Shown here: positions 1 through 64,000 of the stretch, one piece after another
Layout: each line of letters opens with the position of its first letter
Position numbering within the stretch: position 1 is the first letter of the stretch
From: Guillardia theta CCMP2712
Taxonomy: Eukaryota; Protista; Cryptophyta
NCBI RefSeq assembly: GCF_000315625.1
Contig: NW_005434634.1
Coordinates: 210,531 to 274,530, forward strand
Length of the DNA: 64,000 nucleotides
Reading direction: 5' to 3'
The notes under the pieces: generated by a model
The model's database searches: none
What the model saw: only the letters and a program-made list of their open reading frames with translations
What the model was told of the DNA's origin: nothing
Made by a program: the position numbers and the translations under genes

Positions 1-500
1 TTCGCACAGAGCAAGAATCAAGAAATACATAGGCTTTTTTGCCATCATGCATAACTCCCCACTGGTCTATCAGGAAGGCATCGTATCTATTCACTTCATG
101 AACCAACTACAACTCATCCAAAGGATCAACCTGTTGGCCAGCTCGCCGATCCCGTTCCATACTTGTGTTCCCTTCGTAGCGCTCTGACTCGCTTGGCCCA
201 TCAAAGATTGCACCCCGCGACTTCTGCTGATCCCGTCGACGGCTCTCTGATACGCACGAGGCAGCATGGTCGGTCTCATGGTGAACCCAACGCAGAGGTC
301 GAGCATGAGCCATACACCCGCGCCCACCCGCCATACCCCCATCATTGCTTGTATGAGGGAAATACCCTCTTCTCCACTCAGGCCCATTATCGGTTACAGT
401 TGCGTCAGGAATTCCGGTTACACTGCAACTGCAGCAACCGAGGTCTCCGTTGGAGCCAGGCCACTGTCAGGTGAAGGAGCACAACCGCAACCGGCAGCAT
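1..500 (-). CDS. HAD-superfamily subfamily IIA hydrolase (TIGR01459-like), 5' part; runs off the window start
   Basis: Spliced minus-strand reading gives VWNGIGELANR|YDAFLIDQWGVMHDGKKAY (exon about 29-86), which is HAD-IIA motif I (DxWGV.HDG). The start is uncertain; a candidate ATG at 500 gives a hydrophobic leader MLPVAVVLLHLTVA-W. Confidence 0.7.
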
Positions 501-543
501 GGCGTGAGGGGCGGGGGTGGCGGCGCTTGCAGGAGCTGACGAC

Positions 544-3035
544 ATGGACGGGAGAGCATCGAACAAGGCCGAGAGAAAGGAGAGGAGGAGGAGAAACACT
601 CGGAGTATGAACGACCTCCCGCGGCCAGACACGTCAGCACAATACCGCGAGTTTGTGAGAGAGCTTCACTTCAGACAGGATGCGATACGTCAGAAGCTCC
701 ACTCGTTGCCTGAGATAGAGAGGTCTTGTAGCAGATCTGTTACATGAGACCCTGCGTTGATCTGATCAACAGGAGCTCGAAGCAGGAGCCTCTGACCATT
801 CACAAGAGCAAGAGCAAGAATAAGGGGTGATCTCTACCCTTGGTTTTCGATTCTCGATATGATTCTTTCATCATGACAGGGGGCCAACGTTACCTGAGAT
901 CAAGTATGTTGCGACGGACTACTTCAACCACGAGATCAAACCAAAAATCATGAAGATGCTTCCGAGTTTATCACACCAGTCTTACCGTGCTGATTCGTCG
1001 CTTCAGCAATTGAGCTCAACATCTACGACAACTTCTGTTTTCATCACCGACAATCCTGAGACGGAGAGGAACAAGGTGATGGTGAAGAAGAAGCAAGCAA
1101 ACAATTCGTACAATGAGGTCGTACTTGACGATATCGTGGCTTGGCAACCTGGTAAAAAAGATGTCATGTATCGCTCCTGTGATTCAGTCTCATTGCCCTC
1201 AGGCCTTGTACAGCGAGCTATGGACGGGAGAGGGATTTTGAAAATTCGCAGCGAGAAGGAATTCTTGCCAAACACTTTAGACACGGGGATGGCCTTGCAG
1301 AAAGCACAAGGCGTTGTCAAGTTGGTCCAGCTGCGTGACAAGGTGGAACGCTCCTCTGCGCAGTAGATGTTTGCTTCTCACTCAGTGACAGGTCATCAAG
1401 ACAAGAATGCAAGCCAAAGGCAACTTCAAGGGGGAGTTGCTACCCATAGCACCTCGCTCGGATGTTGATTTCGTGACGCAAAACAAGCACAAACAGTTTC
1501 AAAGCACCCAAGACGCTAAGATAACGGATCTCTTGAAGGTAGAGCTGCCTCTAGCTCAACCTTCTTGTTCTCACTTTTTGCAGGCTTGCGCTGAGAGGGT
1601 CCAGAGAGAACTCGAAACATGCGAGCGGGCGATCGTAAGGTAAGCATCACTTAGCAGCCATGAACCTGTTGAGATGAGATTCAAACAGCGAGTCTGAATG
1701 GAGAAAGGACGTGGAGGTGAAGCTGATAGCTCGCCAGGAAAGAAAACATCGCAGATCTCAACAGGCCCGATGGCTTCCGCTTGTTCTCCTTGCTGCAGCG
1801 ACTGCCCGCATGATGAAGGTGGTGGCGATCAACCAGGAGCTGAGATATGCCGTGCGAAGAAGGCAAGCCGCAGCTTCGAGGATTCAGAACACTTTCAAGG
1901 GTATCATGCGTCGTCGTCATCAGCTCAAGATAAGCTTGAAGGCAGCACGTTACATGCAGTACAAGATGAAGAGATGGACCTCGTGGCTACATGAGAACAC
2001 TCTCAACAGGAGCATAGACCTTGTCAAGAAGCTTCTCTATGACTTCTCCAAGATGAGGTCGTTTGCACGCCACCTTTCTGCCTTCAAGAAGAACCTGAAG
2101 AAATGCCAAGACTTTGCGCGCGCGTTTCTGCAGGGGATTCAGAAGAGGAGGATAGAAAATCGCAAGTTGTGGGATCAGATTGCAAAGGATATGATTGGTG
2201 ATGAGAGTTCACGAATGTGGATGTTTCGACTCCTGAACAACACAAGATACGACACAAAAAGACAGAAGTACATCAGCGAACGACAGAGTTTCAAGTACGC
2301 AAAGCTCGAAGGTCAATCTATGGAGGAATACCTTCAATCTCATCCTCTGGCTAGAGATTTCCTCATTGATCAGGAGATACGGGCGATGCGGATTGAGTAC
2401 GTCGCTGCGTTGCGCGAGTACGCCAAGGCGCTTGAGATCTACAAGACCAAAGTCAAGGCGTACAGTCTCGTGCAGGAGATGGGCATCGATGCTGACTTTG
2501 CAAGAGCCAAGTTTGGGATCCAGTCGCTCCGACCGAAACCGATCTACCCAATCAAGTGCCCGCGCAAGGTGACACGCGACGTTTCCTGCTGCCTCTCACT
2601 TGTTGTCAGGTGCTCCGCCGACATCTGGAAGAGACGCTGAAGGCGATCGGCGTGAGAGACTTCGTTAACGACGAACTGTTCGAGGAGATGAAGAGCCGGA
2701 TCGACACGATCCTCAAGGAAGCGACAGCAAAGCTATCGAAGCTCGTGGACACGCGGACGAGCGCTCGGGAGCTCTTCGACTTCATTGACGAGAACAACAA
2801 CGGGACGCTGGAGGAGGAGGAGGTTCAAAGCTTCATGCAGAGCATCGGGGTGAAGATCAACTCTCAAGAGTCTCGAATCCTCTTCGTGCAGCTGGACATC
2901 AACAACGACGGGAGTCTGTCGTTCCCGGAGTTTATGGACCGGCTCCTTAACTGGAACATCCAGGACAAGAAACCCTCAAGGAATCGTGAGAAGTCTGTGG
3001 TCTTGAAGGCTCAATTCATGCAGGAGTCGGACTGA
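544..3035 (+). CDS. IQ-motif and EF-hand calcium-binding protein (multi-exon)
   Basis: IQ-like AAASRIQNTFKGIMRRR (about 1866-1917). Two canonical EF-hand loops, DENNNGTLEEEE and DINNDGSLSFPE, in the last exon. Short GT-AG introns link ORFs 517-747, 950-1366, 1407-1643, 1711-2640 and 2556-3035. Confidence 0.7.
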
Positions 3036-3068
3036 GGTTTCATCGTGTATATACATCAAACATGTAGA

Positions 3069-5802
3069 TCAAACGCGGCTGTGTTGCCCCGATACTTTCT
3101 TCTCGATCTAAGTGAGAGGAGTGAGAGGGTGGAACGTTAGCAGTGTGAAGGAAATTTTAGAGCTCACCATGTGCTTCATGATCTTGCCCGAGGAATTGGT
3201 TGGAAAATCGGCATCCCTCCACACGATGATCTTGCGCGGGACCTGAATTCAAAGTTGAGACGAGCAAACGTTGGTGTACACTCGATGTCACCTTGAAGGT
3301 GGACAGGTGACTTCTGCAGAATTCTTGCAATCTCAGCGTAAAGTTCGCATCCTCCGTGTGTCCGATGGGACCACTCGGAATGATTGCAGCGCAAACTATC
3401 TCACCCATCTCAGCATCTGCAAGTCCGAACACCGCGGCCTGATTGCCACGAGTTGGACAGCCCAAGTAGTCAGAAACAAGTTTGGAGTAGTTCCATCTTA
3501 GACCTGTCTAACTTCTGTGTGAAGACGAAGTACGGACTCAACTTCGGTAGCATACAATTTCTCTCCTCCAGAGTTGATTCTTTTCGAATGGCGGTCAGAA
3601 CGCCACATGCAGTAGCGACAACCGACCTCTCTGAGCTCCTGGATACGAAACAAAGGTTGCCGTCCAGGTCAAGGAAACCATAATCTCCTATGATCAGCCA
3701 TCCATTCTTCAGCACTTGCCTTGTCTGCACTTTCACATGTCACAACAAGGACGGTAGAGTGCAGCAGCAATCGCGCCTTGTCGGGCTGGTTGAGATATCC
3801 GAGCATGACATGAGCTCCTCTTGTGCAGATGAGGCCAACTTTGCGGATGGGAAGGAAGTTGAAGTTCTCGTCGACGATCTGCAAATCTCATCATCTCCTC
3901 CTTTGCGATCCTTGAACGTCCTCACACAAATCTCTACATGATGCGCTGGTCTCCCGACCGCAAACCCCTTGACCTGGTCCTCTAAGTAAACCTCTAGATG
4001 AAAGCAGGAGCTTCTACAATACCTCCTCACCAGACACATCGAAACCAGTCCTTGGCTGCAAGCTTTGAGAGACGTTCAGAGTCATCATGCACACCAGCCC
4101 TCTCACCTCATCTTGACTGAGCCAACAGAATCTTCCACCAATCGCCTGAGCTTGTAACCTCCGATCAACGCGAAAGATATCTGGGTGGCGCGATCATCAT
4201 CAACATCCCTCATCGTACTCTGTCGTCATTCAGACCGACGAGCAAGCTTCTGAGCAGGCATATGTCTGTATGAAATTGGCTTGCGGGAAGATTTTCTCGC
4301 AAGCAGCAAGAAGGTCTGCCGTCATCGCTTGTCCACCGACAAGAATCTGTCCCAGGATAGGGCCAAAAACGAAGAGGAAGGGAGGGGAGGGGAGGGGAGG
4401 GGAGGGGAGGGGAGGGGAGGGGAGGGGAGCAGAGTACGGGAGAGGGAAAAGGGGACAGTGAAAGTTGAACACGGTCAGGAACGCCCTACCTAACAAGATT
4501 CCTTGCAAGGCTTACCGTGGACACCGTTGGAAACTCGGTGATCTGGCAGGAAGAGCTCGGCTTCTGCTTTCTCCTGCGGATGTCTCTTACTTGACCAACA
4601 TTCAGAGGGAAAGCAAAGTTCACCCGTGGATGTCTTTCACAAGCAAGGAAAGCATTGAAGGTACCACAACCAAAGTTGTAATTTTTTCATCAAGAATGCA
4701 CTTTTGATCAAAACAGGGAGCAATGTCACTGAATTGCCAATGATCTGCAATGTGGCTACTTTGAAGAAATTTGTAGGATCGAACTTGGGCAGGAACACGT
4801 GTGTCCCTCCGACCATCGTGACGGCGATGGCAGAACTGATGCCACCAACATGAAACCTTGAGCATCAGGTCATGGAGTCGAACAGGGCAAGTCACAGCAA
4901 GTGCAGTAACGTGAAATTCAACTCACATGGGTACAGCGTTCAGGTATCTCGTTTCTTCTGAATACTCAACCTGATTGATCTTCTCGATAGCTTGAATGAT
5001 CTGCGCAAGGCCAGTACATTCAAAACAAGTTACCATTACGTCATATCGTCACCTGATTTTGATGGGTCAGCATTACTCCCTTGGGTTTTCCTTCACTCCC
5101 GCTAGTGTAAATTATCGTGCTCACGTCGTCTTCTCGCGCGGGTGTCGTGCTTGAGCTTGCAAGGCTGCTTTCTTCCCAACCATTCTGAGCCTTCATAAGC
5201 AGCTGATGGTGTGTGAAGATTGTGATTTCGGGGATCTTTGTTCTCAGCGCTTTGAGCTCTGTGTCTTCACTCTCTCTTGAGCCCAGGAGCACAGCGACCA
5301 GAGGGCAGCGCTTCATTGTCAACTCCTCGAGCATGGTTGACAACCTCTGAGCCAAGTCTGCCTCCAGCACCAGGAGGCCGATCGAGCTGTCCTGAATCGC
5401 GAAACGAATCTCTTGCATCGACCATCTGTTCAGACATCACAGCCCTGCGCTCTTGGCAGCAAAGACTCACCGGATGTTGATCGGCACGAACACCTGCACA
5501 AGTTCTTGTTAGGCTGCTGGTGCAGGAGCAGGGAGATATCTTACAGCTCTGAGCTCCGCGACAGCGTACATGTACTGCAGGAAGATGTCGCTGTTCTTCG
5601 CCAGTATGCCAACCCTGTTTCCGGTCCGGATCCCGAGGTTTTGCAAGGCTGTAGTTATGCTTCTCACTCGCAACAACATCGTTCGCCATGTCTCGGTTCT
5701 CCCCTACATGTTATGATCAGAGAGTTGCAGACACTCTTCGTCTACGTCTCTTTCTGTTACAACTGATGCCATATCCCTGATCTTGGATGGCTCGAGCCTC
5801 AT
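3069..5802 (-). CDS. menE: o-succinylbenzoate-CoA ligase (MenE, plant AAE14-like), multi-exon, C-terminal PTS1-like SRV
   Basis: AMP-binding motif IIYTSGSEGKPKGV. Further motifs RVGILAKNSDIFL, PINIR|WSMQE, FHVGGISSAIAVTMVGGTHVFLPKFD, QTYACSEACSS, VGRPAHHVEI, TRGAHVMLGY, GDYGFLDLDGNL and FK|VPRKIIVW..FPTNSSGKI closely parallel Arabidopsis AAE14 as recalled (HIGGLSSAMAMLMVGACHVLLPKFD, SAYGMTEACSS). The last exon, 3069-3107, reads IEKKVSGQHSRV*. Start at 5802 or 5772. Confidence 0.85.
4378..4428. repeat. (GGGGA)n pentamer microsatellite in a menE intron
   Basis: About 10 tandem GGAGG/GGGGA units directly visible. Confidence 0.9.
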
Positions 5803-6450
5803 CTGCCCACCGCAACCCCTTTGCTCCCTTTCTTTCATCCTCCCTTACGATATCACCTCTGATCCGCTCCCTGCCTTCCTCCCCCCCTCCATCACCTCTG
5901 CTCCTCTCCCTGCATGCTGCTGTCTCTCCTTCTCTCTCGCATCTTCGCTCACCTCACATCTCGTCGCTTCTCTCCCGCCATGGCAACTCTCTGCCCGACG
6001 AACAGCAAGAGAAAGCGAAGCCATTGCACCCCGACAACCTGCCCTCATCCCACCTCACCCGCCTTATTTTAAAACTGTCTGATTATAGAGCGCTAGGTTG
6101 CGGGCCGGGCCCGGCCCGGTCCGCCGGATCACTGAGTGACCGGACTGGGAGTCAGCCCTGTGGGCGGCCTTTGCACTTCAAAGAGGCAGCAAAGATACAA
6201 GATTTACGTCATTTTAAGGTCAATTGATGATAACTTTCATTTGACTTCTATACTTCATGATTCACAGAAAGCAATTTTTCAATGTGCGAAAGCCCTCCTG
6301 CAGTAAAATCTTCAGATGAGTTCATCGCTCCTCCTCTGAGTACCAGGAGGACATTTCATGAGGACTGGCAAGCCAGAGGCAAGGGCAGGATGGTTCATGA
6401 TCGCATCTCCATAGACGTCGATAGCATCTGGGCATGGGGTCACGCTGATC

Positions 6451-7716
6451 TCAACAAGAGGATGACGCACTGAAGCTGCGGAAGAAAGGAAGTTTGTCCA
6501 GCTCTTGAGCAGAAAGTCCCTGTACCTAAACTGCCGTGAGGAAGAGGCGAGCAGGGAGTGTAGCTTTCACCTCGCTCTGAGACTGAGAGCCATTCCCGCT
6601 GCCTCCCTCGTTCTGTCCCTGCAGTCTCGCAGCCAGCCTGGCAGCAAGATCCCCGCGCTTCACCTTGAGGGCCATCATAATCAAGATGATGGTGCTAGTC
6701 GAGGTACCGGAGGAGGAGGCGCCGAGTTGACAGTAACCTTGGCTGAGCAGAGGTGCCCTTTCTTTTCTGCTCCACACTTGCTACACCGGTAGGGGCGGCG
6801 AGCTTCTGTTGCCTTGGAGTTGGAGGAGTGCATCGCTCCAGAGTCGCTGGCGCTCGGAACCCGCCCGCACTGCATGCCAGGAGAGCTCGCAGAGAGGTCG
6901 GAGCGATCACCTGACTGGCCTTGCGTACCCGGCGACTCACCTTGCACGTTGGTCTCCGACAACATCTGCAGACGCATGCATCATCATTGCAGCCTCGTCC
7001 CGACACTCAAGACGTACAGGATTGGCACGCATCTCGTCCATCGGGGAGTCGAGGCTCAGCGAGGACATATGGCCCTGATACGGCATGTTCAGCGCACAAG
7101 CACAAACATGCGCAGCCTGCACCTGGCCCTCTCCTGCTTTCGAATGCGCTGGGCTTCCATACCCACGAACATGCGGCGACTGCGAATCTCTTCCGAAACC
7201 TCTGTGCCCGTTGCTCGCTGGCTCGGGGAAGTTTCCCAGCTGCCTTGACTGCGGTGTATGCGGAGTCTTCGGGGTACTGGGCGGCGGGCAAGGAAGCATA
7301 GCAGGTGACATGGGAAGTCGATCGCCTGTGCCAACATGGGACATCACTCCTTCATGATGGCCTGGTTTTGTCTTCCTCTTCTTGACTGGCTGCTGAGACA
7401 GCTGAAGGATGATGTTTGCTATCTGGGCTTGCTCGGAGCTCGCGTCATCCTCGTCCATGGTGCACTTTTCACCCAGAGCTCTTGGGGAGTTGTCCAGCTC
7501 TACTCCGCCATCGGCTGTGGGCTCATCGCTGTTCGATGGGCTGCAGGTCTCAGTATCCTTCTCAGGACGCGGTCCGGCTTTACACTTCTCCTCCGGAGCC
7601 CCGCTGCTCTATGAAGTCAGTTCGTCGCTCATGATCGAGAGCTCCATGGCTCACCCTTCTGTGCACGAACCGATCTTCGTGTCGCAGACTGCAATCGGAG
7701 AGCTCGTGGGTTTCAT
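6451..7716 (-). CDS. Hypothetical protein with a CxxC..H.C zinc-knuckle-like motif, possibly nucleic-acid binding
   Basis: RRPYRCSKCGAEKKGHLC (about 6752-6805). NLS-like PVKKRKTK. Low-complexity S/P-rich body. Spliceable with short introns. Confidence 0.55.
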
Positions 7717-8699
7717 GGGAAACTTGAGAGCTATCCAATAAAGCGGTTTGTAGATACAACCGCTATTCTGTCATTGAAGTTGAAGAGAAATATTGAACTC
7801 AGCTGCAGAACATGAAAGTGAGTACATTTACATGCCATTCGAATCATCTTCTAGCATCAAAACCTCATATGAAACAATCGTACCAACACATGTGTGTCTA
7901 CATATCATCAGGATATCTCATCAGGATATCTCATTCGGTCGATCGTTCTTGTCCAGTGCCCCCAAAGTCTCGACAGCCCTCTCTCATCTCTTCCTCCTCA
8001 CAGCCTCCTCATCATTCAAAGGAACAGGTGACTCGGCATATCCTCTCATTATCTCATCCTCGTCGTACTCCTCTCGTCGCCAATCTGCCATGGTTTCCTT
8101 CTGTCCCACAGCCCCACTTGCCTCCCGCCATAGTGAGAAATCATCCCATAGCATCAAGTTTATCCCCACCCTTCACCCCTCTACCGAATCCATCAATGAC
8201 CCACCTATAGTCCTGTATTTAAAACTATTTTGTATAATTTTCATCTATAGTTATTAATTATCAAATGAAACTTTAGTTGTTATAGTACCAATTATTTAAC
8301 TCTATCGATGACCCATAGCTTTGTAAACCTTTCATGGTAAATCTCCTGCCGCCTCCACTTGCCCCCGAGAATATTTCCTAAATCGGGAAATTTCAGTTAT
8401 AGTCGTTACAGAACTTTGTACATTTCAGATCGGACCGTGCGGCCCGGGCCGGCCGTTGAAGCCGCGCCGTTCCGGATCGGAGGTCCGATGACGGACAGTT
8501 GGCGTCGGCCCGGGCAGTACGAGGACAATCAGGGCAGTTGTCCGAGTCCGAGTGACTGGTCACCGCCGGGTGGCACCGTGACTGCATTCCGAGGGCCCGG
8601 GGTCCGGATCCGATGATCCGGGCCGGCATCACAGTGGCACAGTGTCACGTAGTCGAGCGGACTCGTGACAGGAAGGAAGATCTATTGAAGGAAAACAAA

Positions 8700-8713
8700 C
8701 TAAAGAATAAAAA

Positions 8714-8766
<53 letters not shown>

Positions 8767-9351
8767 ACGTCTGAGAGGCCATGAACTTGTCGTATGCTCT
8801 CTTGGCCATAATGGAAAGTTTGGTGCGCAAGGAGCGGCTGGAACTTCTCCTCGACAAGCACTGCGGGACGACTCAGATGATGAGTGTGAGGAGGAGGAGG
8901 GAAGAAAAGGGGGAAGAGAGGAGGGGAGGAGGAGGAGAAAGACTTGTTACATTGAGATTGGAGATGAATCGCTCGAGCGTTTCTCGTTGAGGAGATCCTG
9001 TCAAGTGAGTCAACAACAGAGCAGAAAGACTGATGATGAAGGTAGTGGTGATGAAGAGAGAGTGGAGGAGGAGGAGGTTCAGGAGAAATCAAGGTAGCAC
9101 GAGTAGCAAGGAAGGGGAGGGGAGACGGCGGAAAGATGACGGAGGAAGGACGAAAGAAAGAAGATGGAAGAGTAGACCGAGCGAGAGTGGCAGGGGGAGA
9201 GCAAGGCAGAGCAGTAACATCACCTTTCTGGAGGAGCCAGGATTCCAGTCGGAGCAGAGTGAAACCTTCCATCTTGACACCCAGCCTCACAGCTTGCTCG
9301 CACTGAGCCTCTACCTGCGGTCAGGAGCATCAGGCCGCGGCGTCAAAATCT

Positions 9352-9403
<52 letters not shown>

Positions 9404-9425
9404 TCACTCCTCCTCCTCCTCTTTA

Positions 9426-9456
<31 letters not shown>

Positions 9457-11976
9457 TCTTCTCTTGTGCCCACCTGCTCGACGGCACTCTCATCCTTGAC
9501 AGCAGCAAGTGTCAACTGCAGCAGGGGAGGAAGCAGCGCATACCTGCCAGCAGAACAAGGCGTTCTCTCCTGCGAAACCGATGTTCGCCTCTGCCGCAGC
9601 CTGAGCAGCATTGCGAACCAGGTCCTCAGGACGAGACCTGAGAGAAGACTAAGGAGCAGGAGGAGGGACTGAGCCTGTCCTTACATCGCAAACCAGGACT
9701 GACTGCCGTCCAGCATCTCGAAGCAAGTGAAGTCCAGGACCTGAAATTGTCGTGACGCTCGAGCCTCCTGCTTCATTTCTCCTCACCGTGTTTGTCTTGG
9801 CGAGCATCTGGCAGATGTCGTGGAGATAATCCCCGACATACCCAGCAGTGGCCTCGGCAGCCTGTCCAGCAAGGTGAGAGGGCGGGAGGGAAGTGGAGTA
9901 TGACGATACATGGGAAGGATGAGCACGGAGCCAATGGATGCCGGAGACCTGAGACAAGTGAGGGAGAGGAAGAGAAGAGAAGGCGTGAGGGGAGGGGAGA
10001 GCAGGAAGGAGCGGAGGTAGGAAGGAGTTGAGAGGAGGAGTTCAGGGCTTTCTGTTGCAGCATATCCACCTTGGCGGCCAATCTCATCTCGTCACCAAAA
10101 ACCCGGCGGGCGACCTGAAAAAGTCCCTTGAGCTCCTTCGCCAGCAGCGAGCGACATCGAGATACCGAGAGGATCTTCGAGCCGTGCTCCAGGAGGAGCG
10201 AGAAGTACCAGCTGAGAAACCTGAGACCCCAGCTCAGCACCAGGTGGCCGAGAGGGTGCCAAACATGTCCTACTTCTGTCCTTCCGGGGTATCATGACGG
10301 ATCTCACCATCTTCACAAGGTGTCAGGTACTTGGGACAAGCTCCCTACCTATCCTACCAAACTTCTCCTGTCGTGGGATGACACAGCTCAGCAGCATCTG
10401 GACTGCTCCCTGCGTCCCGATGTCAGATGCATGTGTCAAGAGCTCCTCCGTCTCGCCTCCGGCACTCCTGCCTTCCTTGCCTTGCTCCCTCCTCTCACAC
10501 ACCCTCCCTTACTTCCCATCTCTTCTTCTCCACATCCTTCTCACCTGGTCCTGGATCGGCCTGGCCCAGAAAGGAGCATCATCTGGAGCATCGTTGTAGC
10601 AGCCGAGCCCGGGGAGAGGAGACGGCAATCCTAGCTCGTTCTGCTCCACCCAAAGCTCAGCACTCAGCAGACTTCCTACTCCTCCTCCTCACCTTCAAGC
10701 TTCGCAGCATCCCGGCATCGTAGCATTGCATCTCGCCTGTTTTACGTCATAGTCTTCCTCCCCCTTCCCAGCTCCTCACCTATTCCCGGCCACCTCCAGC
10801 CAGCAGGGAAGTGTTCTCGAGGGCTGAGAGGGTAGGACGGGTACCTGCTCAAACTTGTTAAAACCTCCAGGAAACCCCCAGCTGGACGACCTGAGCTCGC
10901 CACACGGGCCACAGCCAACCTGAATCTCAACAAGAACTCCAGCCTTGACGAAATCCTAAGGGAAGCAGACGTGAGCGTGTGAAGATGTTTAATTCAACAA
11001 CTCAGATTGCCTGTGTGGCTTCGAGGAAAGCTGTCATGAAGTCTTCGTAGAGCTGGAGTGCTGAAAAGGACGAGGGTGAGGAATTACTTGAGAAGATAAG
11101 GGGTGGGAGGGAGGGAGAGAGGGAGTAGGGAGTAGGGAGGAGGGAGGAGGGAGGAGGAGGGCGCATTCCGCACTGACCCGTCCGAGCTTGCTTGCTGTCT
11201 TTCTGTCGTTCGCATCGTGTAAGAAGGAGAGGACTGCACACATACAGACAGAAACAACCTTGGGAGGAAACACCGCAAGCTCGTCGCAGCTAGTCAACGG
11301 ACAGTCAAGAAACCTCCAAGTGGGAAGCCATCAACATACCTGAGAGATATGTACTCCCTGCTGGGGTCGCCTCTCTGCCAAGACCCCGCAAACTCAACCA
11401 CCCCGGCATTCCACTCACCTCAGCCACCTCCCTCACCTGGTCCCTATAGAACAGCTCGGGGACCTTCTCCTCCAGGTCAAGCACCCATTGGGGCAGTGGG
11501 ACGTTTACGCTGTCTCCGATGTTCCCCCCGCATGCATGGAAGGACATCACAGCTTGTACCTGCAGCCCGAGGTCCTTGCAGCGCTGGAGCAGGTCAACAT
11601 ACCCAGAGAAGTTGTATATCCCTGCCTCCTGCTCGCACAGACCCCACCATACATCCACCATGATCCCGTCCGCAGACACTTCCTTCGCCCCAGGCAGCAG
11701 CTCCGCTGCGTTTTCGCTCAGCTCTCCACTGGTCGAGTTGACGGTATCCAAGGGCATCATGAGAAAGACGGGAACCCTCGGCGCATCCTTCAAGCTGCTC
11801 TTCGTCCTCTTGACGCTCTGCACTTTTTTCCCTCCTCGCAGCTGCAAATCAGATCGCACGCTGCTGCTGCTGGCGAGCTCGCCGCGTACGTTGTTGAGCA
11901 AGAAGCCGACGATGAACGCAATGAAGAGCGGTAGACAGACTTGATTGAACATGATTGAGCCAGTGAACATCTTCAT
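8700..11976 (-). CDS. BAM: Beta-amylase (GH14) with N-terminal signal peptide and LQLRGG leader, multi-exon
   Basis: VPVFLMMPLDTV, DGIMVDVWWG, VMSFHACGGNIGD, GPCGELR|YPSYP (catalytic Glu), PGIGE, FLSWY, K|VSGIHW, HAAEATAGY, LDFTCFEM, AGENAL (second catalytic Glu), FTLLRL. The 3' end is approximate (8700-8766). A possible in-frame upstream mini-exon starts at 12053 (MSGNEE). Confidence 0.93.
8715..8764. repeat. (CTG)16 trinucleotide repeat at the 3' end of the beta-amylase gene
   Basis: Directly visible; would encode poly-Q if in frame on the minus strand. Confidence 0.9.
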
Positions 11977-12982
11977 GATGCGAGATTGATGTCTACAAAG
12001 ATTCGAAGGTGTATCCAGTCTCGCACATACACTTACTCTTCATTACCGGACATTCAGGAGGAGAGGAGTCTGTCAGCAAAATTCAGGAAATCAATGAGAT
12101 GAGTACGAATTGATCTTCATGGAAAGCGATCTTATATTTTCTTGGCTCGCATGTTCTGCTACATGGGAACGTTCTGCTACATGGTTCCCATGTTTGTCAA
12201 TGTTCTCGGGTGTGGACACTGTCTTGCACATTTCCTAGAAGAAAGATCTCTGCTCATGAAAACCCAGCCACTTCGCACCCAGCAGGTTCTTTCTGTACTG
12301 GAGCTTGTCTAACTACCTTGATCGGACTTTAAGCATCATCGTTTGTCTAATGAGATGACTATCCTGTACCTCTAGCTACTGCTTCTGCTCCCGAACCTCT
12401 TCCTGCTCCTTACTGTCCCCTTCAAAACATCGTTGAGCAAGCGATTTCGCCATTTTCTTCCACCCCCCCACTAAAACACATTACCCCATACCTAGAGGTG
12501 ATCCTTCAAGGACCCACCCTTGCAACCAAGCAATGTCACCCCTACCCACAAAATTTGCCCCCCATCACAAGAGGACCCTACTGATTTGCGTTTTACACCA
12601 TAAGTACCCTCAATTATACTCTAATACAAGGGGTCATCCATAGATTTGTAAATGACCCATGGAGTTCCATTCGGGGTACCCCCGTTATGATTCGGAGGCA
12701 TACTACCCCTACCTGGTATACACCCCTACCAGGCATCCCAACCCCACTACCGCTGTCTGCTGATGAAGCTCGGGGGACATTGAGGCGGGTCCAGATCGAA
12801 CCTACCGACATGGAGGGTAGTTTTAGTATGAAGAGGGGGTAGTCTTTGTATAGGACCTAAGCAGTGTGGTGGGGTAGATTTGAGTTGGTAGGGGTGGGTG
12901 GGGGACCTGGGGGCGCAATGAGTCGGGGAGCCATGCACATTTCACGATGACATGTAGTCTACGTAGTTCATAGCGATGAGTT

Positions 12983-13230
12983 GAGGAGGAGGAGGAGGAG
13001 GAGGAGGAGGAGGAGGATGACGATGAGGATGATGATGATGATGATGATGAGGAGGAGGATGATGATGATGATGATGAGGAGGAGGAGGAGGAGGAGGAGG
13101 AGGAGGAGGAGGAGGAGGAGGAGGAGGAGGATGAGGATGAGGATGAGGAGGAGGAGGAGGAGGATGAGGATGAGGAGGAGGATGAGGAGGAGGAGGAGGA
13201 GGATCAGCAGCAGAAAGAGGAGCAGGAGGA
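12983..13230. repeat. Compound (GGA)n/(GAT)n microsatellite, intergenic
   Basis: Directly visible; it produces the spurious poly-R/M/P/H/L ORFs. Confidence 0.95.
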
Positions 13231-13494
13231 TGCGGGGAATAATGAGGATTACTTCGCATTGAATTTTTGCATGATACAAAAGCTGTTCCAGGTTAATTCG
13301 AGCGCACAATGGCAATGCGATTGCGCATGGCGACGATGGGAGGGCTGAGTGTTGATGCAAAGAAGATGGAGGGATGGGAAGGATGACTGAGTGGGGAAGG
13401 AGTAGATGGTTGGGGAAGAGAGAATCAAAGATGACGGGAAGAAGGGAGGGCGAAGGGCGAGGACGAATGCACAAGTGGTAAAGTTTAATTTGGA

Positions 13495-16400
13495 TCAGCG
13501 AGGAGATTCTTCAATCGAGATTGCCACCTGCACACAGATTAACATTCCGAAGAGAAAGTGCGTGAAGGATGGGAGAAGATAAGAAACGAGGAAGAGAGAG
13601 GAGGAAATCAAGAGGAAGAGGAAATAGGAGGATACTTGTTTCCCACAGCGGTGTCTTCGTCTGCCTCTACCTTCAAGCGCAACCGAAACTGATCGCTGGG
13701 ATGTGTGGAAGCTTTCATAATCTCTCTCATCCTGGGGACCGTTGAGAAGGAGGGAGGCAGAAGGGAGGCAGAGGGTTGGGAGGAGGAGGAGGAGGAGGAG
13801 GAGGAGGAGGAGCTTGATGATGATGATGATGATGAGGAGGAGGAGGAGGAGCTGGAGGAGGAGTGGGGGGATGGAGGAGGAGTCAAGAAGAACACACATC
13901 ATCGTCGCATATGAAGACGGCGGTAGGATGAAGCTGACAATCAAAGCTTTCCACTTCCCTTCTCCCCCTGCTCCAGGCAGAAATATCACATGGAATGGAG
14001 ATGGATGGAGAAAGAGAAAGAGGGAGAAAATTTACCGCATTGGTCGTGTCCTTCAAACGCCCGCTGGAGGTCTTGCATGTGGTGAGATTCTGAGGTCGAC
14101 AGGAAGAACAAGATGATCTGGAGGATGGGAGGAAAAGGAGGAAGAGGAGGAGGAGGAGGAGGATGAGCAAAAGGAAGGCATCCAGCAGCAGAAGCAGCAG
14201 CAGCAGCAGCAGCAGGAGCAAGTGGAGAGGGAAGAGAACAACCCCAGTCTCTGTTATTGTATGTAACTATCTGCCAGCGCACATTCTTGGGCTTTATGAC
14301 AAGACTCCTGCAATAAAAACGGATAAGAGAGAGAAAGAGAGACTGGGAAAGGAGTTATAGAATGGAGGAGAGAAGAAAGAGGATGGAGGAGGGAGGAAGA
14401 GGGTGGGGAGGGAGGAAGGAGGAGGGAGGAAGGAGGAGGGAGGAAGGAGGAGGGAGGAAGGAGGAGGGAGGAGTAGAGATCAGACTCGAGATCTCTTATC
14501 ATGGATTGCCTCCAGGATGGGGAAACCTGAATGAGCATCGATGAGATGACTTCTTGCCTTTCTGAAACTCTCGCTTCATTCCATCCTTCTCGATCTGTTT
14601 CACTTGTCATGCGCGAACAATGATCTCTTCCATCAATTAAACTTTCATCGTCCCCAATAAGCAATTTCAGAACGAGGGTGGAGGGGGAAGGGGGTGGGGT
14701 ATGTTAGGCAGAAGAGATTCCAACCAGTCGGCGCACGAAAGTTTTCAGTCCGTTCTTGGGAAGAACCGGATAAACCTCCTCGTCAACCATTGGCAGCACA
14801 ACTTCAGAGATGCTGCCAACATCATCATCTTCGCCTCCTCCCAAGCAGCACCTCTGCAGCACCCGAAAGCTGCTTCCTTTTCCTCCTTCGCGGTCACAAA
14901 GTGAATCTCAGGAGCGTTGGAGTTGCTGATGTTGAACCGCATCGTGTTCTCCCCGTCCTGCGCTTCCAGTATCAGTTCCTTCTCCTCTCCTCCTCTTCTT
15001 CCTCTCCTCTCTTTCCGCCCATCTCTACCTATGCTTTCCTCTCTCCCATCGTTCTACTTAAAGGTTCTTATCCCCCTCCCCTTGCCCCTCCCCCTGCTCC
15101 TGCTTCTACTTTTCCTTCACCTTGGTATAGGAGGAGAAGTGACTTGTTAGGATCGCCTCGGACTTGTTCCTATCTTTACGGACTAGGACGATATCTCCCT
15201 CTACCGCATGCTCCATGCTCATCCGTCTTGCCCGCTCTGACGCCATCAGGTTCCACACCCTGGACCAGTACGCGAACTTGAAAAGACGAGCATGCGGCCT
15301 GCGGCTCACTCAAAAGGTGGTTCAAACTTGATACAAGTTTGAAGTTGAGACGAGGATGAGGAGGTAGTGGGAGCAAGATCATGTAGGACAGAGCTGCTCA
15401 CATAGAGAGCGCTGCCTCTTTTGCGGATTTGCCGTCCTTGAGCGCCTGCAGCAGCACCCGCTCGTCATGGCAGTAGCCCGGCATCAGCTTCAGCGCCTCA
15501 TCCACGTCCTTGTGCTTCGCATACATCAGCTTCGCCTTCCTCTCGTTGGGGCTGCAGCTCAAGGACGGAGGACGGAGAGTCTCGGAGACGGCGCTCTCCC
15601 AGTCTTCCTTGCTCAGCAGCTTTCCGACCGCGATGGACGGCATCATAGAAGCGGCACTTCAATCGCTGTCAGTGGAAGGAGAACAGGAGCAGGAGGAGCA
15701 GGAGCGGGAGCAGGAGCAGGAGGGTCATGGAAGGAGAAGCCACGGAGCAGAAGGAGGAGCAAGGGAAGAGAGGATCAGACAAGGAAAGTATGATATCACC
15801 TATTTCCAAATCTCTGATGCCCGAAGTAGTTGATAAAACCTCTCCTCGAAATCTCCTCCATCGTTTTGTTGAGCATTGAAGGTTCCCTGAGCGGTCTGAT
15901 ATGGCGGAGGAGGATTTCGAAACGATTTCCTCCATGCTGTCCGAACCGCAGAGGCGACTCGACATACTTGAAGTTGCCAAGGAGTACACCCTTCATCTTC
16001 CCATCGTTCAAGCCCAGCAGGCGGGAAGGAGCGATGCCGTAGGAACGAACCTCCTGCTCTGTGATACCGCTCTTGTCCTTCAGCCCCGCGAAGGTGAAGC
16101 TTCGTGCGTTGACCTTGAGGTAGGACGCAATCTTGTTGACCAGTGTTGTCGTGTCCCATCCTGACTTGGCGAGGATGAAGCTGGCAGAAGAAGAAGCTTG
16201 TAAGCTTTCAAGGGTGAGAAGGAGGTAAGAGAAGGGAGTTGGAAGGCAGAAACGAAGGCAAGAAAGGTCAAGAAAGGCAAACTTACCTCAGGTACTTCTT
16301 CTCCTCCACTTTTTCTATCCCACCGCAGGTCGCCAGTGCTCTTGCTCGCTGCTTGAACCACGTTTGATTCGCAGTCATTGTCAGGGTCCGCGAACCTTCG

Positions 16401-17247
16401 GAAGCCTGGATAGGCAGTGCGAAGGAAACCTTGAGGAATGGGAAGAATCGTGCAAAATCTTTGTCAGCCCCGCTGGGATCTCTGCTCCCGATGTTGACTG
16501 TACATCTCTGGAGCTCCCCAGCACTTCCTTCTCCTGTCGTGAAGTTCTTGAAGACCTCGGAAGCAAACAGGAACGCTCTTCTAGCAACGTCCTTGCCAAA
16601 GTGCGGCTTTAGGGCGTAAAAGCCCGCATCCTGGTTGTCTAGCTCATCCCGGAGGGGCCAAGGGCGAGGAGGGAGGGAGGCAGCATCAGTCAGCAGCACA
16701 GGAACCTCCTCCTCCAGGCGCATCTCGTTCACTCGGAAGTCAAACCACCGGGCCTTCAGTAGCCCCCCCAGCCCAGGAGCGCCGGTGACGTACTCAGTTA
16801 TGCCCACGTCATCATCGCTGCTCTTCTTCTCCTTGGTCCACTCGATGTAGTCTTGGAGGGAAGAGTACTTCTCCCTCTCCAGCCCAGCTCCCTCGAAGTC
16901 ATACAGCGAGGGGTCAAGCGCGTTGCACGTCTGCCTGCTGCAGAGTTCCTTGAGGACGACTTCCCGGGATTTGTCAGCCATGATGTTGCCTTGCGACATG
17001 ACGCGGATGGTGCCCGGAGCTCGTTCATCTCTCTTGCCTTTCCCTTCTTTCTGATTGCGCGGATGTCGTTTTCTTTCTTCGATCCCTCCTTCTTTTGCTT
17101 CCATTTCTTCAACCTCGGTTTACCTCCACGAAGTCGCACTACGCCGGAGTCCCGATGCCGCGCTTGGAGCCCAGTCGCTTCATAACGTGCATTGGCGATG
17201 CTGAGGAGGATCAGGAGAGCGAAGAGAGTTCTTGCCGACGCAGTCAT
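13495..17247 (-). CDS. PUS7: TruD/Pus7-family pseudouridine synthase with signal peptide and RLRGG leader, multi-exon
   Basis: DVGITEYV..GLLKARWFDFRVNE, FTFAGLKDK (catalytic Asp), GNRFEILLR, GFINYFGHQRFG, AYWSRVWNLMASER, VEGDIV, FILPPSSYATM. N-terminus MTASARTLFALLILLSIANA..VVRLRGG followed by a Lys-rich stretch, joined to the catalytic frame by an intron of about 40 nt near 16949-16995. Confidence 0.9.
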
Positions 17248-18481
17248 GTCGCTATCCCGACTCTCCAACTTTTCAGCATTTCTCCCAAGGCATGCCTCCT
17301 CCTTAGATTCTCACTCGCTGGCTTGTGCTACCTCCACCCTCCTCCTCCTCTCCCTCTCGCTTCCCGCCTTCACTCTCTTTCATCGCCCTTGTCAGCCTGC
17401 ATGCCCTATGGTCGCATCGCATCCTACTATCTTCCATGGCTGTCCTACTTTTAGATCTCCTGATCGCCTACTTTTCAAAAATCAAGTTCACCCGGCGGCC
17501 GTACTGTCGGGCCGGCCCTATCGGGCCCCGAGCCGAAGGTCAGTCACTGAGCTATATAGTGGTAGGCGGCGGACATAAAAGTGTGGTAGTACCAGTAGTA
17601 GTAGTGGTACTTTGAGTAAAAGTAATAGTAGTAGTACCCTCATAAGGAGCTCTTACAGACACCCCACCCGTAGATACGACCTTCCTATTGGGTGTACTCA
17701 GTGGGTGGGTCACATAAGACCACAAAGGTCTGATGGGGTGACATAGGGTGGGGTACTTCTCGACGGGGGATTAGGAGGGGGTGTCAATAAGTATTGCCAC
17801 TTTGCGGTGGTGGATGCGGGGGCGATGCGAGGAGGGGTAGTTTCCTATGGATTTCATTGTCATTTTAATTAGTAACTCGTGGGGGTAGTAACATAAAGGG
17901 ACGTGATCCGACAAGTAGCAACCTTGGTTGTAGCGGTGGAGTGGTGGGTAGGGAAAGGTAAAACGGTGGGGTGATATTTGTTTTGATAGTGGTTATTCGG
18001 GGGTGGGGTGGTATGTCCTCACAAATGATCGAAGAGACCAGGTTTTAAAGAAATAAAACATATTCAGTACTGATTTTTAAAACTTGAACCACAAAAATAT
18101 AACAAATATGATGAAAGTACCCTATTTGTTTTAAATTCCCTTTATAATGTTGGATTTTCAGCGGACACATATTGACCTCCTATGTTATTTCACCATTTAA
18201 TAAATGTTTATTATTTCCATACTGGTACATTACAATATTTCCTTATACTAATATATATAAAATAACCAGACTTGAATAGATTTTCTTTCAGTACTGATTT
18301 ACTATATTCATTATATCTTATCGAAAAAGTATTTTAGTTGTTTTAAACATTTGTTTCGCGATTCCAGCAATGGCACGAGCTTTGCGGCGCTGGTTCGGCG
18401 GTATGGCGGAGCTTTCCCCATAGGAGGAGAGATTTTCGTCCCCACAATTGAGAAACGTCTTTCCTCTGTAACTTTGACAAG

Positions 18482-19707
18482 ATGGAAAGCAGCAATCTCG
18501 ATCAGGATATGCGCAACATGGCCATTGACGATGCCAGAGACGCTGCAGAACTGTTCAAGGAGTTCTGGGGGGGTAGTCAGGTGGATGAAGATTTTACGAA
18601 TGAGAATGTGCAGTTGGAGGAGATGGCGTACGAGTCTATGTCATCCCAAGCCAGGGAAGAGGAGGAGCAGAGCTCTCCAAAGTTCAAAGTTTTCCGGCCC
18701 CACTCCGGAAAGGGCCAGAGCAGAACAGGGGGAGGGAGACATGCTTTTGCATGCCCTCTATGGCGGGCCAAGGATGTCATTCTCAGCCAGCTTCTTGAAA
18801 TTCAACAAGATCGATCGAGAATGCTGCTAGAAGAGACAGAGCTGGTGAGGATTGAAGTGCGGATATGTAGCTTCGATGTGGAGGATGCGATGCTATGGCT
18901 CAGGTCCCAGCACGAGTTCCCCAAGGTGTTCTTCCTCAACCCTGAGAGGTCGCACATAGCAGCAGGTGTTGGATCGGCTCATCTGGTGAGCGGGGAAGGA
19001 GATCTGCAGAGGCACCTGCTTCCCGAGGGCACTCCAGCCTGTTTCCGATACTACGGAGGGTCGCGATTCGATGCCGGAGCCAGGGTTGGGAAGGAGTGGC
19101 AGGAGTTTGGCGGGCATTACTTCGTGCTTCCTCAGATTGAAATTTTCTACTCTAACTGTGCCAATGCACAAGATGCGACGAAGAGTTTGGGGGAGGTCAG
19201 GCGGCATGCAAACTCTATCACGGATGAGTTCATTATTGGGGTGAACGTCAGGAGGAGGGAGGATGGAGATTGGGTCGAGCCGCTTGTGAAGGCCATCAGT
19301 GCAGTGAAACAGATGAATGTAGTGTTGAGCGAGGAGCGGGACCTCCCGAAGCCGAGCTCGATGAAGGACGGCTCGAGTTACGAGCACTGGAAGAGCTCAA
19401 TCGAATCAGCGCTGGAGGAGCTCAAGAAAGGGGCAGAGCTAAGGAAGGTGAGAAACATGTTGGTGCTTGTGCCTTCGTTGCTGAAGTCACTCGGCAGGTT
19501 GTGCTGTCTCGGAACTTCTTCGTCGAGTTCTCAACGGAAGTGGAGCCGATGGACCTGCTGCTGAAGCTCAAGTATCACCAGGGATACCTCTTCTGCCTTC
19601 AGCCCACACCTGGCTCTGCCTTCTTGGGATGCAGTCCAGAGCCTCTCTTCAAGATCTCTCATGACATCATAGAGACCATGGCGATCTCTGGCACGAGGGT
19701 TAGCACT

Positions 19708-19756
<49 letters not shown>

Positions 19757-22700
19757 TCTCCTTCTCTTGCCCCTGTTCCTCGTTCTGCCCTTGTCCTCCC
19801 TCTTCCTTTACACCCTGTTCCTTTGTCATCTCTTTCTATCTTTCTTTGTTTGATCAGAGTCACGAATGTTGGATGTGAATTGACATGCTTTTACCTGTTT
19901 TTTTTTTTTTTTTTCTTGTGGGTTTTCGACGAGCTTGCATTCATGCTCGCCTCTCCGTTCCCCCTCTGACCTCCTGTTATCCTACAGCCCCGAGGGCAGT
20001 CAGCCGAGCAAGACGAGGAGCTGGCAAAGGAGCTGCTTGCGAGCGAGAAGGACAAGTACGAGAACGGGGTCACGACCAAGTACATTCAGGAGCAGCTGGC
20101 CAACGTGGCTGAGGATGTGGAAACGTCGGAAATCTACGTGATGAAGCTCAGGCACGTGCAGCACATCTGTCGCAAGATCAGAGCGAAGCCATCCTCCAAG
20201 GCTGCCACCCCGATCGAGCTCCTCCTTACCCTGAACCCAACGCCTGCTGTGTGCGGTGAGTCCCGGCCGGTGGCGACCAGGTTCATCAGGAGCGTGGAGG
20301 GGTTCGATCGAGGCTTCTTCGGGGGGCCTGTAGGGTTTGTTTCTTCTTCCGTCTGCGAGTTCCTGGTGGCGATCCGCTCGGTACTCTGCAAGCCCAAGAT
20401 GCTGCACGTGTACGCAGGAGCAGGCATCGTGCCAGGGTCTGACCCAAAGTCAGAGTGGGAGGAGACGGCGTTCAAGATGAGGAACATCCTGCAGCTGTTC
20501 GCGAACCCTCCTCGTCCTCTCTCCTCCCTCCCCAACATCAACATGCTCTGGGCTGTGCTCACTGTGGAGGAGCTGTGCCGGTGTGGAGTGACTGTCTTCT
20601 GCCTGTGCCCGGGCTCCAGGTCGACTCCTCTCGCCGTTGCTGTCTCCTGGAACGCCAAGGCGACGTCAGTTGTCATGCACGATGAGAGGAGCGCTGGCTT
20701 CTACTGCGTGGGATACGCACGAGCGAAGAGGAAGCCCGCTGCCTGCATTGTCACCTCCGGCACAGCAGTGGCGAACCTGCTCCCCGCTGCAGTGGAGGCC
20801 TCACAGCAGGGCCTGCCGATGCTCCTCCTGACTGCCGACAGGCCGTTCGAGCTACGGGACAACGGGTCGAACCAGACGATCGAGCAGGCAGGAATCTTCG
20901 GGCGCTACGTCAGGTGGAGCAGGGACCTCTGCTGCCCCTCCGACCAGATCCCCGCCAACGTCCTCCTCTCCGACGTCGACTTCGCCGTTCATCGCGCCTC
21001 CTCCTCGCCTCGTGGCCCCGTCCACCTCAACTTTCAGTTCCGGGAGAACCTCGCCCCTGACGGCGGGCCCGTCCGCGACAACCCGCCGGGCAACCCGATC
21101 AGCAGCACGTGGAGCAGGGCGTGTATCGCCTCCCTCAACATGGCCAAGTGGGAGCATTCGGCGCTGCCTCATACGCTGTATCCCTCCTCCTCCTCCCACG
21201 TCGAGGTCCCAGCAGAGGTCTTGAGCTCCATGGCGCGTGCGAGGAGAGGCCTCGTCGTCGTCGGCAACCTCTTCACAGCAGAGGACATGGCGACCGTCGG
21301 GTGGGTCGCGGCTGAGCTATGCTGGCCCGTGTGGTGCGACGCTCAGTCGGGGGGCCGTTGGGACTTCGGGCCGTTCGGAATGCGAGGAGTGAGCATGATG
21401 GACCAGATGCTGACCAACCAGAGGGTCAGCGGGGCCCTCCGGCCTGATTTCATCCTTCAGTTTGGGGAGAGGCTGGTCAGCAAGCGCATCCTCTCCCTTA
21501 TCTCCTCCTGCTGCTACAGCGACCGCTGCTCCTACGTGGTTGTCTCCGATGCCCCTGGGAGGCAGGACCCCTCCGCTATAGTCACCCACTACCTCTCGTG
21601 CTCTCCTACCGACTTCGGCAAGCAGCTGTCAAGGTGGATGCAGCACAACAGGTCCGTTCCTTCATCCTGCTCTCTCCCCACTCCCTCACCCTCCTTCCTC
21701 CTCCTCCTCCGCATCATTATCGACATCTCCCCTCGTTTGTGCTCATGAATGCAGAGACATGACTTGGCAGCAGGATCTATCCTAGCGATCTCCTTCCCCT
21801 GGAGAAGATGTCGGAGCATGCGAGGACGGCCCTGTGGTCGTCGCTGTCGGGCTACAAGGACCTTGAGGAGCCGCTCATTGCTCTCCGTTGCTCCGAGAGC
21901 CTCGCAAGAGGACGCGCTCTCTTCGTCTCGAGCTCCATGCCCATCCGAGACGTCGACATGTTCTTCCATGCTGCCCTCTCCCGCGAGCGACCGGAGATCG
22001 GATGCAACCGAGGCGCCTCCGGCATCGACGGCATCGTCTCCTCCGCGCTAGGGTACGCTGGAGGCAGGGGTCGACCGCTGACCCTCCTCCTCGGCGACAC
22101 GGCAGCGCTCTACGACCTCAGTGCCATCCGGCATGTACCGGACTGCCCGCATCCTGTGGTGCTGGTGATTGTGAACAACGGGGGGTGCGGCATCTTCAGG
22201 TTCCTGCCCATCGCCCAGCATGAGGAGATGATGGAGAAATTCTTCATCAACTCCCACCAGATCGACTTCGAGAGCCTCGCTCGCTCGTTCGGCATAGACT
22301 ACATGCACGCCGCTACTGCAGGTTGGCTCCTCCTACCTTGCTGCTGACCTCCTCCTCCCCCCCCTCCCCTCTCCTCCCTCCTTCCTCCTCGTCCTCCCCC
22401 CCCTCCCCCTCGTACTCCTCCTCCTCCTTCATCACCTCCTCCTCCTCAACCTCTCGTAACGACCTCTCCCTCTATCCGTTAGTGCGCTAGTTTTGCTCCT
22501 TCTTCTTTTCTCCCTACACACACGTACTCCTCTCCTGCTTGCCTCCCTCGCTCAGCTCCCCCTTGCTTCCCCTCCTCTTCCAGTGCTGCCAGTGACTCCG
22601 ACCTCCAGCGGAGTTCGACTCCTGCCTCCACCATGCCGAGACCTCGGGCAAGCACGTCCTGCTGGAGGCTCGTACCTCCTCCGACCGTCTCGTTCAGGTT

Positions 22701-25700
22701 CACCGCGACATTGCGGCAGCCGTCAGCTACTCAGTCGACCTCTTCCTCGAGCACTTCATCCAGACCTCCTGGATCTGGCACGGGGACCGGGACAAGCCTG
22801 TCCTCCTCCTCCTCCATGGCTTCCTGGGCTGCAAGGAGGACTGGGACCCGCTAGTCCCCGCCCTCCTACAGGACGGCACGTGCTCGTGCCTCGCCGTCGA
22901 CCTGCCCGGTCACGGAGATTTCGCGTGGAAGCAGGGGGGCATGTCTTCCCAGCTGGCCCTGTCGTGGGAGGTCAGCTGCTTCCTACTGGACATGCTGCTG
23001 CAGAGGCTGGGCGTGTCATCGTGTGTGCTCGTGGGATACTCGATGGGGGGTCGACTCGCCCTCAACTTCGCGCTGAAGCATCCTGCGCGGGTCAAGAGCA
23101 TGTGCATTCTTAGCGCGCACCCTGGGCTGGAGAGCAGCGAGGAGAGGTTTCAGCGGGTGTGGGCGGACCGGGCAAGGGCGGATGAGCTGAGGAGGCTGGT
23201 GGAGGAGGAGGAGGAGGAGGAGGAGGAGGGGATGGGACGGGTGAAGCAGGAGGAGTGGAGGAGATGGTTGATGGAGTGGTATGGCCAGTCGCTGTTTGGG
23301 GAGATTGTGAAGAGCGAGAAGTTCCCGAAGATTTTGGAGAGGTAAGAACAACGATGAAGATGATGATGATTGCGACGCTGATGAATGATTTTGACATGAC
23401 AAAGATGAAGCTTTAAGAATGATGATGATTTGGATGACGATGAAGATGATGTTTGTAATTGAGATAATGATAGTGATTCTTTCATGGTTCTCAGTTTGAC
23501 TCCTCATCTTGTCTCTTTGCTCCTCCTTGTCCTGCTCATCTCATCCCTTCTTCCGCTCTCTCACCATTTCCTCAGGAGAAGGCGGGGAAATCCGAAGCAC
23601 CTGGCGGAAGTTATGGAGAACTGCAGCGTCGGGCGTCTATCAAGCGCATGGAACTTGTTTGAGAACTCTGGAGCTCCTATCCTGTACTTGTACGGAGAGA
23701 GGTGAAAATCAGCCCCTTGCCCTCCTCCTCCTCNNNNNNNNNNNNNNNNNNNNNNNNNNNNNNNNNNNNNNNNNNNNNNNNNNNNNNNNNNNNNNNNNNN
23801 NNNNNNNNNNNNNNNNNNNNNNNNNNNNNNNNNNNNNNNNNNNNNNNNNNNNNNNNNNNNNNNNNNNNNNNNNNNNNNNNNNNNNNNNNNNNNNNNNNNN
23901 NNNNNNNNNNNNNNNNNNNNNNNNNNNNNNNNNNNNNNNNNNNNNNNNNNNNNNNNNNNNNNNNNNNNNNNNNNNNNNNNNNNNNNNNNNNNNNNNNNNN
24001 NNNNNNNNNNNNNNNNNNNNNNNNNNNNNNNNNNNNNNNNNNNNNNNNNNNNNNNNNNNNNNNNNNNNNNNNNNNNNNNNNNNNNNNNNNNNNNNNNNNN
24101 NNNNNNNNNNNNNNNNNNNNNNNNNNNNNNNNNNNNNNNNNNNNNNNNNNNNNNNNNNNNNNNNNNNNNNNNNNTTCCCCCCCCCCCCCCCTCTCTCCCT
24201 CGTCGTTCTCTTTCATCTCTCACTCTACTCCCTCTTCTGCTGTCTTCACTCGTCCAATCCCTCTTCCCTCCCCCCTCCTCTCCCCTCCCCTCTTGTCCCC
24301 ATCTTCCTATTCCTCTCCTCTCTCCCCCTCCTCACTCCTCTTGTCTAGGGACACGAAGTTCGCTGCACTAGCCGACAAGCTGCGGGCTCGATCTGGCTCG
24401 CACGTGCTCGTGCATGCTATCCAGGGATGTTCGCATGCAATAGTGGAAGAGCAACCAGATGCCACCGCACGGGAGATCGTCAGGTAGGAGAGGGAGACTG
24501 AGGAGCGGGAAGAGTGGGGAAGGAGCAGGAGACAGCAGAAAGTGAGGGCAGAAGCTGAAAGAGGAGGAGGTGGAGCAGCAGAGTGCAGGAGCAGAGGGAG
24601 GGGGAGGGAGAAACAGTGGTGGAGGAAGAGGTCTTGCGCAGAGGAGCAGGAGCGAGCTGCTCAGTCGCTGATCGCCTTGTCAGGTTTCTCTCGACTGATT
24701 CTCTTCCAACAACCGTTGGATCGTCAGACTGCGACAACCTCATGATCGCCTCGGTGCAGGTGAAGAAACCCCTCTCCTCCTACCTCGCCCGAAGGCTCCT
24801 CCTCCTCCTCCTCCTCCCACCGCCGCACACCGCCCCCGCCCCACCGCCGCTGCCGCCGCCGCCACCACCACCGCCACCTCTTCCTCCTCCTCCTCCCACC
24901 TCCTCCTCCTCCTCCCACCTCCTTCTCCACTCTCCTCCTCTCTCCCTCCCTGCCGCCGCCGCCGCCGGTCCAGCTGACCTGCCTTCAGGTCCGGCGGATG
25001 GACGTGAAGCTCAAGGACCCGCTGCAGCTGAGCCGAGGAGACGCGATGACGCTCAGGAAGGGCTTCTTGATCGAATGCATCAGCATGGGAGGGTAAGACA
25101 GACATGCTCCATACACTAACCTCCTCCTCCCTCCTCCCTCCTCCTCCTCCCTCCTCCTCCTCCCTCCTCCCTCCTCCTCCTCCCTCCTCACCTCCTTTCT
25201 CTCTCCCTCCTCACCTCCTCCTCTCTCTGCTCCCCTTGTCCTCGTCCTCTCCTCCCCGGCATTCCTCCTCCTTCTCCCCTCCCTCCTTATGCTCCTCCCC
25301 CACTCCTTTTTGCTTCTTCCTCCTCCTGTCTCCCTCTGTTCTCGACCTCGCTGACGTCCTGGCAGGCATGTGGGAGTGGGTGAATGTACTCCCTTGCCAG
25401 GGTTTCATGAGCAGACGTATGAGGAGGTGGAGAGACAGATTCTAGATGCGTGCAAGGTGAGAGTTTCCTTTCTTCCTCCTCCTCCTCCTCTTCCCCTCCT
25501 CTCCCTTCCTCCTTCTCCTCCTCTCCCCTCCTCTTCCTCTCCCCTCCCCTCCTCCTCCTCCTCTTCCCCTCCCCTCCTCCTCCTCCTCTTCCCCCTCCCC
25601 CTCCTTCTCCTCTCACATTATCTCATCCTACTTTCATAGTGTCTCTGTGGGCGGATCGTTCCTCGTGCCATCGCGAACTTCGACGGCTCCTTCACCCGCT

Positions 25701-28159
25701 GGCTCTTCGGAGAGATATCGTGAGATCTCTCCTCCTCCTCCTCCTCCTCCTCCTCCTCCTCCTCCTCCTCCTCCTCCTCCTCCTCCTCCTCCTCCTCCTT
25801 TTCCCTCCCGTGTCCTCCTCTCCTCTCCCTCTTCTTCCTCTTCCTACTCCTCTCTGTCGCTCTCCCCACTTCTTTCCTCTTCTCTTTCCCTTCCTTCCCT
25901 GCATCACCTTTCTCCTTCCACCCCCTACATACCCCTCCAGCTCTAACCCCAGCTGCCTCCAGCGACGTGGAGAAGTTCGCGCAATGGCACTTCGACGTTT
26001 CCCAGGTTGGCCGTCAGCTCCCAGCTGAGAGCATTTCCCCCGTCGTCCTGGCGGCGCTCGAGATGGCACTAGTCCAGCTGGTCTCTCATGCTCTAGAGCG
26101 GCCCCTCTGCCGTGTCCTCTCGCCCCCCTCCTCTGGGCACAGCAAGGTCCTGCCCCCGCTCGTCCCCAGCTGAGCGATCCTTACTGACACGCTGAAGCAG
26201 CTCCGCTCATTCGTCAGCCTAAACGGCTTGATGACGCGAGGAGAAGTCGAGCTGCCCCGTTCCTGCAGCTCTAGAGTTGTCAAGGTCAGTAGCCTCCTCC
26301 TCCTCCTCCACTGTCTCGTCCTCCTCCTCCTCCTCCTCCTCCTCCTCCTCCCTCCTTCCCCTCCCCCACCTCCTCCTTCTCTTCCTCTTGTCTTTCTCCT
26401 ATCTTTCGTGTGACCCGCTGGATCAGGTGAAGGTTGGGGGAAAGGAGGACGTCAAGAAGGAGGCGGAGGAGCTGAGGGATCTTGTCAAGAAGGCGAAGGA
26501 GGAGGGATGGAAGTTGCGGCTAGACGCCAACAGGTGCTGGGACCTCGAGCAGGTGAAGTCGAGGCCTCTTCTCTCTCTCCTCTCCTTCCCTTCCCACTCG
26601 TGTCCTCCTCTTCATCTCCAGTCCTTGCCCTCAAGTTCTTCCCGCTCGTCCTTTCCTCTTCCGCTGCTCTCCTTCCTCTCAACTTGTCCTAGTCTACTAC
26701 TCCTCTTCCTTCTCTTCCTCATCCCTCACCATCCCCTTCTACCTCCCCTCCCTCCCTCCCTCCCTCCCTCCCTCCCTCCCTCCCTCCGTCTTCTCTTTTC
26801 TCTTTCCTGAACTCCTCGCAGGCTGTTCAGTTCGTCTCCAGCATCGGCTTTGACAACCTGAGTGTCATCGAGTACATCGAGGAGCCGTTGACGGACTTCC
26901 GGCAGCTCCCGCGCTTCTTCCAGCAGACAGGCCTCAGCTACGCGCTTGACGAGTCTCTGCTCGACGACAGCTGGGAGGAGCTGGCGCAGGACGCGGGGCT
27001 GGCGGCGCTTGTGCTGAAGCCGACGCTGCTGGGGGGTCTAGAGCGCTGCTGCCAGCTGAAGCTGCGGGCGCGGGAGGGGGTGAAAGCGGTCCTGAGCTCG
27101 GCGTTCGAGAGCGGTCTGGCCCACTGCTTCTATGGCATCGCTGCTGGGGTTCTGCTGGACGTGGAAGAGGCGCATGCTCATGGGCTGTCGACGTTCGAGC
27201 GACTGGAGACGGATAGTCTCACTGTTCCGATGAGCCAGACGGTGAGAGACTCTCCTCCTCCTCCTCCTCTCCCCCTCCTCCTCCTCCTGCGGGTCAGCCG
27301 TAGACCCTCCGCAGCATCTTCGTCAACAACAACAAGCAGTCGTGGGCGAGCATGACCATGAGCGGCGTGATAAGGAGCGCTTCACCATCATCTGGTGTGA
27401 TCAGCCACTACTGGACTACTATATTAACATCCTCGTCGGCGGCCGCTCATCCCCGGCGGATAATGCNNNNNNNNNNNNNNNNNNNNNNNNNNNNNNNNNN
27501 NNNNNNNNNNNNNNNNNNNNNNNNNNNNNNNNNNNNNNNNNNNNNNNNNNNNNNNNNNNNNNNNNNTGCCCACGCCTTTTCTGGCACGAGGGGAGGCTCA
27601 CCGGACGCGCAAGATAGGCACCCACAGCACCGTCGACTTCGACCCCTTCGAGACGCATCTCCCCGTGCCCCCTAGCAAGCCGGCGAAAGCACCTCCTCCT
27701 CCCCCTCCTATCCCCTTCTTCCTCCACCCCCCACCACTCGGACTCCTCCTCCTCCCTCCTCCTCCTCCTCCTCCTCCCCTCCCTCCTCCTCCCCCCCTCC
27801 CTCCCCTCCCTCCTCCTCCTCCTCCTCCTTACTTGTTCCTTTCTCCCTCTCTCCCTCCGTCCTCTTTCCTGCCCTGCCAGCTGAGACGGCAACAGATGTG
27901 GAACGGGAGGATCGACATATTCAAGTGCGAACAAGAGTTGTTCAGCATTAAGGGGTGAGAGGAGGAGAGGAGAGCAGAGGATTGGTGATGAGAGGAGGAG
28001 GAGGAGGAGGAGGGGGTTGAGGGGAGGAGGAGGAGGAGGGTTGAGGGGAGGAGGAGGAGGAGGAGGAGGAGGGGGTTGAGGGGAGGAGGAGGGAGAGCGG
28101 GAGGGAAGTAACGCAAGGGCGGCAGGAACTTGAAGAAGTTTGACTTGATCTCCGACTGA
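18482..28159 (+). CDS. PHYLLO: Tetrafunctional phylloquinone/menaquinone enzyme MenF-MenD-MenH-MenC (PHYLLO-like, different domain order)
   Basis: MenF (about 18800-20500): YYGGSRFD..EWQEFG, K|VVLSR, GCSPE, AISGT, KDKYEN, PTPAVCG, IRS, YAGAGIV, EWEETAFK. MenD (about 20530-22700): CPGSRSTPL, DERSAGF, TSGTAVANL, TADRP, SMPIRD, NRGASGIDG, GD..ALYD, NNGG. MenH (about 22780-24480): HGFLG, DLPGHG, GYSMGGR, GE|RDTKF, SHAIVEE. MenC (about 24740-27950): GECTPLPG, K|VKVG, LRLDAN, YIEEP, ALDES, LKPTLLG, SSAFES. Final exon ..KG|NLKKFDLISD*. Confidence 0.9.
23734..24174. other. Assembly gap (441 N) inside a MenH-domain intron
   Basis: Run of N; the flanking exons join as GE|RDTKF. Confidence 1.
27467..27566. 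other. Assembly gap (100 N) inside a MenC-domain intron
   Basis: Run of N. Confidence 1.
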
Positions 28160-28491
28160 AGCTTCAAGACTGTACATATACCAACAAGATCTTGTAGAAA
28201 TGTGTTAAAGAGAAGAAACTACCAGTTCGTTTGTCTGCTCCTCCCTTGCTCCTCCCTGCCGCCTACTGCGTCCTTTCCTCCAGAACCCTCCCCATCCAGA
28301 CTCCTTGTCCCTCTCTCCCTCCGGCCTCCTTCCTCCTCATCCTCCTCCACCACCTCTCCTTCTTTTTCCCATCTTCCCCTCCTCTGTCCTCCTCCTCCTT
28401 CACCTTCAAATTAGATGCTTTACTATTAACTTGTGAATATCAGTATGTGTGTGTGGACATGTTCAAACTCGTTATCTTCCCTCCCTCCCTC

Positions 28492-31400
28492 TCATTCTGT
28501 TTGCGGTGTAGAACACTCACTATCCTTCGACTCTTCTTCAGCAATCAACTCCTCTGTCTTGGTCTCCACCGTTCGCATACACTCCTCCTCCTCCTCCCCG
28601 TCCTTTTCCTCCTCCTTTTCCCTGCTCTCCTCCCCTCTTCCACGTTCTCCTCTTTTCCCTCCACCTTGCAGAACCTGCCACTTCACCGTCAGCACCTGCT
28701 CTTGCGCTCGCAGCCAGCGTCTCTGCCTCCACCTCCTCTCTCTTCTGTATGCTCCAATAGTCCTCCCTCTGTCCTCCTCTCCCATCCTCTCCTGCTCCTG
28801 CTCCTTACCTCGTCCACATCCTCCTGTACTCAGCCTCCACGTTGCTCATCAACGCCTGGCCCGAGCAAAGGGGCGAGGAGAGTAGTCGGTCGCGCAGAGT
28901 GTCGCGGTAGCTGCGGATCCTCTCGGGGCTCCTGGCAAGCTGCACGGCGATGTCGCAGTACTCGTCCTCGTCCTTGGCGATCAGTTCGTGAAGCCCGACC
29001 TGCAGGAGAGGAGGGCAGTGAGGATCAGGGGAGGAGGAGAGTGGAGAAGGAGGGAGGGGAAAATGAAGACGATGCGTGAGAGGAGTGAGAGGAGTGAGAG
29101 GAGTGAGAGAAGGGGTGGGAAGTGGAAAGGAAGGAGGAGGAGGAGGAGGAGGAGGGAAGGAGGAGGGAGGGAGGGAGGGAGGGAGGAGGGGGGAGAGTTA
29201 CCTGTGTGAGCAGCGAGACGCCGACGTTCTGCGAGTGGGTCGCGTTGTCTCCACGTGCCTGTAGGGTGATGACAGGGACGCCCATCAGAAGAGCCTCAAC
29301 GGTCGTGGTGGTGCCGGCGTAAGGGAACGTGTCGAGAGAAATGTCCATGCGGGAGTAGGCGGCGAGATGCTCCGACGTGCTCGACATCACCATCTGCATG
29401 TCGATGCGATTCCTGGAGGAGAAATCAGCGGCTTTCTTGCAGATGGCAGAGGAGGAGAGAAGAAAGCGAAGGGAAGGGAAGAGATCTTGTCGGAAGGAAC
29501 AGTGGGAGGGAGGGGTTGTGGAGGAGGGGAGGAGGAGGAGGAGGAGCAAGGACTGNNNNNNNNNNNNNNNNNNNNNNNNNNNNNNNNNNNNNNNNNNNNN
29601 NNNNNNNNNNNNNNNNNNNNNNNNNNNNNNNNNNNNNNNNNNNNNNNNNNNNNNNGGAGGAGGAGGAGTTTCTCGGGAGGATCGACCTGGAGACGCCGAA
29701 CTCTGATAGAGCTGAGACACAACTCTCTCTGACTTGACTTGCAGCGAAGGCTCGTGACTTGAGGAGAAGCCGGGAATCTGGCAGAGACGCAAGAATTTTC
29801 CCCCATAGGTTGACAACACCGCCATTCATCTGCAAAGGAACCAAATGAGATGGCTGAAGGAGCGGGAGAGGTAGGATGGGGAAGTGAGATGAGAGGAGGA
29901 AGGTGGAGAGGAGGAAGGGAGAGCAGTAGCAGAGGAAAGGAATGGGGAGGAGGAGGAGGAGGAGAAAATGAGGGGAAATGGAGAGCAGTAGAGCAGAAGT
30001 TTGAAGAAGGGGAGGAGAGAAGTGGGAGGGAGAAGAGATGCAGGAGGGAGGAGGGAGGAGTTGGAAATACCTTTGCTACGTTGTTGAAGCTTCCAAAAGT
30101 GACGTAGTGCAGGGCCTCGCAGGGGGGTGGGGCAACGGGTCCCGCTTCCTCTGCTGGGGTGTAGCAGAGGAAAGAGTCGGGAAGCCGGACAAGCTCCTCC
30201 TGCTTCATTTCTCAGGAATGGGAGGAAGGAGGAGGAGAGAGAAGCGATGAGAAAGGGGCAGAGATACGGGGAAGGCCCTAACAGTGAGGAAAGGAAGCTG
30301 AGAAGGACAGGGAGGAGGGAGGAACGCGGTCTTACGGTGAACTTCTGGGTCGTGTCCAGAGGGTCTGCCTTGTCGTCTGTGAACCTGTAGTCGATGGTGT
30401 CCAGGCCTGTCGTGTTGGGATACCCGATCCAAGAGACCTGACGAGAGAAGATTCAGCACTGGAGGGCGAGGAGCAAGGGATGTGTGGAAGACGATGAGGG
30501 ACGGAGATAGTGAGGTGCATGACGGGGAGATCAAGGAAGGAGGCAGGAGGAGGGAGAACGAGCGAGCCATGGAGGGCAGGCACCTGGACTGGAGCTGGAT
30601 GGAGTGCGAGGACATCGAGGCGGTTGGAAGCTGTGTGACCCGAGAGCTCAACGAGAATGTCAATCTGATCAGCCTCGATCATTTGCGCGACCTGCAAGCA
30701 GCTCAGCTGAGTGTTCTTGCCACTCCTCCCTCCACCTCCTCTATCCCTCCTCTCCCACCCTCCTCTCCCACCCTCCTCTGCCCCTTTCCTCCCTCCTCTC
30801 CCTCCCTCCCCCTTCCCTCCTCCCTCCCCAACCCCCCCCCCCCTGTCCTCCAGAACAGTCGTACCACAGCTGGAGGCTTGCTGGCAATATTCACCCACGA
30901 GTCGGACATCTCGCGCAGCCTCCTCGTCATCACGTCCTCCTTGGTCGCGGCGTAGTAGCAAGTGACGTGAAAGTTTTCTCTGCTCCTGCACCTCAGCGCC
31001 GCCTCGAAGAAGTAGGCGACCGAGTGCTTGTTGAAGTCCGGGGAGATGTATCCGACCTTGATCTGCCTCTCCACCTTCTTCACATTCTTCCAGCTGTTCT
31101 TCTTCGGCCCTGCCTGCAACCGAATCTCCCTCCCCCACTGCTCGTGCGCCGCTGAGATCTCGTCCCGGCTCCTCGTCACCGAATAGTTCAGGGCCAGCAG
31201 TCTGCAGAAGCCATCGGGGCCAGTCAGCCAAGTTCCTGCGCACTCGGAAAGTTCAGTGCGGACCTGTTGTGGGCTGAGTTTGGGGCGGCAGAGTAGATCT
31301 CGAGGCTTTTCTCGTAGTAGTGGATAGCTTTCTCGGCATCTCCAGAGTCCTGGAAGAATTTTCCTGTAGGCACTAGTGAGGAAAGTCGTAACAGGAGAGG

Positions 31401-34033
31401 ATGGCTGACCAAGGTTGGTGTAAGCCGCCGAGTAGTTGGGATACACTTGCAAGGCCGCGTTGAAGTATGCGAAGGCGTCTTCCGGCTGGCAGCGCAGCTG
31501 GTCAGCTCACAGCTGACTGGATGGCAGGACGCGAGGAGGAGATCATGTTGAGAAATGCATGGAGGAGCGAGAGGAGGCGGAGGGTAGATGCAAATGGTTC
31601 ATCGCACCTGGCACATCATGGTGAAGACGACACCCATGTTGTTGAGAGCCTCCGGGAACGCTGGTTTGACTCGGAGAGCGGACTCGTAGCACTGAAGAGC
31701 ACGGGGAAGGTTGTCAAAATCCTTGTAGATGACCTGAAAACACAAGGAAGTCAACGGAGGAGAGTCATGGAGATGTCAGAGATCAAGAATCGCCTTACTC
31801 CGAGGTTGTTGTATGCTTCCGCGCATCTGGGGTTCATCTGAGTAGTGAGCTCGTAGCAGATGATGGCTTTCTCCGGCTCATTCTTCTCTATGTATGCAAC
31901 CCCGAGGTTGTACATGGCGTCAGCACTCTTGGGGTTGTAGAGCAGTGCCTGAAAACCGAGATATCAAACCAACTGGCAATGAAAACGTGCTCTACCTGTT
32001 TGTAGAAGTTGATGGCATCATCGATCATTCCTTGAGATTTGACAACTGAGATTGGACGAGGTTTCAGACGTCAAAAGAGATTCAGAGGCAAATGATCACC
32101 AGTCCCGAGGTCAGAGAGAGCAAGTGAGATGTTTTGCAGTGCAAGCTGAAAATTTGGATTGAGCTGGTCGATGACGTCAGGCCAAATTGAGAAGAAAGGT
32201 CACAGACCTCGAGACAAGCCTTGAACGACTCGATCGCCTCTTGAATCTGGTTCCTCCCCTTGAGGAGAACCCCGATGTTGTTGTGCGCTTCTGCGTTGAA
32301 CAGACGGTGAACTTGGCCAGTCAGAACACCATTGCATCTCACCGGCATATCTCGGACAGCATTCTAGCGCCCTCTTGTACTCCTGCGGAGAAATACTTCA
32401 ACACCATTCCATGTTGCATCATGGTTTCTCTCATACCTGTATAGCTTCGTCGACCAGGCCTCTTTCTGCCAACACGATCCCTTTGGAGCAGGATGTTTCA
32501 GTGAACGTAACAGGATCATTCAAGCAGCGGCAACCTAGGTTGTAATGACTTGGCGCATAGCCTTCAAACATTTCAGTGAGTACGAGGCGGCAAATCTCAG
32601 AAGATCAGAGAGCATACATGGGCAGATCTGTGAAGCTTCTTTGTACTTGAGGTACGACGCATCTCCCTAAACAGACGGAAACGCCCTCAAACCAGATATG
32701 ATCGACAAGCGGAAATGCTCAAAACCTGCCCGAGGAGTTTCAGTCTTGTCCCTTCATCTGTCAGCGCCGTTGCCAATCCCTTCAAAAATCCTCAGCTTCC
32801 TCACACAATCGAGAAGCAACTCCATACCTCCGCCGCAATGGTACAATTCGGGTCTATCGACAGGGCCTCCCGGTAGCTGCAGTGCAAGTCATGCAAGCAA
32901 GGTTTTTGAGATCACATATGACGGCACCATTCGATTCCCTCATTGAACTTCTTCTCCCTGATCTGCAAGCTCTTCCATGATTCCTGACCCTCCCCGCACA
33001 AGACGATCACCCGTAGAAGTCCAAGGTAACTCAGAGTGGTTGTGTTCCTCGGATCGAGCTCAAGAGCCGCTTCCATGGCCTGGAGTTCAGGAATGTAAGA
33101 GTCCTGCTAACTGCCAACGTTGTCATGAAGAAACCTCTGTCGCTGCTGGGTTTCTGCCCAGCTTGCCGAGCGAAATGGCTTTTCCTAGGGTAGCGCTCAC
33201 CTAGAGACCATGTGAGAAGTGTGACTGGCAATCGAGAGATACGTCTACCATGTCAACGTTCACTTCGTCTTGCGGCGTAGGAGGAGGAGTAGACAGAGCC
33301 TGGAGGGACCTTGAGGACCAGCCTGATCGAGATCTACAGTAACCTGCGAGCTCTCCGAAACCACTGGGGAGTCCGCCAAGGAAGTCATCCGTGAAATCGC
33401 GGCCTTATGATCGAGTCAGTCATCGCCCTCTCCCATCATATGTATGGCAATACTTCGTAGCAAAGAATCGCCTCCTCATGCTTGTCTTGATCGGCAAGTG
33501 CCCTGCGCAAAGTTACCTTGCGGACTCCTTCTACCTCGGTAGAAGCATGTCCCACCTGCCCCTGTTGATATAGTCCTGGGGCTTCATATGCTGGGCTTCA
33601 GCCAGGGGGACAAAGAGAGGAATCATCCTCAAGGATGGCTGAGTCACGTGGACCTCGTAAGGCCCTCCCTCACTACTCCCTGCAAATCTTCGAGGGAAGG
33701 TGAGAAATCTTGTAAACCGAGTCAGTCTGGTATGTTGACGAGGAGAAAGGGCATTAGACAAATTCAACGGCATCGCATTCTGTCTGCTATGATCTAAATG
33801 GTGTGCTCTTGAAACCTACAAACGATGCCATGATACTTCGCATGGACTGCACAAGAAACAAGTATAGTCGGGTGGGCCAATAAGTGTGCGTCTAGGTCAC
33901 AAGAGGGAAAGACACAGCTAACATCAGCAAGGAAAGACGGAAGGAACAGGAGGGCATGATCCTGATCGTAGGATGAGGTGTTGTTCTCGTCTCCCGTCTC
34001 TATCCTCTTGCTTCCTTCTTCCCTCCTTCCCAT
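28492..34033 (-). CDS. SPY: SPINDLY-type protein O-fucosyltransferase (GT41; TPR array plus catalytic domain), multi-exon
   Basis: TPRs (AEAHNNIGVLLK, ADAMYNLGVAY, CAEAYNNLG|VIYKD, EALNNMGV). RLLALNY, VGYISPDFNKHSVAYF, DILVELSGHTASNRL, PAPVQ|VSWIGYPNTTGL, TFGSFNNVAK, DISLDTFPYAGTTTT, HSQNVGVSLL are SPY-type rather than OGT-type motifs. The start (33600-34033) and stop are approximate. Confidence 0.9.
29556..29655. other. Assembly gap (100 N) inside a SPINDLY intron
   Basis: Run of N. Confidence 1.
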
Positions 34034-34489
34034 CACGCGCTCAAACCATCATGGAAGCTTTCGGGCCACACAAGATTTGGGTCTCGCCGAATATTTTGGT
34101 CACTTTCTAACAAACATTTTCAAAGTCACTGAGTCCATTTGAAAATGGTCTACCTCCTGCACATGCGGGAATAACGGACTGTAACGTTTTGTAACAAAAA
34201 TGGACGTTACATACCGTTACAACAATATACTGAACGCCGGTGCCACGGTGTTGCCTCTTGACTCGAGTCCGACAGTCTCACGGAGAATCTCAGTGATCTC
34301 AGTGATCGGCAAGCAGTGGGGTGAAAGAGATGATAATATCCCCAGTGACAAACTGAGCAATCTAACAAGGACAGAGGAGGAGGAGGACTCCGGGACTCCA
34401 AGCCTGAGGAGGACTGAGGAAGAGCGGCTTGAAAGCTTGAGAGCACTGCCGCAAGAGCGGCCCATTATGGTACCGTAGACCTTGTTACT

Positions 34490-36537
34490 CTAGTGCGGGT
34501 CATGCCACAAGACGTCAAGGGTGACTGTAAGGGGGGGGCATCCTCCTCTGAGCGCAAACGCAAGTTCCTGTACAAGTCGTGTCAACACTGCAGTAAGTGG
34601 CAGTTGAGTCTACATAGGCCAGTCGCCCGAAGTTAGAGGTCATGGTCAGCACGAGCGCCTTGCTATGCGATAGGAGCCAAACGTCTCGAACGGCTTTCCG
34701 GGTCATGTCAGCAACCCGCGTCTCCTGCATGGACCTTCAGAGGCGGGAAGAGAGGAGCCTGCGGAGGATACAGGGAAGTCGATGGCGAGCTTTCCGCTCC
34801 TCCCTGTTGGCAAGTTGGGAGCTTGCGGCAGATCATCGGCAAGGATTTCAACATCCGCTACCTCGCGCATGTGCTGGGAGAACTGTCGAAGAGCAGCAGA
34901 CCCATCGCTCACTACAAGGAGCGGGGGCAACGAGACCTCCAAGGTTTGCAGAACTTGCAACGTAGCCTGCACGTAAGAGCCGATTGGCTGCACAGGCACC
35001 TGGCAGGGGCCAGGTGAGCCGGAGAATCAGAGGGGAGGGCCATTAAGGGGTTTACAGACCTCGGAGACCTTGTCTCCTTTCCTGATGTGAATGCCGATAT
35101 GTCCAAGGTTGTTGGGAAGGGGAGGATGTTGGAGAGACTCTTGTGGCCTGAAGAGGAACCTTGACAGCTGTGTTGTCAGGTCGATCAGAGGTTGGTCCAA
35201 CATGAAGGGCAGTAGGAGCCGTTTTACCATTGATCTCCACCAGAGAAGTCCATGGGACTGAAACTTTGAAGGAATCCAGAACTTGGACGCAGGCGAGTAC
35301 TCCTGTCTCCCTGGTGTGAACTCCTCATAGTCTGGGGAGTCTCCAAAACGACATCTAAGGGAAGATCAGGGAAAGAGAAGGATCTCAGGAAGAGAGGACG
35401 TAGATATTGGCTGAAAGAAGCAAGTGAAACCACTGGTGTCAAGTCGAGCAGAGTCTTCACAGGGCCACGAGTCGGTTTGTTCCCTTGTTCCTGCCAGCCA
35501 CCATGGCGATGGCGACAGCACTAGGGTTCTGTTCTTCCTGTAGGCTTCAGCCAGAGCAAGCACCATACCATGGAATTCACATCCCAACCCAACTCCGTCT
35601 TTGGCTCCCGACAGGACGTAGACAAGCTGCAGGAGCCGGTCAGACCCGAAAGCGACGCGAGGACACTTGTTGACCTGTGGCAAGCTGGAACATCGATGCC
35701 TGTCAGGGTACTGCAGCAAGGAAAGCTCTTGGTGCAGCAGGTTCGCAGCTTCCTCCCTCTCACTCTGATTGCCTTGATCGCACAGGGTGAGGAGAGTTCT
35801 ACTGCCCTCTCCCACCCCAATCCTCCTCCCTTGTAGCACTACTGGAGGCCATCTGATACCCATGAAGGGATTGGTCCACGTCCTCTCACCCACCCGCACA
35901 AGAAGTCGCTCAGAGGACGCTGCATGGAAAGCATCTCGTGCACCAACAAGGTCGCCTGCATCCAGCAAGACCATCGCCAGGGCTGCCGCGTGCCCTCCAC
36001 GAAGGGCGACGTCCATGGTCCTCATGGAGAGTCTGATGGTCCTGATCGCAGACTCCAAGTCACCCGAAGCGTGTCTGAACCTTCCGATCAAGAGCAACGT
36101 TGTCGAAGAGATTGCTCCTAGCGTGATCGATCGCTCCAGCGCCGTTATCCCCTCCTGCTCCCTGCTTTGCAACCGCAGCAGCAGTCCCAACTCCCTCACA
36201 AGAGTCGCTGATGGGTCGATCAGGACGGCTCTGCTCTAGAGTCAGTTCATATACCACACTACAAGAGAGCAAGGGAAACTCACCCGTGCATGGCCAACAC
36301 AGCACCGTCTATGTCCTCCATCCGCCGGAGAACTACTGACAGTCCGTGCCATGCGTCGGCACTTTGTGGGTTGAGGGAAACTTCACGTTGATAGAACCTC
36401 TCAGCGACTTGGAGGTCTTCAGAGGCTTTCAAGTGAGAAGTATCGTCAGGGGCCGACCCACGGCTGAGGATGACGAGGAGGAGGAGGAGGAGGAGGAGGA
36501 GGAGGCACAACGAGAACTTTGACCCCTGCTTCAGCAT
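34490..36537 (-). CDS. TPR-containing FUT8/NodZ-like fucosyltransferase (GT23), secretory
   Basis: Hydrophobic N-terminus (LCLLLLLLLLLLVILS), TPR-like helices, GLGCEFHGMVLALAEAYRKNRTLV, IGIHIRKGDK (GDP-Fuc motif I), DVWLLSHSKALVLTMTSNFGRLAY (motif III), TLDVLWHDPH*. Confidence 0.78.
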
Positions 36538-36945
36538 GCAGCGAACTGCACCATCAGAACCAGGTCATGTTCTCCTGCTCCTCTCTTCTCTCCATCTTCC
36601 CATCTTCGCCTTCATCTTAAGTACACAGCTCTTCCTGCTGTCATCCCATCCCATCCCTCCCGCCACATCGCCCCTCGCCTATACCCGACTCCCTTCGCGC
36701 CATAGCGCTACTAGAAAGGTTGACCGCGATGCCGGCAGACCAGAGTCTCGGGCTGCCAGCTCCACCAGCACTGCTCCACCAGCTCCTACATTTCACTGAG
36801 TGAAAACTACTTCGGCTCCAGGTGCAAGGAGTCAGAGTGTTCACGGTTAGGACACACGGGTCAGGCTAGGAGGAAGCCGGGTAAGGCGGCAGGTGAACAG
36901 CCGCAAGGAGGGCCTTGGAACATTTCGCGGACCTAGTCGCGATCT

Positions 36946-39900
36946 CTAGAGATGTTCACTAGTTGTGTTTCTATGTTGCTGTGTGTCTATGGTGGTGGAT
37001 CCGAGCGCCGCTCACCGACGGCTCTTTGTTTTCCTCTTCTTTCTCTTGCTAACTTTCTTCTTGCGTGCTTCCTCATCCTCCTGCAAGCTCTCACGGGTCA
37101 CCAAGACATCACAAGGCAGCAAGATGCTCTCACCGCATACAAGTCGAGGTCAGGAAGTGCGTCTTCATCCTCTGTCTTGGCTGCGCATTCTTGTGCTGAA
37201 CCCTCACACGTTCTTTGCTTCTCCCCCTCTTTATCGGCCCTCCCCCCTTCACCCCCCCCGCTTTCCTGCTTCAGCCCCTTGTCTTCCAGAGGAGTTCGAG
37301 TCTTCTCCTTCCGCTCCTCCTCCTTTGCTTCTGCTGCGGCTGAAGAAGGGGCAGCACCAGTGCCCTCCCTTGTTCTTTCACTCTCCCACTCCTCCTCCCT
37401 CTTGCCTGCTTTCTCCAGCAGAGGCTTCACGAGGTCATGAGACGAAGGCAGGTCCAAATCAGCTGCGATCTTGAGAACATCCTCTGCCCTTCCTTGCTCG
37501 TTGCTGTCCAAGGCTGATTTCGCGGAGGTCTCGAATTTCTTCATCTTGGCTCGTCGCTGAGCCTCCTGGAATTTGTTGAGGGATTTTTGAACCTTTGTCT
37601 GAGCTTTCTCCTGCTCTCTCCTAGCAACAAGCAGTTTCTCTTGAAGGATCTTCTCCTCCTCTTGCCGTTGCTTCTCAAGAGCCTCTTGTTTCTCAAGTTT
37701 CTTCCGGATCTTCTCTTCTTTCACCTTCTTCTGCTTTTCCCACTCCTGCACGTCCTTCTCGACACTGGTCTCGATGTATCCAATCAAGTCAGCTGTCGCC
37801 GAACTTTCTTCTTTAGAAGCGTCTTGGGCTCGTTTCTGCATCAAATCCGTTGCCTTGTTGTTCCATTCTCTCTTTCTCTTGGCAAGTTCCTCCGCTTGCA
37901 ACCTTTCTTCACGTGTCAATGAGCTCACCTTTCTCCTCGGCCCTAGCACTTCCGCAATCGCGCTATCCCCCACGACGACTGAGACGTCAGTCGAAGTAGC
38001 CGATGTCTGCGTGGAAGAACCAGAGTTGATCAGCTCCACCACAAGGTCAGGCTTCTGCGAGACAGACTCTGCGATCTTATCCTTCACCGCCCTGGCCGCA
38101 TGCTTCAGCTTCCGCGGCATGTCTTGCACGTGCACCGCATCGTGCAACTGCACGTCGACGGTGTGGAGATACGCATGCCCTCCTGCGCCTGGAGGAGCGC
38201 GACAGAGCACCTGGCTGTCCTTGACCCAGAAGGACTCGATGCAGATCCTGCCAGCAAGGTAGATGACTGGGGACGTGTCGACATGCCCGAAGTTCTTTCC
38301 GTTGATCGTCACCATCTGACCTCCTCTCACAGCTCCGTTTCTCGGGTGATACGACAAGATCTCTGGCGGCTCGTAGGAGAACTTTGCTGGCAGATCAGCC
38401 TGCTGATTGTTCTTCATCATCACAGTGACCGTCTGCTCCAGCCCCATCCCCTTGGGAATCATGCAGGCTACTGAAGACTGAGAGAGCCAAACTTCTCTGC
38501 GGCATCGAACGTCTCCAATCAGGACCTTTTCAAGATCCCCGTGCCCCTTGCCCAGGTTCTTGCCGTAGATTCCCACCCACCATCCTCCATACCAGGGGCC
38601 GCTAGCACTCGCATGAGGATTCGGGACCCAGCGATCCTCCTCATTCCCGACCACTTCCATACTCTCGTCGCCATCCGAGCTCAGATCCCAATCGATCTTC
38701 TCCACTCCGCTGAGCAAGGGGATTTGACTCTCCTCCTTCTTGTCACCACCCGAATTCGTCTTCTTCCCCTTCTCCTCCTCAAGGTCCGGCGCCTGCTCTG
38801 CACCAATTCCTCTTTTTCCCCCGTCCTTGTCGCCCTTCTCCCCTATTCTTGACGTCTTCTTGGATTTGTTCTTCCTCTTGTTGAACGTGTTAGCACCGCC
38901 AGCTATCTTCTCGGGTTCCGTGGAGCTCCCTGAGATGGCGGCATTACGCCTTATGTGTCGCTTCCAGTATCGGGTTAGAGCTTTCACAGACTTCTTGTTG
39001 ACCCATGGCGGAAGCGTTTCTTCCTCGTCCACATAATCTGCTCCTGCGCCTGGCTCCCTCTTGCATTCCGCTCCTCCATAACCCGGCGCACAAGGAGGAG
39101 GCGCCGCCACTTTGTAAGGGAGAATCCGTTTCGCTTCGATCTGCCTCCAAGAATGCGGTCCAAAGTGGCCCTGGGAAGGTATGACTTGTTACGAGCTCTG
39201 ACACTGTGAGGCACTTACCTCTGGCAGCTGATATATGTCTTCAAACCACTCCCTGCACACAAACAAAATCACTCACCATGACGAAAAACCGTTTGAAGGA
39301 CCTGTGGGTCCCATTCGTCTTCTTCCACACTGACGCTGACCAGAAAACAGTCCGGTGAAAGGGATTTTCAGCGTCGTTGAATTTCTGCCCATTCACTATC
39401 AAACTCTGTGTAAACCTACTAGCCCTGCTACCTCTCCATCATCTGTGACCTTCCAGACGGAACCTGCGGCACACCCTTGCATGTTCGAAGGGAAGGTAGT
39501 CAACCTGAAGCCATCCATCATATTGAAGTCTCGGTTTGTGTGTTACGTGAAAGAAGAAAATCACCTTGACAGCGTTCCCTTCTCTCGTCCAATGTCGTAC
39601 TGACATGGCACCCTCATCTCCTCCTCCAGGTGTTTGAACCTTGCCTTGGCAACAGCAACTGCTGCGTGCTCTTCCTCTACAGCATGCAAGGCTTTTGCCT
39701 CAGGAGATTCCATGGGGAGGAATCCCTTTTCAGGGCGGAAATCAGCACCGAGCGCTTCCCTCTCCTTTACCATGCGTCGCATCGCTATCGCAGCAGCTTC
39801 GTTTCTCCTCTCGGCTCTCTCCGCATGCTCGTTCGCTACACCGGGGAAAGCTGGTGAAACAAGCAGAGGTAAGAGGAGGGATCGAAAGAGGGGAGGATCA

Positions 39901-40166
39901 CCAGGGTGATCAAGCACAGGTCCATCATACTGCCAGTAGGCGGTGCGCATGGCATCTGACTTGATCGCTCGGATCTCTCCTGTAGCATGGTACCGCCGCG
40001 TTGCTATTCTCACTTCTACAGCAAATGCCTCCGCTGCCTCTGCCTCCTTGGTTGAAGCCTTCACCCCTGAGCAGTCATTGATTTCGCACCAGTGCTCTGC
40101 CCAATCCTTCGCTCTCGCGCCCTCGAGAAGGGACAGGAGCAAGAAAATGCCAACAAAGTATTTCAT
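36946..40166 (-). CDS. Secreted protein with an EGF-like motif, two IPT/TIG domains and a coiled-coil tail
   Basis: Signal peptide MKYFVGIFLLLSLLEGARA. CAPGYGGAEC. TIG repeats GPWYGGWWVGIYGKNLG..CMIPKG and GAVRGGQMVTINGKNFG..CRAPPG. E/K-rich C-terminus. Linkage of the upstream exons is inferred. Confidence 0.6.
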
Positions 40167-40758
40167 ATCGATCCTTTGTGTCAGCTCACAAACTCCGTCG
40201 ATTCCTGCATGTCTGCTGAAGAAACAACTGTGAGTAGTGGGGATGTAAGAAAAGTTCGGGCAATCGCTCCTTCCCCTTCTCGCTCCTGCTCCTGCTCCTG
40301 CCCCTGCCCCTGCCCCTGCCCCTGCCCCTGCCCCTGCCCCTGCCCCTGCCCCTCCTGCTTCTGCTTCTGATCTTGCTTTCCCCTTCCCCTCCCTCGCTTC
40401 CCGCCATAGTCTGCACTGTTGGCAGTAACCGACTGGTCACATTGGATAAGAGAGGTGGGTCCTGCAAAGGGGGTGGTAAAAACTTGAAAAGTAGGGGTAT
40501 TAGTAGATATATGATGAAAAGACAGGGGTGGGGGTGGGAGTTTGTGGAGAGCCAGCTCATGCTTGCGGCGCGACGATGGTTCAGAGGACGAGGATAGGAT
40601 GATCCGAGCGAAAGGTCATGAAGAGAAAGGGGAGGAGGAGCAGAAGCAGGGGGAGCTGATACAAGCGGAGTTGTTGTCTCGTTCATGCTGTGAAGTTGTT
40701 CCTTGGTTCCTTGGCGATGGTCTTCCTCCTTTCTGAATGGGGTGTATGCAAAGTCAGG

Positions 40759-43045
40759 CTACTGTTTTACTGTATCGCTTATGCATAAGATCTTTTGTAA
40801 GAAATCGGATATTGATCCCTTCCGTCTCCCTACGATCGTGTCTTTCTTACTCGCCCCTTGACCGGCTGACTTTCTGAAAGCAGGACAAGTGTAAAACTTG
40901 AACACTGACATTGGTAAGACTCACGTCCCAGCGGGCATTGAGTTATCAATTTCATCTTGTTGCATTTCGGAGGAAACCATCTTCACGATCTTTGCTTGTC
41001 GTTTGACGCGAGCCTGTACAAGACAAACATCAAACTCAACTTTATCTCCCTCGATAGTGCCTCACCAGCCCGATGCTCGCCAGTCGACTCTTTAGAACGG
41101 GGAACTTGAGCATGATGTCCTCAAAATCCGAGCGCAAGAGTTGAAACAATTCCGTGTCCCCTGTCGCCGTCTCTTCCGTCACACTTCTGCAGGCAAGAAA
41201 GGTGAGGAAACGAGCTGAGCCCCTCTGGCTGTCTTCATTCACCTTACATCCACCTTCGTGAGCGAGCTCCCAACAGATAACACGTCGGCAATGCGATTCT
41301 CGGAAACGGTAAGAGCGATCTCTCCGAAAAAATCTCCTGTAAACAATCGATCGATCTCTCGCCCCTCCACTAAGACCTGTTTGGCTCGACATCATAAAGT
41401 GGGACAACAAATCTTGTTTCTCCACCTTGACAACCCCGTTGTTGATGAAGTACATGCTGTCCCCTATTTCACCCGCGCGAATGACAGATGCTCCCTTAGG
41501 AAACTTCTTGACTTTGAGGCACGAACAAACAGCCTTTCTTCTCGTCAATCCAAAGCTTCCATTGCAAACAATATCTGACCTGCATGCATGCGGGATCCAC
41601 ATTGTCGAAAATTTGCAATTTTCGGATAAGCATGAATGCATGGTGAGAGCTGCGAGGCAAGCGTCAAAGGAAAGTTTGGTGACATCAAAGGAAACTTTGG
41701 CAACATCACAGGAGAATCAAAGGAAAGTTTGGCAGGACACTGCTGTCATACCTGTGCAGAGTTCTCCCAGCTTCTGGTCCGCTGACACTGATCCAAGGGT
41801 GATCCAAGCATTGCTCAGCATTAAGTCGAGACTTTGCATCTACAACAAGCATCTACTCTGAATTAGTGGATGATAACTCAAGCACCATCGTTACCTTTGA
41901 TACAAGATCCATAGCGTCCGATGACACAGCATCCCAGTATGGAGTGGGAAAGTCGAACTCCCCTTTGCGGATCAGCTGGAATAACACAGCTGTAATCGAA
42001 CAAGAAGTAAGAACCGTGTGGACCAAGAAGGATTTGTAGAATTCAAGAGAATATGACCTGTCGATTCGTGTAGAAAAGGGGGAAATCCGCAAAGCATGAT
42101 ATAAAGTACAATACCAAGAGACCATATATCCACCGATGGACCGTATCCATCGCCAAAAGGCATTTTCGGATCAATGATCTCAGGGGCAACATACCCAGGC
42201 TGCTTCATCAATCATATATCGACCGATGAACGACGAAAGAGAACTCACAGTTCCACAAGTAGTCTTCATGGTTTCGTCAACCCCAACAAATTTCGCAAGA
42301 CCAAAATCTGCCAACTACCCTCGACCGTAAGAGGCGCGGCGGCAACAGAAATATCAGACACATCACCTTCACAGTATTGTAATCTGGTGACAGTGGATCG
42401 TTGGATTTGTAGAGAAGATTTTCAGGCTACACAAAAAAATCAGAACATGGATAGCTGATCAATGCAAACCTTGATATCCCGGTGAGTAATTCCCAAAGCA
42501 TGCAAATGTTCGAGCGCCCTCAGGACATGTGTGGTGACAGTGGCAGCGTCTTTTTCGGTAAAATGTGTCATTTCCACAACTCGGTCCATGACAGTTCCTC
42601 CTGTTACCCTGCAACAAAACCTCAATTCTTCCTTCACGTGATCGAATCTCACTCACAGCTCCATAACCAAATACTTGTGCTTGCTGTCATCATATATGTC
42701 GTACAGCATGACACAGTTAGGATGATCCACCAATTTCATCGTAGCAATCTAAGAAAGATCGTATCAAGAAGGGAATTCTTGGAAGGTCAAGTCGTGAACA
42801 GGAGATTCACCTCTCGCTGCACTACATTGTCCTTGAATTTTATGCTCTTCTTGTCAATCACTTTGATAGCTACATTTTCCCCGTTGGATCTCCGTATTCC
42901 TAATCTGACTATTGAAAATGATCCTCTGCGAGCAAGGAAAGGTGAGCAACACTTCGGATGAAGGACATGCATTTGTCGTGACTCACTCTCCTATGGCCGG
43001 ACCCATGTCGTAGTCTTTCCGCAGACCCGCATCCATACCGAACAT
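40759..43045 (-). CDS. CaMK-group Ser/Thr kinase fused to a C-terminal cyclic-nucleotide-binding domain
   Basis: [20 protein letters not shown]|PEN, DFG, TTCGT|PGYVAPE, DIWSLG, CGFPPF, FPTPYWD, HPWI. Then [53 protein letters not shown]. Confidence 0.85.
41664..41732. repeat. Three near-identical 16-nt direct repeats (TCAAAGGAAA[G/C]TTTGG) inside a kinase intron
   Basis: Copies at 41664-41679, 41685-41700 and 41717-41732. Confidence 0.85.
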
Positions 43046-43961
43046 TTTCACTAGACCTGTTTTCACGTCAGGTCATGTAATTAGATTGAGCAGGGTCTTG
43101 CCTTTTGTTGATCTTTCAAACAATTTAAGAGTTTGTTCCTTACACAGGGTCCCGTTCCATCTGTCAAAACCGAACTAAGAAATTTATTGGATGAATCTCA
43201 GCCGTTGCTCTCCTCTTCATCACATCTTAGGCTCTCATTGTTGCATCAGTCTCTCTTCCCCTCACCCAGTTCGATTATCACTGCCGCCATTCCCTCCCGC
43301 CTTTCTACCCTGACATGTCTGCATTCCAAGGATACAACCCATTCGCGGCGCAGTCGTTCCACCCCTCTTTCAGACGAAAGTACCATTGGACCACCTGGGG
43401 CAGGTACCACCGTACCCATCATTTAGCCCATCTCAACACTTCCACCCCCAATTTCTCCTGTTTTGGACCCCTTAGATTACCAGTCATCAAACACTGCACG
43501 CCACTCCCACCCAGACTCTATTGGGTAGCAAGAGAGTTTTAAAACAGTGCTTTATAAAATAATGATCCCGTGAGCTATGGCACAGGTAAGTAACTTTTAC
43601 TAGTAATATAAAAGTAAGTAAACTTTTGAGTTGGCCTTGCCGGGTCACTCGGGGCCGGCTAAGGACCGGTCCGACTGAGTGCCGACTAATGGTCCGGGAG
43701 CCTCTCATAACTAGCTTGTAGGCGGGGCCAGCTAGCGGGCATGCGAAGTTCCTGCCGGTAGCCATGAGCATGCTGAGTGACAGGGCATATGGCCGACTGT
43801 GACGGCGCGGCTGCCGGGGCGCCATGCTTGCCGCATGTGCCGGCGAGCGACCAGCACAGAAATGGGACTGGTAGGCAGGGATGTGCAAGAAGAGAGCCTG
43901 CATGTTCGTGTTGAGAGCAGAGACGCTTGAGGGGCCTGCAACCACTTGAGTTCGAATCGAC

Positions 43962-46003
43962 ATGCAGCCTGACTCCTCCATCGGAACGGGGAAGCTCTTC
44001 GGCAGGCCGACGCCTGCTCAACTGCTCAAGGCCGGAAAGAGCATTAAAGATGGTTGGAGTCATGCCGGCGAAGGTGCTGACGACCCCGCTTCAACCCCGG
44101 CCCAGAACAACAATAGTGTAGAGGATCTTGACAGAACGAATGTGCCCAAGGAGGACGATCAAGGGTTCGTGTCTGCTGGCAAAGAGAGTCATGATTATGG
44201 TGAGGTTCAGATAGGAAAGCTATACGCTATTTCTGAAGAGCGCGAGCTAGCAAGCGAAGCCAGGCATTCTGAAGATGGCTTGGAAGTTTACCCGGAGGCG
44301 AACAGCACCACAGACTCTTCGCAAGAGTCGAACGCGACGGGTACAATTCCGGCACATCCACTGGACCAACCTGGTCTCAAGTCTGTCAGCTTTGACATCA
44401 GCCAAGTGAATGAGATACATTGTGAGCCTCAATCAGAAGCCGTGAAGACTCCCATGAAGGTTTGGATGTTTGCCATGCGATCTACTGCTTGCTCATGTTC
44501 GAATGCAGCTCGGAGCTGGTGTCGATGACGTGTTGTTCTGGTTGAGAAGTATTGGATTCTCACAATATGAAAAAACTTTCGCGCTGAATCGCATTGATTT
44601 TGAAGAGTTGTTTCGTCTCAAAGAAAATGACCTCAAACAGATGGGAATCAGCATCAAACAGAACAGAAGACTTCTCCTTGAAGCGGTGATGTCATTCATC
44701 CATATTGTTTTCTGCTAACCATCCGTTGGAGCAGATAGAGTACCTCCGATTATCTCTCAGATTGCAACAAGCTAGCAATGGAAAGGACGCACGGCCCAAT
44801 TGGTACCTTCCAGAAATCGACAATGCTGAAGAACAGAAGCCCGTCTCAAAGACAGATGACAAGAACATCCCTGCACAAAAGAAGGGCTACGTAACCTGGT
44901 TAGATGCAACTCATAGAAAGAGTTACAGAGGATATGCAATCATCCAAGGTGCATCACTACACATTTTCAAAAGTTCAGAGCACATTTTCCTCAAGCCATC
45001 TGTATCTGTACCGCTACAATCAGCTCTTATCGCATTCTCCTCTCTGGCTCAAAATTGTATCCTCATTCAGGTTACTTGCTCATAGCTCCTCGATTCAGCT
45101 GACATGTTGTTTGATTTGCTCTCAACAGGCTGACCTATCAATACCCTCAAAAGATGACCTCTACCTCGTTGCAGATTCAAAACGAGAAGCCCAAGAATGG
45201 CTGAATCAGTTGAATGCAGCCTCTAATGTACAGGTAACCCAGTGATGTACGGCACATCTCTCAAACCTTACCCGCCTTAGATTTCGCAGTCTAGCTCCAT
45301 GATCGCTGTCTCTTCGATCAAGACTTACCACATCAAATTGAATTGTTTGTTCGTGCAGAATCCAGCGAATCTCTGCAAACCATTTTTATCCATCGGGCTT
45401 GTGGACAAGAATGGCAACCTGGTATCAGAATTGAACCGATTTGACATTGAGCCAAGTCATGACGTGGAGTCGAAAAGTGAGCTTTCATCAGACAATACTC
45501 TCTCTGTCAAGCTGCAGGGAGAAATAACTGTGAGCCGAAAGATGTTGCAGACTGTTGGACAAGGAGCAGTGATTTTCTTTGAGATAAAAGGCTCAAGTCA
45601 AAAGCAAGCAGTTATCTTCCCCGAAACTCACTATTGGACATTTGCACTTGTTTCAGAGTTGAACAATGGTCCGACTCGGCTGAATTTGCGGAAAAAGCCT
45701 GTATCCTATGATCCTTTGATATTGAGGTCATCAACAAACATGAAGCAAATGTCTTTTCTTGCAATTGATTGCTTCGTGAAAGATGCAGCAAAGAAACAAG
45801 AAGACAAATCAACCAGCACAGGGGAGCATCAAGGCTTGGACCTCCATCCGATACAGTCACATCGTGATCCCTCCCCTGCCCGCCCCTCGCATGCTGACTT
45901 GCTCCATCGCCACAGGTGCCCGGAAGGACCGTCCTCGACATGTGGCTTAAACCTGTACAGGTATATTGACAACCTTCCGAAGTGTTGCTTCAAACTAGCC
46001 TGA
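43962..46003 (+). CDS. SAM + PH + AIDA-type C2 domain protein
   Basis: SAM: DDVLFWLRSIGFSQYEKTFALNRIDFEELFRLKENDLKQMGI. PH: KKGYVTW..YAIIQGASLHIFKS..YLVADSKREAQEWLNQL. C2-Aida-like: PFLSIGLVDKNG..AVIFFEIK..WTFALVSELNNGPTRLNLRKKP. Confidence 0.72.
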
Positions 46004-48349
46004 CTTGTGATTCTTGTCAAGTATGTGCGATCATCGGCAAAGTCAACGAAGTCAACAGGATTTCAGCTAACGATTGATGTAAAGAAGCCGCACTAGCCAC
46101 CTATCCTCTCTTCCCCTACCTACCTACCTACCCTCCCTCCCTCCTTCCCTCCCTCCCCTCCCTCCCTCCCCTCACTCGCGCGTCACTTTTTCTCCCTTGA
46201 ATTTCCATCCCTCGGGAGAAGGAAGGCACGGATATTCCAGCTGCCCCAGCCCCAGCCAGCAGTCTCCCGCTGCCCCTCCCTCCTCCTTCACGATCCATTG
46301 CCACAGAGCACAGGGACCGTAGCTGCAGCACCTGTACAGGAGTGACATGGCAGACAAGTGGAGCAAGTTAAGTCACATGGCCTTGCACTGCTGCTCACTC
46401 GACGACTGGAAGACCGTCAGGCCGAGGCAGTGCAGCCCGTCAAGCTGCTCGGCAGCCCGACAAGCTCCCTTGAAGCGAGGGAACGAGGGGATGAGACTGG
46501 AGAGAGGACGCACGCATCGATTCTTCTCGCTCCTTCCTTCCTTCCTGGAGACCACCGTTTCTCCGCCCTCCTCCCTGGACATGCTGCTAACCGAGCCTTG
46601 GTCCTCCTCCTCGATCGCGCTGTCAGCTGAGAACCGTTTCCTCCACTCGGAGAGTCGAGTCGACCTGGAGCTTTGCCCGAGACTTTCTCCCTCCTCGGAG
46701 GAACCTTGCGAGGCCCGGGAGTCCTCTTCTCTTCGGATGATCGTCTCACCGAGAGGAAGGTGCTCTGACGATCAGAGCTCAGGAGGGTAGAGGAGGAAGA
46801 AGTCCCAACCTCTCTTAGCACGGAAACCATGAACAAGTCTCAGTGAGTTTGAGCGCACTGGCCCCGAGGCAGGCTGTGATCGCATCCGTTCTGCGTCTCA
46901 TCGTGTCACCTGACATGGCAGAGAACGGGCAAGCCCACCATCGCAAGCGCCAGCCTCACAATCATGAACCATGATCCGGATTGAGCTCCTGCAGTCTTGG
47001 TCACATCTAGCATATCCCTTGCAAACTCCAGCAACCTGTTGCTTATACAAACATGCTTCAGCTCCAGGTGATAACCGGCCCAACCAAGACTGCAAAGGAA
47101 TCATCATGTCTGCAAGAAGATCTCTCGAGGGTGGAAACCTAGTGCAGTAGTCGTCCATTGCGATGAAGACAGGGTTGAAGTCCGTGTACCTCGCATGAAG
47201 GTGCCTGTTGGACAAACTTATCTCCCATAAATTCAAACAGCTGCATCGTCACATTGCGATTTGTCCGAAAGTGGAAGTGAAGGTGAAGACAATTGCATCA
47301 GTGTGAGAAACTAAGATCAGATCCGTCATGAGCGCCTTCGAGGTGTCAGGGTCGATGTTGAGAATGAAACATGCAACCATGAGAGGGTTTGAAGATCTCC
47401 GAGAGTCTTGTGTGAAGACTTGTAGGTTGCTTGGCATCATGCGTATGAACTGGGTGAAGAGACGGCGAGTCAGTTGAGGAGGAGAAGAAGCCAAAGTGAA
47501 GAACTAGGATGGAAGAAAACCTTGTTGATAGCGCCCGGGTGATCGCTACAAACAAAGACTGCCGTGGCATTGATGATGCGAGCAAGTCGATTAGTCTTGT
47601 TGTTCTCGTCAAGACATCTCTAGACAAGAGCAGTTGCAAACCTCTCGAACGTAGAGGGAAACGGGAATCCGTTGAGCCTCGTTAACCTTGTCAAGCTTCG
47701 CATCCTGCGACAGAGTGAAAGGAAGAAAAAGTAAAAGGAGAGCGAGAGAAGAAGAGGAAATTGAAAAGCGGAGATTGAAGAGAGTTGTGATGGAAGATTA
47801 AAGAAGAGCATCTAAGAGATGATGCTAGGAAAGACAAACAATGTTGATCTTCTTTCTTACAGCAAGTTTGCCCATACGGATGTGAACTCCGATGACTTTG
47901 TGCTTCTCATTCCATCTATAGGAGCATCAAGACAATGATGTACACCAAGGGCGACAAGACTTCAAGAAGCAACCAGAGCAGCTTCTTACCCGAGACTCTC
48001 CTTGACAGAATTCACATGGTCCATCAGTGAAGCCTTCGGCCTGAACAAGTACCAAGTAGACAGCAGGTGCCACCAATAGACATCAAAACTGACATGCCCC
48101 TTGCTGCTCATGTCCGGACTCCACGTAATATTCCTTTCCTCCTCCCCACCCCCCACTCGGATCTCTGAGCTTTCTCCTCCTCCTCTTCCTCCTATGTTGG
48201 TCCCAACTGTTTGCCCCTCCTCCTCTCCTCCTCCCAACATCTGGACGAGATCCGAGACCAACGCAGCGGGAGGCCTCACCGCTCCCTTCCTCATCTTCTT
48301 CCCATACGTCACCTGCAGCAACTTCAACCTCCTCCTCCTCCTCCTCCTC

Positions 48350-48383
<34 letters not shown>

Positions 48384-49743
48384 CTGGGTGTAGCTGTAAC
48401 AGGTTGCTATGCTGGAGAGCTTCATCTTCCTCCACGTACTGCTCAAGAACCTTGAGGCGCACGAGGCCAGTCAGAGCAAGATCAGAGACCCGCACAGACT
48501 CACAGGTGACGTGTTCTCCCCGTGTTCTCTTAGAGGAGCATAAAAGGTTGGGTCCAACCAGTTGAGCACTGAATCGTCGTCATCGACCGGAAGGGGTGTG
48601 ATATTTCCTCACCGGATCGGTCACAAGTGGAAATGCTCTCAAGGACGCCTTCGTGATCATAGTAGTTGTCCCAGTATATCCGAGGTGCTGAAGGCGTAGA
48701 GGAGGGAGGAGGGGAAGAGGGAGAGGGAGAGGGAGAGGAGGAGAAGGAGGAGGAGGAGGAGGAGGAGGAGGAGTTGGTCTTTTCGCCGAAGCGCAGGGCA
48801 AGGTCATCTTGAACAATCATTTGCTTCACATGAAAACAATATCAAGAGACAGGAGCAAAACAAACACCTCCAACCTCAAACTCCGGGTTGTGCACGACAA
48901 CCCTGTTGGTACGGATCCCGTACTCCAGACCGATGCGCAGGGACAGCAGCTGGGAGCCAAACCCGTGCACCCCGAAAGAGTTCCAGATCACGAAACGAGC
49001 AGAGTTACACAGATGTTCCATCCTATTCTGATGCTGCTCCAGAAGAGCAGTTACAGACTCGTTCAGCACGCGCAGGCTTTCAGCCACAACCGGGCTCCTC
49101 CCATGCAGTATGGACCCCCATGAATCCGGCACCGTGCTGCCCTCATCTTCCTGCTCCTCCTCGTCCTTGACCTCACAGGCACCCGAGGATTGGGAACCGT
49201 TAAACCTCACGACCTCGAAGATCGTCCTCCTCTCTCCCCCCTCGTGCTCCTGCCATTCACCAGTCAGCAGCTCTTGACGTCAAGGGAGGTCAGGACGGGA
49301 TCACCCATCGAGCTTCTACGAGCAAGGTGTAGAAACCCTCCCAATCTCTCGAGATGATCGCATGAGGCTTCCAATCTAGCGAGGTTTCACCTTCCTCAAC
49401 CACAACTTCCCATCGGTCGATGGCCGTCGGGGCGACATGATGGCAGAGGTCGCCGTACATCCCGGACTCGGTTCGAGTATCGCAGAAGCCGATAGAGATG
49501 AGAAGTTTGCATGGCCGCTGATGCGTCTGGAAGGACGCGAGGAGTCTGACCTCCTCAGGTTCTTGCGGCTCGAAGTCGAAGGGCTCCAGTTGCTCCCATT
49601 CCTGCAAAACCAAAAGTGATCCGAGCATGGGAGGGTCGTAGTGTCACCTTGAACATGCATGTTCCTACTTGTCCATGGCAGGCCAACACGAGGCAACAGA
49701 GGGAGAAGAGCACTGACAGCAGACGAGCATGCCGGATGTTCAT
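45829..49743 (-). CDS. Second FUT8/NodZ-like fucosyltransferase (GT23) with a Cys-rich PAN/apple-like C-terminal region
   Basis: Signal peptide MNIRHARLLSVLFSLCCLVLACHG. GFGSQLLSLRIGLEYGIRTNRVVV, YLFRP, VIGVHIRMG, ALMTDLILVSHTDAIVFTFTSTFGQIA. Downstream CKA|CCSYGPCALWQW..DCWLG. Attachment of the 3' exons (45829-46850) is inferred. Confidence 0.65.
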
Positions 49744-49956
49744 GTCAAGATCCCCGTCGCCGTCGCCGTCACCTCCCCGACTCCATTCCGTTCAATCAAG
49801 TGCTCTCCCCGATTGTTTGCCCACCCCACCCCACCTTCGATCAATTGAGTACCCCTCTGATAAAATCCATTCACCCACCCCTTTCTAGCAAAGTTTGGCA
49901 CAATTTGATCTTGTACCCCTCCCCTTCCGGGCCCTTCAGCGATTGCGATTGGCGCC

Positions 49957-51692
49957 ATGCCCCCCCGAAGGGGAAGAGGAAGGAGGAAGCAGGAGGAGGA
50001 GGAGGAGCGACAGGAAGAAGAAGATCAGCAGAAGGACATCCAGCAGCCAGAGCAGGAAGAGAAGCAGGTTGGAAGGAAGGAAGCGCGAGAAGAAGAGAAG
50101 CGACGGAGGGCGGAAGGCGAAAGAGTTGCGAAAGAGCGGGAGGAGGAAGTCAAGTTGGAAGGACAGGAGGAGGGAAAGGACGAGAGCGATGAGAGAAAAG
50201 GAGAGGCAGAGGAAGAAAGTACAGGCAAGGATGAGACACAAAAGGGAGAGAAAGACAACACCGGAGACGAGCAACACGAAACCAGGCTCGAAGTTCAGGG
50301 AAGTGGGAAGTCAAAGCAAGGAGGGAACAAGAAGAAGAAGCAGAAGGCTGTTAAGGAAGATCAACCCAAGAAAGAAAGGCCCAAGAAACGGATGAGCAAG
50401 GCTCAACTTTTACATTATCTTGTAAGATTTTGCGGCTCTATGTTGCGTTGGCTAAGTGTTGTCATTTCAAGAATGTGTTATTGGGGGTGTTGGCCATACT
50501 GTCCCTTGGAGATATTGCGGTCTCGTCCTTTCTCTGCAACCAATTGTTTTCCTTCAGATCAAATGTTCAGGTTAATGAGATTGTTGTGGAAGAAGAAACC
50601 TAACGTTATGATGTTTCGAAGAATGCTATCAACGACTATTGCAGTCAGAATCGATTGCTCGAGCAATGCCTTAGTTTCTCAGATTTCATCCTGGTATACT
50701 GAATTTCTCTGAGAACAGTGTGTTACACCTTGCCTTTGATCTGCAGGCTCCATACATCTCGTTCCTCATTTGGTCCATCTTCCTCTTTCTGAGCTGCATG
50801 TTGCTACTCTACGGAATTACGAAGGTATTTCTCGTCGTTTGCATCGCGACGTTCTCTTAGCAGCACCTGACAGTCTTCAACCACCTCTCTGTCTTCTTTC
50901 ATCTACTTGGAGGTGAGAAGCAACTCGAGCATCTTGATCCCTCACTGTCAGCCCCAGCTGCTCCTTGCGTCGGCACAGATTGCTTTCACGACGTTCGTCT
51001 CTGTCAACGTGAGCTATCTCAAGGTGAGATTCAATATGATGTATCAGCCAACCCTGATGGTGTCATAAGAAATCCACCACTGGGGCATCGACTGTTTCGT
51101 ACATTGATCAGTTCAACTACACTGTGACCAAGTATGCGTCCATTTGCGTGTCCGCGGACAAATGATTGACGTTGTCTACAGGCTGTGGAACAGTACGAGT
51201 AGTTGGCAGGTATATGTGAGGAACGCTGCAGCCTTTCTTTTGTTGATGACGAGACGCAGAGCTCGGTAGGATGCGGTGGAGCCAACAAACTCTCATATAA
51301 ATCGGAGATCGACTGTGTTATCTCCGTCTTGGACAAGTACGCGATCACAGCTGCATGTTTAATGATGGTGATCATCCCTGTGCTCAAGCTTTCTTGTTGA
51401 GCTCTCTCCTTCAGTTTCCTGTCCTCCTACAGTTCCCAGCTGCCTTGTTTGCGAGTCTGCTTCGAACTTGGATCGTGGAGGTGACACTAGATTATTCATC
51501 GAGCTCCTTGTCTGACTGATAGCCAGGATAAGGGAATGGATCTATTTGTGCAGTGCCGCATATCTCAAGGATTTGGCCTGATAGTAATGATGCCGTCTCC
51601 CTGACAAGGATGAGTTGACCTCGATGCAGATTATGGGGGTCTTCTTCTTCATCATCTGCTTTGGAGTGGTGGTTTGCGGCATTGTTCTTTAG
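49957..51692 (+). CDS. Hypothetical multi-pass membrane protein with an acidic N-terminus
   Basis: Long E/K-rich first exon. Hydrophobic exons NVLLGVLAILSLG, YISFLIWSIFLFLSCMLLLYGITK and IMGVFFFIICFGVVVCGIVL*. Cys-containing loop. Confidence 0.45.
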
Positions 51693-51864
51693 GCAATCTT
51701 TAGGAAATAGGTTTGTCCAGCTGTAAACTAATACTACATGTTCTATCGAGCTCTTTGATTGCTTTCTCGACCGAACGACCCAGGTTCTTCATCGTCTTCA
51801 CGTTCTCTTCTGCTTCCGAGTTCGCGAACCCTGAACGGTTGTCAGCGACTCTCTTGCGAAAAGG

Positions 51865-53022
51865 TTACGAGCGCACGAGGATGAGGAGTAGGAAGGCAGC
51901 GCAGCATCCTAACGCATGGCCTGCGATGGCGCCAGCCGTGCAGGTGATAGGCCAGGCCTTGGAGGGATCAGTGTCGCTCCTCTCCCACTTCCATCGCTAC
52001 CTGCCATGGTCTGTCCCAGTCCAAGGGGATGGGGATCGCACCGAACCATGTGCCTACCACCTGAAGCACGGGAAACCTATCGTGAGCTTGAAGACGAGCC
52101 TCCCCGGACACCCTACCGCAAGAGCGGAAGGCAAGTACGCCAACACCTCTCCGTCAGTCTTGGGGTTGTTGCAGGCGACTACCCTCCTCCATCCTCCCAG
52201 CTAGGGCACCTCAGAGTCAGCGAGGAAGAAATACAGGAGACATTCGCCCGACATCTGTGCCAAACGTGCAAGCAAGAGGCACTGCCGCAAGAACGGCGAG
52301 GTGCCTGGTCAACCCATGTCATCCGACCCTTTGTATCGCATCACAAACAGATGATACATGCTGAGAACAAAAGTCTTGTGCGCCGCCTCCAAGACCTTGC
52401 ACGCGACTCAGACAGAAACATCTCCTTGAAGCACGAGCTCACCGGAACTCCGAAAATGACGAATAAGGAATGAAAGAATAACGATCCCAACACGAAGCCA
52501 AGTGCTGCTCTTATCAATACACTGAGCAATCCTGCGAAGATTTGAGACGCAGCTGAGAATTCTCTTTGAACAAAACCCGCGGAGGAATGAATCTTGCTCA
52601 CAACAACAGCTAACTTCAATTCCCGCGTTATTCACCAGCAGTCGAATCAAAGTGCGTCTTACCACAAGGAGAGGTGGGGCAGCGAATAACGACCCGCAAT
52701 GAACACGGAGCTCGAGATCAGTTGCGAAACTGCCATGAAACCTGCAACAAGGTGTCATCCCTACCACTGTAAAGCTTGCGTCGCTGATCATCACCTCTCC
52801 TGCGAAAGATCTACACTCCTGTCCACTGATCCGATGAATCTCTCAAGGAGCGGACCTGGACAGAGGCTGTGGATCAAGAGGAAGGGAGCGAGCTAGCTTC
52901 CAAGTACCATGATCTCCCCGTCCTGCCATGTAGAACCCTGAGGAGAAGAGCATCACGCTGCTCGTAGCCATCACCCCCGCCCATATTGCTCCGCCCATTC
53001 CTTTCACCCTCATCGCCCTCAT
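51865..53022 (-). CDS. PIGF: GPI ethanolamine-phosphate transferase subunit PIG-F/GPI11
   Basis: GSLFFHSLFVIFGVPV..KE|TFVLS, HLAVLAAVPL, and the signature WFGAIPIPLDWDRPWQ|AWPITC..GH.LG; stop at 51865-51867. Confidence 0.88.
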
Positions 53023-53241
53023 CCCCCTATATCTACTATCTCGCAGCCCGGCGGCCGGGACCGGGGCTGGCAGTTCAGTAATGGCCCGCAACTTGCCAAC
53101 TGGCCGGCCCGCAAGTTTCAGTTGACTTTACTCAAAGTTAAGTTAGAAATCAGTACGAGGACAATCAGGAGAGTTGAGGAGGCTTGACCAGTTTACTAAG
53201 TTAAAACAGAACTGGACTTCAGGTATGTCTTAGCTCACACT

Positions 53242-54907
53242 TTAGTCGATCTGCTCTTGAAGTCTCAAACCTCGACGAGGACTTCCTGTCGCGTTAGCTA
53301 ACTGAACGTTGGGAGGAAAATTAGTCCCAAGTGCGATTGACTTGACAATGAAGGAGCCCATAGCAAGACCGAACGAGCCCGTGACCTTGCTTCCGATGTC
53401 AGGAGGAAGTTGGAGAAGGAAAACAACATAACCATGGCTGAAGTCCCCATAGAGAAGTCACAAGATCGGAATCCCTGGCTCGCAGCCTCCTCAACCAAGG
53501 TCTGAATAGGCTGGACAAGACAACGGGAGTCAATCAGGAACTCAGGCGTGAGTTCCACGGACCTTCTCGCTGGAGTAGACAGCTTGAATCTTCCAAGGTT
53601 TCACTCTGCAAACATTCCTTACAACAGCTCAATAACATCCTAAGGAATCTCAAGGACAAACCGCTTCCGGTGAGGCAGCCCCTGCCAAAAGGCTCTCATC
53701 CATCACGCCTCCTCCTCCTCCTCCTCCTCCTCCTACCTGGGGAAAGCCGTAGAACTGCCGCAACTTCTTCCTCACCTGGTCGCAAACATCAACAACCAGC
53801 ATCGCTAGCCCCGGACAAGGAGCATCACATGGAACAGCAGCTCGTCGTCTTCAACTTTTGTCAGCTCCTCCGATCTTATCGCCGTAGGATCCGTCAGGCC
53901 CCCGGCGCCTCCCGATGTGATGATAGGAACCTTCAACTATTTAAAGCTATCAACCTCCGCTCCTCTGACACCTCAACTCTCACGAAAGTGCACGCGGAAA
54001 TCAGGGCTGCCTTGTCATCGACGCTATCGATGGCGTCAACGACGAAGTCAAACGAGCAGTTAGTCCTCTGAGGTTCAATCCCCTCATCCCCGTCCATTCC
54101 GCTCAAGATGCTCAGGGCATTTTCACGTCGCAGAAACTGGCGAGCAGAGGAGAGTTAGCTTTATCAACATGGCTGGAAAACATCTCACCTGTAACACACA
54201 TGATACATTGCACTCAGGATTGATGTCGAGAATCCGAGCCCTCAGGACTTCTGCTTTCGGGCGTCCTACGGTGCTCTGCCACACAATCAGCGTTGTGCAA
54301 TTCAGCGAAGACGAATACGTCTAGAGCGCAGAGCTGTCGATTGATGTTGGATATGCAAACTTCGTCAAGGTCCACTAGTGTTATCTTGCCGATTCCGCTG
54401 CGCGCACATGATTCTGCCACCCATGAGCCAACGCCTCCCAGCCCGACCTGCTCTGAAGAATCAATGCGATCACAGCTTAGAGGGCGCGATGCTCTACCAC
54501 ACAAACATGAGCATTTCTCAGCCTCTCCAATGAAGAAGAACCGTAAAGCCTCTTGATCCCTGAGAATCGTTCGACCGCTGGATCAATGAAGTCCTCCTGC
54601 ATTGACGCTCAAACTCGTGCTTGAATGTATGATTCGTGCATACCATGCTGCATGATTGGTCAGCGTCGGCTCCGTCGGTTTGTACAGCTTTCATGATGCA
54701 TTTCTGATACACTACAGTCAACGTTGTTATGATGTAAAGTAAAGTTGCCTTGGTTGTAAAGAATGTCCGGCAACAGTTTGAGCGAAAATTCCTCGCCATG
54801 CGACAGCTTTGAATTATCATTTTGGGATGGAGGGCGAAGTTGATGTTGTTGTTGAACGCGACGCAATGGGCAAGGAGGGAGATGGAGAAGATAAAACTTC
54901 TCGTCAT
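53242..54907 (-). CDS. tcdA: tRNA threonylcarbamoyladenosine dehydratase (TcdA/CsdL, ThiF family) with a bipartite plastid-targeting presequence
   Basis: VGLGGVGSWVAESCARSGIGKITLVDLDEVCISNINRQ, TVGRPKAEVL, DFVVDAID..KAALI, SGGAGG.TDPT, RKKLR, G..AMV|TGSFG. N-terminus MTRSFIFSISLLAHCVA-F followed by an R/N/S-rich transit-like segment. Confidence 0.85.
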
Positions 54908-55200
54908 CGAACCTCCTGCAACATTATGAATCAGAGCAACTAGGACCTGCTGGCTCCCGAACACAGTCGTACTGGATCTCCTCCTCATTACTCTACATCC
55001 TTTATCCACTTCCTCCCCTTCTTTGTTTGCTTCACCACTCGTCCTCCTCTCCACTCTTCCTCTCCCCTCCTCTCCTCCTGCTCCTGCTCCTGCTCCTCCT
55101 CCCCCCACTCTCTCTTCTCTCTATGATTCGCGCACCATCGTGCACATGGACCGGGGGCCGGAGCCCTTATCCCTCCTCATCCCCGGGCTTCGCCGGCCAC

Positions 55201-55334
55201 GGTCAGGCAGCGGGTCAGGCTGCAGTGCAGGTCAGGCTGCGGGTCAGGCCTGGGCCCGGTCAGGCACTGCGGGTCAGGGCCAGCTCACAGGCCAGCTGGG
55301 GCCGGGGCCCGGTCCGATCAAGCCCTGGGTCAGG
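55201..55334. repeat. Seven GGTCAGG heptamers within a GC-rich intergenic island upstream of tcdA
   Basis: GGTCAGG recurs 7 times; six copies have spacers of 5-10 nt and the last is separated by about 49 nt. Confidence 0.8.
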
Positions 55335-55593
55335 CATACTTCCGACTCTGAGATGTTCGCTGTCAAGACTCTGAAAACCTCGAAGGCAGGCCGGGCCTGA
55401 TGCGAGTTGATCCTGCACTTCAAGTCTGCAGGAAGGTCTTGATTGAATTAAGCTTTCATTGATTAAAATTCAAATAGACATGGCATGGTCACGATGACAA
55501 GAATGTGGACAAGGATGTAGATGGGTGTGACAGGATGGGGATGGAGGAGATGTGGGTCATGGTTGCGAATGAGAATTGGGAGAATGATCGAAA

Positions 55594-58082
55594 TCAGCAA
55601 TGGTTGATCCTCGCCACGAGCGAGGAGATGTCGCCGTCCGAGGTGCTTTCAGAGTCGTCCTCGTCGACGTCTTTCCTTGGACCTGCCTTTACGCCTAAAG
55701 GCAGCATGGCTTCAGATGCGGAGTTCCTTCTTCTGGCTTACCTCCAGCGCTCTTGGACTTAGTTGACGAGCCTCTGGCAGCCCTCTTGCTCCTGACTTGA
55801 GCGTCGAAACTTCGGACATTGGAAATTTGCTGCCGAAGTTTCTGTCTGCAAGAAGAGAGCATCTCAACGAAAGAGTTTTTGTAAGGACGGAGTTTACCTA
55901 GCAGATTCAGAGCCGTAAAGAACCGAAGAGAGCATGTCTTCGAATCCTTTGATGAGCATGATCAGACAGAACCCAAGGCATTAAGAGCAAAACCTTGAGC
56001 TCCTTCTTGAAACCCCCCGGATGAATCTCTCGCGGCGTTCAGCCTCCGTGACAATGCTGCAGAAATGTTTATGTCGCATTGAGGAATGCCATCTTGTTCT
56101 CTCACTTGTGAGGCTCCTTCTCAGCCTTTGATTCTCAGCTTCAAGCTCTTCGATCTGCTGTGGTTCTTATTTCATACCGCAAGGAGAAGGGACAATCACC
56201 TTCACGTGCAAAGTCCTCGGATATTCTTCTTGTAGTAAGTCACGTTCCTTGAACAGAGCTTCTTACACGAGGACCGCTGTTCACGAGAAAGATTGCCTAC
56301 CTCTGTCATGGATTTCAATTTATCGTTGGCTTCATGTATCTATCAAGCTTGTCAAAGTCCACCATCAAAGGTGCATATTTGATACTCTTTCATCTGCCGC
56401 TTGCAACTTTTCCGCATACGAGGCCTAGAGATCATTCATTCAACCCATGTTTGAAGTGGAAAAAGGTTGTATGAGGAAACCTGGGCACTGGCCAAAGCCT
56501 TCGCATGCTTGCACTCGAGTTCAGATCTCAAATTCCGTAGACATTCTCTCCTACCAATTTTCGGTCAAGCCATATCAAAGAGATCTTGACTCACTTCTCA
56601 GCTTCAGCTTGTTTCAATTTAGTCTCCATGACCTCTTCGTAATATGACCTGACCAAGTTCAGGTTCTTGCAGAAAAATCAGTTCGCACCTCAATTCATGC
56701 TCATGCATCTCAATTGTTGCTTGGTATTGATCTTCCGTCTACATACGCGGATTTAAAATCCTGACGAGACAAACATTGGAAGGAAAATACCTCCTTGATC
56801 CATTTGTCATAATTGGTCTTCATTTGCTCCGCTTGCTATGCGGACTTGTCAATGATGGGCAAGGGTCAGGCGAGAGAGAGACGAACCAGGGCTCTCAAGA
56901 TTGCATTTTCCAACAGTCCATTGCTCTTGTGCAGTTCTTGAGCAAGTCTGTCAATCTCCATTCTGGCCTCATCCCGCTGAAATCCTCATGATTGATTGCA
57001 AATGACAACAAACATATTACCTCCTTTACGATTTCATTGATTTCCATTTGTCTCATTTCTCTACCAGGCTGGCTTCCTGTCTTACCTGTCAACATTCAGC
57101 ACTCAGCGAAATTATCCAAGAAAAATCTTCATTCATCACTCTTTCTGGAATCTGTTCCGCTATTCGAAGCATTCGGGTTTGATCTGCTATCAGAGTATTA
57201 CATGATTTCCACTTATGTAAGTTGAGCTACAGATCATCGTTCCCGTGAACATCTGGATTACTCTGGAAAAGAAACAACATAGACAGTCATTCTCATGATG
57301 TCCGTCCAGCTCCTTGCTTCCTTACCTCGAGCTGCAGCTCTTGTTCCAACAGTACTTCCAATCGAGCGAACTCCTCGCAGCACGAAGTGATACCTTCAGC
57401 AACATTCTGAAACTCAACCTCAAAATTCTCTGACTTTGAGATCTTATTTTCAGAACTCCTATGATGGCATGTAAGGAAGCAAAAATCATCTTCGATCGTA
57501 CACCTGCTGCCCTGGATTCGTTTATGCATGCAAACAAGGGATTTGAGATGGCGCTTTAATAAAGCACTTTCCAATGCATTGTGCTGTGAAGTTGCACCTC
57601 CAGAGAGCTCAAATGTATATGTCCCCAATTTCCCTTCATTCACTTCCTGAGAATTCTCAGAGTTCGCATCTCTCCTCTGCAGAGTGCCCAGATTTTTTGC
57701 TTCATTTGACTGATTCCATTCGGTTAACTTCCTGTCAACTTGGTCTTGATCTAACTGCTTCGAGTCTCTTGGAGTAGTGATAGAAGAATGCTCTTTGGAT
57801 GGTAGATGAGGTTGAATTCCTTGGCTTAGCGAGGTGAAGATTACTGAGGTCTTCGGGAGGTTGGAAATCTTCGACCCCAGACGTACAGCCAAAGTACCTT
57901 TGATGATACCATATTTCTTCTTCACCTTCCATCACATCAGGTTTAGTGGAATGATACATTATCTTAAGAAGGAGACGTACCGTTTCAGGCAACAGCGAGA
58001 GCAGCTCCTCAGCCATCGTGAGCAAACTCAATAAATACCTCCTCTCAGCCTCAGCAACATTCGAAGCATCCGCTTCTTCCAT
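55594..58082 (-). CDS. Hypothetical coiled-coil protein, many short exons
   Basis: ORFs 57735-58121 and 57293-57925 plus heptad-rich E/K/Q exons separated by GT-AG introns of about 45-55 nt down to about 55594. No family motif recognised. Confidence 0.5.
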
Positions 58083-58649
58083 GTCTGCTTGCCCTGTCTG
58101 CATACTTCTACAGGCACTCACACAGAACTCAGGATCATGCCAGCTTCTCGCACTCCTCCTCCCTCCCTCAACCTTCTTCTCATCGCCTCCTCGGAGCTTC
58201 TTGGTTCACACGCCTGCCATTTTTCAAACCACTACCAATGTGTCCCTCGTCCCCGCTCGTACAAAATCTCGGACCCGCCTCAGAATCTCAGTTGCACTGA
58301 CCGGGCACCGTCGGGTGACTGCGGCCAGCCTGTGCGACCGTCGGACCTGATGCGTGCCCGCGTGTCACAGGGCCGTCGGTGTGCTGCCCACGGCCTTACA
58401 AGGATGCAGAGGCGCAGAGTGACTTAGCTTTGAGACTTCGGAATGAGAGTGGCACGCCACGCCAGGGCATTTACTGATCATAGATGTACACAAGATTCAA
58501 AGTTTCTACTCTCACTCTTACGGTTTGGTATTGTTGGCAAGATGAGAAAACAATTAAAGAAAGAACTCGGACCGTAGAGCGCAGCCTTCATTCAGTACTG
58601 GAGAAGAGGGTTCGAAGTAGTGGATCTTCTTTCGATTGCCAACTTGCTT

Positions 58650-59363
58650 TTACATCACGCTCTCCCTCGGACGATGAGTAACTGAGGTCTCAATGGACCT
58701 ATGCAACTCTTCCTCTTCTGCAGTCACATACCATTCGATGAAACTGGAGGAGAAGGGCGACACTTGCATCGACTTCAAGAAGACGTCGCGAGGGCCAATG
58801 TTGCTGGAGAGAGAGTTCCTTCGTTGTGTTGCTGTAACTTCAGGTCTTTCAAACCCAGCATTATCTGGTTGCTCGGCTGTCGAAGAATTGGTATCGTCAC
58901 TAATTTTCGTCTCTTCTCTTGAAAAATCTTTCGTTGACGAGTCAGGTGTAGAGGATTCTGTGGAAGATGTTGCAGACTCAGCCTCGTGTGGATCGGCCGC
59001 CATGGAATCTTCGCTCTCTACATCTTCACAACTCTCGTTGCCAGAAGAACAAGACTCTGACAATTGCTCATTCACCGCATTTCTGATATCCATTTGCGCA
59101 TCCTGACTATTTTGAGGAGAGGATACTTGCCCACGGCCTTCCTTCTGTCGGACATAGGGCCATTTCTTGATATCAAGCCTCTTGCACGCATTTTTCAGAG
59201 CCGTGAGAGAAATGCCAAGATGGTTTGCAGCTTCTCCTTGTCGCAGATGAAACAAAGCCATCACATCATCCTTAGACAGAAACAAAGCCCTTCTCCGCAC
59301 TGTTTCACCAGGCTTTGTCCTAGGATACACTTGAATTCTTCGTTGATTATCAGCAGGATGCAT
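58650..59363 (-). CDS. RWP-RK domain transcription factor (divergent KKWPY form)
   Basis: LSKDDVMALFHLRQGEAANHLGISLTALKNACKRLDIKKWPY; single 237-aa ORF with an S/E-rich tail. Confidence 0.85.
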   Translation of the reverse strand: MHPADNQRRIQVYPRTKPGETVRRRALFLSKDDVMALFHLRQGEAANHLGISLTALKNACKRLDIKKWPYVRQKEGRGQVSSPQNSQDAQMDIRNAVNEQLSESCSSGNESCEDVESEDSMAADPHEAESATSSTESSTPDSSTKDFSREETKISDDTNSSTAEQPDNAGFERPEVTATQRRNSLSSNIGPRDVFLKSMQVSPFSSSFIEWYVTAEEEELHRSIETSVTHRPRESVM

Positions 59364-60662
59364 TATTGTTTGTTCGAGAGGAACTCAAAGTTGCAAGCTT
59401 CGATGTAGAGGATGGAGGCAAACCCAACAATGTCAAGCGAACGATCGGAATGGGCCAGTCGTGTTGCACAGATGCGGAGAAAGCCTCCGAATAAACTTGA
59501 TCGCCCAAGGGGAAGCAGGGCATGAAGGGGTACTCGAAGAAGTTGGAGGAAAAGACGATACATTTGGGGGGTCTGGTACAAAAAGGGTGGGTGATGAAGT
59601 AAGGGGGTTGCTCCTCTACCCTATCTAGAACATATCATTGATTGATAAAGATACGGGTACAAGAATGAATGTCTGGGTGAGTGTTGCAAGATGATATTAT
59701 GTACTGGTGGGGTAGGTGAGGAAAAATGGCTCCTTAGGGGTGGAGGGTCATACTTCAATCGTTGTGATATGAGGAATTGCTCAGGAAATCGTGTAAGGGT
59801 GGCTGTCCAATATCACATCGGTTCGCACCTCGTCTCCGATATCCAAACTGTCGATCAGGTGCTAAGTTGCTGAAAGTGGATATCCTGAGACCTCTTCATC
59901 GACCCTTACAGGAAAGGCTTACAAGAACAGACGCCTATCACGTGAGAGTAAGCACTAGTATACGTGTTAAAGGAGACTGTCACGAGGGCAGGAAAGATTG
60001 TTCGCTCTTAGTAACGTGACCATGGAGCAAATTATGACCCTTCGCCCGTGACAGCTGAGATCTCCCGGACAGTAATAAAACAATCACGAATCGGAATTAT
60101 TGAATCGGAATCGGAGCGGATATCAAACGGCCTCCCCGCCGTGGCACTCACTCAGCGGCTCACGTGACTTGAGCGGTACGGTCAGAGACTGCACCGTCTC
60201 TTTTACTCAAAGTTAAGCACCGTCCATACTCACGGTGAGGGTCGCAATCTCATTTGGCAACTGAAGGTACCGGTCATCGGGCAATGGACACGGACAGGGC
60301 CCGGCGTCCGAGCGCGGACCGGCCACCGGGCTTCCGGAGTCCGGGGTGCCGCTGGGACGCCTCCGGGGACGCCGCGGGCCTGCCTCCGAGTGCCACTCCA
60401 CGTAGCCTGGACTTCGAACAGGCATCCGCAATTCGTAATCCGATTCAGACTCAGGCCGGTCACCGGATCGCGGCGAAGACGGTCTGGACTCGGGACTCGC
60501 CGTGATCATGATAGGCCCGGGGCCTCTCAGTGTACCGTACTACTGGCAGGGCCCAGCCTGGCGAAGCAGACAACTTTCAGTTCTTGTGGTTCTCTGGGGC
60601 GGATTTGTTCTAGATTCGACCAACTAGTAGGGAGGGCCGTCGGTCGAGATGGAGGAGATAGG

Positions 60663-63600
60663 ATGATATGGCGCAAGTGGAGCAGAAGACAAGTTATCCT
60701 CTCTCTCCTCTCTCTTTCTGCGCTCATACCAGGATCTGCGCAATACACATGTATGTAGCATGACTTTGCATCTTGTGAATTCATCTTGATCGATAAACGT
60801 GACAGGTACGCACCTGGTAAGTTGCTTTCTTAGTTTGCCATGCATAGTTGTTGACAACCGAGACTAGAGCTCGGGCATCTCTCAGACTGCACCTTGCTCC
60901 ATCAACGTCACATACAGTGCTTATGAAGACCACGAGTACGGTGATGGTGGAAGGGGCGGACAACTGTTTGGCGCGCAGGGACCCAACGGATTCACTTGCA
61001 ACATTCATGGAGAGTGTAAAGGATCGCTACAAGTATATTCTTCTTGTCTGCTTCATCCAACGTTGACATGATCATGCAGCAAGATCCGCTGCAGCTTCTT
61101 GGAACTGATAGCCTTGGATGCTGTACTTTGTTCACATCTTGCAATGCTTGAATGAAATTGTCACAGGTTGCAGCTCGGGTACCAAAGGACTAGGGCTTGA
61201 TGTAGGATATTATCAGTGGACCCCTGCTACCATCCAGCATTATCGAGAATGCTCTACTTCAGTATCGCCAGAGCCATGCGTGCCTGAGGCATGCGAGTTT
61301 GAAGTGATAGGGTATCCTGGAAAAGGAACTTTACATGCTATCACAGAGTACGGAGGGCGGGGAAGCATTCTTGGTCCTTGCTCGCAATCCTCTCCGTGCA
61401 AAGTGCCACCGAGATTTAACACGAACATGGTGATGTTTGATTGCTCAAGTCTTGATGAGTCTGAAACACTCTCAACAGCCAGCAGTAAATGGTCAAACAA
61501 GAATAGGCAGGTTTCAGAACAATATTCTGATATTCAAACCATTAGATGGAGATGTTGGGCAGTGCAGTCAGACAAACTTTAACTGTATCGGATTCACAGC
61601 AAACCTTTTCTGGGAGTCAGGATACGAGGATCTATTTCTATATACTTCCCTGGAATTTCAAGTCAGGTCCTTCACGTGGAAATACTCCACCGACCACATC
61701 GGAATTTTCCAAACATTCAGAAATACTATACAGGTAAATTAAGATAAAGTTTGGAGCAAAGTATGATTTTGAATCTTGTTTCGATAGGATAATTATGTAC
61801 AATTGTTGGAAGACAGATATCAACGATATCTTCATCAGAATGAAACAGATCTGTTTTATGTCCAGGTGTTGTCTTCTTTTCGTGAATATTCACGGTGACG
61901 CTTGAGTTATAGGGATGTCCTTGCATTGAAATCAATTCCATGTCGTTCGAATGCAATGCAGTAAATTCCAACTGCTCTCTGAATGGAACCTCTGGTCGAA
62001 TCCTCATCATCGATTTTCGAAGCATGGCCGCTATTGATGGCGGATTGTGTCTGCTGGACTCTGCTTCAGTATGCACTGGATTGCAGCCTGAGCTGTCGAT
62101 TATCTATTCAGCAATCAACAATGGTTCGGTCAGTCAAGTGAAATCAATTTGCAAAAATCAATGCACAGGAGCTGTTTACTCCCTGTCAAGGGAACAAACA
62201 GGTCTTAGTAGGTCATCCACGACCAAAACAAAAATAATACCTTACAATGATCGCCCATCAATAGGTGGTGCCGGATTTGCAATGAGATTTGACGGAATTG
62301 ATGATTTCATCGCGGGTTCTGTCGATGTCTTTCCTTCCGAGGAATTCACGATCATGTTGTGGGTGAGGTGCTCAGACAATGAAAGGCTGGGGCAGGGGAT
62401 TATGCAATATATCTCTGAAAGCTATGGATTAGAGTTTGCACTGTTCACTCCAGAAAATCTTGAATTCACATTGCAAGGATCTTCGTCGGGTCCGACTGGA
62501 ATTAATGTGAACGATCTCCAGTGGCATCACATTGCTGTGACTTGGGTGCAAAACCAAACTTTTCTATCTGATCACACTTTGCATCAAGCCCAATATGCCA
62601 AGCTCTTCATAGATTGTTTTATGTTGTTAGATCGTGCAAATCCGAGGCAATCACAATCGACGTATCCAGGTGGCAATGCAGAGATTCTCTGCAGTCAGGC
62701 TGTAAACGAAGAAGGCTGGGCATGGAGTGGAAAACTTGATCTGCAATCGAAGATTGGTAAGACGGGAGAATTTTCTGTTGGACAACGGCTTGCCTGCAAT
62801 TCTTCAACAAAGGACATCAGAAACAGGTACGAACGATCCATCGGATTGAACCAGAACTCGACCTTCTGCAGAAGTATAGTGAATGATACATGTGACCCTG
62901 CATTCAATAGTACCCCAAGTGTGTACATTCCTGGCATTTACGTTCCAGACCCGAGTTGTAGAAAGACAGCTTCAGGAATATATATGAAAGTTCAACAGCA
63001 AATCAATTGCACAAATACGACGGACCCTTATGCAACACGAACGTATGGTGCTGTTCAACAGATAATTGCTGCAAACAGAATGTTTTCAAACGATAACATG
63101 TTAAACACTGGAAATGTTGCTACAGAGTATAGCATACCTGAAATTTCGCGTGCTGAGCAACAGATCAGGATTCAATCCTTCTGCATATCAGGATGTTTTG
63201 ACTCAAGCAATGCGTTTCTAGGACTGATTGACGATGTTCGAATATACAACTTTTCCATGACGAGCAGACAGATTTCTTTTCGAAACCAGTATTCTGCTCG
63301 TGATGGGGTAAACTGCGAGAATGTGCAAGTGCCACAAGTAGGAAAGTCCGCATTCCAAGGTTGTAGTCACATGATAGACACTTCTTACAAGTATGGTCTG
63401 GTTCTGTACTGGCCATTCGATGATTCTTTTTCACTGTACGGGACGTCTTCCACTTCTCAGAATGGTCTAGCTTCACCCATCAACAACCTTGAGTCATATG
63501 ATGTCGCTCAAGTATCCTACAACAAAATTGGAAACTTTGCTAGTGGATCAAAGTACGCTTTGAACATGGGAATGGGTTTCAACAGTACAGCACCAATGAG

Positions 63601-64000
63601 GGTGCCTTCCAGTGCACCGGTCTATGGGTCGAAGCTGGACTTCTTGTATTATGCGTCTGGGACTACTCAACTTGTCGAATTGAAGATCAAAGACGTGGAC
63701 ACTTGTGTGAATACGTTCGATTTCCTCAACACAGGCTCTGATACCTACCCGACATACACTTGTACGACTGTTACCGAGTGTTCTGACAGCCCTTGTGTGA
63801 ACTTCAGGATCCTTTTGTATTCTTCCAATTTAGCAGGTCTGTGTAGGCTTACGTGCTTCGGAATCGTGACGTATCCGCGAGTCAAGAGTGAATGTGTTTA
63901 CAACTTGCCATCCACCATCTTTCCAACTCAGCCTGTTTATATTTGCTCCCCTTTTCCAAATTGCCAAGGAGAAAAATGTTTTGTGGATTCCAAAATCACG
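60663..64000 (+). CDS. Large secreted Cys-rich protein with LamG/pentraxin (concanavalin A-like) domain; continues beyond the window
   Basis: Signal peptide MIWRKWSRRQVILSLLSLSALIPGSA. GFAMRFDGIDDFI, FTIMLWVR, NDLQWHHIAVTW, FLGLIDDVRIYN, GLVLYWPFDD. Confidence 0.65.

Follow-up and report, generated by a model that had tools for sequence, protein, structure and literature searches.

The window analysed here is a 64,000-nucleotide stretch of Guillardia theta CCMP2712 DNA (contig NW_005434634.1, positions 210,531 to 274,530). On its plus strand, from 18482 to about 27958, lie four modules in the order MenF, MenD, MenH and MenC, their catalytic motifs intact. Homology searches were performed exon by exon, and the locus was found to be collinear along its length with a 1990-residue F-D-H-C protein (P0160). 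In the 87-Mb genome, it is the sole menD and OSB-synthase locus. Every intron of the exon model has canonical in-frame GT-AG sites, including those joining 24483 to 24684 and 24759 to 24974. In the public annotation, the region is occupied by three separate partial models (72109, 72176 and 72208), one of which, GUITHDRAFT_72176, matches the window segments 22791–23342 and 23574–23702 at 100%. The locus was plausibly split in this way because two assembly gaps and about 14 introns interrupt the gene. Elsewhere in the window, an ANL-family gene (about 3100–5700, minus strand) was considered as MenE and set aside: fatty-acid CoA ligase models match it at least as well as MenE models do.

Exon 1 (18482–19447), which is stop-free from 18452, encodes the N-terminal part of MenF from a candidate start. 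It is collinear with residues 57–313 of P0160, gives a weak match to TIGR00543, and ends at the donor AAG/gtgaga (the slash marks the splice site). The residues after the ATG at 18482 are acidic, and neither a signal peptide nor a transit peptide was recognised there; at 17436, a hydrophobic ORF start is no more than a candidate. The MenF core, with the VVLSR and SPE motifs, is found in exon 2 (19498–19698; acceptor cag/GTT, donor AGG/gttagc), which covers positions 18–91 of the Chorismate_bind profile and aligns with residues 274–333 of Arabidopsis ICS1 (8W6V). Exon 3 (19988–21655, the 3′ end possibly being 21651) continues with profile positions 92–257 and ICS1 residues 343–509, and then encodes the N-terminal and middle domains of MenD. 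The MenF module is complete (Chorismate_bind positions 18–257 across exons 2 and 3; TIGR00543 positions 178–348), and its alignment with ICS1 runs on from the one exon to the other, in agreement with an earlier note on this DNA, made from the letters alone, that had regarded MenF as full length.

The MenF and MenD profiles share one stop-free stretch, 19970–21745, in which Chorismate_bind occupies residues 7–169, TPP_enzyme_N residues 199–307 and TPP_enzyme_M_2 residues 391–551. The F/D junction therefore lies within one exon, as the earlier note had proposed. The menD model TIGR00173 matches this stretch at 4e-93, and in the PDB exon 3 matches MenD (2X7J, 3e-45) as well as ICS1. The C-terminal TPP-binding domain of MenD follows in exon 4 (21805–22321), where TPP_enzyme_C and positions 347–433 of TIGR00173 were matched. 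The 5′ boundary of this exon is uncertain, in-frame acceptors occurring from 21771 to 21825, while its donor, CAG/gttggc after 22321, is the unique in-frame one. The exon is 89% identical to a protein of Hanusia phi (P0278). The MenD module thus has its N-terminal, middle and C-terminal TPP domains (PF02776, PF16582 and PF02775), and TIGR00173 scores 313 bits, above its cut-off.

Three features were found at the junction between MenD and MenH. One is that the stop-free stretch 22596–23342 begins in MenD, whose C-terminal tail is recognised by an alignment of the first 62 residues with the final part of MenD in F-D-H-C and F-D-C-H relatives, and passes directly into the MenH alpha/beta-hydrolase (TIGR03695, 6.6e-36; motifs HGFLG, DLPGHG and GYSMGG, the last containing the nucleophile Ser). 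Another is that the splice analysis placed exon 5 at 22609–23341, exactly the limits that the earlier note had estimated. The last feature is that the transcript-derived Hanusia phi protein P0278, 85–89% identical, carries TPP_enzyme_C and MenH in one ORF and has the junction between exons 4 and 5 in common with Guillardia. The D/H junction is thus within one exon, as had been claimed, and at least F-D-H is one gene. The PDB matches of exon 5 were MenH structures (4GDM/2XMZ), in which GYSMGG aligned to GHSMGG.

The rest of MenH is divided between two exons. Exon 6 (23576–23701; donor GAG/gtgaaa) encodes the middle of the domain, ending in LYLYGE and a split codon, and agrees at 100% with the C-terminus of the partial GUITHDRAFT_72176 model; the PPR matches of this 42-residue exon in the PDB search were judged spurious. 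Exon 7 (24349–24483; acceptor ttgtctag/GGA, donor CAG/gtagga) encodes the MenH C-terminus, with RDTKF and the motif GCSHAIVEEQP, which aligns to the catalytic His motifs of alpha/beta-hydrolases. MenH with both its nucleophile Ser and its His motif is therefore present directly after MenD. Assembly gap 1 (23734–24174, 441 N) is located inside the intron 23702–24348, between exons 6 and 7. Two gaps of estimated length within the stretch raise the question of whether the order of the modules was produced by a wrong scaffold join. However, gap 1 splits a single MenH domain whose halves have the right order, strand and phase, and in 30 of the 43 homologues matched by both flanks, exactly one residue, that of the split codon, lies between them. 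Thus, no sequence is missing there and nothing has been reordered.

The MenC module begins with an exon (24974–25092; donor AGG/gtaaga) for the N-terminal capping strands, collinear with P0160, P0159 and P0066. A second exon (25366–25456), for which several splice options exist, carries the GVGECTPLPGF motif (MenC_N, 0.0012; 54–62% identity to relatives). The third and fourth, placed roughly at 25973–26113/26146 and 26198–26284 with several in-frame GT-AG options for the small intron between them, gave no significant match in the exon-by-exon homology searches. In the fifth (26427–26552; acceptor cag/GTG, donor CAG/gtgaag), which is matched weakly by OSB synthase models and also by relatives, the metal ligand motif LRLDAN is found, and the Lys-x-Lys motif KVKVG is formed across the splice at its start (VVK^VKVGG). 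With the sixth (26822–27241), the OSB synthase models NF003473 (3.3e-24, the match spanning 26693–27352) and TIGR01927 (3.4e-20) were matched, and the alignment to residues 173–272 of E. coli OSBS (1FHU) includes EEP, DES and KPT. The Lys, Asp, Glu, Asp and Lys residues of the enolase superfamily are thus all present downstream of MenH, and the earlier placement of MenC as the last module holds.

In the 3′ region (27242–27958), gap 2 (27467–27566) is downstream of the last conserved MenC block and the last catalytic motif, and affects the 3′ end only. The candidate last exon, 27881–27955, is followed by a TGA at 27956–27958; its similarity to MenC C-termini is weak (E 0.16 or worse). No Pfam family, and hence no fifth, SRPBCC/polyketide-cyclase-like module, was found in any frame of 27246–28411, a scan in which about 700 nt, including the 100-N gap of estimated size, precede the candidate stop. 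These positions also bear on the scaffold-join explanation: D to H is encoded in one ungapped exon, MenC through its last catalytic motif lies contiguously after MenH between the two gaps, and the same order is found in 74 relatives. A reordering at the N gaps, which the earlier note had named as a way in which its reading could fail, is accordingly hardly credible.

The remaining joint is that between MenH and MenC. A small predicted exon (24684–24759, plus strand) would encode RFL, with which MenH ends, then some 15 linker residues and the first residues of MenC; it has in-frame GT-AG sites on both sides and is without homology support of its own. The locus might instead comprise two or three adjacent genes, with the TAG at 24485 as the end of F-D-H and the ATG at 24742 as the start of a MenC gene of its own. 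In line with such a division, that TAG directly follows the MenH frame and would be read if the intron after exon 7 were retained, the ATG precedes the end of the linker exon by 6 codons, and the JGI/NCBI models 72109, 72176 and 72208 are distinct. Natural splits also exist, F-D and H-C being apart in red algae and H-C standing alone in haptophytes.

Other observations speak against such a division. The TAG (24485–24487) overlaps the GT of the good donor of exon 7, and an in-frame acceptor lies 200 nt downstream. The ATG at 24742 is the only one ahead of MenC, and the product, starting with MIASVQ, would begin at the first MenC strand, so that there is no room for the presequence that a cryptophyte plastid protein needs. 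The three models are labelled partial, and 72176 ends exactly at gap 1; the D/H exon makes F-D-H at least one gene. H and C are apart in no relative that has both modules: all those with the H-C order carry them in one ORF (74 F-D-H-C and 6 H-C proteins), and further one-ORF H-C proteins are found in Emiliania, Prymnesium and Pyropia. One point speaks against a single gene: from cryptophytes, no H-C ORF was returned by a protein search seeded with the H-C protein P0046, which did return haptophyte and red-algal ones, and no transcript contig was obtained by scanning metagenomes and transcriptomes with the MenC exon, the matches being distant relatives at most 46% identical. The word content of sequencing runs presumed to be RNA is suggestive only, but fits the exon model: these runs hold 0.73–0.85 of the words of 19970–23342, as against 0.96 in a DNA run, and the exonic share of that interval in the model is 0.87. 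We consider a division into separate genes unlikely.

The locus is probably one nuclear gene, the cryptophyte orthologue of PHYLLO, encoding a single polypeptide of about 1,900 residues. Isochorismate synthase (MenF), SEPHCHC synthase (MenD), SHCHC synthase (MenH) and o-succinylbenzoate synthase (MenC) would then reside on one chain. This predicted polypeptide would convert chorismate to o-succinylbenzoate, presumably in the plastid, for the synthesis of phylloquinone (vitamin K1).

The order of the modules was compared among 126 mapped relatives. F-D-H-C was found in 74 of them, including Vitrella (a chromerid), brown algae, dinoflagellates and many diatoms, while the green algae and plants have F-D-C-H. 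In red algae, separate F-D proteins (Gracilariopsis, Chondrus and Porphyridium) and H-C proteins (Rhodosorus and Pyropia) occur, and separate H-C proteins are also present in haptophytes (Emiliania and Prymnesium). The contrast that the earlier note had drawn with plant PHYLLO is therefore correct, since in the window MenC is not between MenD and MenH. Its suggestion of an unusual, independently assembled order, on the other hand, was not borne out: the diatom menC had already been described as following menH (menFDHC-duf; Gross, Meurer and Bhattacharya 2008, PMC2412073), and this survey, together with that paper and PMC9244630, makes F-D-H-C a common, documented algal order. It is real, but already published and usual in algae with red-type plastids; thus, its occurrence in Guillardia is ordinary.

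It is very improbable, then, that a chorismate-to-OSB fusion was newly assembled in the lineage of Guillardia theta. The order does differ from the F-D-C-H of plants and green algae, and it equals the order of the reactions and that of the E. coli operon without menB (PMC2412073). However, apart from its publication for diatoms and its presence in chromerids, brown algae and dinoflagellates, the junction of the D tail with H aligns residue by residue with the F-D-H-C relatives P0159–P0162, an argument for the junction being of common descent. In the FastTree analysis, the window was placed on a long branch near Scytosiphon, Vitrella and some other F-D-H-C proteins, a position that was not firmly supported; in the MenF/MenD tree, the green clade (13 rows, support 100) was separate, with the window outside it.

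In the survey pattern, red algae have F-D and H-C apart, most red-plastid algae have F-D-H-C and the green line has F-D-C-H. We make a tentative proposal, which we hold to be possible although doubtful: the F-D-H-C gene of cryptophytes and other red-plastid algae arose by the joining of two older two-module genes, F-D and H-C, which persist apart in red algae, independently of the green fusion. If this is true, parts of the same operon origin were put together as PHYLLO on at least two occasions, and the D-H seam within one Guillardia exon could help to date the second fusion. The survey could seed a study of the number of PHYLLO assemblies.

As a discovery, the present result carries little weight, F-D-H-C having been published since 2008 and the locus named since 2022. 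What is new is the collinear, in-frame GT-AG exon model that unites the three published models as one gene. Its practical value is in annotation: subject to cDNA confirmation, the three partial models can be merged into one PHYLLO.

The locus can finally be compared with the systems already named. The putative PHYLLO cluster of Guillardia reported in 2022 (protein IDs 72109, 72176 and 72208; PMC9244630) is the same locus; that study left undecided whether these IDs are separate genes or one PHYLLO, a question which the present model, joining them in one frame, answers subject to the same confirmation. Diatom PHYLLO (PMC2412073) is, like that of Guillardia, a nuclear multi-module F-D-H-C gene with a full-length MenF. 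The diatom-clade proteins compared are 37–42% identical to Guillardia exon 3. Diatom and eustigmatophyte-like proteins have a fifth, C-terminal SRPBCC module (COG5637; PF10604 or PF03364 in 11 relatives among those listed), whereas none was found in Guillardia. The red-algal two-gene arrangement has the same F-D and H-C neighbourhoods, and the best match of the MenC exon in the window is a Rhodosorus H-C protein (46%), the gene of which is alone on its contig; in Guillardia, unlike in red algae, D and H are joined within one exon, so that the two halves form one gene. Plant and green-algal PHYLLO has the same four modules and the same pathway role and is likewise nuclear, with a product that serves in the plastid, as is presumed for Guillardia, but MenC and MenH are swapped relative to Guillardia; Gross et al. 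(2006) reportedly described this F-D-C-H form, with MenF truncated in vascular plants. In the E. coli menFDHBCE operon, F, D, H and C are also in an order collinear with the reactions, but each belongs to a cistron of its own and menB intervenes between menH and menC, whereas the Guillardia locus is probably a single intron-rich eukaryotic gene.

Four modules of the phylloquinone multi-enzyme gene PHYLLO, MenF, MenD, MenH and MenC (F, D, H and C), are found in this order on the + strand from 18482 to about 27958, on stop-free stretches of a eukaryotic window whose numerous introns are C- and T-rich. Chorismate_bind (MenF) matches 19228-19875 and 19970-21745, and the latter stretch also carries TPP_enzyme_N and TPP_enzyme_M_2 (the N-terminal and middle parts of MenD); TPP_enzyme_C (the MenD C-terminal part) follows at 21763-22344, MenH (TIGR03695, 6.6e-36) at 22596-23342 and MenC (NF003473, 3.3e-24) at 26693-27352, all on the + strand. 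MenD is also matched by TIGR00173 (4e-93). These domain matches on stop-free stretches bear out the claim of the earlier note that the F/D and D/H junctions each lie within one uninterrupted reading frame, and its exon estimate of 22609-23341 was exact. Residues 1-62 of exon 5 can be aligned to the C-terminal end of MenD in both F-D-H-C and F-D-C-H relatives, so that exon 5 encodes the MenD tail and then MenH. No second menD or OSB-synthase locus was found in the 87-Mb genome; the present locus is the only one.

The catalytic motifs were also examined. MenF exons 2 and 3 gave a contiguous alignment with Arabidopsis ICS1 (residues 274-333 and 343-509); MenH has GYSMGG, and its His motif is located in exon 7. 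The EEP, DES and KPT motifs of MenC were matched by alignment to their counterparts in E. coli OSB synthase (1FHU), while in MenC exon 5 (the MenC exons being numbered separately) LRLDAN lies inside the exon and K^VKVGG spans its splice.

Two assembly gaps fall in this region. Gap 1 (23734-24174) lies between MenH exons 6 and 7: exon 6 ends in ..LYLYGE with the donor GAG/gtgaaa after 23701, exon 7 starts with ..DTKFAAL behind the acceptor ttgtctag before 24349, and the two are in phase via a split Arg codon. When the two exon peptides were aligned separately to the MenH modules of relatives, they were exactly one residue apart in 30 of the 43 proteins matched by both. Gap 1 is intronic, because no coding sequence is missing and the order and strand are correct. 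Gap 2 (27467-27566) is located 3′ of the last conserved MenC block and cannot affect the domain order. An assembly error at the N gaps that reorders the domains, which the earlier note had considered, is very unlikely. The last exon candidate is 27881-27955, with TGA at 27956, proposed solely from its weak similarity to MenC C-termini.

Every intron of the model has canonical GT-AG sites in frame; the sequence searches were run exon by exon. The MenH frame runs to ..AREIV and then to a CAG/gtagga donor, which is overlapped by a TAG at 24485-24487. A predicted linker exon follows the acceptor before 24684 (R-F-L, a short linker, ..MIASVQ), and its predicted donor after 24759 would be joined to 24974, where ..LTCLQVRRMDVKL.. 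forms the start of MenC. The H-to-C splice link is a prediction from sequence. Several observations, among them the single-copy state of the locus, indirectly support one gene. If MenC began at the sole nearby ATG (24742), no room would be left for a targeting presequence. Full-length F-D-H-C proteins are collinear with the locus, and MenH and MenC share one ORF in every relative having both in H-C order. As for sampled words of 19970-23342, runs guessed to be RNA contained 0.73-0.85 and the DNA run 0.96, the exonic share by the present model being 0.87; the word content of the former runs is only suggestive of one gene. The public partial model GUITHDRAFT_72176 (a hypothetical protein of Guillardia theta CCMP2712), found with exon 5 as query, is 100% identical over 22791-23342 and 23574-23702 and ends at gap 1. 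In Hanusia phi, one ORF (P0278, 416 aa, 85-89% identical) contains the MenD C-terminal domain and MenH, with the same exon 4/5 junction as predicted here.

The gene is bounded by a TruD/Pus7-type pseudouridine synthase gene (15799-17119) and a TPR plus GT41 (OGT/SPINDLY-like) glycosyltransferase gene (29025-36235). Farther out, Pfam matches indicated a beta-amylase (GH14, 11308-12039), an IPT/TIG-domain protein (37101-39188) and an RWP-RK domain protein (58653-59384); all five Pfam-assigned neighbours are on the - strand. A short + strand ORF with a hydrophobic start (17436-17612, MAVLLLDLLIAYF..) sits within the 1.4 kb that separate exon 1 from the divergent TruD-like gene. It may supply the signal-peptide exon that PHYLLO is missing; splice or homology support for this ORF was sought and none was found. 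About 13 kb upstream of PHYLLO, an intron-rich ANL-family acyl-CoA ligase gene occurs on the - strand (3100-5700). Exon by exon, its matches to the MenE models NF002966 (7.6e-9) and TIGR01923 (3.9e-6) did not surpass those to models of long-chain fatty-acid CoA ligases; PMC9244630 names protein ID 139711 as Gt_MenE. Although Guillardia theta is known as a marine alga, a freshwater metagenome contained 0.42 and a lake-water metagenome 0.07 of the sampled words of the PHYLLO gene (runs X12 and X18), for which contamination, spike-in or a close freshwater relative is a possible source.

Relatives were collected by a search seeded with the MenD region of a Vitrella protein, and the four modules were mapped by phmmer on every fetched protein; because the seed was itself F-D-H-C, the counts should not be read as frequencies. 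The F-D-H-C order is widespread: it was found in 74 relatives (Vitrella, Durusdinium, Amphora, Mayamaea and other diatoms among them). F-D was found in 26, the named ones being red algae (Gracilariopsis, Chondrus, Porphyridium and Timspurckia), and F-D-C-H, D-C-H and F-D-C in 8, 3 and 7, the named ones being green algae and plants. Six relatives were H-C and two F-D-H. For the brown alga Scytosiphon the mapping gave F-D-C, yet its protein has alpha/beta-hydrolase Pfam domains. The H-C proteins come from Rhodosorus (whose gene is alone on its contig), Pyropia, Prymnesium and Emiliania (P0001, P0113, P0407 and P0412); red algae have two separate two-module proteins, F-D (within P0163-P0209) and H-C, and stand-alone H-C proteins occur in haptophytes too. 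These separate proteins suggest that F-D-H-C was formed by joining F-D and H-C halves, or was split in the red-algal and haptophyte lineages. In a FastTree tree of the exon-3 region, the green clade is well supported and excludes the window, whose long branch falls among F-D-H-C proteins without firm support. Its closest full-length MenF/MenD relatives (P0160 and P0159, 46-48% identical) are encoded by intronless F-D-H-C genes (L001 2001-7973 and L002 2001-8366) on large eukaryotic contigs, flanked by a JmjC gene and GH9 genes.

Both the order and the locus are already in the literature, since they are given in PMC2412073 and PMC9244630. Gross, Meurer and Bhattacharya (2008, PMC2412073) give menFDCH for green algae and moss; for diatoms they place menC after menH and add one more module at the 3′ end (menFDHC-duf). 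This 'duf' corresponds to PF10604 or PF03364, carried by 11 F-D-H-C relatives; a Pfam search downstream of MenC found no such module at the window's gene. For Guillardia, a putative PHYLLO (ID 72208), MenF (ID 72109) and MenH (ID 72176) were reported 'in the same gene cluster' (PMC9244630, 2022), a paper that does not decide whether each is a gene of its own. The gene identity in the earlier note stands, while its suspicion of an unusual arrangement does not, the order being published and widespread and the locus already published. The modest addition made here, pending cDNA over the H-to-C junction, is one exon model uniting the three partial public models. The gene is the cryptophyte representative of red-type PHYLLO, a known type, and its locus had been named in an earlier publication.
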